Source: a virus
Virus record (IMG/VR): IMGVR_UViG_3300036781_000821
Coordinates: 1-64,000 of that record
Reading direction: 5' to 3' (one strand)
DNA length: 64,000 bases
How positions within the stretch are numbered: position 1 is the stretch's first letter; each line of letters begins with the position of its first letter. The translations under genes and the position numbers were made by a program. The notes below the pieces were generated by a model. The model did not search any database. It was given only the letters and a program-made list of their open reading frames with translations, and was not told the origin of the DNA. This document shows, in pieces, positions 1 to 64,000 of the stretch.

Positions 1-261
1 CTCCGTACGGTTAGATGCCGGGTCGCTTCTGCCTGATTTGATCAAACTCGCGCGCCGACCCATCGAAGCCCGAACGGAATGCACCCAACTCTACTTTTTG
101 TCCGGTCTGATACGTTGATGCGGAGCAGCAGTGGCCACCACCCGAACTCATCGACTCCGCCACGCCCAGAAACCGTAGGGGTGTGCGATGGAATCCAGAG
201 GAAGCGAATCGCGCTTCGGATAAAAAAACTGGCGTTCCGAGCGCCAGTGATCGTTCTTGGA

Positions 262-1302
262 TCATCGCAAGATTTGTATCGAGTCGAGTAACTTCTGAAG
301 CTCATCCTCTGAAAGCTGATCTGGTTGCACGCTATCCGAAAGCTCCACGAGTTGCACATCATAGACTCGCCGTCGCAATCGATCGGCGATCTCAACCGCG
401 GCTCCCCTGCCCGCTTCATCGCCATCGAGCATGATCGCAATTTGCGCGAAACGATCCGCGAGAAGATTTTCCTGTGCGATGCTCATAGTCGAACCCATGA
501 GTGCGATACACGGGAATCCCGCTTGCGTCACTTTCATGCAGTCAAAGAATCCTTCGACCAGAACAGCTGATAATTTTGCTTGCACGCGATGCAGGTTATA
601 AAGTTCAAGTGACTTATGAAAACCCGCCGGAAATTTGTAGCGCGGTTCCGTTCCGTCGATTGATCTCCCGGCATAGGCGATGAGTTCGCCGTTCGAATCA
701 TGAATCGGGATCACAATGCGACCATGCATCGATCCCTTGCCGGAAAATAATCCGACGCCGAACGTCTTCGCGATTTCATCGCCCACTCCCCTCTCATAGA
801 GATACGGATGATAGTGATCGATGTTGCGAAGTTCGAACGTAAGCGGAAGATTCGATTCACCCTTCTCCATTCCGTTATTTTTTTCTGAAGCGGAAATTGT
901 TTTGGGTTCCTTGTCTGCGGAAATATTTTCTGCGCGAGCGGATTCCTTGCCAGGCGTTGCCGATTGAACGCCGGCGGCCGGGACGAGAAACCACGTTTGC
1001 AATTTGATTGCAGCATCGCGAATGGAACATTTCTCCATCGCGGCGACGAAGTCGAGTACGTTCCCGCCGACTCGACCTCGCGCCTTGATGCAGGATTGCG
1101 ATTGGCACGCCCAGGCTCCTCCCATCCCCTTGTTCAGAGTGGCGGTGAAACTCTCCGTGCTCTTATCCGAACGGTGCATCGGCAGCGGACATTTTCCCCG
1201 GAGTGTTGTCGGGTTCATGCGCCGCAGCGGGATGCCATAACGTTCGATCGCCATCTGAAGCGTGACTAGTTTTTTGATCTCATCGAAGCTCACCCAATCC
1301 AT
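262..1302 (-). CDS. DnaG-like primase (CHC2 zinc finger + Toprim) of mobile element
   Basis: CPLPMH...WACQSQSC zinc finger, GNVLDFV, RIVIPIHD..G.LIAYAGR, Toprim VLVEGFFD and MLDGDEAG. Confidence 0.88.
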   Translation of the reverse strand: MDWVSFDEIKKLVTLQMAIERYGIPLRRMNPTTLRGKCPLPMHRSDKSTESFTATLNKGMGGAWACQSQSCIKARGRVGGNVLDFVAAMEKCSIRDAAIKLQTWFLVPAAGVQSATPGKESARAENISADKEPKTISASEKNNGMEKGESNLPLTFELRNIDHYHPYLYERGVGDEIAKTFGVGLFSGKGSMHGRIVIPIHDSNGELIAYAGRSIDGTEPRYKFPAGFHKSLELYNLHRVQAKLSAVLVEGFFDCMKVTQAGFPCIALMGSTMSIAQENLLADRFAQIAIMLDGDEAGRGAAVEIADRLRRRVYDVQLVELSDSVQPDQLSEDELQKLLDSIQILR

Positions 1303-1438
1303 TTGTTTTGTTCTCCTTAGGTTGTTGATTTGCGTACTCCGGTAACCCTAAGGCTGATCGCGTGGGCTGTCAAATCCGTGTCGCGGAGATCCTCTTTCAA
1401 GTCGTGAAAAGCGTAAACTCGGCTCGATGTTCCAAATA

Positions 1439-1628
1439 GTGCACTCCGAATGAAAAGTATCGGGAGCCCTTGTTTTTGTTGGTGCACTGCGGATGAAACC
1501 AGCCAGTGCACCAGGAATGAAGTGGTGCACTCGGGATGAAACAATGGTGCACTCGGAATGAAGTTTTAGTGCACTCGGAATGAAGGGATAGTGCACGGCG
1601 AATGAAGTTTCGGTGCACCTCGAAATAA
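1439..1628. repeat. Eight iterons (consensus GTGCACTCGGAATGAA), putative replication origin
   Basis: GTGCAC cores at 1439, 1482, 1506, 1525, 1547, 1569, 1591, 1613; the last five are exactly 22 bp apart; lies between divergent primase and rep genes. Confidence 0.85.
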
Positions 1629-1773
1629 GCGCCGAGTAAATTATTGCCAGATCTTTCAGGCACGCCGCGACGTTTTTGGCTGGTTAGACTTTCTTAGAGT
1701 TCTTAGATAGACCTAAACAATCAACACGCATGTTGTTGATGGAAAAGGAGTTCCATGAAAGAATTAAGGCACT

Positions 1774-3648
1774 ATGAACGATGAGAGGGGAACAACTGAA
1801 AAAGACAACTTTGGGGAAAACGACGGGACCGTACTTCAGGTGTCGGCGGAGACCTTGCCATCGACCGAATTTGTGAAGGTGGAAAAGAATCTGGCGTCGC
1901 TCGGATTCTTCACGCCTTCGAGTAATCGACTCCGAAACACTCAAGAGAAATCGTTTACGATCACGACTGTCGCCGACGGCCAACGGTTAGAGCTGAAGGG
2001 CACCATCATTCCATCCGCGAAATACGGATTGCCGATCACCGCGGACCAGGACAAATGGATAGCACTCTGCAAAATTTTATCGGACATCCTCCAAAGGGAG
2101 GGGCAGGTGACGAACCCGGTCTCGTTCACTTCCGCGGACATCCTCCGGCTCCTTCATAAGCATCGGCACAGCGGAAAGAATTATCGCGAAATCGAAGAGT
2201 GGCTCGATGTGCTTTTTTCAACGACGATCTTCTCTGAAGGTGTTGTGTATCTCGCCAAAGAAAAGCGCCGCGTCAAAGATCGATTTCGCGTCTTCGATCG
2301 CGTGGTGAGCTTCGGCAAAGAACTTGCTGACGGAAAAGTTGCCGACAAGAATTACGTGTGGCTTTCCGACTGGCAGATACAGAACATCAACAACAACCAT
2401 TTGCTCCCGATCGACCTTGAAGCGTACCGCGAATTAAGAAACCACATCGCGAAAGCACTCGTGCCTCTTCTGCAGATTTGGCTCTACGCGACGCGAGACA
2501 AAGGTGTGTTTGAAAAACGATACAGTGAACTGTGCGAGATCCTGAACATCCGGCAGTACCAATACCGCTCACTCATCGTACAGACCCTCGGTCCATCTCT
2601 CGACGAGTTGAAACAGTTCGGCTATTTGGCAGACTGGCAGATCGCGGACACAAGCGACAAACACGGATACAAAATCATTTTGTATCACGGCGAGAAGTTC
2701 CATCGCGATCGCCGCGCTCGACTAACAAAACAGCGAACGCAGGCCGATTCGTCGCTACCCCGTCTCTACGATGATCGCGCGCGGCCGGCCGCGCCGCGCG
2801 AGCATGGAATTCGAACGCCACAATCACACACCCACGCTCGGCCGGAAAAAGTGTTCGATCCAGACCTCATCGCCGAGTTTGTCCGGCGGGGGATTACTGA
2901 AAAGAAAGCCGAGAACCTTCTCGCGAATCTGAAGACCGGCCAAGAACAGAACCTCATCGCGCAGTTGGAGCACGCCGAATACAGCGTCTTGCATTCGCGA
3001 ACGCCGATCGACAATCCCGCCGGTTTCATCATCTACCTTATCGAAATGAACACGCCGGTTCCCGATGGATTCGAGACGAGTGCGAAGCGCATCGCACGAG
3101 AAACAAGAGAACGCCGGGATCATGCGCAACGGGATGCCGAGGACGCGCGGGAACAACTGGAACTCGCGTACGAGGAATATCGCGACGCCGAAGTCGATCA
3201 ATACATCCGGGAGAATGCCGACGCTTTCGAAGCGATGAAGGATGCCAAGTGGAAAGAAGACCAGGCGCGGTTCAGCTTCGCAACCGAGAGCATGGCGCGA
3301 ATGGAAATCCGATATCAGATCCGCGGGCAACTGCCTCTCCTCACCTTCGAGGAATTCTTGACCCGAAGAGAGCAGGGGGGCGATTTTTCCTTGAAACTAG
3401 TTGCGCACTCCCCAGTCGCCGAGTCCCTCCTCGTCATCGCGCCGCCCGAAGAGTTGATCGCCGCGCAGGATCCTTCGAGTGTTCCAGCGGATCTTCCGGA
3501 AGCGGCTCCGGCGGGCGACTCGGCGAACGCACCCGAAGTTGAACCGGAAACGAACCTGGCAATGCCGGAGCCGATGATGATCCAACTCGCCTCCGAACCT
3601 CCTTACCTGGAACCGGGAGAGGCCCCCTCCGAGACAGGTCTCGCGTAG
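1774..3648 (+). CDS. Plasmid replication initiator (RepA-like) with long C-terminal extension
   Basis: EKNLASLGFF, YGLPITADQDKWIAL, IDLEAYRELRNHIAKAL, SLDELKQFGYL winged-helix Rep-type motifs; adjacent iterons. Confidence 0.75.
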   Translation: MNDERGTTEKDNFGENDGTVLQVSAETLPSTEFVKVEKNLASLGFFTPSSNRLRNTQEKSFTITTVADGQRLELKGTIIPSAKYGLPITADQDKWIALCKILSDILQREGQVTNPVSFTSADILRLLHKHRHSGKNYREIEEWLDVLFSTTIFSEGVVYLAKEKRRVKDRFRVFDRVVSFGKELADGKVADKNYVWLSDWQIQNINNNHLLPIDLEAYRELRNHIAKALVPLLQIWLYATRDKGVFEKRYSELCEILNIRQYQYRSLIVQTLGPSLDELKQFGYLADWQIADTSDKHGYKIILYHGEKFHRDRRARLTKQRTQADSSLPRLYDDRARPAAPREHGIRTPQSHTHARPEKVFDPDLIAEFVRRGITEKKAENLLANLKTGQEQNLIAQLEHAEYSVLHSRTPIDNPAGFIIYLIEMNTPVPDGFETSAKRIARETRERRDHAQRDAEDAREQLELAYEEYRDAEVDQYIRENADAFEAMKDAKWKEDQARFSFATESMARMEIRYQIRGQLPLLTFEEFLTRREQGGDFSLKLVAHSPVAESLLVIAPPEELIAAQDPSSVPADLPEAAPAGDSANAPEVEPETNLAMPEPMMIQLASEPPYLEPGEAPSETGLA

Positions 3649-4081
3649 GAGACCGATGCCTATCGGCTCCCCATCTCGCCGGTTCAGGGTATGGGGCAGG
3701 GTATAGGGCGCGGTCTAGAGTCGTCCCCATACCCTCGAAAACTGGCGCGCGGCCGAATGGCCGCGTAAATAGTCGGCTAGCGCCAGAACTGGGGCGCGCA
3801 CCCGTTGCCGTCTTACCGCCGGCTGCCCGTATTTTCGGCAAGGGCCGCTCCACTATCGTTTCGGGATGACCGTCTTACCAGACGATCACCAAAATACGGG
3901 CAGCCGGCGCTATCGCCCTGCCGACCGCGCCCATGGGCGCGGCGGCGCTCCGCTGACCGCTTCGGGCAACGGGTGCGCGGAACTGGCTTAACGGGTTCCT
4001 TGAAAACCGGCAACTAATTCATTGCCGGAATCCTGCGAACTAGTTTCAGGAGAACTAATGACCGGTTGGGGGCGAATCGAT

Positions 4082-4110
4082 TTGACACCCTGCCACACGG
4101 CCGTATTATT
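4082..4110 (+). promoter_or_regulatory. Putative sigma70 promoter
   Basis: TTGACA-N16-TATTAT just upstream of ORF 4119. Confidence 0.45.
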
Positions 4111-4118
4111 AGTCCAAT

Positions 4119-4442
4119 ATGACAAAACCCAAAAAAGGAGGAGCAAAAAAGAAGGCGATGACGTTGGAGGATTTTGCCGGAGCGATCCAGAAGGACCTTG
4201 CACGCATGGCGACCAAGGACGGTCTGGAACAGTTGGCGACCAAGAAGGATCTCGAACGGTTCGCAACGAAGGAAGATCTGACGACCGGCTTGTCCGACGT
4301 TAGCGACAAGATCGCCGTGGCCAAAGAAAATCTGCAGGACCAGATCGCGGGTCTTCGGTACGCGAAAGAAATCGACGAGCTTCGGGAACGGGTCAACACG
4401 CTCGAAGGCAAAGTGGGCATCAAGCCCGCCCGCGCGGCATAA
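4119..4442 (+). CDS. Small coiled-coil protein with ATK(D/K/E)DL repeats
   Basis: MATKDGLEQLATKKDLERFATKEDL repeats followed by heptad coiled coil. Confidence 0.7.
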   Translation: MTKPKKGGAKKKAMTLEDFAGAIQKDLARMATKDGLEQLATKKDLERFATKEDLTTGLSDVSDKIAVAKENLQDQIAGLRYAKEIDELRERVNTLEGKVGIKPARAA

Positions 4443-4458
4443 CTTACTCGCCCCTCCC

Positions 4459-4668
4459 ATGACGATCACGAAGTGCGACATCTGCGCCAAGCAAATCAAA
4501 CGGGAAGATATTGAACTTTCCGTGTCTGTATGTACGCCGGCCGACTTTTCCAGCCACACCATCTGCAGCGCGTGCGGCACATCCATTCTGGCGTTTCTCA
4601 ATGACCACTGGTTGTTTGCTGAGGGTGACGACCGCCGCAAGCGACGCTCCCGCCGCCGCTCGGCATAA
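4459..4668 (+). CDS. Small zinc-ribbon protein
   Basis: CDIC...CSAC pair. Confidence 0.55.
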   Translation: MTITKCDICAKQIKREDIELSVSVCTPADFSSHTICSACGTSILAFLNDHWLFAEGDDRRKRRSRRRSA

Positions 4669-4855
4669 TCCCGCGATGGCGACGATCGAATTCACGGTTT
4701 CAATCATTCGGAAAGGGAAGGACATTACCTTGCGCGAGGCAGTGAGCTTTCCATTGTCGGCGCGCCGGCTACCCTTGACGCCCGCTGACCAGCTCGCACT
4801 GAAGAAGGCCTAAATACCCGATTGCCGGCCGCATACATAGCGTCCGCAGGGACGC

Positions 4856-5560
4856 TTATCCCTGGCGGGTGGGATCGAACAATTTGCTCATCCCGGGGTC
4901 CAGCGCAGCAAGGAATTCAGCTATCAGTTGCTCAATGAGTACGAATTGCTCCGCCGGGTTCCACACGCGGTGTGGGGGTTCTTCGAATTTGAAACGTTCC
5001 CTAGTGAGATGTGCCAGGCGCCAATCGAGCATGTCCCGATACTCCTGGAGCCAGTCAGGTGCTTCGAGTAGCCGCTGGAAACTCGGCAACAGCTTACTGA
5101 CGTCCGGCAGATAATCGTAAACAAAAACGTCCTCGTGATGACTCTTTGAATGATTCCCACGTGGATAGAAAAACTCCAGCAGCAAGCGGAAATGCAATAG
5201 GCAGGATTCCCGTATCATCGCATCCGCCGGCACGCCGTACTTGGAAGCCCCCCACAGGGAAACTCCATTTCTAAATCGGTTGATCTCGAAACTGAGATGC
5301 TTCTTCATCATGCGTTCGAGTTCATCGAGTGTCGGTTCCGATCGAGGTTTCATTTTGCGGAACGCCATCTTGACTTGCTGATACGTTGAAGATCGCCGCC
5401 ACGATTCGATCGCCACTGGCTCGCCGTAAATGCACTCCCGTATGGTCGCTTCTGCCGCGTGCATATCCCGCGCGTGGCTAAGCCGCGGTGCCACGAGTGG
5501 ATGCTGCCTCAGTCTTTTTTCCAGGGCTGGCATTCCCGAATCCAGGTGAACTTCCGACAT
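4856..5560 (-). CDS. Hypothetical helical protein, possible HEPN-like
   Basis: ESCLLHFRLLLEFF and RDMLDWRLAHLT segments resemble HEPN patterns; start reassigned to ATG 5560. Confidence 0.45.
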   Translation of the reverse strand: MSEVHLDSGMPALEKRLRQHPLVAPRLSHARDMHAAEATIRECIYGEPVAIESWRRSSTYQQVKMAFRKMKPRSEPTLDELERMMKKHLSFEINRFRNGVSLWGASKYGVPADAMIRESCLLHFRLLLEFFYPRGNHSKSHHEDVFVYDYLPDVSKLLPSFQRLLEAPDWLQEYRDMLDWRLAHLTRERFKFEEPPHRVWNPAEQFVLIEQLIAEFLAALDPGMSKLFDPTRQG

Positions 5561-5643
5561 GAAAAACCTCCTTCCCACATTCTCACACACAAACACACAC
5601 AATCACAATCGGGATCTAGGCTCTTCCGTGTTGATTAAGTCAC

Positions 5644-5673
5644 TTGACATGTAGAGCTGTATGGCTGTATAAC
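5644..5673 (+). promoter_or_regulatory. sigma70 promoter overlapped by 8-bp-periodic TGTA repeats (possible RHH operator)
   Basis: TTGACA(5644)-N18-TATAAC(5668); GCTGTAT at 5656 and 5664. Confidence 0.6.
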
Positions 5674-5690
5674 TTGTTTTAGGAAATCTC

Positions 5691-6200
5691 TTGAGTGAAC
5701 ACAAGAAGGCGACGTTCAATCTTGATGCCGATCTTCATCAGCATCTGAAGGTTTCGGCAGCTATTCAACGACGCGAGATGGTAGGGTTGCTGGAAGAGGC
5801 GCTTCAAAGCTACTTCGGGTGGAACCGTATGACTGACATTGAAACCAAGGAACTGAAGGTCTACGAACTGGCGGACTCGCAAGGTAAAGGCCAAGAAGCA
5901 CAACTTGACTTCGGTTCCTGTGCGAGTGCGCTGGGGTGCAACGGGAGCGATCGTACGATAGCCGCGCAGCTCCTACAGTATCTTGATGCCGAGGGCAGGA
6001 TCATGGTTGATGTTTGGGACAGCAAGCAGTACAAACCCCTGAGATCTTTTCCAGATGCGCACGCTGTCGATAGGAATGGAGGATACCTCCACGTGCGGTT
6101 GACCGTACCAGGTCGGATTCGGCAAGAACAGTTGCAGCAGCGCCAACGCTTTGAAACCGCCCAATACACGACCCATCCGCCACAGGCTCCCGGAGCCTAA
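5691..6200 (+). CDS. Ribbon-helix-helix (ParG/CopG-like) N-terminal domain protein
   Basis: KKATFNLDADLHQHLKVSAAIQRREMVGLLEEALQSYF is a typical RHH signature. Confidence 0.65.
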   Translation: MSEHKKATFNLDADLHQHLKVSAAIQRREMVGLLEEALQSYFGWNRMTDIETKELKVYELADSQGKGQEAQLDFGSCASALGCNGSDRTIAAQLLQYLDAEGRIMVDVWDSKQYKPLRSFPDAHAVDRNGGYLHVRLTVPGRIRQEQLQQRQRFETAQYTTHPPQAPGA

Positions 6201-6385
6201 ATCCCACCCGCACCTCACCCAGCGTGATCTCGCCGCCCGTGCGGTCGAGCATCGTGGTCCGTGGCCAGAAGGATCGGTGCTCATCGAAATTTGACCGATG
6301 GCATCACTTCGAGTTAGCGTTTTCGGAGTTCTTCCCACCGCTCTGCCAGCCGGCATGAGCAATCTCATCCGAAAGAGGACTCCGC

Positions 6386-7250
6386 ATGACTGAACCGCTC
6401 CTGTCACCGACAAGCAAGCTCGCCGTGCCGCTCGTATCCGCGACACCGAGACGTTTCATCAATCAGGTCGTGAACGCCGATTGTCTGACCCTCAGCGGAC
6501 ACCACGATCCGGCCATACGTGGACACCAAAAATGCGGCCAAGGAAAGTGGACCCCACAGCGGTTTTCGGAGCCCTACACACACAATAGGAGGCAGTCACT
6601 CTTGAACTTGGGGACTCTGTCCCCAAGCCCCTGGGATTTAACGCATTCGGGCCAGGATTCCCGCACGGACTCACGTATAACCCTGAGGCTCCGGGCGGCA
6701 ACGAGGCCCGGCTCTGCAGCCAGCGATCCGTTGGCCGCATTTTTGGTGTCCACGTATGGCCGCATTTCAGGTGTCCACTGAGGGTCTGACCATTCTTCCG
6801 CAGATCCCAAGTCGAAGCATCGATTTCGTGCTGACGGACCCGCCCTATCTCGCGCACTATCTCGACCGCACGGGGCGCACCGTACAAAACGATCGCCGCG
6901 ACGCCTGGCTTGTTCCCGCTTTCGCCGAAATTTCCCGCGTGCTCAAACCCGGCCGCTTCTGCGTCAGCTTCTACGGCTGGCCCAAAGCCGACAAGTTTCT
7001 TGCGGCATGGAAAGCCGCGGGATTGCGGCCCGTGGGCCATTTAGTCTGGTCGAAGCGCTACGCATCCGCCAAGCGTTTCGTTGCCTACTGTCACGAACAA
7101 GCGTATCTCCTGGCAAAGGGGAATCCCGCTCAGCCGGCTCGCCCGATCCGCGACGTGCTCCCGTGGCACTACACCGGGAACCGCCTGCACCCGACGCAAA
7201 AGCCGGTACCGTCGCTGAAGCCGGTAATTGAAGCCTTCACCGACCAGGGC
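6386..7250 (+). pseudogene. Plasmid-type amino-DNA methyltransferase, interrupted by MITE and 3'-truncated
   Basis: NQVVNADCL|TILPQIPSRSIDFVLTDPPY...HPTQKP; split by insertion at 6490-6783; SAM-binding DPFxGSG motif absent after IEAFTDQG. Confidence 0.85.
6490..6783. mobile_element. 294-bp non-autonomous IS21-like MITE with 7-bp target duplication
   Basis: Terminal IRs CCTCAGCGGACACC / GGTGTCCACTGAGG with repeated GGACACC..GGCCA subterminal units; GTCTGAC duplicated at 6483-6489 and 6784-6790; no transposase. Confidence 0.85.
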
Positions 7251-7307
7251 ATTTCTACTGTAAGAGAAGCGGATGACTGGAAGGAAGCACGGGAGCTGGT
7301 GGCTGGA

Positions 7308-7545
7308 TTATTTAGCAGATCGCCACGTGCCAAAAAACAAATCGTCAGCCCACCGTCGTCCCCCTTCTTTCATTGCGGTTGCGGGAGTTGCTTGTAAGAA
7401 TCGTCTAATCTCGTCTCGGCCATACCGGTGGCTGAGCCATCGCCAATCATCGAAGTTGCCCTCGTTGATGAGTCGAATGATTATGGTCTCTTTATCACCG
7501 TGTGGATCGAGATCCGGGAACCGGAACAACCAAGGCCGAGGCTCG
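7308..7545 (-). pseudogene. DUF6922-like protein (fragment; family usually paired with AbiEii nucleotidyltransferases)
   Basis: LDPHGDKETIIIRLINEGNFDDWRWLSHRYGRDEIRRFL pattern; no clear start. Confidence 0.5.
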
Positions 7546-7624
7546 CAGGCTTCGGACGGGTGAGATTTGGGCTTGGTTGTACGGTGAGTGGGGGGCATAC
7601 GAGGGAAAGATATTGCGCTGCGGT

Positions 7625-8279
7625 GGGTACACTTTACCTCGGAGCGGAAAGAATCTGGAAGAGCAGTGACTTCGTGGGCACCAAGCTGCCGACCACTCTC
7701 GAAGGGGCGACCGTCACTTTTAATGACATCCCAGCGGCGATCTACTACGTCAGGCCAACTCAACTGAACGTCCAGGTGCCCGACGGTCTGCCAAATGGTG
7801 GGGTCACGGTCAAAGTGACGACGTCGAATGGCTCGGTAACTGCAGGCGTGCAGCACGCAACTGTCGCGCCCGGTCTATTCATCAGCACCCAACTCAAAGC
7901 GAATGACGGCACCATCTACTACTACCCGGCCGCTGTCCACACAGATGGAACTCTGGTGGGCCGCGACTTTATCATTGCCGGCTCTCGCCCCGTCGTTGCC
8001 GGAGAAACCATCCTGGTCTTTGGTACCGGCTATGGGCCGTCGATTCCGCCGCAACCCTCCGGCCTTCTGGTCAATGCGTCGCCACTTGGTGGTCTTGTCA
8101 CTGTCAGCATGGCTGGCAATCGCGCGCTCGTACAATCGGCCACGCTGGTCTCCCCAGGCCTCTACCAATTCAATATGATTGTTCCGCTAGGCCTCAATTC
8201 CGGCTTTGACTATGCAATGCAGATCGGGTTCTTGGGTGGGGCACAGTCGCAGGTGGGAATCTATCTCCCTATTCAGTAG
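7625..8279 (+). pseudogene. TIGR03437-type Solibacter/Bryobacter C-terminal domain, N-terminally truncated
   Basis: LPTTLEGATVTFN..AAIYYV.PTQLNVQVP, APGLF, GETILVFGTGYGP, PGLYQFN. Confidence 0.75.
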
Positions 8280-8320
8280 AAGTTGACGCCGCTACCTGAA
8301 TCGCCAACAAGCGCACTCAT

Positions 8321-8347
8321 AAGAAAAGGGCAGGAAGATCCTGCCCT
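8321..8347 (-). terminator. Rho-independent terminator of DUF932 gene
   Basis: AGGGCAGGA/TCCTGCCCT stem followed by T-tract on minus strand, 9 nt after stop. Confidence 0.65.
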
Positions 8348-8355
8348 CGAATTTG

Positions 8356-9096
8356 TTAACCGCCGCGAGCCCCACTCCGCGCAGGAGACACCCGCTCCAG
8401 AAACGAGCCGAGCCTGGCCGTCGCCCGGAACTGCGGAACTGCCTCCAACTCCTTGAATGCCGACGTAAAGGCGTTCGACAAACTCCACATAGTCCGCGGC
8501 TGGAACTCTTCCACCTGCGGGTCGAAGTAGTTACCGTGAACCAGGCGTGCCAAATGGCGCGGCACCTCCAGTTCACTCTCAACGAACGCCTGGTAGATGA
8601 CGAGCTTGGCAGTCACGTCCGAAATCTGGCTCTCCCGCCACACCTCGATCTGCCTTTGCATCGGTTCGAAATTCCGCTGCATTCGATCCACACCAATCGA
8701 TAGAGCATCGACGAGCGAAAAGCTTTTCGAGTGCTTGGCTAAGACAGGTGTAAAGTCCCCGCTGAAGGCCATATTGTCGCAAACCAAGACCCGATAGCCG
8801 ACAGTAAGCGCAAGACGCATCGACTTGTCGTTGGCATTGCGTAGGCCGATGGAAAACCGGCAACCATGCATGCCTGTTTCGAGGTCCATGACGCCAAACA
8901 TGCGCATGCCATCGTGCGAAACAGCGTACTCGTCACGAACCACGCCGATGTGCCGGAAGCCCAACGTCTCGACCACCGCCTGGACAATCTCGTGATGTGG
9001 GATTGGTTGATGAGTTCTCGTAGATTCCGGGACGGGAATGTGTTGCAAATCCGCCCTGGTGATCTTTCCTGTCTGGGAAAGTAAAGTTGCGGTCAT
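8356..9096 (-). CDS. DUF932 family protein (mobile-element leading-region type)
   Basis: THQPIPHHE, IGLRNANDKS, GYRVLVCDNMAF, RTMWSLSNAFT. Confidence 0.85.
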   Translation of the reverse strand: MTATLLSQTGKITRADLQHIPVPESTRTHQPIPHHEIVQAVVETLGFRHIGVVRDEYAVSHDGMRMFGVMDLETGMHGCRFSIGLRNANDKSMRLALTVGYRVLVCDNMAFSGDFTPVLAKHSKSFSLVDALSIGVDRMQRNFEPMQRQIEVWRESQISDVTAKLVIYQAFVESELEVPRHLARLVHGNYFDPQVEEFQPRTMWSLSNAFTSAFKELEAVPQFRATARLGSFLERVSPARSGARGG

Positions 9097-9757
9097 AAAG
9101 AACGTACTCCTTTGTGATGTTCAGGCGAGGTCAAGCCTCACCTTCCGCGATTCACTCTAGGCTGCCAGGCCACGATGAGAAAGAGGACTAAACTTGCCCA
9201 AAGCGCAAGGAGGCGATGGCTCCAGCTGCATCCATTGGAGATGGACCGGCTCGTCGTTCCCGCTCTTTCGGGCATAATCCGCCGTCCGCTACGGCCATGA
9301 AGAGAGGCGGTGCTGGATCGCGAAAAAGCGCTTCGGTGAAGGGGACGAATGACGATAGGTTCTCGACTCCGCACTGATGATGCGTACTGGAGCAGTTGGA
9401 AGAGAACCGGGATCAGCCAAGCGCTCTCTTCACCGCTCGTTGATCGGACCGGTGGGCCGAGCGGCGCTTCCAGTAAGCCTTAAGCCGCGGGTAAATTGAC
9501 GCGGCCTGGACCGATAGGTTCACCGATGGAACAAAGCAAATCAGAGTGTTTTGTGATAACTAGCATCCCGGAACGCCGACCAACAAGAAGAATCGAAGAG
9601 AGAACACAAATAAGGCGATCAACGTGTCTCGTTTTGACTTCTGTGCGTGCTCATTGCTAGGATGAGTCGTCGTGTTTCCCGAGAAAGCATTTGGAGCTAC
9701 ACGATATAACTCTTTGAAATCGTTTCCTAATCTGAATGTCCGAATTGGAGGTGGATC

Positions 9758-10594
9758 GTGCCTCTTCCTGCGTGGCTGGATGCACTTCGCCAAACGGAGG
9801 TCATAGCTGCCGTTCGTAGCCTGCCGGAGACAGGTGGAAATCATTTCCGCGGTCTCCATAAGGATGAAGTCGTTAACCTAGTAATCGGGGGCGGTCAGGC
9901 TGATTTCGACCTGCCGTACAAGCACCTCACCGCCAGGGATCGGGCGCTGCTCTACGCCTACTTTAACCAGCTTGGACATCTTGAGGAACTTCACGAAGCG
10001 TTCACGCAGCTCTTCGGCACAGGGCGACCAGATCAGCCACTCATCGTAGTAGACGTGGGGTGCGGACCGTTTACTGGCGGACTGGCTCTGGCAGCCGTCC
10101 TCGGCCCTGAGATTCCATTCAGCTATATTGGCGTTGATCGCTCATTAGCGATGCGCGAATTAGGCGAGCACTTCGCTAGCGCTGCGGAGCGCGTTGGCGC
10201 GTTCAATTGCGCTGGGCGGAAGTGGGTACAAGACGTAAACGCCATTGACTGGACCAACGCACCAGGATGGCGCCCAGTTCTGGTTATTGCGTCTTATCTT
10301 TTGGCGAGCCCAACGCTGAATGCGGAAGCCCTAGTTGCGGAGCTCGATCTACTTTACACACGTTTCGGAAGGGGATCCGTGACAATTTTGTACACCAACT
10401 CGCCGAACTCTACACCGAATCGGAGCTTTGCGGCTTTCAGAGCAGCCCTCGAAATGCGGGGCTTCGCCGTAATCGCTGACGATCATGGATCGATCACTAT
10501 CAACCGGTACCAGGGCTCTAAGGAACGAAAACTCCGGTATGCGCTGCTCCATCGCGGAGAACAGCGGATTCTCGATGTCCAGGAACCCCGATGA
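9758..10594 (+). CDS. Class I SAM-dependent methyltransferase (Rsm22-like)
   Basis: LLYAYFN..H, IVVDVGCGPFTGG motif I, YIGVDRS motif II. Confidence 0.75.
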   Translation: MPLPAWLDALRQTEVIAAVRSLPETGGNHFRGLHKDEVVNLVIGGGQADFDLPYKHLTARDRALLYAYFNQLGHLEELHEAFTQLFGTGRPDQPLIVVDVGCGPFTGGLALAAVLGPEIPFSYIGVDRSLAMRELGEHFASAAERVGAFNCAGRKWVQDVNAIDWTNAPGWRPVLVIASYLLASPTLNAEALVAELDLLYTRFGRGSVTILYTNSPNSTPNRSFAAFRAALEMRGFAVIADDHGSITINRYQGSKERKLRYALLHRGEQRILDVQEPR

Positions 10595-11688
10595 AGCTAC
10601 CCACATGGGATGAATTAATTCTAGAACAGCTGAACGTAATGGAGCATCCATTAGACCAACCGCTATTTGTGGCAGGTCCGCCTGGTTCAGGGAAGACAGT
10701 CTTGGCGGTGCGCCGGGCGGAAATGGCTTCCGATAAAGGTCAACCTGTGGCCCTCGTAACATATAACCGCATGCTGCGAAGATTAGCCGCGATCCTGACT
10801 GGTGGTGATACCGTTGCGAATACGATGCACCGCTTTGCGTACCTCGATTATCGGAACCGAACGGGTACCGCTCCTCCCGGGTTCTTGTACCGCCCGAGCT
10901 ACGACTACGATTGGGATACGATGTTGGCGACGCTGGATGGACACGCCAACGCTGAAGCCAACTGGGATCATGTTGTGGTAGATGAGGGACAGGACCTTCC
11001 TGAAGGGTTTTTTCGATACCTTCGTCGACACGCCGCTCGTGTATTAACTGTTTTTGCAGACGAGGACCAAGCTCTAGACGATCGCAGAACGACTTTGACG
11101 CAGATTCGGACAGGGGCAGAACTCCCGAATCCTATTCTGCTTAAGGAGAATCACCGAAACCGTCCCGAAATTGCGGCGGTGGCTGAGCACTTCCATAGCG
11201 GCGTGCTGCCCGCTGCCACGCCGCGGCGACCTGTCCTCGGGCAACGACCGCGGCTGATCCAGAGGCCGTCAATCGTCGACACCGTCGAGCTAATCGCAAC
11301 ATGGCTTGAGAATCGTGGGGGAACCATCGGCGTCATTGTTGCCAAGAACTCAATGGCTGAGCGTGTTCGCCAGGCACTGACGAGCCGCTTATCCGGAAGG
11401 CGCGTCGATTGCTACACTTCGGGAAGGAACAATGAAGACCAGATTCAGCTTCTCGATGACGGTGTTACGATTCTGAACAAGAAGTCTGTCAAGGGACAGG
11501 AGTTTGACTCGGTGTTCCTTCTGGAGTTGGAACAGTTTGTTCCGTGTGCGACCGAGGTGATGAAACGGGGCATGTACATGATGTGTTCGCGAGCGCGTGA
11601 CCATCTATTCTTAGTGTATGGAGCCGCCGGCTTGACTGCCGCTGCGATGAAAGCGTTGCCGGGAGCCGATGTTCTGGAGCGTGGATGA
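10591..11688 (+). CDS. Compact SF1 (UvrD-like) helicase/ATPase
   Basis: GPPGSGKT, LVTYNR, VVVDEGQD, ADEDQ, ENHRN, KGQEFD, YMMCSRARD; ATGA overlap with upstream gene. Confidence 0.88.
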   Translation: MKLPTWDELILEQLNVMEHPLDQPLFVAGPPGSGKTVLAVRRAEMASDKGQPVALVTYNRMLRRLAAILTGGDTVANTMHRFAYLDYRNRTGTAPPGFLYRPSYDYDWDTMLATLDGHANAEANWDHVVVDEGQDLPEGFFRYLRRHAARVLTVFADEDQALDDRRTTLTQIRTGAELPNPILLKENHRNRPEIAAVAEHFHSGVLPAATPRRPVLGQRPRLIQRPSIVDTVELIATWLENRGGTIGVIVAKNSMAERVRQALTSRLSGRRVDCYTSGRNNEDQIQLLDDGVTILNKKSVKGQEFDSVFLLELEQFVPCATEVMKRGMYMMCSRARDHLFLVYGAAGLTAAAMKALPGADVLERG

Positions 11689-14492
11689 GCGTAAAGCAGA
11701 TTCCAATGGATTTCGTAGTTCCGGAAAGGAGGATGGACGGCCCCGTTGCTATGGGAAGCCTTTGGCTCGGCCTCACGGTGGATCATCGTGTTCTCTTTGA
11801 GGGACTTCAGGATGATTGGCTGCGCCCGCGTGAAGGAACTCACGGCTACGTCTTGGGTCGTCGAGCTTTCCCTGTCAATCGCGACGAACTCGCTGAGGGG
11901 CATCGCATTCTTGTTCGCATAAAACTAGATCCTACGCACCTCCCCCGATTGCCGGTTTATCGTCTTCAGGCTGGCGAATGGGCGCTTTCTTCAGTCCTTG
12001 CTGATGGGCCGGGCGATTCTCCTATCTTCTGGCCCGGCGTCATCCCGACCTTCGCCATATCAGACTTATTGGTCTCTTCAGATGAAGAGAGAGCACGGCT
12101 TGCCGGATTGGCCCGGCAGGTTTCGAACGTGGCACTGCCGTCAGTGCCACGCACACTGAGGCCTGGAAAAGACCTTGCTATTCCCCCGAGCGCCCTACCG
12201 CCCGAGCCAAGAGCGGGGATCGAATTGCCCGCAGGGTTAGACGCAGTCCGCGGTTCCATCGCAATGGGGATGTGGGCTATCCCACGAGTGGAACCATGGG
12301 CCGATTTGCTCTGCAAGAGTTTCGGACCCAATGCGATGGAGGAGCTGCCCTCGCTTGCCGGGTACCTTCACTCACCGTGGTGGGTTGCACCGCCCTGGAT
12401 TCGGAGATCGCCTCAATTACCCCTCTCTGGGCAAGAGCATCTATGGCTCGCTGCGATTCGTGTTTTCAGTAGGGCGCGCGCGGCACCGCAATTATTGGAA
12501 TCCGACCTGGTACAACAAATTGTTGAAGATGCCGGGCGCACCGCGTCGGACGACGACTTGCGCCGTCTCGGGGCTTGGGCAGACGAAACAAACCTGATAC
12601 TCCGAGGAAATACTCGACTCGAATTAAAAGATTGGAAATTGAATCCAGTCAGTAAGGCCATCCAGCTGGTGTTGGCACGCCCAGATCCCTCAAGTTTCGC
12701 GAAGTGGAAAGACGACCTTCCCTCGTTGCCACCGACTATCTGGTTCTCGGCCGCGGCCCTGTGTGGGCTCGTACATGGGTATCGGCGCCTTCCGATGTCG
12801 TTCAGGGGAGACGTCGAACAGCGACGTTTATTTGCGATTTATGCCCTTCATGCACTCGGTCCTGCGCCGCTCCCTGAAAACTGGGCCGCTTTAGTGCGAG
12901 CGGCCCCAGAATGGCATCGGGACTCAGGCGACATTGTGTTTTCCTGGTCGCGAACCGTGTATGCGCGAAAGGCTGAACACGCACGAGCAAAATGGTTCAC
13001 CTCGGATTTGGAGGACATAGCCGTCAGGAAGTCGGCAGAAGAAATTAGTCGGGCCAATCGGTGGCCTTGTGTTACTACCAGGGTCATTGTCCCAGGATGC
13101 GAGGTCCCGTTCTCCGGTGAATCCGTAGAAGTAATCGCGGGTCCACCGCAACATCTGGCGATGAAGGGCCGTACAGAATTCACGCTGCCTCCCGACGCGG
13201 TGTTTGAGCCGATTCTTGATCCAAAAGAATTCCGTCGGTGTATTGTGACCGAGGGGGCCACCGTTCCTATACCGGGGCCGCCGCAGCGAATCCTGCCGAC
13301 TGCAGTATCGATAGAGGTTCCGAAGCCGATCGGTGTTCCTGGGTTAGCTTATGTCCGAGAGTTTTTAACTGAGGCTCAACAGGCAGACCTGATTGCAATT
13401 ATCGATAAAGGCGAATGGAATTCTGAGCTTCGCCGCCGAGTTCAGCATTTCGGGTGGCGCTACGACTACAAGACTCGCGAGATCGATATGTCGATGAGAC
13501 TAGGTCCCTTACCTCCATGGGCGAGCGCGTTAGCAGAGAGGCTTAATTTAGAAGGGCTTCTACCGCACGTCCCTGACCAGGTGATTGTGAATGAGTACGT
13601 TGAGAATCAGGGAATCAGTAGGCACATTGACTGTGTCCCTTGTTTCGATGATGGTGTGGCGATGATCAGCCTCCTTGAATCGTGGGAAATGATATTCCAG
13701 AAGAAGGGCGAAGGGACACAAGTGGCCAAGCTACTAGAGGACCGTAGCGTTACAGTTATGAGTGGCGATGCGCGTTACCAGTGGTCACACGAGATTCCTG
13801 CGAGGTACTCGGAGCCCACTGGCCTGCGTCGGCAGCGGCGGGTCTCAGTGACTTTCCGCAAAGTGAAGGTGAGCGACACTCCTCGCCTTCGCGAATCCCG
13901 CGGCCGTTCTCGCAATAGCGGTTTGCCCGCGCGCAAGAAAGCCTTGTCCTCTCCCGTGCAGGTCAAGGTTGATCGAATTCGCGCAACAGATCCGACATTA
14001 ATGGCCACCAGGACCGCCGATGAGTCGCGTGGGATGGCAAGAGAAATAGATGTCCAGTTGCGGGCACACGAAGGAGGCATAGTAGTTGCCGCCCGTCAGG
14101 TACAGGATGGCGACAAGGCACTCGCGGCACGAATCACTGTCGTGGACATCCGCACGTTTCAAGACGGAAAGCTGATCACGAGTAAGCAGTTTCATTCGAA
14201 CGAAGGCCGCTTCCTATACCATGCCATCCAACTTAGAAGAGTTGTGGGTACAGAGGGTGACCTTCATTACGGTGACGAAGGGTTGTGGTGGCTAGTGTAC
14301 CCCATGAAGGGTAAGCAAAGCGTTCAGATGTATTGGCCGGACCGACCGATAGACCACGGCAAACAACTACCACCTGGGAGATATTGTGCTGCGTTAGAAA
14401 TCTGGATTGGAGAGAAGAGTCTTCGGTTTGAGGCGCTCTGGGAAATTGACGCAGAACACAGGGTTACGACTTCTAGGATCGAGCGCAAATGA
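11685..14492 (+). CDS. Large multidomain protein with internal AlkB-type 2OG-Fe(II) dioxygenase
   Basis: RRVQHFGWRYDY, DQVIVNEY..NQGISRHID, WSHEI, RRVSVTFR (~13340-13865); ~550-aa unknown N-terminus; ATGA overlap. Confidence 0.82.
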   Translation: MSVKQIPMDFVVPERRMDGPVAMGSLWLGLTVDHRVLFEGLQDDWLRPREGTHGYVLGRRAFPVNRDELAEGHRILVRIKLDPTHLPRLPVYRLQAGEWALSSVLADGPGDSPIFWPGVIPTFAISDLLVSSDEERARLAGLARQVSNVALPSVPRTLRPGKDLAIPPSALPPEPRAGIELPAGLDAVRGSIAMGMWAIPRVEPWADLLCKSFGPNAMEELPSLAGYLHSPWWVAPPWIRRSPQLPLSGQEHLWLAAIRVFSRARAAPQLLESDLVQQIVEDAGRTASDDDLRRLGAWADETNLILRGNTRLELKDWKLNPVSKAIQLVLARPDPSSFAKWKDDLPSLPPTIWFSAAALCGLVHGYRRLPMSFRGDVEQRRLFAIYALHALGPAPLPENWAALVRAAPEWHRDSGDIVFSWSRTVYARKAEHARAKWFTSDLEDIAVRKSAEEISRANRWPCVTTRVIVPGCEVPFSGESVEVIAGPPQHLAMKGRTEFTLPPDAVFEPILDPKEFRRCIVTEGATVPIPGPPQRILPTAVSIEVPKPIGVPGLAYVREFLTEAQQADLIAIIDKGEWNSELRRRVQHFGWRYDYKTREIDMSMRLGPLPPWASALAERLNLEGLLPHVPDQVIVNEYVENQGISRHIDCVPCFDDGVAMISLLESWEMIFQKKGEGTQVAKLLEDRSVTVMSGDARYQWSHEIPARYSEPTGLRRQRRVSVTFRKVKVSDTPRLRESRGRSRNSGLPARKKALSSPVQVKVDRIRATDPTLMATRTADESRGMAREIDVQLRAHEGGIVVAARQVQDGDKALAARITVVDIRTFQDGKLITSKQFHSNEGRFLYHAIQLRRVVGTEGDLHYGDEGLWWLVYPMKGKQSVQMYWPDRPIDHGKQLPPGRYCAALEIWIGEKSLRFEALWEIDAEHRVTTSRIERK

Positions 14493-14811
14493 AGCCACAA
14501 ACGCACGGCCGAGCGCGCGCAGTGTACCGACAACGTACATCGGAGAGCCCAAAAGAGCCTAAGTCAGCCCAGATAATCCGAAGAGCTCTTCCCCCTATGC
14601 CTCTGCATCTGTGGGAGTTTCGCTGATTCTAAAAACCACTTGCTTGCTGGCATAGCGGCCCTGAAAAGGCTGGCGTCGGCGCTTGGCCCTGGCTTCTTCC
14701 ACGGGAATTCTTCGTCGCTGGCCTCTGCTACGCGTCGTCTGCACCCCCGTTGTTTTCGTTGACAGATTCGAGTAAAGTATGCAGCATTACCTCTAAAAGG
14801 AAGGAGCTGCA

Positions 14812-15510
14812 ATGGCGAAACAAGCTAACGTCATTTCGCATTGGTCGCAACTCATCGAGAATTTCCAGACCTCATCGCTTGACTTCTATACCTCCGTCGA
14901 GAGGGCGGTCGGAACAAGGGCTGTCCCGGAGATCCACTGGAGTCGCGTGGAGCACAAGGAAGGCGGTCTCGCCAGCGCAAACCGAGAGTACGTTCGCATG
15001 CATCGTGGCAAACATGCGTTCGATATCTGTGCGGCGCCCTTCGGCACCGGCTTCTTCATCTCATGGTGGTTTACGGAACCGCCCTTGCGCTTCGGCTTTC
15101 TCTATACCGTCGCCGTCTTTTTTGGAGTCCTAATCGCCGCCGACATTGCCTACACTATGGGCTTCGCGTTGGGAATAGCGATCTCGGGATTTGGCCTCGG
15201 CTTCCTGATGGCTGGCGCTGGTGTGTTCTTGGGCGTACCACTTCTGCTCTGGCTCATCGGAAATGGCCTGCGTCAAGGCATTATCCTGGGCGAAAGTATG
15301 GTTCTGGCAATGCCGCTCGTCGGCTGGCTATACGAGCGGGTTTTCGCTCCCGCAACTTTCTATAACCTTGATACTGCTCTGATGTTCCAGGAAGCAGTAC
15401 ACAATGCCGTCCTAGAAGTGCTCGATTGTGTCACCGCGGACAAGGGAGTTCGCGCGCTTACCGAAGCTGAGCGCAAGCCCATCATGAAGCGCTTAGCTGC
15501 GTCGGTCTGA
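14812..15510 (+). CDS. Membrane protein upstream of coupling-type ATPase
   Basis: 2-3 hydrophobic helices; GGAG RBS; 3-nt gap to next gene. Confidence 0.7.
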   Translation: MAKQANVISHWSQLIENFQTSSLDFYTSVERAVGTRAVPEIHWSRVEHKEGGLASANREYVRMHRGKHAFDICAAPFGTGFFISWWFTEPPLRFGFLYTVAVFFGVLIAADIAYTMGFALGIAISGFGLGFLMAGAGVFLGVPLLLWLIGNGLRQGIILGESMVLAMPLVGWLYERVFAPATFYNLDTALMFQEAVHNAVLEVLDCVTADKGVRALTEAERKPIMKRLAASV

Positions 15511-15513
15511 TGT

Positions 15514-18500
15514 ATGTCTTGCGAGTCTTCGTCTAGCGAAGCCCTGACTCGGCAGTTCTATAACTGGGAAGTCCGGGGAAGGGGATGGGAAGTCTGGGGC
15601 CAGCCGGTTGAGCTGGAGCCGCCGTTCCGTCCTTTCTTCGGTCACTTCCTCGCGGGGATGCCCGGTACCCGAAAAGATGACGGTCGAAAACCGACGTTTC
15701 TAAGTTCGTTCTTCGATCGGCTCAAACCGATGGGTACCGCCCCTGAGTTGATTGCCACCGAGGAGGAACCGGCAGCCACGTACCTGACGGATGAACCCTC
15801 CATTCTTGAAATACAGACCGCGCTTCCGCCGGAGATGAAGATCACCAAAGATGCTGCCAGCCAATTCCTGCTCAGTCTGGGACACGTCTCCCGTCCGGTC
15901 AGTTTCGAGGTTATCGGCACAGGCGAATCCATCGTGGTGCAAATGGCCTGTGCTCGACCCGATCACCGCCAGATCCGCGAACAACTGCAAGCGTACTTCC
16001 CAGACGCGATCCTCACGGAGCGACACGGACACCTGGGAGCGCTATGGGATGAAACCGGGGCACGCGAGAGCGTTGCCGTTGATTTCGGTTTATCGAAAGA
16101 GTTCATGCGTCCTCTACGTTCTTACGAACGGTTCGATCCTGATCCGTTGGCCGGTCTCATTGGAACCATGGCCGAACTATCGAAAGATGAAGTTGCCGTA
16201 TTCCAGGTGCTCTTCACCCCAGTACGGCATGCATGGCCGGAGAGCATCATTAGGGCAGTAACCGATGCAGAAGGCAACTCCTTCTTCCTTGATGATCCGT
16301 CCATGATCAAACTGGCTGCGGATAAAGTATCGTCGCCGCTCTTTGCCGCGGTCGTCCGCGTTGCCGCTCAGAGCCCACGGAGAAAGAGGGCGTGGCGGAT
16401 CGTCCAAGGCATCGGCAAATCACTCCGCCAATTTGCCGATGCTGCCAGCAATGAGTTCATTCCGCTTGCAAACGATGACTATGAGGATGGGCAACACGCG
16501 CGTGATGTCGTCGCGCGAGCGAGTTGCCGTTCGGGCATGCTGCTCAACTGCAATGAGCTGCTCTCACTTGTTCATCTACCATCGGCGTCCGCACGGACAG
16601 TCAAGCTCAAGCGGGAAGAACGGCGGACGAAGGCGGCGCCAGTTCTCGCATTCGGCCACAAGCTTGCCATAGGCGAGAATCACCACGCCGGCAAAACCAA
16701 ACACATAACGATGAGTCCCGACCAGCGGGTACGGCATATGCACGTTATTGGGACATCCGGGAGTGGTAAAAGCACGCTCCTGTTGAACATGATTGCTGAG
16801 GACATTCGGAACGGGGAAGGCCTGGCGGTGCTCGATCCCCATGGGGATTTGATTGACCAGGTGCTCGGTCACATTCCCGAGGAGCGGATCGGTGACGTGG
16901 TGCTCGTTGATCCCTCTGACGAAGCCTATCCCATCGGATTCAACATTCTCTCCGCTCACTCCGAGCTTGAACGGAATCTTCTCGCGTCGGATCTGGTTTC
17001 AGTCTTTCGCAGACTCTCGACCTCCTTTGGCGATCAAATGACCACCGTGCTGGCCAACGCCATCATGGCATTTCTAGAGAGCGATGAAGGGGGGACTCTC
17101 TCGGACCTTCGAAGGTTTCTCGTTGAGCCTGGCTTCCGAGCCGAGTTTCTCCAGTCGGTTCGCGACCCTGAGATTGTGTACTACTGGGAGAAAGAATTCG
17201 CGCTTCTCGCGGGTAAACCGCAAGGCCCGATCCTGACCCGGCTCGATACCTTTCTCCGACCCAAGGTCATCCGGTACATGGTTTCGCAAAAGCAGAACCG
17301 CATTGATTTCGCGGCGATTATGAATAGCCGAAAGATCCTCCTGGTCAAGCTTGCCCAGGGTCTCATCGGCGAGGAGAACTCATATCTCTTAGGTACACTC
17401 ATGGTCTCGAGGATCAATCAGATGGCCATGAGCCGCCAGAATATGGCCGCTTCGGAGCGCAAGCACTTCTATCTCTATATCGATGAGTTCCACAACTTTA
17501 TAACGCCATCGCTCGCAGCGATTCTCGCCGGTGCACGGAAATACAACCTCGGGCTGATCCTCGCGCACCAAGAACTGCAGCAGCTTTCGACTCGCGACGG
17601 TGACGTGGCAAGTGCCGTGATTTCGAATCCATACACACGAGTCTGCTTTCGACTCGGCGACTTCGACGCAAGGAAGCTGGAAGACGGATTCTCTTATTTC
17701 AAAGCCAAAGATCTCCAGAACCTCGCGGTCGGGGAGGCGATCTGCCGCATCGAACGGGCGGAGTATGATTTCAATCTGAAGATCACGCCGCTTCCTGCGG
17801 TGGAGCCGGAGGTCGCCGCACGGCGTCGGGAGCAGATTATCGCCTCCTCACGGGAGCGATATGCGACGCGGCGCGAGGATGTAGAGACGCTGCTTCGTGC
17901 CGGGCATTCGGTCGCGGAGGAGCCGTCGGCTCCCGCTTCGAGGAAGACGGCGAAGATCAGGGTTCCCGTTCCGCTCCCGACTGAGAAACTCGCAACGGAG
18001 GAAACCCTACCGGCGGTCGCGACACCGGGCCGCGGGGGAGAGCATCATAAATATCTCCAGCAGCTCATAAAGCGCTGGGCGGAGGCTCGCGGATACGCGG
18101 TCACGATAGAAAAATCGATCCTCGACGGTCTGGGATCGATCGATGTAGCTTTGGAGAAGGGGAACCGTTCGGTCGCGTGCGAGGTGTCGGTGACCACCGA
18201 TCCCCAGCACGAAGTCAGCAACGTTCAAAAGTGCCTGGCCGCTGGCTTTGACGAGGTGATGCTCATTTCTTCGGAGAAGAAGGTGCTCGCCGCCGCGCGG
18301 CACGCCCTGGTCTCGGTGCTCAGCTCCGCTCAGTACCGGCAGGTGAGGTTCCTGACGCCGGAGGAACTCTTCTCTTTCCTGGAAAGTTCGGAGGCCAAGC
18401 CCGCTGCGAAGGGGGCGAGCGCCGATCCGGACGAGATGTTGACCGCCAAGGAAGTAGAGGAGCTCCTCCGGATCGACGTGAAGACGGTTTACAGCTACGC

Positions 18501-18621
18501 CCAACGGGGCCTCTTGCCGTATGTAAAGATCCAGTCGAACCTCCGTTTCGTGAAGAGCGAGATCCTCAAGTGGATGGCGGAGCACCAGTTCAAGCCGACT
18601 ACGCGAAACTCAAGAAAGTGA
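15514..18621 (+). CDS. VirD4/TraD/HerA-like ATPase fused to PD-(D/E)XK-like and HTH_17 domains
   Basis: HMHVIGTSGSGKS, VLDPHGDL, FYLYIDEFHNF, ARKYNLGLILAHQ; C-terminal IDVALEK..VACEV and LTAKEVEELLRIDVKTVY. Confidence 0.82.
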   Translation: MSCESSSSEALTRQFYNWEVRGRGWEVWGQPVELEPPFRPFFGHFLAGMPGTRKDDGRKPTFLSSFFDRLKPMGTAPELIATEEEPAATYLTDEPSILEIQTALPPEMKITKDAASQFLLSLGHVSRPVSFEVIGTGESIVVQMACARPDHRQIREQLQAYFPDAILTERHGHLGALWDETGARESVAVDFGLSKEFMRPLRSYERFDPDPLAGLIGTMAELSKDEVAVFQVLFTPVRHAWPESIIRAVTDAEGNSFFLDDPSMIKLAADKVSSPLFAAVVRVAAQSPRRKRAWRIVQGIGKSLRQFADAASNEFIPLANDDYEDGQHARDVVARASCRSGMLLNCNELLSLVHLPSASARTVKLKREERRTKAAPVLAFGHKLAIGENHHAGKTKHITMSPDQRVRHMHVIGTSGSGKSTLLLNMIAEDIRNGEGLAVLDPHGDLIDQVLGHIPEERIGDVVLVDPSDEAYPIGFNILSAHSELERNLLASDLVSVFRRLSTSFGDQMTTVLANAIMAFLESDEGGTLSDLRRFLVEPGFRAEFLQSVRDPEIVYYWEKEFALLAGKPQGPILTRLDTFLRPKVIRYMVSQKQNRIDFAAIMNSRKILLVKLAQGLIGEENSYLLGTLMVSRINQMAMSRQNMAASERKHFYLYIDEFHNFITPSLAAILAGARKYNLGLILAHQELQQLSTRDGDVASAVISNPYTRVCFRLGDFDARKLEDGFSYFKAKDLQNLAVGEAICRIERAEYDFNLKITPLPAVEPEVAARRREQIIASSRERYATRREDVETLLRAGHSVAEEPSAPASRKTAKIRVPVPLPTEKLATEETLPAVATPGRGGEHHKYLQQLIKRWAEARGYAVTIEKSILDGLGSIDVALEKGNRSVACEVSVTTDPQHEVSNVQKCLAAGFDEVMLISSEKKVLAAARHALVSVLSSAQYRQVRFLTPEELFSFLESSEAKPAAKGASADPDEMLTAKEVEELLRIDVKTVYSYAQRGLLPYVKIQSNLRFVKSEILKWMAEHQFKPTTRNSRK

Positions 18622-18956
18622 TATGGCTCCAGGGCCGAGCCGTGATGGCGGCGATGCCGTCAGAAATAAATCGGGTTTTAGCGCGCCAGCCAGGGCGAAG
18701 AGTGACTTGATAAAGTATTCCTTGAACTTAAGACTTCAGTGATGTAAAGTAAGGGAAACGTCGCCGGTATAAGTCTACCCACAGACTTTCCGGCCGAGCC
18801 AAGCAGTAGATGAAATTGATGGTCGTCAGATTCGTAGACGTGCTGGCGTCCCTTGCAGCGAAAGATAAAGCCCGGTTGGTGTTCCCACAACACCAGATCC
18901 GGGCCTGCACACGCTCCTAGAGAGAGCGCGCGGGATGTTGGCGGAAGGAACTGAGA

Positions 18957-19436
18957 ATGTCCACCAACATCGTTCGCGCTCCCGCTGGTACGCACTCCTC
19001 TCGCGAGCCCTCAGATCGTACTCCTGCTTCCCCAGCCCGTCAAGCGGAACCACTTCCAGTACAAGAAAGCGCCAATCCAGAGACGGTTGCAAAGCTGGAG
19101 CTAGCGATGCGAGTGGCCGTGGTGCAAGCAATTCATTCGAACTTCAAAAGCCAGCCCAACCGGCTAGAGATTAAGCTCGCGATTGAATCAGTAGCGAAGC
19201 TCTTCCAGTCGCCGGTCCGCCGGGGCCGGCGGCGCGATCCCTCCGTCACCCGGGCGGTCGAACTGCGATTGCAGAATATGCCTTGGCCACAAGTGTACCG
19301 ATCTATCATTGCCAACTTTGATGAACTCGACGACGGTCCACGGATGCTGGCTACGCTCAAACTGCGCCAGGCAGTTGGGATGCGGATGAAAACCGTGAAC
19401 AGCGTCGATAATTCCCCGTCGAATTTCTTAGCCTAA
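18957..19436 (+). CDS. Hypothetical basic protein
   Basis: ORF with GGAAGGA RBS; RRGRRRDP motif. Confidence 0.45.
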   Translation: MSTNIVRAPAGTHSSREPSDRTPASPARQAEPLPVQESANPETVAKLELAMRVAVVQAIHSNFKSQPNRLEIKLAIESVAKLFQSPVRRGRRRDPSVTRAVELRLQNMPWPQVYRSIIANFDELDDGPRMLATLKLRQAVGMRMKTVNSVDNSPSNFLA

Positions 19437-19822
19437 GAATTAGGTCACCTTTCATGCGGATTAAAAAAACGCCGCGTTGATATTCGTCTCGACGACTCCG
19501 GCGTATCGCCGTACACTGATCTCGGGCTGCATAGAAGCTAGCAGCCGGGAAGGAGAAGACACAACATGGACAACCCACTTTCGACATTCATCGAGAAGGC
19601 AATTGAGGTTGGCACGCAGGTCATCAGAAACGGGAACTGATACCAGGCGGCCGGTATGGGCGGTGGCGAGGGCCCGTTGGGGGCTCTCGCCACCTTTTCT
19701 TTAGAGGTGAAACATGGAAAAGCGGAAGCCATATGGTGAACCTTACGTAGTTTGCGATTGCTTGCCGCCGGTGCACGATCTGCAAGAAGGAGTCGTGGTC
19801 CTGGGCAAGGGTAAGTAACGGT

Positions 19823-20044
19823 ATGTTGCTCTGCCCCCGTTGCGAAAACGGAAGAAATCGGGACATAGGTTATTTCTTTTCGACGATTATGCGCACTCCC
19901 GAAACCCAGGCTCTACATTGTTTGAATGCCGCGATCGATCTACCAATCGTGAGGTGTGAGAACTGTGGTTGGACGTTCGAGACTGTTTTGACGCGCGAGG
20001 ATCTGTTCGGAATGACGGTGTCCAAGCGTTTTGGAAAAGGTTAA
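19823..20044 (+). CDS. Small zinc-ribbon protein
   Basis: CPRC...CENC. Confidence 0.4.
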   Translation: MLLCPRCENGRNRDIGYFFSTIMRTPETQALHCLNAAIDLPIVRCENCGWTFETVLTREDLFGMTVSKRFGKG

Positions 20045-20165
20045 CCGATCCACGGGTTTGACGTACATCGGGGAGCGCAGCCTGGCGGGCGGTTATGATA
20101 CACTGCGGTCGTGCGAGGCGGCTGCCAGATTGGGAAGCGACCGCAAGGTGGATTCTCAAGTTGTG

Positions 20166-20240
20166 TACTGTCTGGCTTACTGTCCGTTTTCGCCTCCGAA
20201 CAGGGGGTATTTGATAGACAGTATAGATGGTATAGACAGT
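20166..20240. repeat. att-arm-like repeats of the left element
   Basis: TACTGTC at 20166 and 20178; ATAGACAGT-ATAGATGGT-ATAGACAGT 9-bp tandem at 20214-20240, just 5' of the tRNA. Confidence 0.55.
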
Positions 20241-20293
20241 TTCTTAGAAGTGTAAGCGGCGCAGAATGAGCTAAGTAGCGGATTCAACGGTGA

Positions 20294-20368
<75 letters not shown>

Positions 20369-20390
20369 ACTTTTCAAAGACTTACGAACC

Positions 20391-20423
20391 CGAGCACAAC
20401 CCCGTGCTCGATCTTTGCTCGAT
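20391..20423. repeat. Integrase arm-type sites (attL side)
   Basis: GTGCTCGAT 20404, TTGCTCGAT 20415, inverted CGAGCAC 20391; same motif pair at 63852/63863. Confidence 0.7.
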
Positions 20424-21509
20424 TCAGTTCACCGACAGGCTTTGCTCAAGCTGATTGAGCGCCACCTGCCTCAATTCGACCGCTGTGCTGGTATACACAT
20501 TCTGGTTAACGTCCAGGCTGTGCCCGAGCTGATCCGCTACCAGCTTCCCGTCCACGCCCAGCGCCTTCATTAAGGATGAGTGTGTCCGACGGAGGACGAG
20601 GAAATTCACCCAGCCCAACCCGACCTTGGACAGCTTGGGATGGATTGAACGCCGAAAGCAGTTGTCCTTGGACAGTGGCGTCATCCGTTCAGACGGAAAG
20701 ACCCATGCCTCTGGACATGTATCAACCGCGATCGCTCGCCACGCTTCGATCTCGCGAAGCAATCCCTCCGGCAATGCCGCCTGCCGAACGGACTGGTTGG
20801 TCTTCGGAGTATCGATCACGTTCCGGTAGGTCCGTTGCCGGATGTCCGCGTAAGCCGCCGTCATCCGACCCCACGTGAGGGCGAAAATCTCGCCCGGCCG
20901 CATTCCGGCCACGACCCCTAATTTGCAGATCAAGCGTTCACGGCCGTCCAATACTTCAAAACAGGTTTGCACCTCCTTTAAGGTCATAACGCGGCGCACG
21001 GGCTTCGCCGCTTCTCTCGGGGTGAACAGCAACATCGCCGGGTTTCGCTGGACACGACCTTCAGCCACGGCCATGTCAAAAATTTGCTTCGCGTCCCAAC
21101 GGAGATGATCCACGGTCGAGTAGGACAAACCCGCGTTGGCCTTTGCGTCCAAAAGATCCTGCAACTCGTCCCGCTTCAAGCTGGACAAGGCCCGATCTCC
21201 AAACGCGCTGACCAAATGCGTGTTCACCCTATACACGTTGTTTTCTCTCGTGCTGCGTTTCCACTTCCGACCGTAAAATTCGTAATACGGCCCGCTCACA
21301 AATTCGCCGAACGTCCAAACCCGGTTTTCGTCGACCTTGGCGTTCGCCTCATCCGCGAACTTATTCACCGCCGCCCGCGCCTGAGTCTTGGTCATCGACT
21401 TCACTGGACCCAAAACTCTGGAACGATGGCTGCCCGTGGAGTCGTAAAACATCCCGACCCACTTGCCCTTCTGCTTCTTCAAACTGCCACGCTGATACTT
21501 TTGACGCAT
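20424..21509 (-). CDS. int: Tyrosine recombinase / phage integrase
   Basis: YQRGSL arm-binding N-terminus, GMRPGEI, TPKT, LRRT, LGHS..NVY. Confidence 0.93.
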   Translation of the reverse strand: MRQKYQRGSLKKQKGKWVGMFYDSTGSHRSRVLGPVKSMTKTQARAAVNKFADEANAKVDENRVWTFGEFVSGPYYEFYGRKWKRSTRENNVYRVNTHLVSAFGDRALSSLKRDELQDLLDAKANAGLSYSTVDHLRWDAKQIFDMAVAEGRVQRNPAMLLFTPREAAKPVRRVMTLKEVQTCFEVLDGRERLICKLGVVAGMRPGEIFALTWGRMTAAYADIRQRTYRNVIDTPKTNQSVRQAALPEGLLREIEAWRAIAVDTCPEAWVFPSERMTPLSKDNCFRRSIHPKLSKVGLGWVNFLVLRRTHSSLMKALGVDGKLVADQLGHSLDVNQNVYTSTAVELRQVALNQLEQSLSVN

Positions 21510-21522
21510 TCGGATTCTCTCC

Positions 21523-21759
21523 TTATGCGTTTCCAGCGCTTCGTCCTAGCGAAGCCATCGTAGCAGCTTTTTCGTTTTGCTCGACCCACGCCAGCAACGA
21601 AGCTCGGCGCACCAATTTCCTGCGTCCAAGGCTTACGCACGGAATCGCCGGACAGCCAGGCACACGCCCAGAAACGGCCTTAGTGATGTGCGCGCGCGAC
21701 ACGCCCAACAGCTTCGCGACGTCTTCGAGTGACAGAAAATCAAACTCTTGGAGTGCCGT
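21523..21759 (-). CDS. xis: Excisionase-like HTH protein (ACG at expected start)
   Basis: FLSLEDVAKLLGVSRAHI..IPCVSLGRRKLVRRASLLAW; GAGGAGG 7 nt before ACG at 21759. Confidence 0.75.
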   Translation of the reverse strand, partial: TALQEFDFLSLEDVAKLLGVSRAHITKAVSGRVPGCPAIPCVSLGRRKLVRRASLLAWVEQNEKAATMASLGRSAGNA

Positions 21760-21771
21760 CTCTCTACCTCC

Positions 21772-22254
21772 TCACACCCACTCATGCAGCTTGCCAAGCA
21801 ATTTCTCCCATACTTCTTTCGCTCGCCAATCCAGCCATCGCAGGTACCCACGCTTGTCTAGTTGCCAACCAATGACCACACATGCAGCCATATACCCTTG
21901 ACCAATGAAGAATGCACCTCCGTGATGAACCCACTCCGCGATGTTTATAGAAAATAACGCGACCGCCGCGCCGCCAATCCAGCCAAGCACCACCAGCGTT
22001 TCATTGCGATGCCTTATGCTGCGCTTCAATTCCCGCGCCAGCTCATCCACACGAAGCGCAACATGATCAATACGCTCCAGCACAGCAGATTGATCGACCG
22101 CGACGCTTTCCCTGCTCTCGCCCGACTCCTGTTTAAGAAAATGCTGGACAGTGCTTGGCGGCTGGCCAATCCTCTCAGCGATCTTTCGGACTGATTCGCC
22201 AGCTTCGCGCAGGTCGAGAATTTGCTGACGGTATCCGTCAAGTTTGTGTGCCAT
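21772..22254 (-). CDS. HTH + coiled-coil + two TM helices protein
   Basis: ILDLREAGESVRKIAERIGQPPSTVQHFL HTH; hydrophobic C-terminus. Confidence 0.6.
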   Translation of the reverse strand: MAHKLDGYRQQILDLREAGESVRKIAERIGQPPSTVQHFLKQESGESRESVAVDQSAVLERIDHVALRVDELARELKRSIRHRNETLVVLGWIGGAAVALFSINIAEWVHHGGAFFIGQGYMAACVVIGWQLDKRGYLRWLDWRAKEVWEKLLGKLHEWV

Positions 22255-22520
22255 CAGATTGTTTTCGCTTCGATCATGCGATCCAATTTCCAACGATCCA
22301 CGTATACTCGCCGATCTATTCGGTGAAGGCAGCCGTCGAGCTTGCCGTGGAACACCATCTTTTCTACCGCGCTTTTGGTTCGTCCGATGTAAACCGCAGT
22401 CTGCTCCAGCGTCATCAATCTGGGGAAGGGGGTCTTGTCTTGACCCCCGCCCAGACGACGAGCCAGCAGCACCACAACTTGCGTAATCATGTACTGCAAC
22501 TGGTCGTTTTCTAACCGCAT
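22254..22520 (-). CDS. Second excisionase-like HTH protein
   Basis: RLMTLEQTAVYIGRTKSAVEKMV..RVYVDRWKLDRMIE. Confidence 0.7.
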   Translation of the reverse strand: MRLENDQLQYMITQVVVLLARRLGGGQDKTPFPRLMTLEQTAVYIGRTKSAVEKMVFHGKLDGCLHRIDRRVYVDRWKLDRMIEAKTI

Positions 22521-22526
22521 TCATGG

Positions 22527-22772
22527 CTACCTCAGGAAGCCTAAATTGATCGGCGTTGTCCACGCCTTCCACGCCAGAAATATGACCAAACCCGCAAGCA
22601 GCACTCGCCCTACTCGTGAGTAGATGAATGCCCTTGAAGGCTCGGTTGCGCCCCGAACGATGATTAGGAGAATCATCCTTGCCGCGCCGACGATGGAATA
22701 CACCAGCGCAAGCGCAGCCCCGAGACGCACAAAGACCATCAGCATTTCCCACAGACTCATTTCATGGATCAT
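22527..22772 (-). CDS. Small two-TM membrane protein
   Basis: Two hydrophobic helices; in operon after coupling protein. Confidence 0.55.
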   Translation of the reverse strand: MIHEMSLWEMLMVFVRLGAALALVYSIVGAARMILLIIVRGATEPSRAFIYSRVGRVLLAGLVIFLAWKAWTTPINLGFLR

Positions 22773-22928
22773 TTGCCTAGCCTCCCGATTCTTTCCCGGT
22801 TGGCTTTCGCGTCTTCTGCTTGCTTTGCTTCCCGAGCAAGCTTTTCCGCTACCGTCTCGTAGTCCGACTTCGGCGGGTCTGAGTACGGCAATCGGGGTTT
22901 GCTCCAATCTTCATTTGCCATTCGTTTT

Positions 22929-24482
22929 TCACCTGCCTTTCCTTGGTAGATTTGCGATGTATCTGTCGTCACGGCTGAGCCAACGTCGCCACCAACTTGA
23001 CTCTCGTTGGCCCACATTCACGTCGAAGAAAATCCGGTCGATTTGCATTCCATCCGGGTAAACGCACCGCACGATGGCTTCCGCTAAACCGTCTTTGCGA
23101 TTGCCACGCTGCATGCCCGGGAACCATTCCGGTGGAACCTTGCGCTTGCGTTTGCGCGAGTAGCTCACGCTTGCGTCCTGCATTGGCTGATTGAGAATGT
23201 CCTCGTCTGGGAATGGCACCCAATCACGCTTGCGCCCGCTCATCCCCGCTTCCCAGACTTCCTCTTCACCGCAGTCCTGCGATGCCCATTCGTTTGTCTC
23301 GGGGCAGGTGTTGTTCAGGTAGACGCGGTTATTGATCGTTGCAAGCAACGCCTGAACCTGATTAGTGTCCCTGATTTCGCTCTTGAGGTTGTTAATGGAT
23401 TGAGTACTGAGGAAATAGCACGCCCGCGATTCACGGCACATGGCGGTGAAGTTGAAGTCGCTGGTGGAAACGTAATTCTGGCCTTCACCGAGGTACAGCG
23501 TTACGGGCCGTGCGCCCTTTGGCCGACCGAGCAAATACTTTTGCACCGCCAGCTTCCACAAAACGAATGCGACCTTCGCCGATCCACCGTGCGACATCGG
23601 CAGATTAATCAGGATTATCGCGCCATGTTCCAGCAGGTCAGGCGTGATTGCTTCATCGCCGGGCGCGGGTTCGCCAAAGAGTTTATTTAACGGATACTCA
23701 CCCAAGCCCGCCCACACCGTTGTTGCTGAGATGATGCAATTGCCTTTGACGCGCGGTTCCAGGTTGCGAAGTTCCTCAATCAGGAACAAAACGGCGCGGC
23801 GCACATCGCCCACTTCCTCGTCCTTGCATTTGGCAAGTGCGTTTTGACAATGCTCCTGACAATTGATCTCGCGCGGCTTGGGATTCTTTTCGTCGTCATA
23901 TTCTTGAACCCGTGGCCGAGATTCATCGACCGTCTGGATCATTCGCAGGCATCGCTCGGCAGAGATACCATCATTAGCCGCGAGGTCAACCGTCATCACT
24001 GCGTGGTTAATGCGGTCAGACATCTGGTTGAAGAAGCGATTCTCCCCGCCAGCATCCGTCATCCGTCCGCGCTCGGAAACCTCGCCGGTTTCTTTGAGAA
24101 AATCGACGGCTACTCTGACGACCCCTTGCCTGCCCTTCGTGCCAGTGGCGAGCCAGCTCAATATCGGGAACATCGTCTTGCCATCCGCGTTGACGACGAT
24201 GACATCCTGCTCGCGTCCGCGATCACGCGCCCACCCAGTGATTTGCTCAGAGGTAAGCGGCTTTGGGCAGGCGCCGAGCATCGCGAATCCGGCATCAAAC
24301 ATGCCCTTGATCCACGTTTGCTCAGCAAACAGGGTCTTGCCCGCGCCTATGCCGCCAGTGAATGCGACGTTCTCGAAACATTGCCAGACTTCCGGCCCAT
24401 ACTTCTGCGCGGAGTCAAAATGAAAAAGGATGTGATCGTCTGCAGCGAACGGCAGATGATGATCGTGGACATTGACGAGCAT
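22929..24482 (-). CDS. TraD/TraG/VirD4-like type IV coupling protein (no N-terminal TM)
   Basis: FTGGIGAGKT Walker A, GAIILINLP, LYLGEGQNY (variant Walker B), CRESRACYFLSTQSINNL, NTCPETNEWASQ.CG. Confidence 0.72.
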   Translation of the reverse strand: MLVNVHDHHLPFAADDHILFHFDSAQKYGPEVWQCFENVAFTGGIGAGKTLFAEQTWIKGMFDAGFAMLGACPKPLTSEQITGWARDRGREQDVIVVNADGKTMFPILSWLATGTKGRQGVVRVAVDFLKETGEVSERGRMTDAGGENRFFNQMSDRINHAVMTVDLAANDGISAERCLRMIQTVDESRPRVQEYDDEKNPKPREINCQEHCQNALAKCKDEEVGDVRRAVLFLIEELRNLEPRVKGNCIISATTVWAGLGEYPLNKLFGEPAPGDEAITPDLLEHGAIILINLPMSHGGSAKVAFVLWKLAVQKYLLGRPKGARPVTLYLGEGQNYVSTSDFNFTAMCRESRACYFLSTQSINNLKSEIRDTNQVQALLATINNRVYLNNTCPETNEWASQDCGEEEVWEAGMSGRKRDWVPFPDEDILNQPMQDASVSYSRKRKRKVPPEWFPGMQRGNRKDGLAEAIVRCVYPDGMQIDRIFFDVNVGQRESSWWRRWLSRDDRYIANLPRKGR

Positions 24483-24935
24483 AGGCGCGAGAATCTCCTG
24501 TTTGAAATTGCTTCAAACCGGGTGAAGTATTCTCGCGACCTACCGTTAGGAGGGTTGCGATACTAGCGCAGCCAGCTCCTGCCAGCCATAGCAGGAACCG
24601 GAGAAGCTCCGAACAGCCTATGAAGCTTCGCGCATCTACCGATCTTGGATCTTGGGTATTCCCTCGACCCGAGGGGCTAATACGGCTTGCATCCCTGTAT
24701 AGAATGCTGCCCCTCTGGTAGAGAGAAATATCATATTTTCCGCAGCTACGCAATGGCTTGCCCTGAATGGATACTCTAGGAAGAATCAGGAAACCTTTCC
24801 CCTGCTGATCCCTGATTGTGCGCCGCCGTCCTCGCGGGTAAACCCTTCCCTCTGGCTCGCTGCGCTCGGGGTTGACTCCGCTCCGGGTGCGGCTAACCCG
24901 GATGGGGACGCAGGGGAAAAGAAAAATGGGAAGGG

Positions 24936-26477
24936 TTAAGGGGCTTCTGCTGCGTACTGCTTGCGGAGCATTGCCTTGCGAATCGCCTCGCGATCCTGAA
25001 AGCTTTGGCGGTTCTGCGCCATGACATCGATGACGTTCTGCAATTTGGTCTCTTGTGCACCAGCCGCAGCTTTCCGAACGAGGCTCGAAACAACTTGCCC
25101 AGCGCCGCCGGCCACGATACCGGCTCCGGGACCCGCCGCCATTCCTGTAGTCGCGCCAGCAACGTAAGGAACTAATCGGCTGCCAAACACCTTCAGCAAC
25201 TTGGTCCCAGTGCCTGTTTTGGCGGCATCTTCGAGAGCGGCGATTTCCTCATCGGTATACCCTCGCATCAACGAATCGTTGTTTAGCAGCGACCTTGCGC
25301 CTGACTTGATGGTTGTGTCTGGATTGTCCGACAGCGCAGCCCGCGCCTGAATGCGCTCAACATCTCGCATCTTCATTGCCTGAGACCATTGCGCGCGAGC
25401 GTCTTTTAGCGACTCATACCCTTCTTTGCCTCCCACTACTTCCGTTTCAGGGACGTTATCCAGCATGTTTCTGAGCTTGGCCTTGGCATCGAGCAGATCC
25501 CGACCTTGCTTGGATATACCTTTTAGACCATACTCAGCATCCGCTAAACTACTGAGCCGCTCGTCAAGTATCTGGGCGTCCTTAAGGGTGAACGGCTGAT
25601 CTCGTATGCCAGCGAACTCCGCAGCAAACTGTTTTACTGGATCGCTCTTGGCGGCGATTATCTCCGTGGGTGTTTTGGGTGTCGGGCCAGCTATTTCATC
25701 AAGCACCTTGTTTGGAAACGTCGGAGAGTATACATACTTGCCGTAATCGTAACTTTCCCCAGCCCCCGCTTTCATCGCCTTGGAAGCGGGCCCAGCTTCA
25801 GTTTTCGCGTCCAGCATCGTAGAAACCTTGTTCGCCAGGTCTGCGCCAGGCGACGTAGGCGCCGTGCCTCTATTCAGTTCGGCGGCTTCAGGGATCATGA
25901 GCGGGAGTACGGCTTTGCCCACAGTGTTACCGACACCGAAAGATGCTGGATTCGTTTCCTTGGCGACAGCCGACTTCTCGCGTTCGTTAGCCGCTTTCAA
26001 TCGCTCGAAATTCAGTTCGCCCTTTGCCTCTCCCTCCGGGTCGAGAACGTGTGCGGTTCCAGCCATCGCATAAAACGGAAGGTTTGCCGCATCTAACGCC
26101 AGATCCACGCCGCTCGTGCCAACGCCATGCGCCAGGCCCTCTGTGGTCTTAACCGGGTCTTTGCCCATCCCAATCACTGTGTTGATAAGGTTTTCGCCGA
26201 GGCCGCCTACCGTGTTGTCTATGGCGTCGACGACCTTGTTGCCGGCATCGACCGGGTGCTTTATTGCATCGCCGACGACATCCGCGACCTTTGAAGCACC
26301 GCGCGCAAGCGGATTGGATGCCGAAGCCTGCGAAACATACTGAGCGCGTTCTTCGGGCGTGAGATCACGCGTCTGCATGATCTTTTCGAGATCGTCGATG
26401 CTGGACGGCGCTGAAGCATCAAACTTGTCGAATGGGTTTGAGCTTGGCTGTTGATCGAATTTATCGAATGGGTTCAT
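24936..26477 (-). CDS. Putative internal virion / DNA ejection protein
   Basis: NPFDKFD N-terminal repeats, helical Ala/Gly-rich, last gene of podovirus virion cluster. Confidence 0.6.
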   Translation of the reverse strand: MNPFDKFDQQPSSNPFDKFDASAPSSIDDLEKIMQTRDLTPEERAQYVSQASASNPLARGASKVADVVGDAIKHPVDAGNKVVDAIDNTVGGLGENLINTVIGMGKDPVKTTEGLAHGVGTSGVDLALDAANLPFYAMAGTAHVLDPEGEAKGELNFERLKAANEREKSAVAKETNPASFGVGNTVGKAVLPLMIPEAAELNRGTAPTSPGADLANKVSTMLDAKTEAGPASKAMKAGAGESYDYGKYVYSPTFPNKVLDEIAGPTPKTPTEIIAAKSDPVKQFAAEFAGIRDQPFTLKDAQILDERLSSLADAEYGLKGISKQGRDLLDAKAKLRNMLDNVPETEVVGGKEGYESLKDARAQWSQAMKMRDVERIQARAALSDNPDTTIKSGARSLLNNDSLMRGYTDEEIAALEDAAKTGTGTKLLKVFGSRLVPYVAGATTGMAAGPGAGIVAGGAGQVVSSLVRKAAAGAQETKLQNVIDVMAQNRQSFQDREAIRKAMLRKQYAAEAP

Positions 26478-27805
26478 TGCCCGAGAATGCTCTTGGAAGC
26501 TCCGGCCCCATATTTCTGATCGAACTGAGCTGCGAGACTCGGATTCTGTTTAAGGTATTGTTTGGCTTCGTCGGGAATGGACTGCGTAGCTGGCTGACCG
26601 CCGCCACCGCCTTGGGCGGGAGATGGCGCCGCCGCGGCCCCCGTGATTGGTGCGAACTCAAATTGGTTGTAAGGGACGCGACTCGGATTAACGATCATCA
26701 CCCGACCCTTGGGATCTGCGGTTTTCCCGTCAGAGCTGCGCACTAGGAGCGGATTGGCCTTTTGATATTGCTCGGTGTAGCGTTCCGCGTCCGGTATGCT
26801 TGCGCCCCGCTGGATTAGCTCGTTTTTCAGCTGAAGCGCGTCGCGGTCGGCATCCACGGCCGCCTTGAAGCCTTGGATCAATCGCTGATTGACCTTTGGA
26901 TCTTTGGCGGCGTCTGGAATATTCGCGGTCGCACCCATGTACTCAAGGACATTTCGCATGTTCTTGGTGTTGGCGAGGACATTCTGACGCATCAGCGCCA
27001 CGTCCGAATTGAGCTGCGAACCTGCCGCGCCCTGCACCATAGGCGATGAGCCGAGGAGCGGTACGTTAGCGCGGATCTGGTCCCACTTGCCGGTATTGTC
27101 GACATCGGACTGCACAGTCGGGATCAGGCCGTCCACCTTGTCGATCGCTTCCATTGCCTTGGCATTGTCGACCAGTGCCTTTTCCTTGTCTTTTATGCGC
27201 ATTTCATCGCCCTTCTTGGCGAGGTCAGGTGAGACTCCAAAATTCTGATTCGTGCCGGTCAGCGGTTTGCCATTTGGACCAGTAAACGTATAGGTGGGTG
27301 AATTTGTGTCTGTCGGGGTAGCGATCTTTGTGCTCTCGTTCTTGGTCTGCTCCTCAACATACTTTTGCCTCGCAGTGTTTAGGTCGATTTCAGATTTGAT
27401 CTTTGGGTCGGTAACGACCATAGGCGGCACTACGTCTTGTGCGCTCGTGATTGGAGGGAGGCCCGCAGCCACGCGAGGCTCGTTCATGGCATCGACCTGT
27501 TGTTGCGGGGTGTAGGGAACAGCCGGAGCCGTGGGAGTTGCGGCATCCGCGCGCTCTTGCTCATCCTTCATCACGCGGTTGGCATAATCCTGCTTGGCGA
27601 TGTTCAGGTAGTCGGCTGACTGGCCGAGTCTCGTGTTTTCCCGGTCATTAACCAGAGCGTCATTTGCCACGCGGTGATCTTCAATCGCCTTATCCAAGGC
27701 AATGCGATCGGCAAATTGCTTGCGGCGTTGCTCCAGATCCGCAGCCGTCTGGAAGATGCTCGCGCCGTTTGCAATCGACTTGTTTAAGACTTCCGCGATT
27801 CCCAT
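26474..27805 (-). CDS. Putative DNA ejection protein
   Basis: Position; C-terminal YLKQNPSLAAQFDQKYGAG pattern. Confidence 0.6.
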   Translation of the reverse strand: MGIAEVLNKSIANGASIFQTAADLEQRRKQFADRIALDKAIEDHRVANDALVNDRENTRLGQSADYLNIAKQDYANRVMKDEQERADAATPTAPAVPYTPQQQVDAMNEPRVAAGLPPITSAQDVVPPMVVTDPKIKSEIDLNTARQKYVEEQTKNESTKIATPTDTNSPTYTFTGPNGKPLTGTNQNFGVSPDLAKKGDEMRIKDKEKALVDNAKAMEAIDKVDGLIPTVQSDVDNTGKWDQIRANVPLLGSSPMVQGAAGSQLNSDVALMRQNVLANTKNMRNVLEYMGATANIPDAAKDPKVNQRLIQGFKAAVDADRDALQLKNELIQRGASIPDAERYTEQYQKANPLLVRSSDGKTADPKGRVMIVNPSRVPYNQFEFAPITGAAAAPSPAQGGGGGQPATQSIPDEAKQYLKQNPSLAAQFDQKYGAGASKSILGQ

Positions 27806-27814
27806 AACGTCTCC

Positions 27815-28633
27815 CTAGGCCAATTTCTTTCCCGCGTATCCGAGACCGCCGCCGAGAATAGTGCCGGCCAGCGCCATCCACGGAGGCGTGTAGTTCAACT
27901 GCGAATTGTAGAGCTGGTTTGTGGCATTCTGCCCAGCGCTATAGAGTCCTCCCTGCGTTCCGTAGGTGCTTTGACCCGCCGAGATTGCGGCTGTGCCGGC
28001 CGCGGGGTTAACTGGCGACGTGGGATTGACCACCTGCCCCTGGAATGGCGTGGGAGCTGTTGTTGCCGGAGTCGTGAGCTGTTGACCATTCGTAAACGCT
28101 TGGGCGTTGCCAAGCCGTTGTTGCTGGAGTGCCAATCCCGCGTTGCCGACCGTCATTCCCTCCTCGATTGCCGGAGCCAGTCCGCTGACATTGCCGTGGG
28201 CGGCGGAAATACCGCGAGCCTGTTGCTCGAGCTGGTTAATTGACGTCGGATCCAACGTCGTACCAAGGTCGAGGTCGCTGTTGATCGTCTGGCCGAGCTT
28301 TTGGTGGGCAAGGTAGCCCTCGGGATCGAGCTGCTTGAGCGAGTCGAGTTCGACCTGGTTGTAGTCGCTCCCATACTTCTGTTGAAGCGCGAGATTAGCA
28401 GCCGCGTTGCGATCCGCGCTCTCGGCGTTTACCTGATCGGTGTACTTGGTCAGATCCGCCGCGCCCGTTCCCGCGAACGCACCTTGCCCGGTCTCCGCAT
28501 TAAACGCCGTCTGCTGCACTTGGGGAGCGCTTCCGAGCATTGATTGAATGCCCTGGTTGTAGAGGGAGGCGAAATCCGGTGTCTGCGGGTAGGGAACGGG
28601 ATTTGAGGGAGGTGTTGGCGCGGAGCTGTTCAT
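27815..28633 (-). CDS. Putative DNA ejection/pilot protein
   Basis: Gln/Gly/Ala-rich with C-terminal GTILGGGLG hydrophobic segment. Confidence 0.55.
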   Translation of the reverse strand: MNSSAPTPPSNPVPYPQTPDFASLYNQGIQSMLGSAPQVQQTAFNAETGQGAFAGTGAADLTKYTDQVNAESADRNAAANLALQQKYGSDYNQVELDSLKQLDPEGYLAHQKLGQTINSDLDLGTTLDPTSINQLEQQARGISAAHGNVSGLAPAIEEGMTVGNAGLALQQQRLGNAQAFTNGQQLTTPATTAPTPFQGQVVNPTSPVNPAAGTAAISAGQSTYGTQGGLYSAGQNATNQLYNSQLNYTPPWMALAGTILGGGLGYAGKKLA

Positions 28634-29032
28634 TTAAACTTTCATGTGGCGGTTCATCAGTCCAATATCCTTGAACACGTACCGTTTCCGGTTTCGTTTC
28701 AACCGTTCATAACCAATCACGCTCTGGCGTGGGAAATGCGATCGCATCGACCACCAGAGAGTCTTCAAAGCCTCACCCGTTCGCGCGACTGCGATGTCAA
28801 TCCACATCACTTCGCCGGCATCATCGCGCACGTGCCAGTCCAGAGCCTGAGAACCGTGCGAAATCGGCCGCCCGATACCCACAGCGAGGCATCGGCCCGC
28901 GCCGTCGACGCAATAGATGAGGCTCTTTCGGTTCAGGGCGAAGCGAACGAAGCCGAAAAGCCGCTTCCAGCCCCACTCGCGGCATCGCGCCGAGTAGAGC
29001 CACAGGAAACGGGCGAAATCCACGGCGATCAC
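28634..29032 (-). CDS. Small virion-assembly protein (GNAT/T7 gp13-like position)
   Basis: Between nozzle and ejection genes. Confidence 0.45.
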   Translation of the reverse strand: MIAVDFARFLWLYSARCREWGWKRLFGFVRFALNRKSLIYCVDGAGRCLAVGIGRPISHGSQALDWHVRDDAGEVMWIDIAVARTGEALKTLWWSMRSHFPRQSVIGYERLKRNRKRYVFKDIGLMNRHMKV

Positions 29033-30612
29033 GGCGTCAGCTCCTTTTCCACGGTGTCGAGATAGCCCGCGAGGTTCATCGAGCGCATTCCGCAGTTGCC
29101 CTTTGTGTTGTGGATCTTGATAGCCATCTCCCGGAAGGGTCCGAATTGCATGAGATCACCCGCGTAGCGGTCGATACCCACCTTCTTGAGATCAAAAGGC
29201 AGGTCAACGGGCAGATCCACGGTCTCTACCTCGAAATCCTCCTTGACCTCGTTCTCGGTGTCCTCATCCAAAATCGCGCTTGCGGAAGTGTTTTCACCGC
29301 TGTCTTCCAAGTTCTCCAGCTCCAGCTCGCAATAATCGCCAGTCTTCGGGTTTTTGAGTTCCCGGAAATTCATCGAGCGGCTCAGAACATCGAAATCGTA
29401 ATCGGCGCCATCGTCCTGGAAGTCGGCCGCCACAAGGTTTTGCTCGCCCTTGTAATCGTTATTGACCAGCAGCTTTCCGGTATCCATACCGAGAACAAGT
29501 TTCAGGTCGCTGTTGAACTCAGTAATTTCCGAGCAACGCGCGCCGATGGACCACGGGCCTTCCCACGCCTTGTTTAGGAAGTTGTAGACGAGCGTGTAGT
29601 TCGGCACCTGACTCGCATCGATCGGCACGCTCAGGCGATAGGTGTTGTTGCGGAAGACTGCGCTGGAGTTTTGCACGAACGCCCAATTGATGCGCTCGAT
29701 CCAATCTTGGATCTTCTTAGAAATCGGGTCGCTCACGCTGAAGCGGCCGTCGTTCGTCAACGTCGGGGTCAGGAGGCGAACGCCCTCCTTGTACGAGAGG
29801 AATGCAATTACGTCGTTGCACTGAACGGCAGTACGGTGCGCGCAACACCCAATCGAATCGCTGGTCTTGTTGATGGTCCAATCCCCCGCCGAGGTAGCCG
29901 TGGGATCTGCGTTGACCACGTAAATCCTGTTGAGCTTGAACACCGCGAGATTGAACTGAAACCACGGACAGGCGCCAGTAATGGGCTTTCCATCGCCGCC
30001 GACGCGGAAAGAAAATTGATTCTGCCAGTGCCCAGCCGTTGGATCGAGCAAGTCGCAGGCGTGGACCTGGTCCAGGACGGCCGAACTCGCCACAGGATTG
30101 TTGTAGTTGAGGACGAAGACGCGCTCTGTATGCGGAACGATGTATTTGTAGCCTGCTCCGGGGGTGTTTACGCCCGTAATTTGCGTAAACGCCGCCCCAT
30201 CCCACGAATACACATTTTGAACGCCATCGACCAACAGCATTAAATCTGCAAGCTGCGCCATATGCACCTGGGCACCAGCGGTGGGAACGTACGTTCCTAT
30301 TGCGCCGGACACGACCACGCCGTCGAAGCTTTTCATCTGCGCATTACAGGCGATCAGAAGCTTCTCGACGGTAGGTGTCTTGAAATGCTTCATCCCCTGA
30401 ATCGCTTGGGCAGCCGTCACCGTCGCGAGTAGACTGTGACCAATTCTCTTCTTGCACCGCTCATTGCTGAACAGCCGCCCGTTCAAGATCAGTTGCGCTT
30501 CATTGGGCGCGAGACTGTTCGGACGGTCGTTGGAATTCATGCCACCTCCGAACGAGATTTGCTCGTCGAAGATCAGCGGATCATCCAGAAGTTCGTTATT
30601 GTGGACGGGCAT
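29029..30612 (-). CDS. Tail nozzle / stabilisation protein (P22 gp10 / T7 gp12-like)
   Basis: SFGGGMNS N-terminus, IGCCAHRT, beta-propeller-like repeats, synteny. Confidence 0.72.
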   Translation of the reverse strand: MPVHNNELLDDPLIFDEQISFGGGMNSNDRPNSLAPNEAQLILNGRLFSNERCKKRIGHSLLATVTAAQAIQGMKHFKTPTVEKLLIACNAQMKSFDGVVVSGAIGTYVPTAGAQVHMAQLADLMLLVDGVQNVYSWDGAAFTQITGVNTPGAGYKYIVPHTERVFVLNYNNPVASSAVLDQVHACDLLDPTAGHWQNQFSFRVGGDGKPITGACPWFQFNLAVFKLNRIYVVNADPTATSAGDWTINKTSDSIGCCAHRTAVQCNDVIAFLSYKEGVRLLTPTLTNDGRFSVSDPISKKIQDWIERINWAFVQNSSAVFRNNTYRLSVPIDASQVPNYTLVYNFLNKAWEGPWSIGARCSEITEFNSDLKLVLGMDTGKLLVNNDYKGEQNLVAADFQDDGADYDFDVLSRSMNFRELKNPKTGDYCELELENLEDSGENTSASAILDEDTENEVKEDFEVETVDLPVDLPFDLKKVGIDRYAGDLMQFGPFREMAIKIHNTKGNCGMRSMNLAGYLDTVEKELTP

Positions 30613-33137
30613 TAATTCAGGACTTCAATAGTCAGGTTGGTGCAGGTGATGGTGTTGCTCGCGCTGGCCGTTCCCCATGTCACAAACAGCCCAACAGTCT
30701 GGCTGTTTGCGGAGTTGAACGTCGCAGCCTGGTCGGGAGCATCCAGCGGATTATTCGTAGTGGCCGCACTGAAATAACTGCATGCGCCCACGGTCTTGCT
30801 CGTTGCGCTGCCGCCCGTCGTCCGCAGGGTCAGATCGAAACTGGCTTCCCAGTCTTTCGTTCCGGTGATCGACACCATCGTCTGGGCGCTGGTGTCGGCC
30901 ATGACCGTCGTTCCCAGCTTTAATTGGAAGCGGAGTGTCGGGGTTCCCGTGTTTGCTATGATTCCGCGCGCATGAACTCTGATGGTTTTCCCGGCAACGA
31001 GGAAACTGGCTGGAATTGTCGCTGTACCTATGCCGGTTCCGACCAGTGTCGTTCCAGCACCGGAATTGGCTACCGTCACATCGGCGGTCTGCGTGAACAG
31101 CGTTCTCGTCGTGGAAACTGTTGCTCCCGTTTCACGAAATAGAAGCGTAGTCTGCGTCGAATCATTCCAGAGATCGCCGTTGGTCGTCGTCGCGGCTTTG
31201 CTGGCAAGATTGATCCTGCCGCCCAAGAATACATCCTTGGCAATGCCGAGGCCGCCTGCGAATGTCGCGCAACCGCTACCCGTGCTCGTCGATTGGGTTG
31301 CATCATTGAAGGCCCCGTTGCCTCCGAATACAAAAACACCGTTGATGTTCGCATTTTGACCAGATGCCGGAGAAATCGTTACTGAGCCCGATGTATTCAC
31401 CGAGATCGGAGCCACGAAAACAAGAGCGTCAGTCCCGATCGTAATCGGACTCGTCGCGCCGCAGACAAATTCCTGCTTGCCGTTGACTGTGCCAGCCAGC
31501 GCGTATATCTTCTGCGCGATGATCTTGTCCGATGTGTCGTACTGCGTATGCCGCATCAGGATGAACGGGTGCGAGCCATCGCCAGTTTGAATCAGCACAT
31601 AAAGTCCATTCTGGAAGGTGCTGGCCTGCCCTGTGACAAGAATTGCCATACCCTGTGTGGTCGCGGTGCCGTTAACCGTACCAAGTGCGCCGTTGGAATT
31701 GCCCGTCAGGGTTGCTCCAACTCCGCTCGTTCCGTTGGCATAGGTACAGGCGGGTAATGCGCTGAAAGCTAACAAGTCCGCTTTTAGAGGACCGCGAAGG
31801 TAGTTTCCGCCGCCCAGCTTAGCAACCGGGTTTCCGGTGAAGTCCGTCGCATTATTGAATTGGGGAACGCAACCGGAAAACGTCGGCGCTCCCAATGCCG
31901 AGTCGATCATAACGTCGTTAAAAATCAGGTTTGAGGCGTTCGCGATGTTGAAGCTCGTTGGCGTTGTCGTGCCAACCACGTCCCGCTCGCGCAGCTTGAG
32001 GTTCGTAAAGATTATGTTGGTGATGTTGCCGGAGCTAGGAGAAGTAATGTGGACCCCGTGCTTAATTGTTCCTCCAGAGAGATCGGCATCGTTAACCTCG
32101 AAATCGCAATCGTCCCACTCCATGTTTGAATAGGTGTTGCCTCCCTGACCGTTGAGCGAAACGCCCGCATTGCGCAGGTTTTTTCCAACGCAGCCAATGG
32201 CCTTGTAGTTTGCAATCGGCCCTTCGTAATAGAACATGGTGCTGACGTTTTCCGCGTAACCGGCAATCTGCGTGACTGGCCCAACACCCGTTCCGCCGAA
32301 GGCACAGGTTGAAAAGTTTGAGGATGCGCCAAGCTTGTTGTAGACGCTGCAATGACTCCAAATCGCTTGGCAGCTCTTGGAACCGCTGGTCGTGAACGTC
32401 AGAAATGTGCCGCCGTAATTGCCCTGGAACGAGTCTTCAGTTAGATCGGCGCCATAGTTCCCGGAAACGTCATGTTCGCCACCGCCATCGGTATAGGTGG
32501 CAAAGGTAAAGGTGAAGCCCTCGCTTCCACCGGTGTTGCCGTACATGTTGATCGCCTTCACACCGAGCATGAAGCATTTGTTTCCATACAATTTGATTGC
32601 ATTGATGCTGTTTGAAGTACTCGCGCTCAGCGCGGTCGCATTACCGTCGAGAGTTGCGCCATAACCGATAACGCCCGCGCCCGCGCCATCTGCGTTGTAG
32701 ACGTTTCCGAACATCGTCGGAGTTGCGTTGGTCAACGAATTGAGCTTGAAATAGCATCCGTTGATCACGACGATGCAGCTTTGCGGAATCTGCCAGGTGT
32801 TATTCGATGTGCCGTCGCCGTTGCCTTCGATCAGGTATGGATTCGCCGAGGAGTTGGGAATGCAGACGACGACCGTGTTCGCAAAGTTATGATTGAACCA
32901 AACCGAAGACCATTTTGCGGGTGTGGAAACATCGTAGGGGTCCCACTGAGCGCCAGTACCCGCAACGCTATCGGTTCGCATCGCCAAATAAACGGCGTTG
33001 GCGAGGCCGAGTTGCGCGACGGTGCCCAGGCTTGAGCCGCCACTCGTTCCCCCCATCAACCTGGGCGCGGGATCATACTGACCAAAACTGGCGGTCAGCC
33101 CCAAGACCGCAACAAGAAGGATTCTTAGCCAGCGCAT
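30612..33137 (-). CDS. Tail spike / beta-helix receptor-binding protein with signal peptide
   Basis: GTGAQWDPYD beta-helix start, ILVTGQASTFQNGLY fibre motif; N-terminus MRWLRILLVAVLGLTASFG. Confidence 0.65.
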   Translation of the reverse strand: MRWLRILLVAVLGLTASFGQYDPAPRLMGGTSGGSSLGTVAQLGLANAVYLAMRTDSVAGTGAQWDPYDVSTPAKWSSVWFNHNFANTVVVCIPNSSANPYLIEGNGDGTSNNTWQIPQSCIVVINGCYFKLNSLTNATPTMFGNVYNADGAGAGVIGYGATLDGNATALSASTSNSINAIKLYGNKCFMLGVKAINMYGNTGGSEGFTFTFATYTDGGGEHDVSGNYGADLTEDSFQGNYGGTFLTFTTSGSKSCQAIWSHCSVYNKLGASSNFSTCAFGGTGVGPVTQIAGYAENVSTMFYYEGPIANYKAIGCVGKNLRNAGVSLNGQGGNTYSNMEWDDCDFEVNDADLSGGTIKHGVHITSPSSGNITNIIFTNLKLRERDVVGTTTPTSFNIANASNLIFNDVMIDSALGAPTFSGCVPQFNNATDFTGNPVAKLGGGNYLRGPLKADLLAFSALPACTYANGTSGVGATLTGNSNGALGTVNGTATTQGMAILVTGQASTFQNGLYVLIQTGDGSHPFILMRHTQYDTSDKIIAQKIYALAGTVNGKQEFVCGATSPITIGTDALVFVAPISVNTSGSVTISPASGQNANINGVFVFGGNGAFNDATQSTSTGSGCATFAGGLGIAKDVFLGGRINLASKAATTTNGDLWNDSTQTTLLFRETGATVSTTRTLFTQTADVTVANSGAGTTLVGTGIGTATIPASFLVAGKTIRVHARGIIANTGTPTLRFQLKLGTTVMADTSAQTMVSITGTKDWEASFDLTLRTTGGSATSKTVGACSYFSAATTNNPLDAPDQAATFNSANSQTVGLFVTWGTASASNTITCTNLTIEVLN

Positions 33138-33139
33138 CG

Positions 33140-33538
33140 TTAGAACCCTCCAATTTCGGTGCGGATAACTATCGTCACCTGCGTGTTGGATTCATCCGCG
33201 CGCCTGATCCAAAGCTCGTTGCAGTCTCGCGTCTGAAATCCACGGACGGTAACGGCTGCGTTGGCGGGCAGAACCATTCCGAACGTGTCGGTGCTGCCTT
33301 GGCGCACCTCGATGGGAACGCTTGTGCCAGTCTTGACCGACGTTGGAATGATCACGCGATCACAAATGACATCCGGGAGCTGAACCCACGTTGAACCCGA
33401 AGCCGAGGTCGTGACCTGAAAATTCTTTCCCTTTTCCGGCTGGTAGGACTTCACTACGGGGTCCGCATAAACCAGACCGCACAACAGCACCAACGCGAGC
33501 CACACGCTCGCCATCTTCGTCATCCACTTCGTTCTCAT
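33140..33538 (-). CDS. Small beta-sandwich virion-module protein with signal peptide
   Basis: VWLALVLLCGLVYA|D signal-like N-terminus. Confidence 0.55.
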   Translation of the reverse strand: MRTKWMTKMASVWLALVLLCGLVYADPVVKSYQPEKGKNFQVTTSASGSTWVQLPDVICDRVIIPTSVKTGTSVPIEVRQGSTDTFGMVLPANAAVTVRGFQTRDCNELWIRRADESNTQVTIVIRTEIGGF

Positions 33539-33558
33539 TTCTCTCTTTCGGTTTGGGG

Positions 33559-34512
33559 TTAAGCTTTCAGGAATTGGTCGTATCCGCCGTCACAGGCGAA
33601 ATCCACATCATCGGAGGCAATAAATGGAGCGTCGGGAACGAGCCGCACCTGGTTGGCGCGCTGGTATTCGTGGGCATCCTTCAAAATCGCGAGCTGCGTG
33701 TTGGCCTCTTCGATTTTGGCTTGGGCCTTGGCGTACTGCCGGCTGCGCTCCAGCATGTCCGCCGTGCCGAAGGCGATGAGCGTGTTTTCCATGAACGACA
33801 ACTCGGGAGTGTCGTTATCGTCGATCAATTGCCGCGCGCGGATCTTGTAGAGCACGAGCATGGTTTTGTCGGTCGACGGAATCGGGTGCAATTGAATCTG
33901 CTGGCACTTCACGTCGCGGTGTTCCGCCCACACCGTAATCAGCGTCGTGCCGCTGGTGTTGCCCTTGACGACCAGATCCCCGGTCATGTCGTCTTTTCCC
34001 ATCTGCCAGACATCATCGTAGGTGTTCGTCGACAGGACATCGGCACCGGAGCTGAGCGTCACCGTCTCACGGTAGATCACGCCCTCATATTCGCCCTCGA
34101 CGCGGACTTTCTTGCCGTTATCGGCCGCCTGCACCTGAACAAACTTGAGCTTTTCCCCGGCCGGCTTCACTTCGGTGGCAACCGGCCGTTCAAGCGAGTA
34201 ATCCCAGGGCTCACCCGACTGCTCAAAGATGTTGGCGTAGGTCAGGTAGAGATATTCCTTTTGGACGGGTAGGATGAAGCGCGTGTCGTAGCGAATGGCG
34301 AGGACCAGCGCCATTGTCTGGGGAAAGATGATGTACTGGTTCGCGGTCGTAACCGCAACCGACTTCAGCCGCAGCAGCTCGCGCCAAATTGTGTAGAGGC
34401 AGATCATGTCATGGCGCTGGCGCAGGAATTTCTTGCAAGCGGTTTGGCTCACGGCATCGTTCTTACCCACCTTCGTGCCGATCACGTCGACCATCTGGGA
34501 GAGTGACATCAT
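33559..34512 (-). CDS. Head-tail adaptor (podovirus gatekeeper-like)
   Basis: MSLSQMVD N-terminus, IQLHPIP..LIDDNDTPEL pattern. Confidence 0.7.
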   Translation of the reverse strand: MMSLSQMVDVIGTKVGKNDAVSQTACKKFLRQRHDMICLYTIWRELLRLKSVAVTTANQYIIFPQTMALVLAIRYDTRFILPVQKEYLYLTYANIFEQSGEPWDYSLERPVATEVKPAGEKLKFVQVQAADNGKKVRVEGEYEGVIYRETVTLSSGADVLSTNTYDDVWQMGKDDMTGDLVVKGNTSGTTLITVWAEHRDVKCQQIQLHPIPSTDKTMLVLYKIRARQLIDDNDTPELSFMENTLIAFGTADMLERSRQYAKAQAKIEEANTQLAILKDAHEYQRANQVRLVPDAPFIASDDVDFACDGGYDQFLKA

Positions 34513-34754
34513 CGCAGGCCGTCCAGTTTGACATTGATCTTCGCCACGTCAGAGCAAATCATGTCCAACTTGGTTTCAGAGCGAATTTGGCTCTCGCGGT
34601 GATTGACCATCTTGTCCTCAGCCTCATCCAGCCGCCTATCCAAAGCATCCTGACGTTTTTCAACACGGTCAAGGCGGTAGGGAATAACAGCCCAGGCCGC
34701 CAACGCCCCCAGGACGGAGAAAATCGCCATTACCGTGTTGATGTCGAATTGCAT
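34509..34754 (-). CDS. Small TM + coiled-coil protein (holin/hemolysin XhlA-like)
   Basis: N-terminal TM followed by coiled coil. Confidence 0.5.
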   Translation of the reverse strand: MQFDINTVMAIFSVLGALAAWAVIPYRLDRVEKRQDALDRRLDEAEDKMVNHRESQIRSETKLDMICSDVAKINVKLDGLR

Positions 34755-34756
34755 TT

Positions 34757-35881
34757 TCAGATTTTGATGATCTTGTTCACGATGGCCGTGGGTTGGGTGA
34801 TGTTGTGCGGATTTCCACCGCCCGTGTCGCCTGTCACGGGGGAAGCGCCGCTTGTCGTAACTGCTGTACTCGCTCCAGTCGCGGCGAAAACCGCCTGTGT
34901 GCCCATGCCGTGATGGTGAGCGGGCATTTCGGCGATGGAGAGCGTTTCGCTCTCGGAACCACCCACCGCAGCCAGGTTCGTTGCCGTGCCGCCAAAATAC
35001 GTTGCCGTCAGGCGATTGGCGGCCGAGCCGCCCATATTGTCTTTACCAGCGCAGACGCGCCCGCGCAGGTCGGGGACGTTGAACGTGGTCGTGCCATCGC
35101 CCACACCCCACGTGGTGCCAATCTGGGCGAACAGCGCGGCGTAGGTCGTGCGGGAGACGGCGGATCCGTCACAGAGGAGGAAACCGGTCGGAACCGTGCC
35201 CCCGCCGAAGTCCAGCATCACGCCCGTCGGTACATATCCGGTTGCGGCCGGGATCTCCGCGAGGATCTGCACATAGGCCGTGGTCGTACTCGTGGCGATG
35301 AAGATTTGCTTGTCGAATTGGCCCGCAGTTGTGGGCGCCGTCGTCGTGCTCGCGCCGGCAGTCGCGCCGCTCAGGTAATAGATTGAACCCGAGGACAGAC
35401 TGGTAAGCCCCGTAATCACGCCCTCGTTGATGAATGTGAAATTGTTGGCATCGGCCACTGCGCTGACCACGCCAACCGCGTGGACCGTGCCCGAGGCATC
35501 GGCTTTCGCCTTTGAGTAGGCGGAGCCCGTGTAATAAATGATGTCTCCCACGGCGAACCCGTGCGAGGCCTGGTTGATGCTCTGCTGGAGCCGCGTCAGG
35601 TTCGTGGAGGGAACCGCGTCGCTGTAGAGAACTTTCTTGAGCAATCCGCTCGCGTTCTCGTACACCAGCATCAAATCGCCGGGCTGGGGACTGCCGGAAA
35701 TCGCGGTCTTCGTCGTGAGGAAACTCGGCTGGACCACCGCACCGTTGACGATCTGGTTCAGCTCGGTGTTGTTGATGTTCTTCTGGTCGGGAGCAAACGT
35801 GTAGCCCGTCAGGATGTCTCCCCCCAAACAGGAGAGACATCCCAACAGAACCAGCGTCAGTATGTAACGCAGGCGGTCCAT
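34757..35881 (-). CDS. Tail fibre with phage tail-collar domain and N-terminal signal-like peptide
   Basis: VPTGFLLCDGSAVSRTTYAALF..GDGTTTFNVPDLRGR collar domain; MDRLRYILTLVLLGCLSCLG. Confidence 0.85.
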   Translation of the reverse strand: MDRLRYILTLVLLGCLSCLGGDILTGYTFAPDQKNINNTELNQIVNGAVVQPSFLTTKTAISGSPQPGDLMLVYENASGLLKKVLYSDAVPSTNLTRLQQSINQASHGFAVGDIIYYTGSAYSKAKADASGTVHAVGVVSAVADANNFTFINEGVITGLTSLSSGSIYYLSGATAGASTTTAPTTAGQFDKQIFIATSTTTAYVQILAEIPAATGYVPTGVMLDFGGGTVPTGFLLCDGSAVSRTTYAALFAQIGTTWGVGDGTTTFNVPDLRGRVCAGKDNMGGSAANRLTATYFGGTATNLAAVGGSESETLSIAEMPAHHHGMGTQAVFAATGASTAVTTSGASPVTGDTGGGNPHNITQPTAIVNKIIKI

Positions 35882-36570
35882 TACTCGATGCAGGCTTCCA
35901 TATGCATCGGATCAACCGACGCGCCTTTGAAGTCACCGCCCCATGTCCAACCCTCGGCCTTGAACAGGTCGATCAGGATTTGCGGAACTCCTTTTTCGGG
36001 GTTCCACTTGCTTCCCTGCGGATTGTTATCCGGGTCCCAGTCAATCGCCGCACCATACGCGTGGAGCGAGAGACGGCTGCTATTCCGTTGTTTACGGAAC
36101 TCGAAACCGCCGCCAAACAAGTGCAGGTCATCGGCCTCGATCTTCTCCTGGTCGCGGCCGTATTCCTGCCACAGCGCGGCCAGAATGCGGTCGATGCTCG
36201 GCTTTACGCGCTCATGGACGCGGAATCGCCGCAGGAGCTTATTTTCCATCTTCCCGGTGTTGGGATTGATCTCCTGCCAGCTCGTCACCATCCGAAACGG
36301 AGGCTCGACGAACTTGAGGAAATTGCTTTCCCACCAGGGATCGAGGTTGCCGTCGATGCCAACCGGATTACGGAATACGTTAATCGCCTCATCGCGTGTA
36401 GGCCACGAATTTCGCACGAGGCTATCGCGCAGAGGACGCACAACCACAGGCACAATCGCTTTCGGCGCGTCCGCTTCAGGTGCCGGGTTCGGAGTGTTCT
36501 CCGCAGGTGGAGTTTCCGGCGCGTCCGCTTCCGGTGCGCCCTCATCCTTCTTGGTGTCATTCTTAGCCAT
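35881..36570 (-). CDS. Endolysin, M15 (L,D/D,D-peptidase) family
   Basis: RKQRNSSRLSLHAYGAAID, WTWGGDF..DPMHME. Confidence 0.85.
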   Translation of the reverse strand: MAKNDTKKDEGAPEADAPETPPAENTPNPAPEADAPKAIVPVVVRPLRDSLVRNSWPTRDEAINVFRNPVGIDGNLDPWWESNFLKFVEPPFRMVTSWQEINPNTGKMENKLLRRFRVHERVKPSIDRILAALWQEYGRDQEKIEADDLHLFGGGFEFRKQRNSSRLSLHAYGAAIDWDPDNNPQGSKWNPEKGVPQILIDLFKAEGWTWGGDFKGASVDPMHMEACIE

Positions 36571-36577
36571 CGTTTTC

Positions 36578-36838
36578 CTATCCGTTTTGCCCTTTGAACT
36601 GCGAGATCAACTGCGATCTCATGTCATCGAGGCTGGGTTCACTTTGCTGTTGAGCTTGGTCCACGGGCTGCCCGTTAACGGCGCTCGGCGTGATCGTCAC
36701 CATCCCGTTCTGGGATTGCGACACCTTGCCGTCGACCGTCACCGAAACGTCGTCACCGACTTGCGGCTCGCTACCGTCAGCGGAAACCGCCGAGGCCGGG
36801 AGCACCAACTGCGCCTGCGTTTGCGTTTGCATATTCAT
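36578..36838 (-). CDS. Hypothetical protein downstream of capsid
   Basis: ORF in virion operon. Confidence 0.5.
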   Translation of the reverse strand: MNMQTQTQAQLVLPASAVSADGSEPQVGDDVSVTVDGKVSQSQNGMVTITPSAVNGQPVDQAQQQSEPSLDDMRSQLISQFKGQNG

Positions 36839-36891
36839 TTCAGGGTTCAGCGGGCGACCAGCCCATGCCAGCCGCCGCCGAATCCATTTCC

Positions 36892-37863
36892 TTACGCGTT
36901 AACGTTGGTTTGAGTGCAGAGGGTCGATACCCAAGTCGCATCGAGCGTCTTGGTCGCGAACCAGAGCATGTGTACCGCGATGATCCAGGCATTTGCGGGG
37001 TCGGACTTGTCCGCTTTATCTAGCACGTTGACCTGCGGTGCTTTCGGAGTGCCCTGACCTTCGAGGTCCGCAACACCGAACGCGCCCTTGCCGAAGAACA
37101 GACCCGTGTGGATCGTGCCGGCATCATCGTAGGTGCCTTCGGCGGCCGACTGCTTGAACGGCTGAGTGGCCTCGACGATATTCACGCCGAACAACGTTCC
37201 GACGTATCCCTTGGTCATCCGCATCGGCTCGCTGTAGGTCACAAGCTGCTTCCAGTCGGGGTCCTTGCGGAAATCCCGGCCTTGGCGAGGCGAAATGACG
37301 CCGACGTAGTTTCCGTCGGAGAATTTCGGCGCTCGGGTGTCCTTCAACTGAGTCGCAATGCGGTCGATGTCCGCTACGATTGCGCGACCAGCGCTGTAGG
37401 TGGACAACGCGGCAAAGTTCGCGCCGTTTTGGGCGTAGAACTTGTTGTTCGTATCCACGTTGCCGACCAGCTCGTCCCGGACCATCTTGTCCGCGAAAAG
37501 CGTTGCCGCCTCGATCATGCGATCGTTTTCTTTGTCCATCGCACGGAAGATCGAGAGCTGCTTTTGACGGCGGCTCACGCGAGCTGCGTCGTAGTACTCA
37601 TCGAGCTTCACGTCCACCGGCGTGAGCGTGGTGTTCGTGTATTCAAGATTGGTCTGACCTTCCGCCAGCTTCTTGAAGCTGCCAGCAGAGGCGGCAGCCC
37701 TCTTGTGGAACCGGATCGTGTCCGTGCCCTCTTCCAAAGGCAGATCGCTTTTATCGCCGTACTTTGGAAGCACGACGTCCTGGATAACCGTCTCCAGGAA
37801 TTTCTTGTTTAGGTAGTACGGCAGGTTCGACGTTGCGTGTGTCGCTACTTTGACATCACCCAT
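36892..37863 (-). CDS. Major capsid protein (N4-gp56-like, HK97 fold)
   Basis: LPLEEGTDTIRF, LAEG, YVGVISP..DFRKDPDW, GYVGTLFGVNIVE, DKSDP. Confidence 0.88.
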   Translation of the reverse strand: MGDVKVATHATSNLPYYLNKKFLETVIQDVVLPKYGDKSDLPLEEGTDTIRFHKRAAASAGSFKKLAEGQTNLEYTNTTLTPVDVKLDEYYDAARVSRRQKQLSIFRAMDKENDRMIEAATLFADKMVRDELVGNVDTNNKFYAQNGANFAALSTYSAGRAIVADIDRIATQLKDTRAPKFSDGNYVGVISPRQGRDFRKDPDWKQLVTYSEPMRMTKGYVGTLFGVNIVEATQPFKQSAAEGTYDDAGTIHTGLFFGKGAFGVADLEGQGTPKAPQVNVLDKADKSDPANAWIIAVHMLWFATKTLDATWVSTLCTQTNVNA

Positions 37864-37881
37864 ATATTTGAATTCCTATAG

Positions 37882-38925
37882 TTAGGAACGGTGTGCCATG
37901 TCCGCCTCTCGTGCCTGACGCAATATATCCGTTTTCATGTCCGAGACTGACTTGGACTTGAACTCGGGTGCTGCGCCGGGCGAGCCGGGAGCGCTTCCAT
38001 CAATCCGTCTGGATTGCTGCAACCGTTCATTTTCTTTCGTTAGTTCGTCAACCTTTTTCTGCAAGCCAGCCGCTGAATCCGCTTTCAAGCGCAGATTTTC
38101 GTGCTCGACGATCCAGTAGTGCATGACCGGGGGAACCGGCATATTGAGGGGCGTGAGCGCTTCCTTCACCTTGTCGAAGGCTGCGTTCGCGTTTTTCGAT
38201 AGGGGGCTATCGGCGTTGGCGTAGTCGGGGAAATCCTTCTTTGCCGCATCGGTATTACGGGTAATCTCCGATGAGAAGAAGGTGTGGTATTCCGTCTGCG
38301 CTGACTGCCTCATCTCCTTGGCATCATTCCGGGCTAGTTGTGCCAGGCGCAGCTGTTCTTTCCCCGCGTCGGTATCCTTGCCCAACTTTTCAGCCTCTTT
38401 ATCGAACGCGCCCGCGATCTCATCCAGCTCCTGAGCCGTGTACTTGCCCTTGGCTTTCGCCGCAGGTTTTCCATCGTCCTTGGGAGCGGCGTCTTTCTGC
38501 TTCAGCGCTTCTTCACGATGCTGAATTTCCGCTTCCCGCTGGTTGAGTTTCTCGTGCCGCTTGGCCGCACGCGCACCCGCGCGCCGCGCCTTTTCCATGC
38601 GTTTCTGGTAGTCGGACATCTGCGCCCCAGCCAGGTCGTCGTCATTTTCGGGAACGTCGTCGGGTGACTTCGCATCCTTTTTGTCGTCGATCTTGGGTGT
38701 GGCCGCAGCGGCCGGCTTGCCGTCAGGTTGACCCTCTGAAGGGGCCTGCTTGTTGTCGGCAGGCTTCTGCGAATCGGGATTTTTGTCATCGACGGGCGCG
38801 GCAGCACCGGGATCAGCGGGCTGGGCGTCTGTCATAATGCCCGGCCCTCCGCTCTCATGCTCCGCAGCCGATTTAAGTAACTCGGATTTCATATCCGCCA
38901 GTGATGTCTTGCCTTCTTCGCTCAT
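37882..38925 (-). CDS. Capsid scaffolding protein
   Basis: Charged coiled coil immediately upstream of capsid gene. Confidence 0.7.
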   Translation of the reverse strand: MSEEGKTSLADMKSELLKSAAEHESGGPGIMTDAQPADPGAAAPVDDKNPDSQKPADNKQAPSEGQPDGKPAAAATPKIDDKKDAKSPDDVPENDDDLAGAQMSDYQKRMEKARRAGARAAKRHEKLNQREAEIQHREEALKQKDAAPKDDGKPAAKAKGKYTAQELDEIAGAFDKEAEKLGKDTDAGKEQLRLAQLARNDAKEMRQSAQTEYHTFFSSEITRNTDAAKKDFPDYANADSPLSKNANAAFDKVKEALTPLNMPVPPVMHYWIVEHENLRLKADSAAGLQKKVDELTKENERLQQSRRIDGSAPGSPGAAPEFKSKSVSDMKTDILRQAREADMAHRS

Positions 38926-38949
38926 GGTTTTTCTAGTTTCCTTCTAGAG

Positions 38950-39312
38950 TCAGGGAATGGTTCCCGAGATCCCGTCGTCTCCCTGTTCAACGTCGGGTTC
39001 GGATTCGTGCAGTTGCCGCCGCACGTGCGCGGAAAGTCGTAGTTGTTCGGTAAACATGCCCCGCAAGCCCATCGCATAGCCGCACCAGAGCTTGTCCCCG
39101 GTGCGGACGCTGGCCGCGTCCTGGTCCTGGCAAAGGCGCAGAACCTTGCGCTGGAATTTTTCGCCCGTCTCGGAGATGAGGAACGCATTCCAGTTTTCCT
39201 CGTCGGCCTCGACCCACTCGGATGGACGATCCGGCCGGATGGGAGCCAGCAGAATGTCCGAAAGACTCATCAGTGCCCAAATCTTGAGCCGCCATTTCAG
39301 CTTCTGGATCAT
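38950..39312 (-). CDS. Small protein between portal and scaffold
   Basis: FLISETGEKF motif; synteny. Confidence 0.55.
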   Translation of the reverse strand: MIQKLKWRLKIWALMSLSDILLAPIRPDRPSEWVEADEENWNAFLISETGEKFQRKVLRLCQDQDAASVRTGDKLWCGYAMGLRGMFTEQLRLSAHVRRQLHESEPDVEQGDDGISGTIP

Positions 39313-41204
39313 GCCGCCACCGCCATTTCCGATTGCGGCGCGGGCGCGTGACCGTTGCGGATCATGGCGCCGTGTTCCATACCCGCGAGATGCGCAGCCT
39401 CTGCCTTGAGCTGGTTAACGGCGCTCTTCTCCATCTCGGCGAACTGAAACGCCAACTTTTTCGCGAGCTGGGGATTCTGCTTTTGGAGCAGTTGAATGTG
39501 TTGTTCGGTGTTTTGCTTGAGCAGGCCTTCCGCACGCGGGCTGATTGCCTTGCGCTCGGTAAATAGCTTGTGCATCACCTGGAAATTGGTTGCCACGCGC
39601 GTCGCGTGATCCTGGCCCTGTTCGGCATCGACCTGCATTTCGAGAACCGGGTTGGTCATCAGGTCAATGCAATTGGCCTGATCCAACTGCTCGCGCTTGG
39701 CCGCATCCTGACCCGCCACAAACAGCCGTTTCTTCGTCTCAGCGCCACGCACCTCGTAGTACATGGAATAGAGTTCGTCCTGGTTGCAGCGCGGATCTCC
39801 GCGCAGGTTCTGGAACATATCGTTAACGATCTGGACTTCACCGGCGCGGCCCAGCCCATCGGGGTTTCCACTCGGCTCGATGACGTAGGCGTCGGAAATG
39901 GCTTCCTGCGGCAAAATCTGCGTTTGCCCGTCGAAGATGTAGACCAGCGATTCCCCGTCGAATTGGCACGTGAGGCTCCACGCCTGACTGAAGACTTCCG
40001 TGAGCGTCTCGCGGATGGAAAAGATGCGTTCCTCGCTGACCAGTGAGCTGTTGTTTTGCGCGGCTCCCACCGCCCGGGCCGTTTGCGCGTCACCGGACTG
40101 GAGCGTTTGCTGCAAAGCGAAATCGGGACTGCCGACCAGCTCCTGTTGGAGACTGCGGGAATTGAGCATTTCCTGGAGCAGCTCTTTCGGCGGTGGATCG
40201 AACGAAACGGCCGACAGCCCGCCCTTGGTCACATCGCCCGGCTTCAGCAATTCGTTGGTGATGTTGACCTGCGTTCCCTGCGTCGTGAGAATCGGTTTGG
40301 CCTTGAACGCCATGTAGTCGGTCCACATGTTGCGGTACTTGGTGGCGTTGACCTCCTCGCCCATGCCCTTCTCGACCACGCCGCGAGATCCATTCCAGCT
40401 CTTGTCGATGATTTCCTGCTCGAACTTGGCGTAGGGATATTTGTTGTGCTTGTAGGGCAGGGGTTGATCCGCGCGCACGGGAATATCCTTACGCAGCGGC
40501 GACCACCAGACCACGCGCACGTTGCCGGCGTCATCCCGGTAGTAAACCTCCCAGATAATGATCTCTTCGAGATTGTCGGAGTGGGTGAGACCCTCGCGCT
40601 TGTACTTGAGCTTGGAAAACTCGCTCTCTTTGCTGTTTTTGCTGCCATCACCCTTGATGGAGTCAATGAAATCTTCGTGCTGGTTGTAGAGCTTGTTCTT
40701 CTTGTACGCTTCCAGCGACACGCGCTTGATCTCCATGCACCAGTCCGCTTTCTGCAGGTCGGTGGTCCAGGGCGGGACGACGAAGGAAGAGGAGCGAATA
40801 TCGTCAAACGCAACCTTGTTCTCGTCAACGTCGCGGTAAATCTTGATCAGGCTTATGCCGCTTTCGAGCATGTAGTCGATGGATCGCTTCGTCGACTTGT
40901 TGAAATTGGTCTTGCGCTTGAGGCGGTAACTGAAGCAGTTCGCGGCGTTCTTCAAATAGGGAGCGAGATTGTCCTGCTCCGTGCCGAATGTGCAGATCAC
41001 ATCGTTCTGGAAAATAGTGCGGTTGATCTGACCCTTGATCTTGTCGATCGCGGGGTCTGCGAGCTTAACGGGCGTGTCCGACTGCCATTTCTCTTTGCCC
41101 AAACGCCTGACACCATCGCGGCGGATTTTATAGAAGGTGCGCTGCCGGTCGTCGTACTTCTCCCGGTTTTTCAGCACCTCTATGATTTGGTCGTAACGGT
41201 CCAT
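39309..41204 (-). CDS. Portal protein
   Basis: 631 aa after terminase; GISLIKIY, IIIWEVY, SRGVVE, TARAV clip-region pattern. Confidence 0.82.
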   Translation of the reverse strand: MDRYDQIIEVLKNREKYDDRQRTFYKIRRDGVRRLGKEKWQSDTPVKLADPAIDKIKGQINRTIFQNDVICTFGTEQDNLAPYLKNAANCFSYRLKRKTNFNKSTKRSIDYMLESGISLIKIYRDVDENKVAFDDIRSSSFVVPPWTTDLQKADWCMEIKRVSLEAYKKNKLYNQHEDFIDSIKGDGSKNSKESEFSKLKYKREGLTHSDNLEEIIIWEVYYRDDAGNVRVVWWSPLRKDIPVRADQPLPYKHNKYPYAKFEQEIIDKSWNGSRGVVEKGMGEEVNATKYRNMWTDYMAFKAKPILTTQGTQVNITNELLKPGDVTKGGLSAVSFDPPPKELLQEMLNSRSLQQELVGSPDFALQQTLQSGDAQTARAVGAAQNNSSLVSEERIFSIRETLTEVFSQAWSLTCQFDGESLVYIFDGQTQILPQEAISDAYVIEPSGNPDGLGRAGEVQIVNDMFQNLRGDPRCNQDELYSMYYEVRGAETKKRLFVAGQDAAKREQLDQANCIDLMTNPVLEMQVDAEQGQDHATRVATNFQVMHKLFTERKAISPRAEGLLKQNTEQHIQLLQKQNPQLAKKLAFQFAEMEKSAVNQLKAEAAHLAGMEHGAMIRNGHAPAPQSEMAVAA

Positions 41205-41587
41205 TACTTCGCGTCTACCTTGGTTTTGTTCTCGTCGATCTGCTGATGGAGCTGGAGTTCAACTTTGTCGCGGGCCACCATGTACGCCGTGGACGCCAGG
41301 CACATCGGCGCGGTGAGAACCACCGTTGTCTTGGTTGGGCCGTCCTTGGTCTCGTTAATCGCCACAGCACGAAAAGCCTGAGCATCCGCGACTGACGGGA
41401 AGACAATCCACGATCCAGCGGGGAGTTGCATCCGGTAGGCGTTTCCATCAACTGTTTGGCTTACCGTCGGGAGTCCAGCCGTGTGAAATCCGCAGCTCAC
41501 TGAGAATATGCTCAGCGCGGACATAATCACCGCGAGCCTCAGCAGCGGCCAACTGCGCCCGGAGGTTTGAGTAGCGGGTTTGCTCAT
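41204..41587 (-). CDS. Lipoprotein, o-spanin-like, overlapping upstream gene
   Basis: LLRLAVIMSALSIFSVSC lipobox-like; starts inside 41448-41699 in another frame. Confidence 0.5.
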   Translation of the reverse strand: MSKPATQTSGRSWPLLRLAVIMSALSIFSVSCGFHTAGLPTVSQTVDGNAYRMQLPAGSWIVFPSVADAQAFRAVAINETKDGPTKTTVVLTAPMCLASTAYMVARDKVELQLHQQIDENKTKVDAK

Positions 41588-41699
41588 CCTGCAATTGCTC
41601 CTGCGTGGTTGGCGCTGCTTTGCGGCGATACCAGAACCACCATGCCGAGAACAAAGTCCCCGCAATTCCGAGTGCGCCAGAAATAAGTGATAGTGACAT
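41448..41699 (-). CDS. i-spanin-like TM + coiled-coil protein
   Basis: N-terminal TM then helical coiled coil. Confidence 0.45.
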   Translation of the reverse strand: MSLSLISGALGIAGTLFSAWWFWYRRKAAPTTQEQLQDEQTRYSNLRAQLAAAEARGDYVRAEHILSELRISHGWTPDGKPNS

Positions 41700-41915
41700 T
41701 CACGGACCCTTTGCTCCCGCTTTTTCGTCGCTTACCTTGTTGTCACGGGCGTGGAATGCGACCCAACCCAAGCTGAAGGCGGTACTGATAACACCCCAAT
41801 CGGTTACTGTCGGCAATGTCCCATGATCGAGGAAGTTCTTGGCCGCATTGCAGACAAGGCCAATGCCGCTGCCAAAGGACAGCACACCGCCGAGGGTTGT
41901 CCGCCACGACCTCAT
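41700..41915 (-). CDS. Putative holin
   Basis: MRSWRTTLGG..ARDN.VS two-TM pattern common in phage holins. Confidence 0.65.
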   Translation of the reverse strand: MRSWRTTLGGVLSFGSGIGLVCNAAKNFLDHGTLPTVTDWGVISTAFSLGWVAFHARDNKVSDEKAGAKGP

Positions 41916-42391
41916 TGCGGCCCCTGGGTTACGGTTGAATACGCGGAGGCCGCTTGCTCGCAGCCTTGGGCCAGTGCGCTCAGCACTTCGATGGCATACT
42001 TCGGATTGCCCACAATCTGCGGGTAGTAGGCGCTGTAAATCTCCGCGATTGTCCCGGAGAATTGCGCGTAGATCCCGACGTTGCCAGTCCAGTGGAATGA
42101 GGCAACGGCTTCCGCCACTTGCTCGGGTGTGGGGACCTTGCCGTCCGTCAGCGAATAAACGCCACTGGCTGCGGAATAGATTTGATTCGCGAGCAGCGTC
42201 CGCTCCGCAGCGTCATTAACGCCGAACTGGAGGAACACGCCCGTGGCAATATGGGCGCCAGTGGTGATCGTGCCCAAGTATGGCGCAACCGGGTCCGCCG
42301 ATGCGGGAACCGCGGGAGCCGTTGGAACCGTCGATTTACAGCCGATCAGCGCGACGCAGATCAGCACCAGCAGTATGTTGAACCATTTCAT
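41912..42391 (-). CDS. Lipoprotein
   Basis: MKWFNILLVLICVALIG|C lipobox. Confidence 0.7.
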   Translation of the reverse strand: MKWFNILLVLICVALIGCKSTVPTAPAVPASADPVAPYLGTITTGAHIATGVFLQFGVNDAAERTLLANQIYSAASGVYSLTDGKVPTPEQVAEAVASFHWTGNVGIYAQFSGTIAEIYSAYYPQIVGNPKYAIEVLSALAQGCEQAASAYSTVTQGPQ

Positions 42392-42507
42392 TCCTGTCCT
42401 TCTGTTAACTTTCAATTCGAGTGTGGCCGGCCAAGGATGTTTGGATAACGTCGCGCTTGGCGAAGTCGTCCAAACCATCCTTATGGCCGTTGTGCACAAA
42501 TCTTTTC

Positions 42508-43230
42508 CTATCGCAGCGTTGTCTGGAAATATTTCACCGACTGGTAATCGACCTGCACAGTCCGCGCGGTCGTTCCCGCAGTCTTCAAGATGCTGACACC
42601 CGCGCCCACCGCCGCAGTCGGGATGTTGGTCTTGTGCGTGGCGACCAGCACGTCGTTGACGTAGAAGTTGACTTCCTTGGCCTTCTCATCCACGCGAATC
42701 GCCAGCTTCTGGAATGTGCCCGCGACTGGATCATAGGCGCTGCCCAATGTCGTGGTCGTGGCCGTGCCCGCATTGTCCGTCCGGCAGATCAAGTGCGTAC
42801 TCGCGTTCGTGTACTTGAAGCAGATGTCGTTGTTGTTATCGCCGCTGGTCCCCGCCAGGAATCCCTCGCGGATACCGGCGGAATCAGTTCCATCCGGCAG
42901 TGTCGGAATATTAACGGCCGTCTCGTAGAGCAGCACGCCGGATCCCGGAGTCGTGAAGCTCACCGAGTTGGAATCGCCCGTGCCACGGTAGGAATAGCCG
43001 GAGGTGGTCGTACCCGTCGAGAGCTGGACAATGCCGGGGCGCAGCGCGGTGCCTGCAACCTGCGACTGTGCAGCGCCCGTTCCGCTGTTGACCACGTTAA
43101 ACCCGTGAATCGCAGCGGGCGTGGTGCATTCGTCGAATAGTTGGACAGGCGGATAGAGCTGTGCGCTCGCGCTGACGATTGATACGAAGGCGAGCAGGAC
43201 TACTGCCAGCCAGTGATTTACTTTCTTCAT
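42508..43230 (-). CDS. Secreted beta-sandwich (lectin/concanavalin-like) protein
   Basis: MKKVNHWLAVVLLAFVSIVSASA|Q signal; PGIVQLSTGTT, VNFYVNDVLVATHKTNIPT. Confidence 0.65.
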   Translation of the reverse strand: MKKVNHWLAVVLLAFVSIVSASAQLYPPVQLFDECTTPAAIHGFNVVNSGTGAAQSQVAGTALRPGIVQLSTGTTTSGYSYRGTGDSNSVSFTTPGSGVLLYETAVNIPTLPDGTDSAGIREGFLAGTSGDNNNDICFKYTNASTHLICRTDNAGTATTTTLGSAYDPVAGTFQKLAIRVDEKAKEVNFYVNDVLVATHKTNIPTAAVGAGVSILKTAGTTARTVQVDYQSVKYFQTTLR

Positions 43231-43261
43231 CTCTGTTGTTTCCTTGGTTGGTTGTTGTTTG

Positions 43262-44683
43262 TCAGTAGGCGACGCCGCCCACTTCGCAAACGTCGCGACT
43301 GGATTCCGTCTCCTCGTAGATTTCACTTAACGGCTTGAAAATTTGCTCCGATCCCTTCACCCAACTCGTGACCGGGGATTCGCCGGCCCACCAGACGCCG
43401 GCGACGGCATCGGCGCGGTCGGGCGAGGACACGCCGCGATCATGCAGGTCTCGCTTGCTTTCCAGGCGCAACTTGCCAGTAGCTTCGTTCAGCACACCGT
43501 AGCGGTCGGTTAGCTGCGCGCGCAGGATGCCATCGGGATCTGGAGGAAGCCCGACTTCCATGCGCTCGATGGCGCGGCCGAGGCCGTACCACTGTTGAGC
43601 GGCGACGTTGTCGTAGGCTTCGTCATTCACCTTGGCATTGGCGTTGACCCGGTTGAGCGCCCAGCCAGCCTTGTCGAAAGCGTCGCAGATGGGAATGTCG
43701 ATACCATCCGCACCAGCCCAGACTTCTGAGGGCTTGAGCTTGTATTCCTTGAAAAGCTGAATGAAGCGCGCGACTGCCGCCATGCTGTCCTTCTCGCGCC
43801 AGCAGATCAGGGCCTTGATGTAATTTCCTTCGCGGTAGCAGAAAACATTTTCATCGCCGCCGAGCGCGAAATCGAGGTAGGCCGCGCGGTCATGGCGGTT
43901 GATGCGGATCACGCCGCCGTTTGTCCCTCCGCTGTACGCGCGAGCCAGGTACTGAATCTTGACGGGCTTGGCGGCCGCCATCAGGTCGTCGTCACCCATG
44001 AACTCCGCGTAAAGCGCCGAGCGCGTGAGCGGATGATTCTCACCGTACTTTGCGAAGAACTTTTTCTTGTCCTCCTCGCCCATGTGCGGACAGTCGTCGA
44101 TGGTGATGGTGATATTGGTAAAGCCCAGTGTCGGATTGTTGAACGAGTCGTAGAAATCTCCCATCATCATGCCCGTGGAGCTGAGCAAGATCAGGCGCTG
44201 GTATTTGCAGCGATCCATCGCCGTGAAGATTGGCTTGGGAATGCTCTTGGCTTCGTCACCCCAGATCCACAGCGACTCTTGAAGATTGCCGTGGTTTCCC
44301 TCGAAGCGACCGGCTTCCTTCGTCGATATGAAACGCGCCCAGGAACCGTTAGGCGCCGTGATCTCATCGTTGGTCATTTTCCAGCGAGGCAAGCGTTCCT
44401 TGTGATTGAAAATGTTCGGCTGGACCTGCGTTTCGAGCTGGGTCCAGGACGCGGATGTGATGATGTGACGCGAGCGCGGGAATTTCGACATCGCCCACAA
44501 CAGACCGGGCGCGAGAATGTTGCTGGTCTTGCCACCGCCATTGTTAGCCTTCACGGAGAGGCGGTCAGTTTCTGTCAACGCATCGAGAGCGGCGATCTGC
44601 TTCGGCGTGGGTGTAAGCCCCAGCTCCTTCTCCGCGAAAACAACGGGGTGCAGCTCGATGTGCTCTTTGAGGAAGCTGTTCAT
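43262..44683 (-). CDS. terL: Terminase large subunit
   Basis: PTPKQ, ANNGGGKT, WIWGDEAK, LDFALGGDENV, SPDRADA nuclease motif. Confidence 0.92.
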   Translation of the reverse strand: MNSFLKEHIELHPVVFAEKELGLTPTPKQIAALDALTETDRLSVKANNGGGKTSNILAPGLLWAMSKFPRSRHIITSASWTQLETQVQPNIFNHKERLPRWKMTNDEITAPNGSWARFISTKEAGRFEGNHGNLQESLWIWGDEAKSIPKPIFTAMDRCKYQRLILLSSTGMMMGDFYDSFNNPTLGFTNITITIDDCPHMGEEDKKKFFAKYGENHPLTRSALYAEFMGDDDLMAAAKPVKIQYLARAYSGGTNGGVIRINRHDRAAYLDFALGGDENVFCYREGNYIKALICWREKDSMAAVARFIQLFKEYKLKPSEVWAGADGIDIPICDAFDKAGWALNRVNANAKVNDEAYDNVAAQQWYGLGRAIERMEVGLPPDPDGILRAQLTDRYGVLNEATGKLRLESKRDLHDRGVSSPDRADAVAGVWWAGESPVTSWVKGSEQIFKPLSEIYEETESSRDVCEVGGVAY

Positions 44684-44765
44684 TTCTTGCCCCCGTATCG
44701 AATCCAGTCCGCAATCGGCCGGACGATGGTGTTCCCGAACCAGATGATTGCGCGATCGAAGATGT

Positions 44766-45152
44766 TCATTGCCGCGCTGCCAATCTCCGGGCTTCCTCGA
44801 TCCGCGTGAAATAATCGTTCTTCTCGGCGGGCGTGACGACCACTGTGGTGACAGAAATGTTCGGTGTCAGGCCTTTCCACTCAGGCAGCACGGCCGCAGC
44901 GAATCCCATCAGGAACTTGTCCGAGACGTTTGGATCCTTCAATCGCGCGGTAACAATCTCGCGCAGTTGTTCCTCGTACCGCTCCTCGCATTCCTTAACC
45001 TCCTGGGCGAACTCAGTGCAGTTTTCGATCCTGCTTTTGAGCGTCGACGGCGAAACGCCAGCCAAGTCGCAGGCTTCGAGTTTATTCCTCGATTGGGCGT
45101 AGTAATGGAGGAAATCAGCCTCCCATTGTTCAGAAAACTCGCCGTGTGGCAC
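44766..45152 (-). CDS. terS: Terminase small subunit
   Basis: ACDLAGVSPSTL HTH, EFAQEV, SDKFLMG; upstream of terL. Confidence 0.7.
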   Translation of the reverse strand: MPHGEFSEQWEADFLHYYAQSRNKLEACDLAGVSPSTLKSRIENCTEFAQEVKECEERYEEQLREIVTARLKDPNVSDKFLMGFAAAVLPEWKGLTPNISVTTVVVTPAEKNDYFTRIEEARRLAARQ

Positions 45153-45222
45153 GCTGAGAGCAATAACGCACGTCCTAGCGAAGCATCAACCGGAATCAAG
45201 TCGACGGTTTTGGACGAACTGC

Positions 45223-45429
45223 TTAACGTCTCTTACGATTCACGCGCTTTCGCGGTCGAATGCGGAAGTGTGGACGAGCGGCCAGCCATGCGCGCGCTTC
45301 GTCTTCAGTGGCCTTGCGGTCGGGCATGGGAAAGCCCTGGTGACGCATGGACAGGATGAAATCGCGGCTCTTTGGTTTCTTGCCGCCGAGCGCAAACGCC
45401 AGCTCTTTGATCGAGAGGCGCTCACTCAT
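45223..45429 (-). CDS. Small HTH DNA-binding protein
   Basis: LSIKELAFAL..GFPMP..EARAWL. Confidence 0.5.
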   Translation of the reverse strand: MSERLSIKELAFALGGKKPKSRDFILSMRHQGFPMPDRKATEDEARAWLAARPHFRIRPRKRVNRKRR

Positions 45430-45626
45430 TCGTTCGAGTGCGCCAGAATTTTATCGGCTGACCATTGGGCTCAGGGAGCGGCGTCGACTGAAAGATGCTG
45501 TACGATGCGTACCGCAACAATTCGCGCTGGAGAAACGCGCACATCGCAGTTCGTGGCTGTTGATCTCTGCCCCAGAAATGTAAGCGAGATACAACCCGCC
45601 AGATTCGCCACCATAACCACCATGCG

Positions 45627-45947
45627 TTAGCTCGCACGCTCGCAACCTCGGGCATGAAGCCCTCGGTAGGCGAGTTTTGCAAATCCGTCAAGAAGATTTG
45701 TGCGTTTGTCGCCACAGGCTTCCCGCACGTCGGTGCTCACATTGAACTCGGCGTTCCAATAGTCGAGCGGGACGAACAAAAAGTCCTCGTAACGCCAAGG
45801 TTCACCGAACTCAACAAGGACATATCCGTGAAGGCCCGGAATGAAGGGGCGTTCAACGATGCACTCTACAGTGTAAATCTGGTGAAGCTGAGGCACTGGT
45901 CCAGGCCAAAGCGGTTGCTGACCACGATAAATATAGACCACTTTCAC
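45627..45947 (-). CDS. Hypothetical phage protein
   Basis: Coupled ORF after replication gene. Confidence 0.45.
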   Translation of the reverse strand: MKVVYIYRGQQPLWPGPVPQLHQIYTVECIVERPFIPGLHGYVLVEFGEPWRYEDFLFVPLDYWNAEFNVSTDVREACGDKRTNLLDGFAKLAYRGLHARGCERAS

Positions 45948-46876
45948 GCTGCCCTCGCTTTCTCCACTGAACTCACCAACTTCACGATCCGATTTCGCAG
46001 CGTGATGTCCGTCATACCACCTCGATTCGCCACGTCATCGCAATACTGGATCATTCCCTGTTCATCGCGAGAGAGGCCGGCAACTTGAGCCCTCACAGCG
46101 TCTTCACCCTCAGCCAACAGCTTTTCCACGATGCCGTAGAGCCGTTTCCACTGCGCTTGTTCTCTCTTCGTGGTTTCAGTACGCGCCGCATCCGCACGTT
46201 CCTTCGCCTTGGCTTTCGCCGCAGGTTGCGGATCTGGCGCGCCCAGGTTGCCTAGCCAGCTCAGCAAGAACGTTCGCGTCATGGGCTTGCCCGGATACTT
46301 GATCTTGGATTTGTTCTCCGCGAGCTGTGCCTCGCGCTCAACTTCCAAATGGCGATAGGCCGGGCTTGCCTTCAGCTCCTTCAGGTATTCGGGAGTGACT
46401 TGATCGAAGCCGACGCGCGGCGCAGCCGGTTCCTCTCTTCTTCCATTCCGTTCCATTCCATTCCCTTCCATAGGCACTTCGCCGCAGCGTGGTGCGGTTT
46501 CGCCGCATGAAGGTGCGAGATTGTCGGAAGCTGCTGCCTCCGTGTCGAATAGCTCCAGCCAACCGATCTTAAGAAGCCGCGGAATTGCCTCCTCAAAGAC
46601 CGCTTCAGAGCCATGCGTCATGCGCGCTAAAGACCCCGCATCATGGGCCACCGCACCCTCCCGCAGGAGAGTGCCGCGCATGTCGCACTTGCTTGCGACC
46701 TCCACAATCAGCGCCCAAGCGCCGAAGTGGGACATCCCATTCGCGTGGTGCAGTAATTCAGTGAAGCCGTCGCCATCGTGCTTATTGGGCATCGGAACCC
46801 ATTCCATGCGTTTCAACTCACGTGTGCGGTTGTTCTCGAAGAGATTGGCCCACTCTCTGACGCGAAGGACTTTCAT
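45944..46876 (-). CDS. Phage replication initiator-like protein
   Basis: LRVREW..FENNRTR, wHTH LLKIGWLE, EGNGMERNG linker with GGAAT repeats (46441-46470). Confidence 0.65.
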   Translation of the reverse strand: MKVLRVREWANLFENNRTRELKRMEWVPMPNKHDGDGFTELLHHANGMSHFGAWALIVEVASKCDMRGTLLREGAVAHDAGSLARMTHGSEAVFEEAIPRLLKIGWLELFDTEAAASDNLAPSCGETAPRCGEVPMEGNGMERNGRREEPAAPRVGFDQVTPEYLKELKASPAYRHLEVEREAQLAENKSKIKYPGKPMTRTFLLSWLGNLGAPDPQPAAKAKAKERADAARTETTKREQAQWKRLYGIVEKLLAEGEDAVRAQVAGLSRDEQGMIQYCDDVANRGGMTDITLRNRIVKLVSSVEKARAA

Positions 46877-47253
46877 AACCGCGCTGCTTTTCTCCGGTTG
46901 CACGAACCGCATAACGGTTGAAGATTGCGTTCTTCGTCGGTTCCACCTTTCGATACCGGCATAATATGATCAACTTGAAGATCCATCGAAGTGCTGCAAT
47001 GAAGGCATCGGCCCGCTGCCAGCACCCGACGCCGAACGTCAGGGGATAACTTACCTCGCTTGAAACGCGGCGCAACTGGCCCGAATCGGACAGCCCCAAT
47101 GAATGCAAGACCTTTAAATGGCTCACGAACTCCAAACAGGCATGATTCGCAAAGACGACGAAACAACGCACCTTCCTGCTCCAGACTCATCATCTGGACG
47201 TTCGCATCAGCCAGGTAGTCCCCGGCATAGAACTGGAAGGCGGGGGATTTCAT
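46873..47253 (-). CDS. DUF1376/YdaU-like N-terminus fused to HNH endonuclease
   Basis: PAFQFYAGDYLAD..MSLEQEGA; CLHC..VDHIMPVSKGGT..NLQPLCGSCNRRK. Confidence 0.75.
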   Translation of the reverse strand: MKSPAFQFYAGDYLADANVQMMSLEQEGALFRRLCESCLFGVREPFKGLAFIGAVRFGPVAPRFKRGKLSPDVRRRVLAAGRCLHCSTSMDLQVDHIMPVSKGGTDEERNLQPLCGSCNRRKAARL

Positions 47254-47831
47254 GCGCCGCGCTCCAATCGCCGCAGACGCGCTATTTCCGCTGCCAACTT
47301 CTCGCCGATGTCGTGAACCTGATCCTCGATGGCGATGTTCTCGCCAAAATAAACTTGATGCCGCAGCCGGCGAACCCGTTCGCTGGTAAAACAGCCGGAC
47401 ATCAGCAGCGCTTGAATATTGATCTGATCCCAGGCATCGGCCACGCGCACACGCGGTGCCTTCGCCACGGACCAGCCGTTGTCCCCGCGAACGATCAAAC
47501 CCGCTTCATCCGGTAGTTCCTTTTTCGAGACCAGTCCGGGCAAACACGCGAAATAGAATCGGGCGCAGAAAGGCAGATACTTTTTCCATTTGTTGGTCGA
47601 GACATCCTTCAGGTAGTCGTTGCGCGACACCTTCACGTCGTAAATCGCGGGATTGAACCGCGTGTACGATCGTTCAAGCGTCAACACATCGGGAATGGGA
47701 ATGCGGCCACCGCTCAACCAGATGGAATCAATTCTTGGCTCCGCAAACACAATGCGCATGCCGTAGAAGAACTTTGCCAGATCCTCTACGACCGCGCCGT
47801 GCGGCGTTTCCCCCAGTGGACGCCGACGCAT
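47250..47831 (-). CDS. MmcB-like PD-(D/E)XK nuclease
   Basis: PDVL..YDVKVSRNDYLKD..KW..Y..FYFA..ELPDEAGLI. Confidence 0.7.
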   Translation of the reverse strand: MRRRPLGETPHGAVVEDLAKFFYGMRIVFAEPRIDSIWLSGGRIPIPDVLTLERSYTRFNPAIYDVKVSRNDYLKDVSTNKWKKYLPFCARFYFACLPGLVSKKELPDEAGLIVRGDNGWSVAKAPRVRVADAWDQINIQALLMSGCFTSERVRRLRHQVYFGENIAIEDQVHDIGEKLAAEIARLRRLERGA

Positions 47832-47834
47832 AGA

Positions 47835-48626
47835 CTACGATGCTTCCGCCAGCCGCTTCATATCGTCCAACGCCTCTTTGTTGGAGCAATAGAAGTTTGG
47901 GATTTTCTCAATCTTCGGATCGCTCTTGAGGTAGATCAACGCAGCAGCAGCCGGAGTTCCCATGCAAAACTCCATCGCCCGACCCGCATCACCAGCAAGA
48001 TGAACAACCCATCCCGCCTGGCAATGCGTCGTGTCGCAGGAGTGCCAGTTGTTCATGTCCAGCGCGTCGGGTTTGCACGCGGCCTCATATACCGCTTTGT
48101 GAATGTCTTTAATGAACGGCACGCCATTGAGGTCGGCACCGCTCAGGACGGCATCGCGCAGGTCGGCACCGCGCAGGACGGCATCGCGCAGGACGGCACC
48201 GCTCAGGACGGCATCGCGCAGGTCGGCACCGCGCAGGACGGCATCGCGCAGGTCGGCACCGCGCAGGTCGGCACCGCGCAGGACGGCATCGCGCAGGACG
48301 GCATCGCGCAGGTCGGCACCGCGCAGGTCGGCACCGCGCAGGACGGCATCGCGCAGGACGGCATCGCTCAGGACGGCACCGCGCAGGTCGGCATCGCTCA
48401 GGACGGCATCGCGCAGGACGGCATCGCGCAGGTCGGCACCGCGCAGGTCGGCACCGCGCAGGACGGCATCGCGCAGGTCGGCACCGCGCAGGACGGCATC
48501 GCGCAGGACGGCACCGCTCAGGACGGCATCGCTCTTAACAGCAGCTTCCAACGCCAGTTTCCAACTATCCGTTTCAATGGAGAAAAGCACGCTCCCCGTC
48601 CAACGACTCTTGATTTCAAACTTCAT
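47835..48626 (-). CDS. Pentapeptide repeat protein
   Basis: A(D/V)L(R/S)(G/D) repeats from 15-bp tandem DNA repeats ~48130-48533; C-terminal CDTTHC.AGW. Confidence 0.92.
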   Translation of the reverse strand: MKFEIKSRWTGSVLFSIETDSWKLALEAAVKSDAVLSGAVLRDAVLRGADLRDAVLRGADLRGADLRDAVLRDAVLSDADLRGAVLSDAVLRDAVLRGADLRGADLRDAVLRDAVLRGADLRGADLRDAVLRGADLRDAVLSGAVLRDAVLRGADLRDAVLSGADLNGVPFIKDIHKAVYEAACKPDALDMNNWHSCDTTHCQAGWVVHLAGDAGRAMEFCMGTPAAAALIYLKSDPKIEKIPNFYCSNKEALDDMKRLAEAS

Positions 48627-49247
48627 TTTTTCCTTGGGTTTGTGACCCTCGAAGCCAAGGCACAGGCGAACGCTCGATGACTGATGATTGTGAAGGCAGC
48701 AGAAGAAAGAACGCTGCCCATGCCTTGGCCGCGAGAGTCTGGATTAACTGCCTTCACGAGGCCGACCATAAAGGCCAGCGTGAGCGTGTCAACACAATTT
48801 TTCGGATTCGGCATCCATTCGAAACCCGAACAGGAGCAGATTCTGTAGTCGCTGTGGTGAGAGCGTAGCCATCTTGAACGGCGGCTCCAGTTGGGTCTCA
48901 GCGCAGGGATCTTCGTTCCAGCTCAGAACCCCAGCCGCGAAATCGTTCCAACGCCTCATCCAGTCCAGCCGCGCTTGGAGCATGGAGGGGAGATGTGGGT
49001 GTTTTAGTCGCCGAAGATTCTTGTTGCGCATTTGTAGCGGGGTTGGCGACGACGGGACCGGAATAGGTAGAAGAGAATGGCGAACGGGCCGAACATGATC
49101 ACGTGCCCGAGCCTGACCAGGCGACCGAAATGGTCAAGAACAAAAGTGCGTTAGAATGTATGGTTTGACAAGCAACTCAGGCTAACCCGGCGCAAGGTTT
49201 TCGATGGCGCTGACGATTGATGGAAAGGCTCGTTTCGCACCTATCGA

Positions 49248-50399
49248 ATGGCGACTGTCACAAATCCGCTGCCCTCCGGCTTCCAGCCGCCGCCCGCTGT
49301 TCTCGCGCCGAATTGGGCGGGAAGCGCGTTAAAGGCCGAAAGCACGTTCCACCAGCTCTCGCCATACATCGGAAAACTCAAGTCCTCCATCGCCGGATCG
49401 TTGATTGAACAGTTCACGCAACCGTCAGATGTGGTATACGATCCGTTCTCGGGAAGTGGCACGGTTGCGCTCGAAGCGTGGATTGCCGGCCGCCACATCA
49501 TCGCCAACGATCTAAGCCCATACGCGGCGATCCTCACGCGCGCAAAACTTTTTCCCTACGATTCGCTTGAAGACGCGCTCGACGACATGGAGGATCTTGA
49601 GGACTTCGCCGCAGCCGTGGCCGATAGCCTCGACCTTCGCACCGTTCCCCGATGGGTGCGCGAGTTTTTCCATACCCGAACCCTTCGCGAAACTCTCGGG
49701 TGGACTTACGTACTCAGGCAACGGCGCCGCTGGTTTCTGTTGGCATCCCTCATGGGCATCTTGCACCACCAGAGACCGGGCTTTCTATCATTCCCGAGCA
49801 GCCACACCGTGCCCTATTTGCGGAAGAAGGCTTTCCCGCCCGCGAAGTTTCCCGATCTCTACGAATACCGCTCGCTGGCAGACCGCTTCGAGGCCAAGAT
49901 TGAACGTGCCTTTTCCCGTGTTCCCGATCTGGACAGCGGAATTAACCGCGCATGCTTCCAGACATCGGCGCATCTCCTTACGCCCGCGCAGAAGGTGGAT
50001 GCCATTATCACGAGCCCGCCGTACATGCGGCAGCTCGATTACGGCCGCGACAACCGCCTCCGACTTTGGTTCCTGGGTGTTCCCGACTCCCGCGCGCTCG
50101 ATCACGAGATTTCGCCGCGCAAGGACGCTTTCCTGAAGCTCATGGCGCGTTGCTTCAAGAAGTGGAAGTCGATCTTGAAGCCCGATCGCTATTGCATCCT
50201 CGTCGTGGGCGACGGCAGCAGCGAGTTAAAAGATGCCAATCTTCCCGTACTCATCTCCCAGATCGCGCAGAAGGAAGGGTTCGTCCACGTCCTCGACCAC
50301 ACTGAAGCCATACCGAACGAGCGCCGGGTCCGCCGCGGACTGACGGGCAGCACGTCGGAAACAATCGTCATCCTTCGCAACGCATCGCGCAGTACATAG
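49248..50399 (+). CDS. Amino (N4-C/N6-A) DNA methyltransferase
   Basis: HQLSPYIGKL, VYDPFSGSGTVALEA motif I, IITSPPY motif IV. Confidence 0.88.
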   Translation: MATVTNPLPSGFQPPPAVLAPNWAGSALKAESTFHQLSPYIGKLKSSIAGSLIEQFTQPSDVVYDPFSGSGTVALEAWIAGRHIIANDLSPYAAILTRAKLFPYDSLEDALDDMEDLEDFAAAVADSLDLRTVPRWVREFFHTRTLRETLGWTYVLRQRRRWFLLASLMGILHHQRPGFLSFPSSHTVPYLRKKAFPPAKFPDLYEYRSLADRFEAKIERAFSRVPDLDSGINRACFQTSAHLLTPAQKVDAIITSPPYMRQLDYGRDNRLRLWFLGVPDSRALDHEISPRKDAFLKLMARCFKKWKSILKPDRYCILVVGDGSSELKDANLPVLISQIAQKEGFVHVLDHTEAIPNERRVRRGLTGSTSETIVILRNASRST

Positions 50400-50409
50400 G
50401 AGCGACACA

Positions 50410-51492
50410 ATGCAGCAGGTTTTCAACACGCGTAACTATAGCGTTCGAGATTTTGAAGAATGGCAGCAACGCGACGAGCTTGTACTACAGCCCAAATTCC
50501 AACGCCGCGAGGTATGGAGCGAAAAGGCTCGCTCCTATTTGATCGACACGATCATCCGAGGAAAGCCCATACCCAAGGTCTATATGCGGCAGGATGTCAA
50601 TCCCAAGACCCGCCGCGTATTGCGCGAAATCGTCGATGGGCAACAGCGACTTCATTCCGTTCTCAACTTCTTGAAGGATGGATTTAAGATCAGCCGCGCC
50701 CACAACGAAGAGTTTGGCGGAAAAACATTCAGCCAACTGAACGAGGACGCGCAACGCGACATCCTCAAATACGAGTTCGCCGTTGACCTCCTTCAGGACA
50801 TGCCGGACAACGAGATTTACAATATCTTTGCGCGGATCAACACCTATTCCGAGAAGCTGAAGGATCAAGAATTACGCAATTCAAAGTGGTACGGCTTCTT
50901 CAAGTCTTCCGTTTATTTGCTCGCCGAAGAGTTCACCACATTCTTTGTAGAAAACAAGCTCTTCACCGCGAAAACGATCCTCCGCATGGCCGAGGCCGAA
51001 TTCATATCGGATCTTCTCCTGTCGATGCACGAGGGAATCGTCGCGCGGTCCAAGATGGTGCTCGACAACGCATACAAAAAATACGATGATGATTTCCCGT
51101 CTCGCAAAACCTACGAAAAAAGGTTCCGTGAGACCATTGACATCATCAAGGCCATCCACGGTGATGACCTCGGGGAATCCGAATTTCGAGCGCAGCGGCT
51201 TTTCTATCCGATGTTCTGCTCGATTTACCACCTCAAGTACGGCCTTCCCAATTTCACGCTTCCCCGAAAGACGATCAAGGTATCGGACTACCCCAAGATG
51301 AAGACCGCCCTTGAGTCGGTCGATACGCTACTGGAAGAGATCAAAGAATCTCACACCAACCCGGCTGCGCTCGCTCTTTCGGATGTTGACAGCAAGTTCT
51401 ACGACTCAATAACAGTGCACTTCGTCCACGCGGACAAGCGCGTAATTTCCACGACCTACATTTGCCGAAAACTCGCCAAGGTATTGAGCTAA
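50410..51492 (+). CDS. DUF262 (ParB/Srx-fold, GmrS-like) protein without DUF1524
   Basis: LQPKFQRREVWS, IVDGQQRL, IFARIN, QELRN. Confidence 0.9.
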   Translation: MQQVFNTRNYSVRDFEEWQQRDELVLQPKFQRREVWSEKARSYLIDTIIRGKPIPKVYMRQDVNPKTRRVLREIVDGQQRLHSVLNFLKDGFKISRAHNEEFGGKTFSQLNEDAQRDILKYEFAVDLLQDMPDNEIYNIFARINTYSEKLKDQELRNSKWYGFFKSSVYLLAEEFTTFFVENKLFTAKTILRMAEAEFISDLLLSMHEGIVARSKMVLDNAYKKYDDDFPSRKTYEKRFRETIDIIKAIHGDDLGESEFRAQRLFYPMFCSIYHLKYGLPNFTLPRKTIKVSDYPKMKTALESVDTLLEEIKESHTNPAALALSDVDSKFYDSITVHFVHADKRVISTTYICRKLAKVLS

Positions 51493-51498
51493 AAGTTT

Positions 51499-52140
51499 AT
51501 GCCTGCACCCCGCCTTCACTCAGCGCTAGTTTCGTTTTCCCGCTCCGTAGAAGAAGCACGGGACTTGGCTGATGACGCTCACCGATGGTCCACGCCCCCG
51601 CGCCCAGGCGCACGCTCCCAAATCACAATCCAACGGCGCAACACACTTACCGAGATGGCCTTTTTGAGAGCCTTCACAAGTTGGGAAAGCTTTTTAGAAG
51701 ATACATTCCTTCTTTATTTGTTGGGTCATAAACCACCAAAGGGAGCGCCTCCCCGCCGTTATGGGTTTCCTCAAACCCCGGATGCGGCGGCAGAATGGTG
51801 TACCGATGGTAAGCCATATGCCAAATGGCACGTGAACGACGTGCAGCGCAGGGCGAACCGATGGTTCAAAGATGGAAAGCCGTTCACTCCCGCGCTCCAA
51901 AGCCAGCAATCCCGACTGATGCAGCTCGTTAGCATTCGCAACGCGATTGCCCATGAATCCGACAGCGCCAAAGGTAAATTTGAAAACGTCGTTCGCACTG
52001 AACTTGGGGCCGTGCCGCCGAACACGACGGTGGGTTCATTCTTGATGACGACCAAACCGAACACAACGCCTCCGATTTCGTTTCTGGAATTTTATGTCAG
52101 CGAGATTCTCCGGGCCGCTCAGAACATTGTCCCGAGATGA
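51499..52140 (+). CDS. HEPN-domain putative RNase
   Basis: AFLRAFTSWESFLED and IRNAIAH (RxxxxH). Confidence 0.78.
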   Translation: MPAPRLHSALVSFSRSVEEARDLADDAHRWSTPPRPGARSQITIQRRNTLTEMAFLRAFTSWESFLEDTFLLYLLGHKPPKGAPPRRYGFPQTPDAAAEWCTDGKPYAKWHVNDVQRRANRWFKDGKPFTPALQSQQSRLMQLVSIRNAIAHESDSAKGKFENVVRTELGAVPPNTTVGSFLMTTKPNTTPPISFLEFYVSEILRAAQNIVPR

Positions 52141-52214
52141 CGGAGGAAGGATTCGAACCTTCCTTACTGCGGGATTCGCACCCCATGTCAGCTTCCCTCG
52201 CCAGAGGCACCGTC
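52138..52214 (-). ncRNA. tRNA-like structured RNA lacking a canonical anticodon arm
   Basis: GACGGTG/CTCCGTC acceptor-like stem, GAAGG-TTCGAAT-CCTTC T-arm, GGGGT-GCGA-ATCCC hairpin. Confidence 0.5.
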
Positions 52215-52663
52215 AAAACTGTTTCGTCCGCACCTTCAAAGGCGTAATCCACGTCGTAAGGGAAGGCAGACGCTTCGTTCATGGAAGGACACGCCATTCC
52301 AATCTTTGAACACGAGAATCGAGCGTTATTACCCAACCGACTCCCGCATACAGCCAGCAGCCAATTTGAAACGCGCCAATCATAGCCAGCGCGAAGAAGC
52401 ACGCCAGAGCCACATCGACCCACACACTTTCCTTCTCAGACTTCCTACTCATTCCATTCCTTCTGTTTTGGTCGACTAACACATATCCGCCACGCGCACC
52501 CGTTTGTGCGCTGGCGGTTCCGGCATCTTCAACCGTAGATGCGGAAAGCTGGGGTTAAGGCTTGGCGTTGCTGGAATGCGCCTCATCAAAATGTGAAAGC
52601 TGCAAATCGCCGTCACCAGCCCGAAGATCAGCAGCCAGTACACCATTGCCCAATGTCGGAGCG

Positions 52664-53080
52664 TCATTTCAACATCTCCTCCACAGCGCCTAATGCTTTC
52701 ACGGTTTCTTTAAGCGCGTGTCCACATGTGATGCACTCACTGAGCTTCGTTTTTCCCTCGTGTTCCGCGACCCGAGCGAGCAGATAACGCACTTCTTCTA
52801 CTAACTTCTCCACCAATGGCCGCATGTTAACGCTGGAGACGATCAGGGCTGCATTTGCTTCGGCGGTGACTGCATCATCATCGTCCGCATCGGGTATGCA
52901 CCTGGCGACGAAAACTTCATTCGCGCTCTTGATCGTGTCGCTATGCTGAGTCCACGGAAGTGGGCTAGGCTTTTCTTTTTTCTTTGCCTGTTGCTTCCTC
53001 GCACGCGCTTTGTCCGCCGCGTCCTTCAGTTGATCGATCACATCGTAGATGTCCTCGACACATGGTTTTCCCTCATTCAT
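52664..53080 (-). CDS. Hypothetical phage protein
   Basis: PSPLPW...AEANAALIV motif common in phage early genes. Confidence 0.6.
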   Translation of the reverse strand: MNEGKPCVEDIYDVIDQLKDAADKARARKQQAKKKEKPSPLPWTQHSDTIKSANEVFVARCIPDADDDDAVTAEANAALIVSSVNMRPLVEKLVEEVRYLLARVAEHEGKTKLSECITCGHALKETVKALGAVEEMLK

Positions 53081-53379
53081 GCCTCTACCTTTCGTACAGT
53101 TTTGCCCGTCACCGGGCATTTGATGTTTTCCACTTCCCGCAACAGCCCCGCTTCCACCAGCTCGCTGATTCTTGGTTGAACCGCGCTACGGTGCTGAAAG
53201 CCCATGGCCTTCGCTATTTCCCGATCAGTGCCGCCTCCGTATCGCCGCACGTGCGCTAGGACTGCCATCGCCTTCTTGCCCAGCTTCGGCTTTTCCTCGC
53301 GGTAAGCATGTGCGCTGTTCTCATGCGTCCGGCGCACGTAGTCGTCAAACGTGAATTGCTCTGCGGCGTACACGCTCAT
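53077..53379 (-). CDS. Winged-HTH protein
   Basis: GTDREIAKAMG..VQPRISELVEAGLL. Confidence 0.7.
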   Translation of the reverse strand: MSVYAAEQFTFDDYVRRTHENSAHAYREEKPKLGKKAMAVLAHVRRYGGGTDREIAKAMGFQHRSAVQPRISELVEAGLLREVENIKCPVTGKTVRKVEA

Positions 53380-53772
53380 TCCTCCTGCTCGCTTTCCCCC
53401 AAATGAATGCTTATGACGACCGCGAACCCAGCGCACAAGCCGCCCACAAAGAAAGCTGCGCAAGCCAAGGGATAGAGGCCGCAGTGATACGAATACACGC
53501 CCACGAGGACCATTTGCAGGGTAAGTCCCAGCTCCAAAAGTAGGTGTTTCATCGTTTCGTCTTCCGGTCGACGATAAATCTGACCTTGCTCGGATCGTTC
53601 CAGTCCCGTTGACCCTTGACGACAAACTTCAGGTGACGAAGCGCGAACAACCGCGCCGCCATTGCGTCTTTGGCGGCCACGGTGAACTCGCTCTTTAGCT
53701 GAAGATTGAGCGCGAGCAGCGCGAGCCCGACACGCGAGCGAACCTTCCGTTTGCGGGACACGCGCGTGGACA

Positions 53773-54126
53773 TTATTTGCCGCCTTTGGTTTGTTGTTGA
53801 TCCTTCGGCCCATCGAGGAGAATCACGCGATCCACCACGACCGCTAGACGGCTATGACGCACCTGGTCTTGGCCGTCCCACACCTTCTTGACGAGATGGC
53901 CCTCGATGAACACACCCTTGCCCTTCTTCACGTACTTCTCGAAGATGTCGGAGGTCTTGCCCCACGCCTCGAAGTCGATGAAGTTCACGCCACGCTCGCG
54001 GGTATCCCCTTGACCCACGGTGTAGTTCACGCCGAGCGAACCCGTCGTGACCTTGCTGCTCTTGGTTGTTCTCGTTTCGGGATCGGCGGCCACGTGGCCG
54101 GCCAACTGCACTTTGTTGTAGTCCAC
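53773..54126 (-). CDS. ssb: Single-stranded DNA-binding protein 2 (no acidic tail)
   Basis: YNKVQLAGHVAADPE, AWGKT, KGKGVFIEGHL. Confidence 0.85.
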   Translation of the reverse strand: MDYNKVQLAGHVAADPETRTTKSSKVTTGSLGVNYTVGQGDTRERGVNFIDFEAWGKTSDIFEKYVKKGKGVFIEGHLVKKVWDGQDQVRHSRLAVVVDRVILLDGPKDQQQTKGGK

Positions 54127-54139
54127 TTGCTTCCTTCGG

Positions 54140-54634
54140 TTAGAGGTTGATGCCGAGTATGTACATGCCGATGAAGGCCACAATCCCGCCCACGACCTTG
54201 GCGGCTCTCACGATGCCGGGAATGAGCGCGATGGGAACGCACTCTTCGAGTGCGGGAACTTCATCCGGGCAGTACTTGGCGATTACGTAGTCGATTTGGC
54301 GAATGGCGGCATCTGCCGTCTTGCGCGAACCCATATCCCACGCATCCACTTCATTTTCTGGTTGCCAACTTAGGGAGTACCAGATTTCCTGTAGAGCATT
54401 AAGCTGCTCTGCGTCACGCAACGCAATACTAGCCTCATGTCCGTTTACATTCAAATAGAGCGCCTCTCCTATGTGGGACACTCCCTTAAGTTCGCGCATC
54501 CAACCAACGATGCAACATGAGTGAATTTGCATATGAGGAATTGGGCGCGGATTTGTCATCCATAAACACGCAGGATTCGCGTCGATCATCCCGCGCACCT
54601 GCAACAACGTTTTCTTATCAATTACTGGATTCAT
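54140..54634 (-). CDS. Hypothetical phage protein
   Basis: CCIVGW motif; C-terminal TM. Confidence 0.5.
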   Translation of the reverse strand: MNPVIDKKTLLQVRGMIDANPACLWMTNPRPIPHMQIHSCCIVGWMRELKGVSHIGEALYLNVNGHEASIALRDAEQLNALQEIWYSLSWQPENEVDAWDMGSRKTADAAIRQIDYVIAKYCPDEVPALEECVPIALIPGIVRAAKVVGGIVAFIGMYILGINL

Positions 54635-54656
54635 TGTTTTTCTTTCTGTTGGTTGT

Positions 54657-55073
54657 TTAAAACGGAATGTCATCGCCGCTTTCGTCTACGGCTCGACCTT
54701 CCTCTGGCGGCGCTTCCTCTCGCCTTGGCTCGCGTTTCTGCGAATCAGGCGACGAGAGAAATTGAACCCGATCAGCGCGAATGCGTGTGCGGCTTTTCTT
54801 TTCACCACCGGATTCCCATTGCTCGGTTTTCAGCCGCCCTTCTACCAACACGGCCCGGCCCTTGGCGAGATATTCCTTGCAAGCTTCGGCTTGACTGCCC
54901 CAGACCTCCACCTCGCCCCAATAGACCTCTTCCTTCACCCCGCCGGAATCGGTTTTATATTTGTGGTTCACTGCCAGCCCAAAATTGGACACGGCAGTTC
55001 CTTTCGGCGTGTACTTGCATTCGGGGTCGCGGGTGAGATGCCCAACGAGAATGACGCGATTGTAATTAGGCAT
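54657..55073 (-). CDS. ssb: Single-stranded DNA-binding protein 1
   Basis: YNRVILVGHLTRDPE, KGRAVLVEGRL, DDIPF tail. Confidence 0.93.
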   Translation of the reverse strand: MPNYNRVILVGHLTRDPECKYTPKGTAVSNFGLAVNHKYKTDSGGVKEEVYWGEVEVWGSQAEACKEYLAKGRAVLVEGRLKTEQWESGGEKKSRTRIRADRVQFLSSPDSQKREPRREEAPPEEGRAVDESGDDIPF

Positions 55074-55683
55074 TTTTGGCCGCGCCTTTCTTCTTGGGTT
55101 CCACACCAAGCCGTTTGGCGGTCGCGGCGTAGAGCGACGCGAAGTGGTTGAGTTCTTGCTGGCTCAGTTTGTCCTTTATCGCCGTCACCATCTTGCTGGT
55201 GTTTTCCAAGTCACCCGCGCTTTCGGAGGCAAGGAACTTCGATTCGATGTCCTCTAGCTTGTCTTTCGACACCAAGCTTGGGACTGCTCGCTTCATCGCG
55301 CCCTCAGCATCGTCGTCTTCAGTCACAACCCCGACAATCGCAGCCAGTGAATAGCGCCGTGCGTAGGTAATTGCGGAACCGACAGCTTGCGGATCAGTCT
55401 TAACCGCCGTCATCGTCAGCGTCCCGCTAATAAACTGCCCGGATTTGTGCATGAGCACCGTCTCGACGCTCACCGTACCCGGCACATCTTCGGGCGCGAA
55501 TACCTGAGACACGGCCAGATCGTTTGCCGTCAACGCTTCCCGGCAAGCATCCGTGACGCTTTCCAAATCCGCATACTTCGACTTGAAGTAGGGATTGTCC
55601 GCATCCTTCAGGGCTTTCTTCACTGCTTTCTGCGTGAGCACCAACGCCGCAGCCAACTCTCCAATGGAATCGCTTCTATTCAT
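55066..55683 (-). CDS. erf: Erf-family ssDNA annealing protein
   Basis: NPYFKSKYADL, GSAITYARRYSL..EDDDA. Confidence 0.9.
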   Translation of the reverse strand: MNRSDSIGELAAALVLTQKAVKKALKDADNPYFKSKYADLESVTDACREALTANDLAVSQVFAPEDVPGTVSVETVLMHKSGQFISGTLTMTAVKTDPQAVGSAITYARRYSLAAIVGVVTEDDDAEGAMKRAVPSLVSKDKLEDIESKFLASESAGDLENTSKMVTAIKDKLSQQELNHFASLYAATAKRLGVEPKKKGAAKNA

Positions 55684-56441
55684 TACCGCGCTCCGATTGC
55701 GAGTTTGATGTCCTCTTCGAAGAACATTCCCGGCGTTTTCAGCGTCCCTGCCTCATCCAGCTTCAGCGCGGCTTGCACCTTCGACGCGCTCAGCGTGATG
55801 TCAAACAAATCGGGACGTGCAGCGAAGGCCAGCTTCGCGTCGACAACTTGGGCCTTGTACCGCTTCCGCAATTGAGTGCCCTTGGTCTGATTGGCTTGCG
55901 CTTCCAGTTCGCGTTGCTGGCTGGCTTGAATCTCCACAGCCGCACGGACGTTCACCTTGTCGAGCTTCTTTTCCAACTTCCCGCGCTCGGCTTCCGTGAT
56001 TTGCTCGCTTTCCAGTTTCTTGCGGAGCTTTTCTTCCTCTGCGCGCGCGGCGGCGAGTGCTTCCTCACGCTTGCGCCGTTCTTCGGCCTCGACGCGCTCT
56101 TGTTCCTCGCGCTTTTGGCGCAGGAAACTCCCACAAGCATTCTGGAGGCGATTGACTTCCGCATCCACGTCCGCGGTGAAGGTTTTTGCCACGTTGTCGA
56201 TTTCCTTGCCCAGCGCGAGCAAAGGTTCCTTAAGTTCCTTCCTCGTCGCTTCCACGCTGTTGCTCAGGGCTTTTAGGTCACGCACGACTTCGACTGCGCT
56301 CTGTTGGGTTTCATCGTTGGTTACGGTCGTGATACTCGCGGCCCGAGTGGTCAACGCTTTTTTCTGGTCATCAGCTTCCTGCGTTATGGCGATTGCAGGT
56401 GCTTTGAACCCCGGCTTCATTAACATCAGTTCCTTGCTCAT
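55683..56441 (-). CDS. Coiled-coil phage protein upstream of Erf
   Basis: VEATRKELKEP coiled coil; typical recombination-module neighbour. Confidence 0.6.
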   Translation of the reverse strand: MSKELMLMKPGFKAPAIAITQEADDQKKALTTRAASITTVTNDETQQSAVEVVRDLKALSNSVEATRKELKEPLLALGKEIDNVAKTFTADVDAEVNRLQNACGSFLRQKREEQERVEAEERRKREEALAAARAEEEKLRKKLESEQITEAERGKLEKKLDKVNVRAAVEIQASQQRELEAQANQTKGTQLRKRYKAQVVDAKLAFAARPDLFDITLSASKVQAALKLDEAGTLKTPGMFFEEDIKLAIGAR

Positions 56442-56541
56442 TTCGGTCTTTCTAGTTGAGTGCTGCCAATGCGATCAATGCGCCGAGGCACACGCCTAGC
56501 AGCACCGCATTGGTGAATTTGTTTATCGTTTGCATGGCGCG

Positions 56542-56629
56542 ACCCTACCAGCCAGCAGCTCGGGGTCAAGTCTTTTTGAAAACTTTCTTTTCAAAAAGTT
56601 CTTGCCTTCTGGTCTACGCTCTGCAAACT
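56542..56629. promoter_or_regulatory. Divergent promoters with central 11-bp inverted-repeat operator
   Basis: CTTTTTGAAAA(56572)-N5-TTTTCAAAAAG(56598) between TTGACC..TAGGGT (minus) and TTGCCT..CAAACT (plus). Confidence 0.55.
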
Positions 56630-56635
56630 GAGCGC

Positions 56636-56926
56636 ATGAACGTACTCGATCAATTCGCCAACATCGCCAAGACTCACGGCGCAATCGCCGCATACAACGC
56701 TCGCAAGAGCCAACCCGAAAGAATGCCGCTTATGCTGTGCTGGCCCGTGGAGCAATGGCATTGCCAAGATTGCGGCCATAAATGGACTACGCCGCCGAAC
56801 GATCGCGCACAGGGCGAACCCGAGTGTCCCAAGTGTGCCAATCCCGAGGAACGCGACGAAGTACCCGCATCCGGCCCACGCTGGAATGATCCACTGGCCC
56901 AGAACTGGCTTGGGGAGCGCGGTTAA
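56636..56926 (+). CDS. Small zinc-ribbon protein
   Basis: CQDCGHKW..CPKC. Confidence 0.55.
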   Translation: MNVLDQFANIAKTHGAIAAYNARKSQPERMPLMLCWPVEQWHCQDCGHKWTTPPNDRAQGEPECPKCANPEERDEVPASGPRWNDPLAQNWLGERG

Positions 56927-56948
56927 ACCATAAAACGGAAGGCACAGC

Positions 56949-57848
56949 ATGACCAAGGAAGCGCTCAGCCAGATCACGGACGTTCTTTTCGAGCGTCTTT
57001 GCGAGGCGATGGAATCCGGCGCGAACGACGATGTGAAAGCCGTTCTCAAGTCAATGAGCGCGTTTCACGACTACAGCTTTGCGAATGTCTGCCTCATCCT
57101 GAGCCAGTTCCCGAAGGCTACGAAGGTCGCGGGTTTCCGCACGTGGGAGAAATTCGACCGCCACGTGGTGAAAGGATCAAAGGGAATCGGTATCCGGGTT
57201 CCCATGCGCTACAAGAAAGGCGAGGCGACCGAGGAGGAGCAAGCGACCGGAATCTTTTTCGGCGTTGGGCATGTGTTCGACATTTCCCAGACCGAGGGCG
57301 CACCACTCCCCGACTTTCACAGTGATCCGGTTAGGGGCGAACCCGCCGCATTGTTGGAGAAGTTGCGCGAGAACATCACCGCGAGCGGGATCAAGCTTGA
57401 CTACGTTGAACACCTTGCTGGAGCCGAAGGTGTTTCCAAGGGCGGCGCGATTGCGATCAAAGACGGCCACGAACGCCCGAAAGACTTCGCCGTTCTTTGC
57501 CACGAATGGGCGCACGAACTCTTGCATAGGGATGGCAACCGCCACGCGCTGACCAAGACGCAAAAGGAAACGGAGGCCGAAGCGACTGCCTACATCGTCT
57601 CCACCGCAATCGGCCTCGATCTTGGCAACAGTTCCGCGAACTACATCGCGCTTTACAACGGCGACAAAGCCACGCTCAAAGCCAGCATGGACAGGATTCA
57701 AAAAACCGCGCAGTTCATTTTGAAGGGGCTGGGTTACGGACGGCAGGAAGAACCCTACCACAGCACACGCCCCTCTTTAGCCCTCAGCCAAATAACCCCG
57801 GCGAGTTACGCCAACCCGCCACCAAAACAGAAAGAACCAGCAATATGA
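56949..57848 (+). CDS. ardC: ArdC-like ssDNA-binding + zincin metalloprotease domain protein
   Basis: FHDYSFANVCLI..VAGFRTW..RHVVKGSKGIGI, VFDISQTEG, HEWAH, ETEAE. Confidence 0.82.
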   Translation: MTKEALSQITDVLFERLCEAMESGANDDVKAVLKSMSAFHDYSFANVCLILSQFPKATKVAGFRTWEKFDRHVVKGSKGIGIRVPMRYKKGEATEEEQATGIFFGVGHVFDISQTEGAPLPDFHSDPVRGEPAALLEKLRENITASGIKLDYVEHLAGAEGVSKGGAIAIKDGHERPKDFAVLCHEWAHELLHRDGNRHALTKTQKETEAEATAYIVSTAIGLDLGNSSANYIALYNGDKATLKASMDRIQKTAQFILKGLGYGRQEEPYHSTRPSLALSQITPASYANPPPKQKEPAI

Positions 57849-59380
57849 CGACAGAACTACCCGTAAAGTCCCTCGAACCGTCCCCGACGAACCCGAGGAA
57901 AACTATCGACAAAACCACAATCGCGGAACTGGCCGAGTCCATAAAGACAAACGGCCTCCTGCAGCCGCTTCTCGTCCGGCCCCTAGGCAAGAGCAAAGAC
58001 CGCTATGAAGTAGTTTGCGGTAATCGCCGCTTGCTGGCCTTGCGGCAAACTGGCCTCGAAAAATGTCCGGTAACAGTCCGTGAGCTGACCGACGAGGAAG
58101 CCGTCGACGCGCAGCAGGTCGAGAACTTGCAGCGCGAGGACGTGCCACCGCTCGAAGAGGGAGAGGCTTTCGCCGCACTGGTGAAAAAGTACAACGTGGA
58201 AATGGTCGCGTTCAAGGTGGGCAAGACTCCGGCGTTCATTCGCCGCCGCATCATGTTGACCAGACTAACGGGCGATGCCCGGACGCTCCTGCAAAAAGGC
58301 GAGTTGCCGATCAAGTCGGCAGAGATGATCGCCGGGATCGAGGACGAGAAAGCGCGAAAGGCATTGGTCGACGGTCTCCGATGGGCTGGGAAGTCGCCCG
58401 AGGATATAGCGGGAGCTATTCGCCAGACGATTCTTCAGAAGATCAGTAAGGCCCCGTTCGACACGCGCAAGGTTTACGGATGCGCCGATGAGCAGCCGAC
58501 AACCTGCGACGTTTGCCCGTTTAACACCGCAGCCAAGAGCGGTAGTCTGTTCCCCGAATTGGCGAAGGACGCGCAATGCACAAATGGCAAATGCTTCCGG
58601 GCAAAGACCGACGCGCATTACCAGATCAAGGTTGACGAACATTTGCAGAAAGGTGGGAGCAAGTTGGGCGAGCAGGATGCGAAGAAGTGCTGGCCGCGCA
58701 ATTACTATAGCGGCGGGGACATGCCTGTCAGCGATCGCGCACCGTTCATCGAATTGAGTGTTGTGCAGCCGCTCTTCAAAAAGGCGAAGGTGGATTTGCC
58801 GAAGGATAAAGTGTTTATCGTTCGCAATCCGAGCACCCAGAAGGTTCACTACGTCGTCGCGCGGGATTTCGCTAGCAAGGTAATGCCCAAACCAAAGAAA
58901 GAGGAACCGACACGCAGCAGGGGAGAGTCTGCCGCCGCGAAGCTCAAGTACGAAATCGAAACCGCCGTGCGCGAGCAAGCGCAAGTGGCTTACGCGACGG
59001 AATTCGCAAAGCTGAAGGCGATTGACGGTAGAATCCACCGCGCACTCGCGAACATTCTTGGCGACGAAATCCATGGAAGCGATTGGGAATTGTTTGCCAA
59101 AGCTTTCGCAACCGAGACCCCTCCACAGGGCAAGGGCTACGATGCGGCGCAGAAGTGGGGCAAGAAATTCTTGGCAGGACTGGACAAGAATCAACTCCCG
59201 GCTTTCATCGTGTTGGCCATCGCCATGAAGGACTGCTATGGCGCGACACCGGAAATACGTGCATTGGCTACAGCCGCAGGAGTGGATTGCAAGAAACTCG
59301 AAGCAAACGTAACCAAACAGGTCAAGGCTCAGCTTGCGGAGCGAAAGAATGCGGAACCCGCGACCAAGGCGGCAGCATGA
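57845..59380 (+). CDS. ParB/Spo0J-family protein
   Basis: PSPTNPRK, LAESIKTNGLLQPLLVR, GNRRL, ENLQRED.PLEE; no ParA nearby. Confidence 0.88.
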   Translation: MTTELPVKSLEPSPTNPRKTIDKTTIAELAESIKTNGLLQPLLVRPLGKSKDRYEVVCGNRRLLALRQTGLEKCPVTVRELTDEEAVDAQQVENLQREDVPPLEEGEAFAALVKKYNVEMVAFKVGKTPAFIRRRIMLTRLTGDARTLLQKGELPIKSAEMIAGIEDEKARKALVDGLRWAGKSPEDIAGAIRQTILQKISKAPFDTRKVYGCADEQPTTCDVCPFNTAAKSGSLFPELAKDAQCTNGKCFRAKTDAHYQIKVDEHLQKGGSKLGEQDAKKCWPRNYYSGGDMPVSDRAPFIELSVVQPLFKKAKVDLPKDKVFIVRNPSTQKVHYVVARDFASKVMPKPKKEEPTRSRGESAAAKLKYEIETAVREQAQVAYATEFAKLKAIDGRIHRALANILGDEIHGSDWELFAKAFATETPPQGKGYDAAQKWGKKFLAGLDKNQLPAFIVLAIAMKDCYGATPEIRALATAAGVDCKKLEANVTKQVKAQLAERKNAEPATKAAA

Positions 59381-59580
59381 CCACGCCGCACCTTACCAGA
59401 TGCCGTGTTTGCCGCTGCACAGAGGAACGTGCATGTAATCCACCATGTGCATGGGAGCGCGGAGAAGAAGACCTTTGCGACTCATGCGCGAAGGTTGTTC
59501 GAGCCGTAGCAGAGTGGCTTAACACAGGCCGCAGGCCGAGCTTCGCGGCCCTAAAACGAGAGGCTCAGAAGGCCGCATAG
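59377..59580 (+). CDS. Small Cys-rich zinc-finger protein
   Basis: CRVCRCTEERAC..CAW..DLCDSC. Confidence 0.65.
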   Translation: MTTPHLTRCRVCRCTEERACNPPCAWERGEEDLCDSCAKVVRAVAEWLNTGRRPSFAALKREAQKAA

Positions 59581-59586
59581 AAATTT

Positions 59587-59702
59587 GCAGGTGCAGCAAG
59601 GTGGGTTACTGCCGCGACCGCGCTCCGAAGGCGCGGCGCGAAGTTCGGCAGGGGTTTGCGGTTTTTTTTCCCTGCTAGTCGGTTCAAATCCGGCCACCTG
59701 CA
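59587..59702 (+). ncRNA. tRNA-like structured RNA with expanded central arms
   Basis: GCAGGTG/CACCTGC acceptor stem, GTCGG-TTCAAAT-CCGGC T-arm, two internal hairpins, no anticodon loop or CCA. Confidence 0.55.
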
Positions 59703-59800
59703 TTTTCCGATTCGCGTTATTTCCGGCCTCTCACTTTTCGTTCTCGCTCCGGGCTGCTACGCAGTCCTCGCGCCGTTCGAGGCGCAGAATAACCACCGAA

Positions 59801-60145
59801 CTATTGCACAAGACACCGAGCTTCAATCTTTGCGATCTGCCATTTGTGCTTTGGCGTTTCGGCAAACTGGTCCATGCGCTGCCCCTCTTCGAGAACGTCC
59901 TGAACACGGCGTTCAAAAACGGTGTGAAGCGCGAGCAGGTTTTTGCCTGTGATCTTCACCAGCCAGTACGAGAATACGACCAAAACCACATCGTCCTTGA
60001 TTTCGCAGCCGCCGAATTGAAGCCACGGGAAAATCCAGCCCTCAGCCTTGTTAGCCTTTTTGAGCGTCAACGTCTCGCTCATCGTCGGAGCAGGCAACGC
60101 CTTGGGCATTACCCGGTCTGTCACTTTTGTTTCTAACGTATTCAT
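59801..60145 (-). CDS. Small protein translationally coupled to relaxase
   Basis: 4-nt overlap with relaxase stop; FPW...VKITGKNL. Confidence 0.6.
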   Translation of the reverse strand: MNTLETKVTDRVMPKALPAPTMSETLTLKKANKAEGWIFPWLQFGGCEIKDDVVLVVFSYWLVKITGKNLLALHTVFERRVQDVLEEGQRMDQFAETPKHKWQIAKIEARCLVQ

Positions 60146-62892
60146 CTGCTTACCTCCTGTGCCATGCTGACCCCTTGAGTTTGGGCGGCGGCGACGCTAG
60201 CACGCCCAGAGTTACCGTACGACCGTCCCGCTTGCTGCGTATGGGCGTGAGCCACGTTAACCGCTTGCGCCTTCGCCGCAAGCTCCATTGCCGTCTGACG
60301 CGCCCCCGAGCGATTGACGCTGTCCCGCAGACCTTCCAAGTTACTCGTGAACACCTGGCACGTCTCCCGCGCCCGAGACACCGACACGTAAAACGCGTCG
60401 TGGCGCATGTGGTCGCCGGAGACGATGACGTTATCGACCGTCTTGGACTGTGCAATGTAGCTGGTGGATGCCCAACCGTGTTTCATGTGCCCGAAGTCGT
60501 GATTGATTGAACGACCATCCTTCAGCCGCATCGCCGTCCCGTCCTGCGCCTTCTCCACCTGCACGCGCTCGCCGTTGGTCAGATCCAAGTCCCGGTCGTT
60601 TTTCTTCAGGATCAGGAAATCGCCATCGCAGACTTCGATTGAAGACTGTTTGTACACCGAGAAATTCTTGGCCTGTTTTGCAAGGTCCACTTCTTTCCCG
60701 CCGCGCAACACGCCGTCTTTCCGCACTTCGCCGCCGACGTAGGCAACGCCGTTCTTTGCCGCTGTAACCTCTAAATTCTTTCCCGCATTCGCGCCCTTGA
60801 AAAATGCCAGTACCAGCCCCGGCTGGTAGAACTCCGCTTTCTGCTTTTCCTCATTCGACCAATTCAACGCTTCCAGTTTTGGAATCGTCACGCCCTCTTT
60901 GGCGAGATCGCCCATTTCCTTTCGCTTTGCGCGGATGGCGGCCGTCAGCTCCTCGACCTCGGCATTGGACGGCGTGACCACCACGGTACTGCCGTGCAAT
61001 TGGGAATGAGCTTCGGCCACCAACGTTGCACGCTCGCGTCGATCCACTTCCTTGATCGTTCCCATTTCTTGCAGCTTGGCGAAGGCCCGCTCCGGTTCTT
61101 TCCACGCATCCTTGACCGCCTCGTGATATGCCGGGAATTGTTCGGGATCTTGCCGCACGTTCAAGTCGAGCATTTTGGACGCGAGACGGCTTTCCTTCTC
61201 CATCATCCGCAGCGCATCGCACGCGGTTACCGGGCCATGTTGTTCGGTGTCACCAGAGAACATCATCCGCGCACCATAGCGATGGCATACGTCCATCAGT
61301 TTTTTCATGTCCTCGCCGCCGACCATTCCCGCCTCGTCGACGATCAGCACGCGCCCTTTCATCAGGGCTTGCTCCTCGCGGCAGCCCAGGAAGCTGGCTA
61401 TGGTCATGGGATTCTCGACACCTTCCTCGGCCAGCGACTTCACCGCCGAATGCGTTTGCGCCACCACCGTGCAAACCTTTCCGTTTTGTCCAAGACCGCG
61501 CACCATTTCCGCGATCAGGTGAGTTTTGCCCGCGCCGGCGATGCCCTGGACGTTCACCGCCCAATCCGTCGATTGGAACGCCCAGTCCAAGACTTCCTGC
61601 TGTTTTTCGTTCAGGCCCTTGCCCGTGTACGGAATTGTGCCGAGCTTGCCGTGGGCGCCAACGCCCTCATTGACTATCGCGACCATGTCTTCCTCCCGCT
61701 GATACGCTTCCTTGGTCGTGCATTCGCCGTCAACGGCCAACACCGCCTTCGACTCTTTCAGCACGTTCCACACGGTTTGAACGTCCGAGAAATTGACATG
61801 GCCGCGATTAAACCGGAGCGCAGCGGCTAGCACATCGACTTCCTTGGCGACTGAGACTTGCGAGAAGGTGTGTTTAATCGCCGACTGCACAGCTTCGTGC
61901 GCGGACTGGTAGGTGATGTCCTCGCCGCGACCGGAAAGCTCGATGGCGTGATCCCGCGCCGCCCGAAGCCGTTCGCTCATGCCGGGAAACTTGGCTTCAG
62001 CTCGCGCCTTTTGCATGGCAATGACATCGGCGGTGCTAATCTCGATTAAGTTGTCGGGCCGCGTTTCGCGGTACAAGTGCGAGATCAGGTTGTCCGACGG
62101 GTGAATGCCGTGGGGATTTTTGGCCTTGTCGTTCTTGAACGCCTCGACCGCGGCGGCCACAGCCTTCGATCCCTGGCTAAACTCCTCGCTCTCCTCCTGC
62201 CGCACACAGGCCAGACCGAACCCCATTTCCTTGTCGTTCTTGTACGGCATTGTCCGTAGAACATAGCCGCCGTCTATGCACAGCCCGGCCAGAATGTTGC
62301 GGTAGACCTCGGTCGCGAGCGCCTTGGCCTCATACATCTTTTCGGTTTGGAGGGCTTTCCAACGTCCCTCCTCCACATCCTGGGTCAGGTTCCCGCAGGT
62401 CAGATGGCTGTGAAGGTGTGGATCTAGCGCGCGGGAGCAGTCATGTTCAAACCGCGCATAGATCAAATTCCCGGTCAGCCTGGTCTCGTCTTTTTTCCCG
62501 AACAGCCGTACTCGCGTCCCGGCCTGTTTCTCGACGAACTCCATCGCCTCGCTGACGGCCTGCTTGTGCCACTCGGGAATGCGTTCATCCCCGCCGATCC
62601 GCCACTGGATTGATAGATCCTTCGGGCAGGCGAACACCCAATCGTAAAACGTCCGACCGTTCTCCCGCTCGTGGCTGAATCGTTGGCGAAGCTTCGCGCC
62701 TGTTAAGGGATCAAGACCTTGCCGCATCCTCTCGAAAGCTTGCTCCGTGACCTCACCTTCAAGTCCCAGCAATCGCGCTCCGCGACCTTTCCACGTGCCA
62801 ACCGATTGATCGTTTTTGTCGAGGTAATCCTTATAGGAAAGGTGGCTTACGAAGTACGTGTCACCTCGATAGAGGGGCATTCCGTTGAGCAC
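60142..62892 (-). CDS. MOBF (TrwC/TraI) relaxase-helicase
   Basis: YF..HLSYKDY, WKGRGARLLGL, YDWVFACPKDLS, FEHDCSRALDPHLHSH (HUH), GIAGAGKT, LIVDEAGM, GDTEQH, QSKTVD, FYVSVSRAR. Confidence 0.93.
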   Translation of the reverse strand: MLNGMPLYRGDTYFVSHLSYKDYLDKNDQSVGTWKGRGARLLGLEGEVTEQAFERMRQGLDPLTGAKLRQRFSHERENGRTFYDWVFACPKDLSIQWRIGGDERIPEWHKQAVSEAMEFVEKQAGTRVRLFGKKDETRLTGNLIYARFEHDCSRALDPHLHSHLTCGNLTQDVEEGRWKALQTEKMYEAKALATEVYRNILAGLCIDGGYVLRTMPYKNDKEMGFGLACVRQEESEEFSQGSKAVAAAVEAFKNDKAKNPHGIHPSDNLISHLYRETRPDNLIEISTADVIAMQKARAEAKFPGMSERLRAARDHAIELSGRGEDITYQSAHEAVQSAIKHTFSQVSVAKEVDVLAAALRFNRGHVNFSDVQTVWNVLKESKAVLAVDGECTTKEAYQREEDMVAIVNEGVGAHGKLGTIPYTGKGLNEKQQEVLDWAFQSTDWAVNVQGIAGAGKTHLIAEMVRGLGQNGKVCTVVAQTHSAVKSLAEEGVENPMTIASFLGCREEQALMKGRVLIVDEAGMVGGEDMKKLMDVCHRYGARMMFSGDTEQHGPVTACDALRMMEKESRLASKMLDLNVRQDPEQFPAYHEAVKDAWKEPERAFAKLQEMGTIKEVDRRERATLVAEAHSQLHGSTVVVTPSNAEVEELTAAIRAKRKEMGDLAKEGVTIPKLEALNWSNEEKQKAEFYQPGLVLAFFKGANAGKNLEVTAAKNGVAYVGGEVRKDGVLRGGKEVDLAKQAKNFSVYKQSSIEVCDGDFLILKKNDRDLDLTNGERVQVEKAQDGTAMRLKDGRSINHDFGHMKHGWASTSYIAQSKTVDNVIVSGDHMRHDAFYVSVSRARETCQVFTSNLEGLRDSVNRSGARQTAMELAAKAQAVNVAHAHTQQAGRSYGNSGRASVAAAQTQGVSMAQEVSR

Positions 62893-63115
62893 GTGACCAG
62901 CATGAGGCAGCTTGGAAAGAGCGTCAAATTTGGGCTTTTAGGGGATCTGGAGGTAAATCCAGGATAGTGGGCCTCCCCCTATCAGACGAGCTACTGAGAA
63001 GAGAAACATCTACCCCTAAGCGCTTCGCGCTTGGGAAAACCGCGTTTGCAGGGGCGCGCCAGGACCAGGCTACTCCAGAGGCGCATGGTATACTGGACTT
63101 GAGCTTAGGCTCACG

Positions 63116-63223
63116 AAAAAAAAACTTCAAAACACAAACTCAAAACCTACACACTTCACAAACTTAAAAACTACACACAAAATTAAACTCCAAAAAAAAC
63201 TTACTCTTTAAAAAACTTCTTCT
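63116..63223. other. 108-nt G-free, A/C-rich tract upstream of relaxase
   Basis: No G on plus strand between 63115 and 63224; multiple A-tracts. Confidence 0.85.
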
Positions 63224-63332
63224 GCTTTTGCTTTTTGCTGATTTTGGGCTCACCGGCTGGAGCCACCGTTTGAAGAGATGCACCTTGGAGTAGTGTAGGG
63301 ACAATCTTCCTGACGGCCGGGTAGGAGATTGT

Positions 63333-63518
63333 GTGCGTAGACCGCGTTTCGACCCCCATCGGGTCATCAACCAGATTAAGTATTGGGCCATCGAGATCAC
63401 GATCCTGGTCCTGTTTTTGAAGTGGCTCGGCGGTTCTCTTTGGCACGAGCTGGGCTTCGATCACTCGGCGGAAGCCAAAGCCGCGCAGAGCTGTGTTGTG
63501 GAACAGCCACGGAGGTAG
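63333..63518 (+). CDS. Small membrane protein
   Basis: AGGAG RBS, single TM. Confidence 0.45.
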   Translation: MRRPRFDPHRVINQIKYWAIEITILVLFLKWLGGSLWHELGFDHSAEAKAAQSCVVEQPRR

Positions 63519-63527
63519 AATCAGGCC

Positions 63528-63848
63528 ATGACCGTAGCCGAACTCCGCGAGGCCCTTGCCGGGTATCCCGACGACGCGCCGCTTCAGATCCACATGGAGC
63601 GATTGCCGGACGACAACGAAGAAGCGTTCGTCGTGAACGTCCAACCGAATTATGCGGGCTGGAGCGAGCGCGAGCATAAGCCCCACGTCGTGCTGTACGG
63701 CGAGCAATTCCCAAAGGACTTCATCGAGACGACCCGCGACCGGGTTGTGGAACGTGCAAAACAGTTCAGCAAATGGGATTGGCCTTACGGGATGTGGAAC
63801 TGGTGGGAAGCGAAACAGTGGAAGCGGACGTTTGGGCGAGGACGTTAA
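63528..63848 (+). CDS. Hypothetical phage protein
   Basis: GGAGG RBS; MTVAELREALAGYPDDA N-terminus. Confidence 0.6.
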   Translation: MTVAELREALAGYPDDAPLQIHMERLPDDNEEAFVVNVQPNYAGWSEREHKPHVVLYGEQFPKDFIETTRDRVVERAKQFSKWDWPYGMWNWWEAKQWKRTFGRGR

Positions 63849-63851
63849 GGC

Positions 63852-64000
63852 GTGCTCGATTTGTGCTCGAAGTAATCCGCGCCGAACGGCACGGGGCTGA
63901 CTTGCGGGATTCGCAATTGCTAGAACGATGCCACTGGAAACGCTAAATTCTGTGTTTCCAATTTACCGTCGTCTTCCCAAGCTGGACGTCGCCGGTTCGA
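63852..64000. repeat. attR: arm-type repeats plus duplicated 3' half of tRNA-Gly
   Basis: GTGCTCGAT 63852, GTGCTCGAA 63863; 28-bp identity 63973-64000 to 20323-20350, running off the window edge. Confidence 0.9.

Follow-up and report, generated by a model that had tools for sequence, protein, structure and literature searches.

Three coupled genes in the window (the whole 64,000-nucleotide stretch of viral-record DNA analysed here) encode a methyltransferase, a helicase and a large multidomain protein, and together they appear to form a system related to anti-phage DarHTG and not described before. The E. coli system DarHTG (Liu-DS3) consists of the helicase DarH, DarT and the ARH-type antitoxin DarG3; it is anti-phage in experiments, and the phenotype needs both DarT and the helicase ATPase (PMC13069673). 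The reading we favor, with a probability of roughly 0.45, is that the cassette is a DarHTG-derived conflict system in which ADP-ribosylation has been swapped for reversible methylation. The features of the cassette are as follows.

9747..9753, + strand: Shine-Dalgarno sequence GGAGGTG, read directly, 4 nt upstream of the GTG start of the first gene
9758..10594, + strand: methyltransferase gene (278 aa, GTG start); class I SAM methyltransferase, Rsm22/METTL17-like (AF2 pLDDT 93; VIA; motif I)
10591..11688, + strand: helicase gene (365 aa); compact SF1 UvrD/HelD-like ATPase/helicase without 1B/2B accessory domains (Pfam AAA_19 and UvrD families)
11685..14492, + strand: gene for the large multidomain protein (935 aa; putative scaffold plus oxygenase)
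11748..12173, + strand: residues 22-163, DarT/Tpt1-like ADP-ribosyltransferase (ART) fold (VIA)
12228..12869, + strand: residues 182-395, ADP-ribosylglycohydrolase (ARH3/DraG) fold (VIA)
12906..13250, + strand: residues 408-522, third domain, mixed alpha/beta, confidently modelled
13317..13919, + strand: residues ~545-745, ALKBH8-like AlkB Fe(II)/2OG dioxygenase (Pfam, PDB profile, invariant columns)
13938..14489, + strand: residues 752-935, C-terminal tail of about 190 aa, absent from all relatives

Organization and spread of the cassette

The three open reading frames are joined by ATGA start/stop overlaps at 10591-10594 and 11685-11688, which were read directly and agree exactly with the original prediction of three coupled genes. 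The cassette lies in a provirus-flagged region of an IMG/VR provirus record. On one side it is flanked by a Toprim primase gene, a RepA-like gene and a DUF932 gene, and on the other by a gene for a coupling-type ATPase, with a tRNA-Gly gene and a prophage to its right. No att repeat was found at the locus, which may plausibly belong to the cargo of a mobile element.

Conserved co-occurrence, on which the idea of a joint system hinged, was confirmed in related loci. Both the methyltransferase and the helicase gene adjoin the large gene in 62 of 70 such loci, from MAGs of several phyla; the order methyltransferase-helicase-large protein is found in 60 loci and is permuted in three. When the search was made from the methyltransferase side, 10 of 10 informative metagenome loci carried all three genes. 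Co-occurrence is strict across 401 Acidobacteriota genomes, where the methyltransferase and the large protein (N-terminal module) occur in the same five, side by side. Two fusions were also identified, one of the helicase with the large protein (Hel-AlkB, 1114 aa; P0119/L018) and one of the methyltransferase with the helicase (669 aa; L066). This three-gene linkage is far beyond chance.

The cassette is real, rare and horizontally spread. Its prevalence is about 1%, one genome holds two copies (L025 and L050), and no fourth gene is conserved beside it; 132 flanking ORFs fell into 116 different Pfam families. Flanks in the MAGs are mostly housekeeping genes with few restriction-modification genes, and crude ORF calls gave no clear defence-island signal around these loci. 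No relatives were found in the phage, IMG/VR and plasmid collections, and no published description of the cassette was found. The novelty suspected in the original prediction also held in PADLOC, which recognized no described system in the three proteins and returned weak single-gene matches alone, among them model C3a159 for the window methyltransferase (1e-8).

Folds, motifs and a predicted complex

The first protein had been proposed to be an Rsm22-like methyltransferase, and its fold bears this out. The eight best VIA entries are all METTL17 or Rsm22 (Z 16.4-19.8), with generic methyltransferases at 15.8 or below, and the match includes the N-terminal helical extension (233 residues within 1-267 align, at Z 19.8). 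The SAM motif I, DxGCGPxTGG, is present and invariant across relatives. No Pfam family was matched at E 0.01, and a profile search of the PDB reached METTL17 at only E 0.026. The second protein was correctly described as a compact UvrD-like SF1 helicase, as judged by a Pfam AAA_19 match (4.5e-10) and by profile matches in the PDB to HelD (8.6e-18) and UvrD (1e-9). The SF1 motifs GPPGSGKT, DEGQD, NHRN, KGQEFD and SRARD are present, and Walker A, DExx and motifs III-VI are invariant columns among 34 sequences. The helicase begins with an LPT[WY] motif and the methyltransferase with LPxW, giving both an N-terminal L-P-x-[WY] motif in common.

A complex of the helicase with residues 1-560 of the large protein was predicted with an ipSAE of 0.83 (best control, 0.00); the mark for this score is reached by 58 of 80 solved complexes versus 2 of 110 mismatched pairs. 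Contact agreement between runs was at least 90%, and the partner pLDDT was at least 78. The predicted interface joins the helicase N-terminus to the most conserved residues of the ART-like domain (H34, 72-75 and 133-149).

The N-terminal ~550 residues of the large protein had been listed as unknown. Folding assigned a DarT-like and then an ARH-like domain within this region, and the third domain had no fold match in structure searches. An early hunch of a DarT-like ART held at the level of the fold (Z 10), but the segment quoted for it could not be demonstrated to be the catalytic strand. VIA aligned 136 residues with DarT (7omx; Z 10.0, rmsd 3.6) and scored Tpt1 at 7.9, and an exhaustive structure search returned four DarT entries at Z 8.5-9.8, with unrelated rows at 5.9 or below. 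Pfam DarT (PF14487) was not matched even at E 10, hhalign against 12 DarT sequences gave a non-significant probability of 2%, and a DarT HMM gave no match across 77 loci. In a DarT alignment of low confidence, the catalytic Glu (DarT E160, fifth strand) is not conserved. Among 90 sequences, Glu occupies position 127 in 56 (the window copy has Asp there) and position 112 in 24, and 63 have Ala at position 113. A His after strand 1 (83/90), a neighbouring Arg (86/90) and an aromatic residue at position 62 are present. The mechanism of DarT is unusual and Arg-based, with catalysis depending on Arg as well as Glu (PMC9967889), and thus the ART-like domain may have a non-canonical active site.

The ARH-like domain, which the original prediction had missed, aligned with ARH3 (6g1q) over 204 residues in VIA (Z 14.0, rmsd 3.6), and ARH-fold entries fill the nine best rows of the exhaustive search. 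We assign the fold because of this exclusive family ranking, since a Z near 13 alone is weak for a helical domain. The GDAxG and GGDTDT metal-ligand motifs are missing, and PPAVxW stands ahead of the helix that in ARH follows GGDTDT. There was no match to Pfam PF03747, and hhalign against ARH gave a non-significant probability of 0.2%. Loss of both ART and ARH activity, likewise overlooked before, is suggested by motifs and low-confidence alignments, not by superposed structures. Rare fusions join the N-terminal module to NADAR, DUF4326 and SLOG domains, which suggests that ADP-ribose may still be a relevant ligand.

The AlkB domain had been credited with an intact HxD..H..R site, and its H647, D649, H702, N636, Y638, R719 and R725 are indeed invariant in 18 of 18 sequences. 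These residues cover the iron triad, the 2OG-binding Arg residues and the NxY motif. The HxD...H and RxSxTxR motifs do not vary among relatives, and Pfam PF13532 (2OG-FeII_Oxy_2) matches residues 591-725 (7.8e-16). The best PDB match is human ALKBH8 (1.8e-22; next best 1.5e-9), and E. coli AlkB is absent from the matches at E <=0.01. By these profile searches the oxygenase is closer to ALKBH8 than to E. coli AlkB or ALKBH2/3, a distinction absent from the original prediction. The domain is 45% identical to a Roseobacter pTB4 protein (H5), which we take to be the 'RD' (Roseobacter denitrificans) protein of a study of ALKBH8-like proteins. Bacterial proteins of this type have weak or no DNA repair activity and were proposed to be RNA modifiers, and their physiological substrate is an acknowledged open question (PMC4051686). 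The C-terminal tail, also not noticed earlier, is exclusive to the window copy among relatives. A homologue search with it found none, and weak beta-sandwich look-alikes in the Atlas indicate that it is possibly a beta-sandwich.

Kinship loci and possible functions

Several loci tie the cassette to helicase-DarT-ARH operons, a kinship not recorded in the original prediction. One acidobacterial operon of this kind (L115) has a helicase that matches the cassette helicase profile at 6e-17 with 27% identity. In L006, a homologue of the large protein comes immediately after a helicase-DarT-ARH operon whose helicase matches the profile at 2e-23, and the methyltransferase is missing. The same ARH type lies immediately upstream of the cassette in L013, and in L069 and L070 this DarG3-type ARH is fused to the AlkB clade of the cassette. 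Homologous methyltransferases were also found on plasmids pAQ5 and pAQ6 of Picosynechococcus PCC 7002 (cassette methyltransferase profile, 5.5e-32; PADLOC C3a159, 6.8e-125), where they adjoin a stand-alone AlkB that is 43% identical to that of the cassette. Neighbours of this pair include a kinase-WYL gene, a reverse transcriptase (RT), Abi and restriction genes, and a RAMP CRISPR protein (type III).

On the reading we favor, the cassette would be a self-contained, horizontally mobile three-protein toxin-antitoxin or anti-phage system descended from helicase-DarT-ARH (DarHTG-like) ancestors. The large protein would be its hub, with DarT-like and ARH-like domains that have lost their catalytic residues forming a scaffold that holds the SF1 helicase, and perhaps the methyltransferase too, through the LPxW motif of both partners. 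The Rsm22-like methyltransferase would be the writer, methylating bases in single-stranded nucleic acid that the helicase exposes or tracks, with RNA a somewhat likelier target than DNA. The ALKBH8-like AlkB domain would be the eraser, acting by oxidation, and would either reset the writer or prevent it from harming the host. A narrower version, to which we hold only tentatively, is that the toxin is a nucleic-acid methyltransferase setting AlkB-reversible m1A/m3C/m3U-type lesions on helicase-presented single-stranded RNA or DNA, with a DarHTG-like origin, swapped chemistry and the dead DarT and ARH parts as assembly scaffold. The analysis shows the gene linkage, the folds, the intact and lost motifs, the kinship loci and the controlled complex prediction; the target, the logic of toxic writer and eraser, and any role in defence are inferred. 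The data are consistent with a toxic methyltransferase and its AlkB antidote, as first suggested in the original prediction, and this is our preferred model. Counting against a toxic writer are the lack of a known toxic relative of the methyltransferase and the role of its nearest fold neighbour, METTL17, as a ribosome assembly factor. The eraser role is weakened by ALKBH8, which works as a hydroxylase in a biosynthetic pathway and is no eraser, and the NADAR, DUF4326 and SLOG fusions count against a swap of chemistry. The mostly housekeeping flanks in the MAGs and the absence of relatives from the phage, IMG/VR and plasmid collections also speak against this reading.

It is possible, but unlikely, that the cassette is instead an eraser or repair module, in which the dead DarT-like and ARH-like domains would recognise ADP-ribosylated or N-alkylated bases and AlkB would remove the adduct oxidatively. 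The helicase would open single-stranded DNA or RNA, the methyltransferase would be accessory, and the whole would serve as an antidote or anti-defence against DarT-type toxins, protecting the host or the mobile element. This would fit the AlkB clade being fused or adjacent to genuine DarG3-type ARH hydrolases (L069, L070, L013 and L006), the large protein following a complete operon that lacks the methyltransferase in L006, the P0166 protein, in which NADAR and DUF4326 are fused to the N-terminal module, and the provirus-flagged location; guanine ADP-ribosylation is reversed by NADAR (PMC11543638). However, the strict co-occurrence of the methyltransferase with the large protein is left unexplained, phages, viral contigs and plasmids gave no relative, and removal of N-ribosyl adducts by AlkB has chemical plausibility alone.

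More doubtful is an ALKBH8-like two-step pathway, regulatory or stress-adaptive and not a matter of conflict, in which the methyltransferase would methylate a tRNA or rRNA nucleoside, AlkB would hydroxylate the product and the helicase would remodel the RNA. The solved protein most similar to the oxygenase, ALKBH8 (1.8e-22), also has AlkB fused to a methyltransferase, bacterial ALKBH8-like proteins were proposed as RNA modifiers (PMC4051686), and the methyltransferase fold is nearest to the rRNA-binding Rsm22/METTL17. Yet a cassette of ~1% prevalence that has spread widely by lateral transfer and lies in varied surroundings is unlike a housekeeping function, the methyltransferase is not Trm9-like, and conflict is indicated both by the DarHTG kinship and by the CRISPR, Abi and RT genes around the plasmid pairs. 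Least probable of all is that the ART-like domain still works as an ADP-ribosyltransferase toxin of a non-canonical type, kept in check in cis by the ARH-like and AlkB parts; the cassette would then be a true DarT-DarG3 fusion to which further modules were added. Its domains run colinear with those of DarHTG, the DarT fold is present with a conserved His, an adjacent Arg and an aromatic residue at position 62, and DarT catalysis uses Arg as well as Glu (PMC9967889). Against an active toxin, neither candidate catalytic position (127; 112/113) has a conserved Glu, DarT profile similarity is absent, the conserved surface is the predicted helicase interface, and the ARH-like domain lacks metal ligands.

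The DarHTG-derived reading, if correct, would mean that a validated helicase-DarT-ARH defence architecture can be converted into pseudoenzyme scaffolding for other writer/eraser chemistry. Were the methyltransferase the effector, reversible toxic methylation would be a new mode of immunity or toxicity, and with a toxic methyltransferase, bacterial ALKBH8-like AlkB proteins would gain a first physiological substrate. The cassette gives such a protein a fixed enzymatic partner, the Rsm22-like methyltransferase, and a helicase, and thus the question of its substrate becomes directly testable. Picosynechococcus PCC 7002, a cultured and transformable organism with methyltransferase-AlkB pairs beside type III CRISPR genes, offers an immediate experimental entry.

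Comparison with known systems

Hma (helicase, methylase, ATPase) resembles the cassette in its helicase and methylase pair. We rejected a relationship with Hma, as none of the three proteins hit an Hma model in PADLOC and the third gene encodes no ATPase. Membership in MADS was also rejected; mad2 matched the methyltransferase only at 0.0037, and a mad8-like gene at 15514-18621 near the cassette is not conserved beside it in related loci. In Flexiviridae replicases the domain order is MT-AlkB-helicase. These proteins bring the same three activities together (PMC544882), but as a viral RNA replicase polyprotein of unrelated families, and the likeness is analogy alone.

ART-ARH toxin-immunity pairs (Tre1-Tri1, 6drh; Listeria, 8za7) combine the same two folds as the large protein. 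In contrast, they are separate, catalytically active proteins, namely secreted protein-targeting toxins and their immunity proteins. ALKBH8 is also paired with a SAM methyltransferase, whereas the cassette methyltransferase is separate and Rsm22-like, not Trm9-like, and the cassette AlkB has no RRM or zinc finger and is fused to ART-like and ARH-like domains. DarTG (DarT with a macrodomain DarG or NADAR) shares the DarT-branch ART fold and the logic of reversible modification of nucleic-acid bases; the cassette differs in its lack of a macrodomain, its unconserved catalytic Glu and its extra helicase, methyltransferase and AlkB parts. The pAQ5 and pAQ6 pairs place a homologous methyltransferase and AlkB next to each other in the same order as the cassette, but without the SF1 helicase and the ART-like/ARH-like module and with a P-loop kinase-WYL protein instead.

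The phenotype of DarHTG has been demonstrated, whereas the cassette is known here from its sequence and predicted folds. The cassette has its T and G3 parts as a fusion without canonical catalytic residues, Pfam DarT and ARH are both undetectable, and an ALKBH8-like AlkB domain, a third domain and a strictly linked Rsm22-like methyltransferase gene have been added. Like the cassette, DarHTG has a UvrD-like helicase without 2B, with the DarT fold and the ARH fold after it in that order.

Three-gene unit and its surroundings

The three open reading frames lie where the original prediction had placed them, and both claimed ATGA overlaps could be read, the first joining the stop of gene 1 to the start of gene 2 (10591-10594) and the second joining the stop of gene 2 to the start of gene 3 (11685-11688). 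The first gene opens with a GTG at 9758 that is preceded by GGAGGTG and fits the N-termini of 32 relatives.

Cassette and neighboring features in the window
262-3648 and 8356-9096, Toprim/DnaG-like primase, RepA-like initiator and DUF932 genes
9758-10594 (+), methyltransferase (MTase) gene
10591-11688 (+), helicase gene
11685-14492 (+), large-protein gene (935 aa)
14812-15510, membrane protein gene
15514-18621, gene for a 1035-aa protein
20294-20368, tRNA-Gly(CCC), with the cassette to its left
20424-21509, integrase gene

Pfam recognized the second protein solely through generic SF1 families, and in the third it marked 2OG-FeII_Oxy_2 at residues 591-725; it had no match in the first protein or within residues 1-550 of the large one. 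A search for an exact known system had been proposed as a check; PADLOC and NCBIfam named none, and the cassette was undescribed in the literature searched for this gene combination. Its DNA was matched solely in its source soil metagenome, and no RNA data set was listed as carrying it. Promoter and terminator scans remained at chance level.

The cassette had also been described as cargo of a mobile element. This setting is likely. The record, 91.9 kb long, is a provirus in IMG/VR, and the cassette's neighbors in the window include primase, RepA-like, DUF932 and coupling-ATPase genes; the borders of such an element were not found in the window, where the tRNA-Gly 3' end occurs only once. The upstream primase, RepA-like and DUF932 genes suggest that another element, integrated or derived from a plasmid, lies left of tRNA-Gly and is distinct from the right-hand prophage. 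In the 1035-aa protein on the other side of the cassette, a TrwB/HerA-like ATPase (PADLOC mad8, 7.8e-21) is combined with a segment resembling PD-(D/E)xK and, at the C-terminus, an HTH_17 (MAD1-like, below cut-off). The membrane protein and this coupling-type ATPase stood beside the cassette in 0 of 77 related loci.

Conservation and spread of the cassette

Databases contain more than 260 relatives of the large protein, and almost all measure 720-780 aa; the tail of about 190 aa on the 935-aa form in the window is thus private to it. No homologue of this tail was found, and the Atlas rows for it were uninformative. Neighborhoods were compiled from a related-loci search, a genome search and our own crude ORF calls; L096, a locus from the unpublished genome G054, was excluded from every analysis. 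The genome scan gave 77 loci, every one from metagenome-assembled genomes, spanning Acidobacteriota, Gammaproteobacteria, Gemmatimonadota, Planctomycetota, Alphaproteobacteria and Entotheonella.

Conserved co-occurrence of the three genes, also proposed originally as a check, was clear. Among the 70 loci with the N-terminal module (the ART-like and ARH-like part of the large protein, upstream of its AlkB domain), the MTase is present in 63 (two of those without it are cut by contig ends), the helicase in 65 and the two together in 62. The order MTase-helicase-large protein is kept in 60 loci, and in three the MTase lies downstream. A metagenome search from the MTase side returned 17 loci, with all three genes present in 10/10 of those reaching far enough. 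Furthermore, in a sample of 401 Acidobacteriota genomes, the MTase and the N-terminal module occurred in the identical five, adjoining each other. Fusions were found of helicase to large protein (1114 aa, database protein P0119, which is locus L018; also at L068) and of MTase to helicase (669 aa, L066).

No fourth conserved gene was found among the neighbors of the related loci. By crude ORF calls on GC-rich contigs, the flanks are highly variable (116 Pfam families over 132 neighboring ORFs) and consist mainly of housekeeping genes, with a few restriction-modification genes and one IS21 element. One genome holds two diverged copies of the cassette (L025 and L050). The large protein had no relative in IMG/VR viral contigs or phage records; in plasmids it was matched by its AlkB domain alone, and no plasmid DNA was near-identical to the cassette.

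Predicted folds and contacts

Folding of the N-terminus, which had been listed as unknown, yielded predicted ART (DarT-like) and ARH folds. The AlphaFold model of residues 1-560, built from an alignment with 90 relatives, has a pLDDT of 90.3 and a pTM of 0.87. Foldseek gave hints of DarT and ARH3, and in VIA the model matched ARH3 over residues 182-393 (Z 14.0, rmsd 3.6, 204 residues), DarT over residues 23-163 (Z 10.0, rmsd 3.6, 136 residues) and Tpt1/KptA (Z 6.4-7.9). An exhaustive search of 48,161 chains placed nine ARH-fold entries on top (Z 9.8-13.6), followed by four DarT entries (Z 8.5-9.8) and then Tpt1, below which came short helical fragments at Z 5.9 or less. At the sequence level, Pfam (E 10), hhalign and HMMs run in both directions gave no link to DarT or ARH. 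Pfam 2CompART (PF22546) was unmatched in 301 Pseudomonadota genomes and likewise in the controls. The third domain (residues 408-522) is confidently modelled and had no fold match in the structure searches, including that of the 48,161 chains.

The helicase consists of the SF1 core alone, with HelD and UvrD as its nearest relatives. ESMFold2 placed it on residues 1-560 of the large protein with an ipSAE of 0.83 in three runs, while three controls gave 0.00. Of solved complexes, 58 of 80 reached the calibration mark for this score, as did 2 of 110 mismatched pairs; these counts hold only roughly here because our own alignments were used. Contacts agreed by at least 90% across the three runs, with a partner pLDDT of at least 78. 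The predicted interface comprises conserved ART-like residues (34, 38-42, 72-75 and 133-149) and ARH-like residues 264-370 on the large protein, and the N-terminus (2-22) on the helicase. The MTase and helicase families share a conserved start, L-P-x-[WY]-x-x-x-L (9758-9790 and 10591-10620; family alignments A2 and A3), and in the predicted complex the helicase copy of L-P-x-[WY] lies against the ART-like domain. DarH-like helicases lack the L-P-x-[WY] motif. We infer that it may be a docking peptide common to the helicase and the MTase of the cassette.

The MTase model (pLDDT 93) matches METTL17/Rsm22 over its full length, the eight best entries scoring Z 16.4-19.8 against 15.8 or less for generic methyltransferases, and no DPPY-type amino-methylase motif was found in it. 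All AlkB catalytic residues are present in the oxygenase domain. Among its PDB matches human ALKBH8 is the closest (1.8e-22), ahead of ALKBH4-like, ALKBH7 and ALKBH6 proteins, and E. coli AlkB is absent from them. We therefore place the domain in the bacterial ALKBH8-like group, of which the members tested are poor at DNA repair (PMC4051686). A Roseobacter pTB4 protein (H5) is among the plasmid matches.

Kinship with DarHTG and a proposed function

DarHTG of E. coli consists of a UvrD-like helicase without 2B, the toxin DarT and an ARH-type antitoxin; it is anti-phage by experiment, and the DarT and ATPase sites are both required (PMC13069673). A helicase-DarT-ARH operon is present in an acidobacterial genome (L115; Pfam 3.9e-21 for DarT and 6.7e-31 for ARH), and its helicase matches the cassette helicase profile at 6e-17, with 27% identity that includes the NHRN motif. 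Locus L006 (4151-10238) holds a complete DarHTG-like operon whose products are a UvrD-like helicase of 463 aa, a DarT of 236 aa that carries HFT and QAEVLV motifs, and an ARH protein of 592 aa; a large AlkB-fusion homologue follows it directly on the same strand, with no MTase. An ARH of this type (77% identical) stands directly upstream of a full cassette at L013, and at L069 and L070 this ARH type (75-81% identical) is joined with an AlkB domain that is 58-59% identical to that of the window. The fusion seen at L070 (region 4544-8648) and L069 unites a genuine ADP_ribosyl_GH domain with AlkB (666 aa), an architecture shared by 11 or more database clusters; at L070 a HerA/DUF87 ATPase stands immediately upstream of it. 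The N-terminal module is seen in rare fusions among database proteins (P0166 and P0175), one with DUF4326 and NADAR (1213 aa) and one, 1963 aa long, with a YAcAr SLOG domain.

Other ARH or DarT genes were also seen near cassettes. A dual-specificity phosphatase-like and ARH fusion lies convergent and immediately downstream at L027 (10296-11777, minus strand), in a genome with three such genes. Genome G078 has a DarT gene with a Pfam match (open frame 449 aa) on contig 1, some 30 kb away from its cassette copy (about 2.00 Mb versus 2.03 Mb).

Homologous MTases (PADLOC C3a159, 6.8e-125) adjoin a stand-alone AlkB on plasmids pAQ5 and pAQ6 of Picosynechococcus PCC 7002, downstream of a P-loop kinase-WYL protein.

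Plasmid loci with kinase-WYL, C3a159 MTase and AlkB genes in a row
L111 (pAQ5), 1914-5588
L114 (pAQ6), 3915-7582

The pAQ6 pair adjoins a RAMP CRISPR protein, and the pAQ5 pair adjoins RT, Abi and restriction genes. PCC 7002 is a cultured organism, tractable for tests of the MTase-AlkB pair.

The order helicase, ART, ARH in the cassette is colinear with DarHTG; catalytic signatures appear to survive only in the MTase, the helicase and the AlkB domain; and the large protein is found in two settings, with MTase and helicase or behind helicase, active DarT and ARH. Together these observations lead us to favor, at slightly under even odds (about 0.45), a conflict system derived from DarHTG. In such a system methylation would take the place of ADP-ribosylation, AlkB-type oxidative reversal would take the place of hydrolysis, and the dead ART-like and ARH-like domains would act as a scaffold. 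As to the target nucleic acid, the Rsm22-like and ALKBH8-like affinities lean toward RNA, and DarT ancestry leans toward ssDNA.

A module that erases adducts or counters DarT is an unlikely alternative. We consider a two-step RNA modification pathway of the ALKBH8 type rather improbable. Very doubtful is an ART-like domain that is still active in a non-canonical manner. The His after strand 1 is conserved (83/90), as are several neighboring residues; by alignment, the catalytic Glu is not conserved at either candidate position and other residues stand where ARH has its metal-ligand motifs, so that the activity-defining residues of both folds have apparently not been kept.
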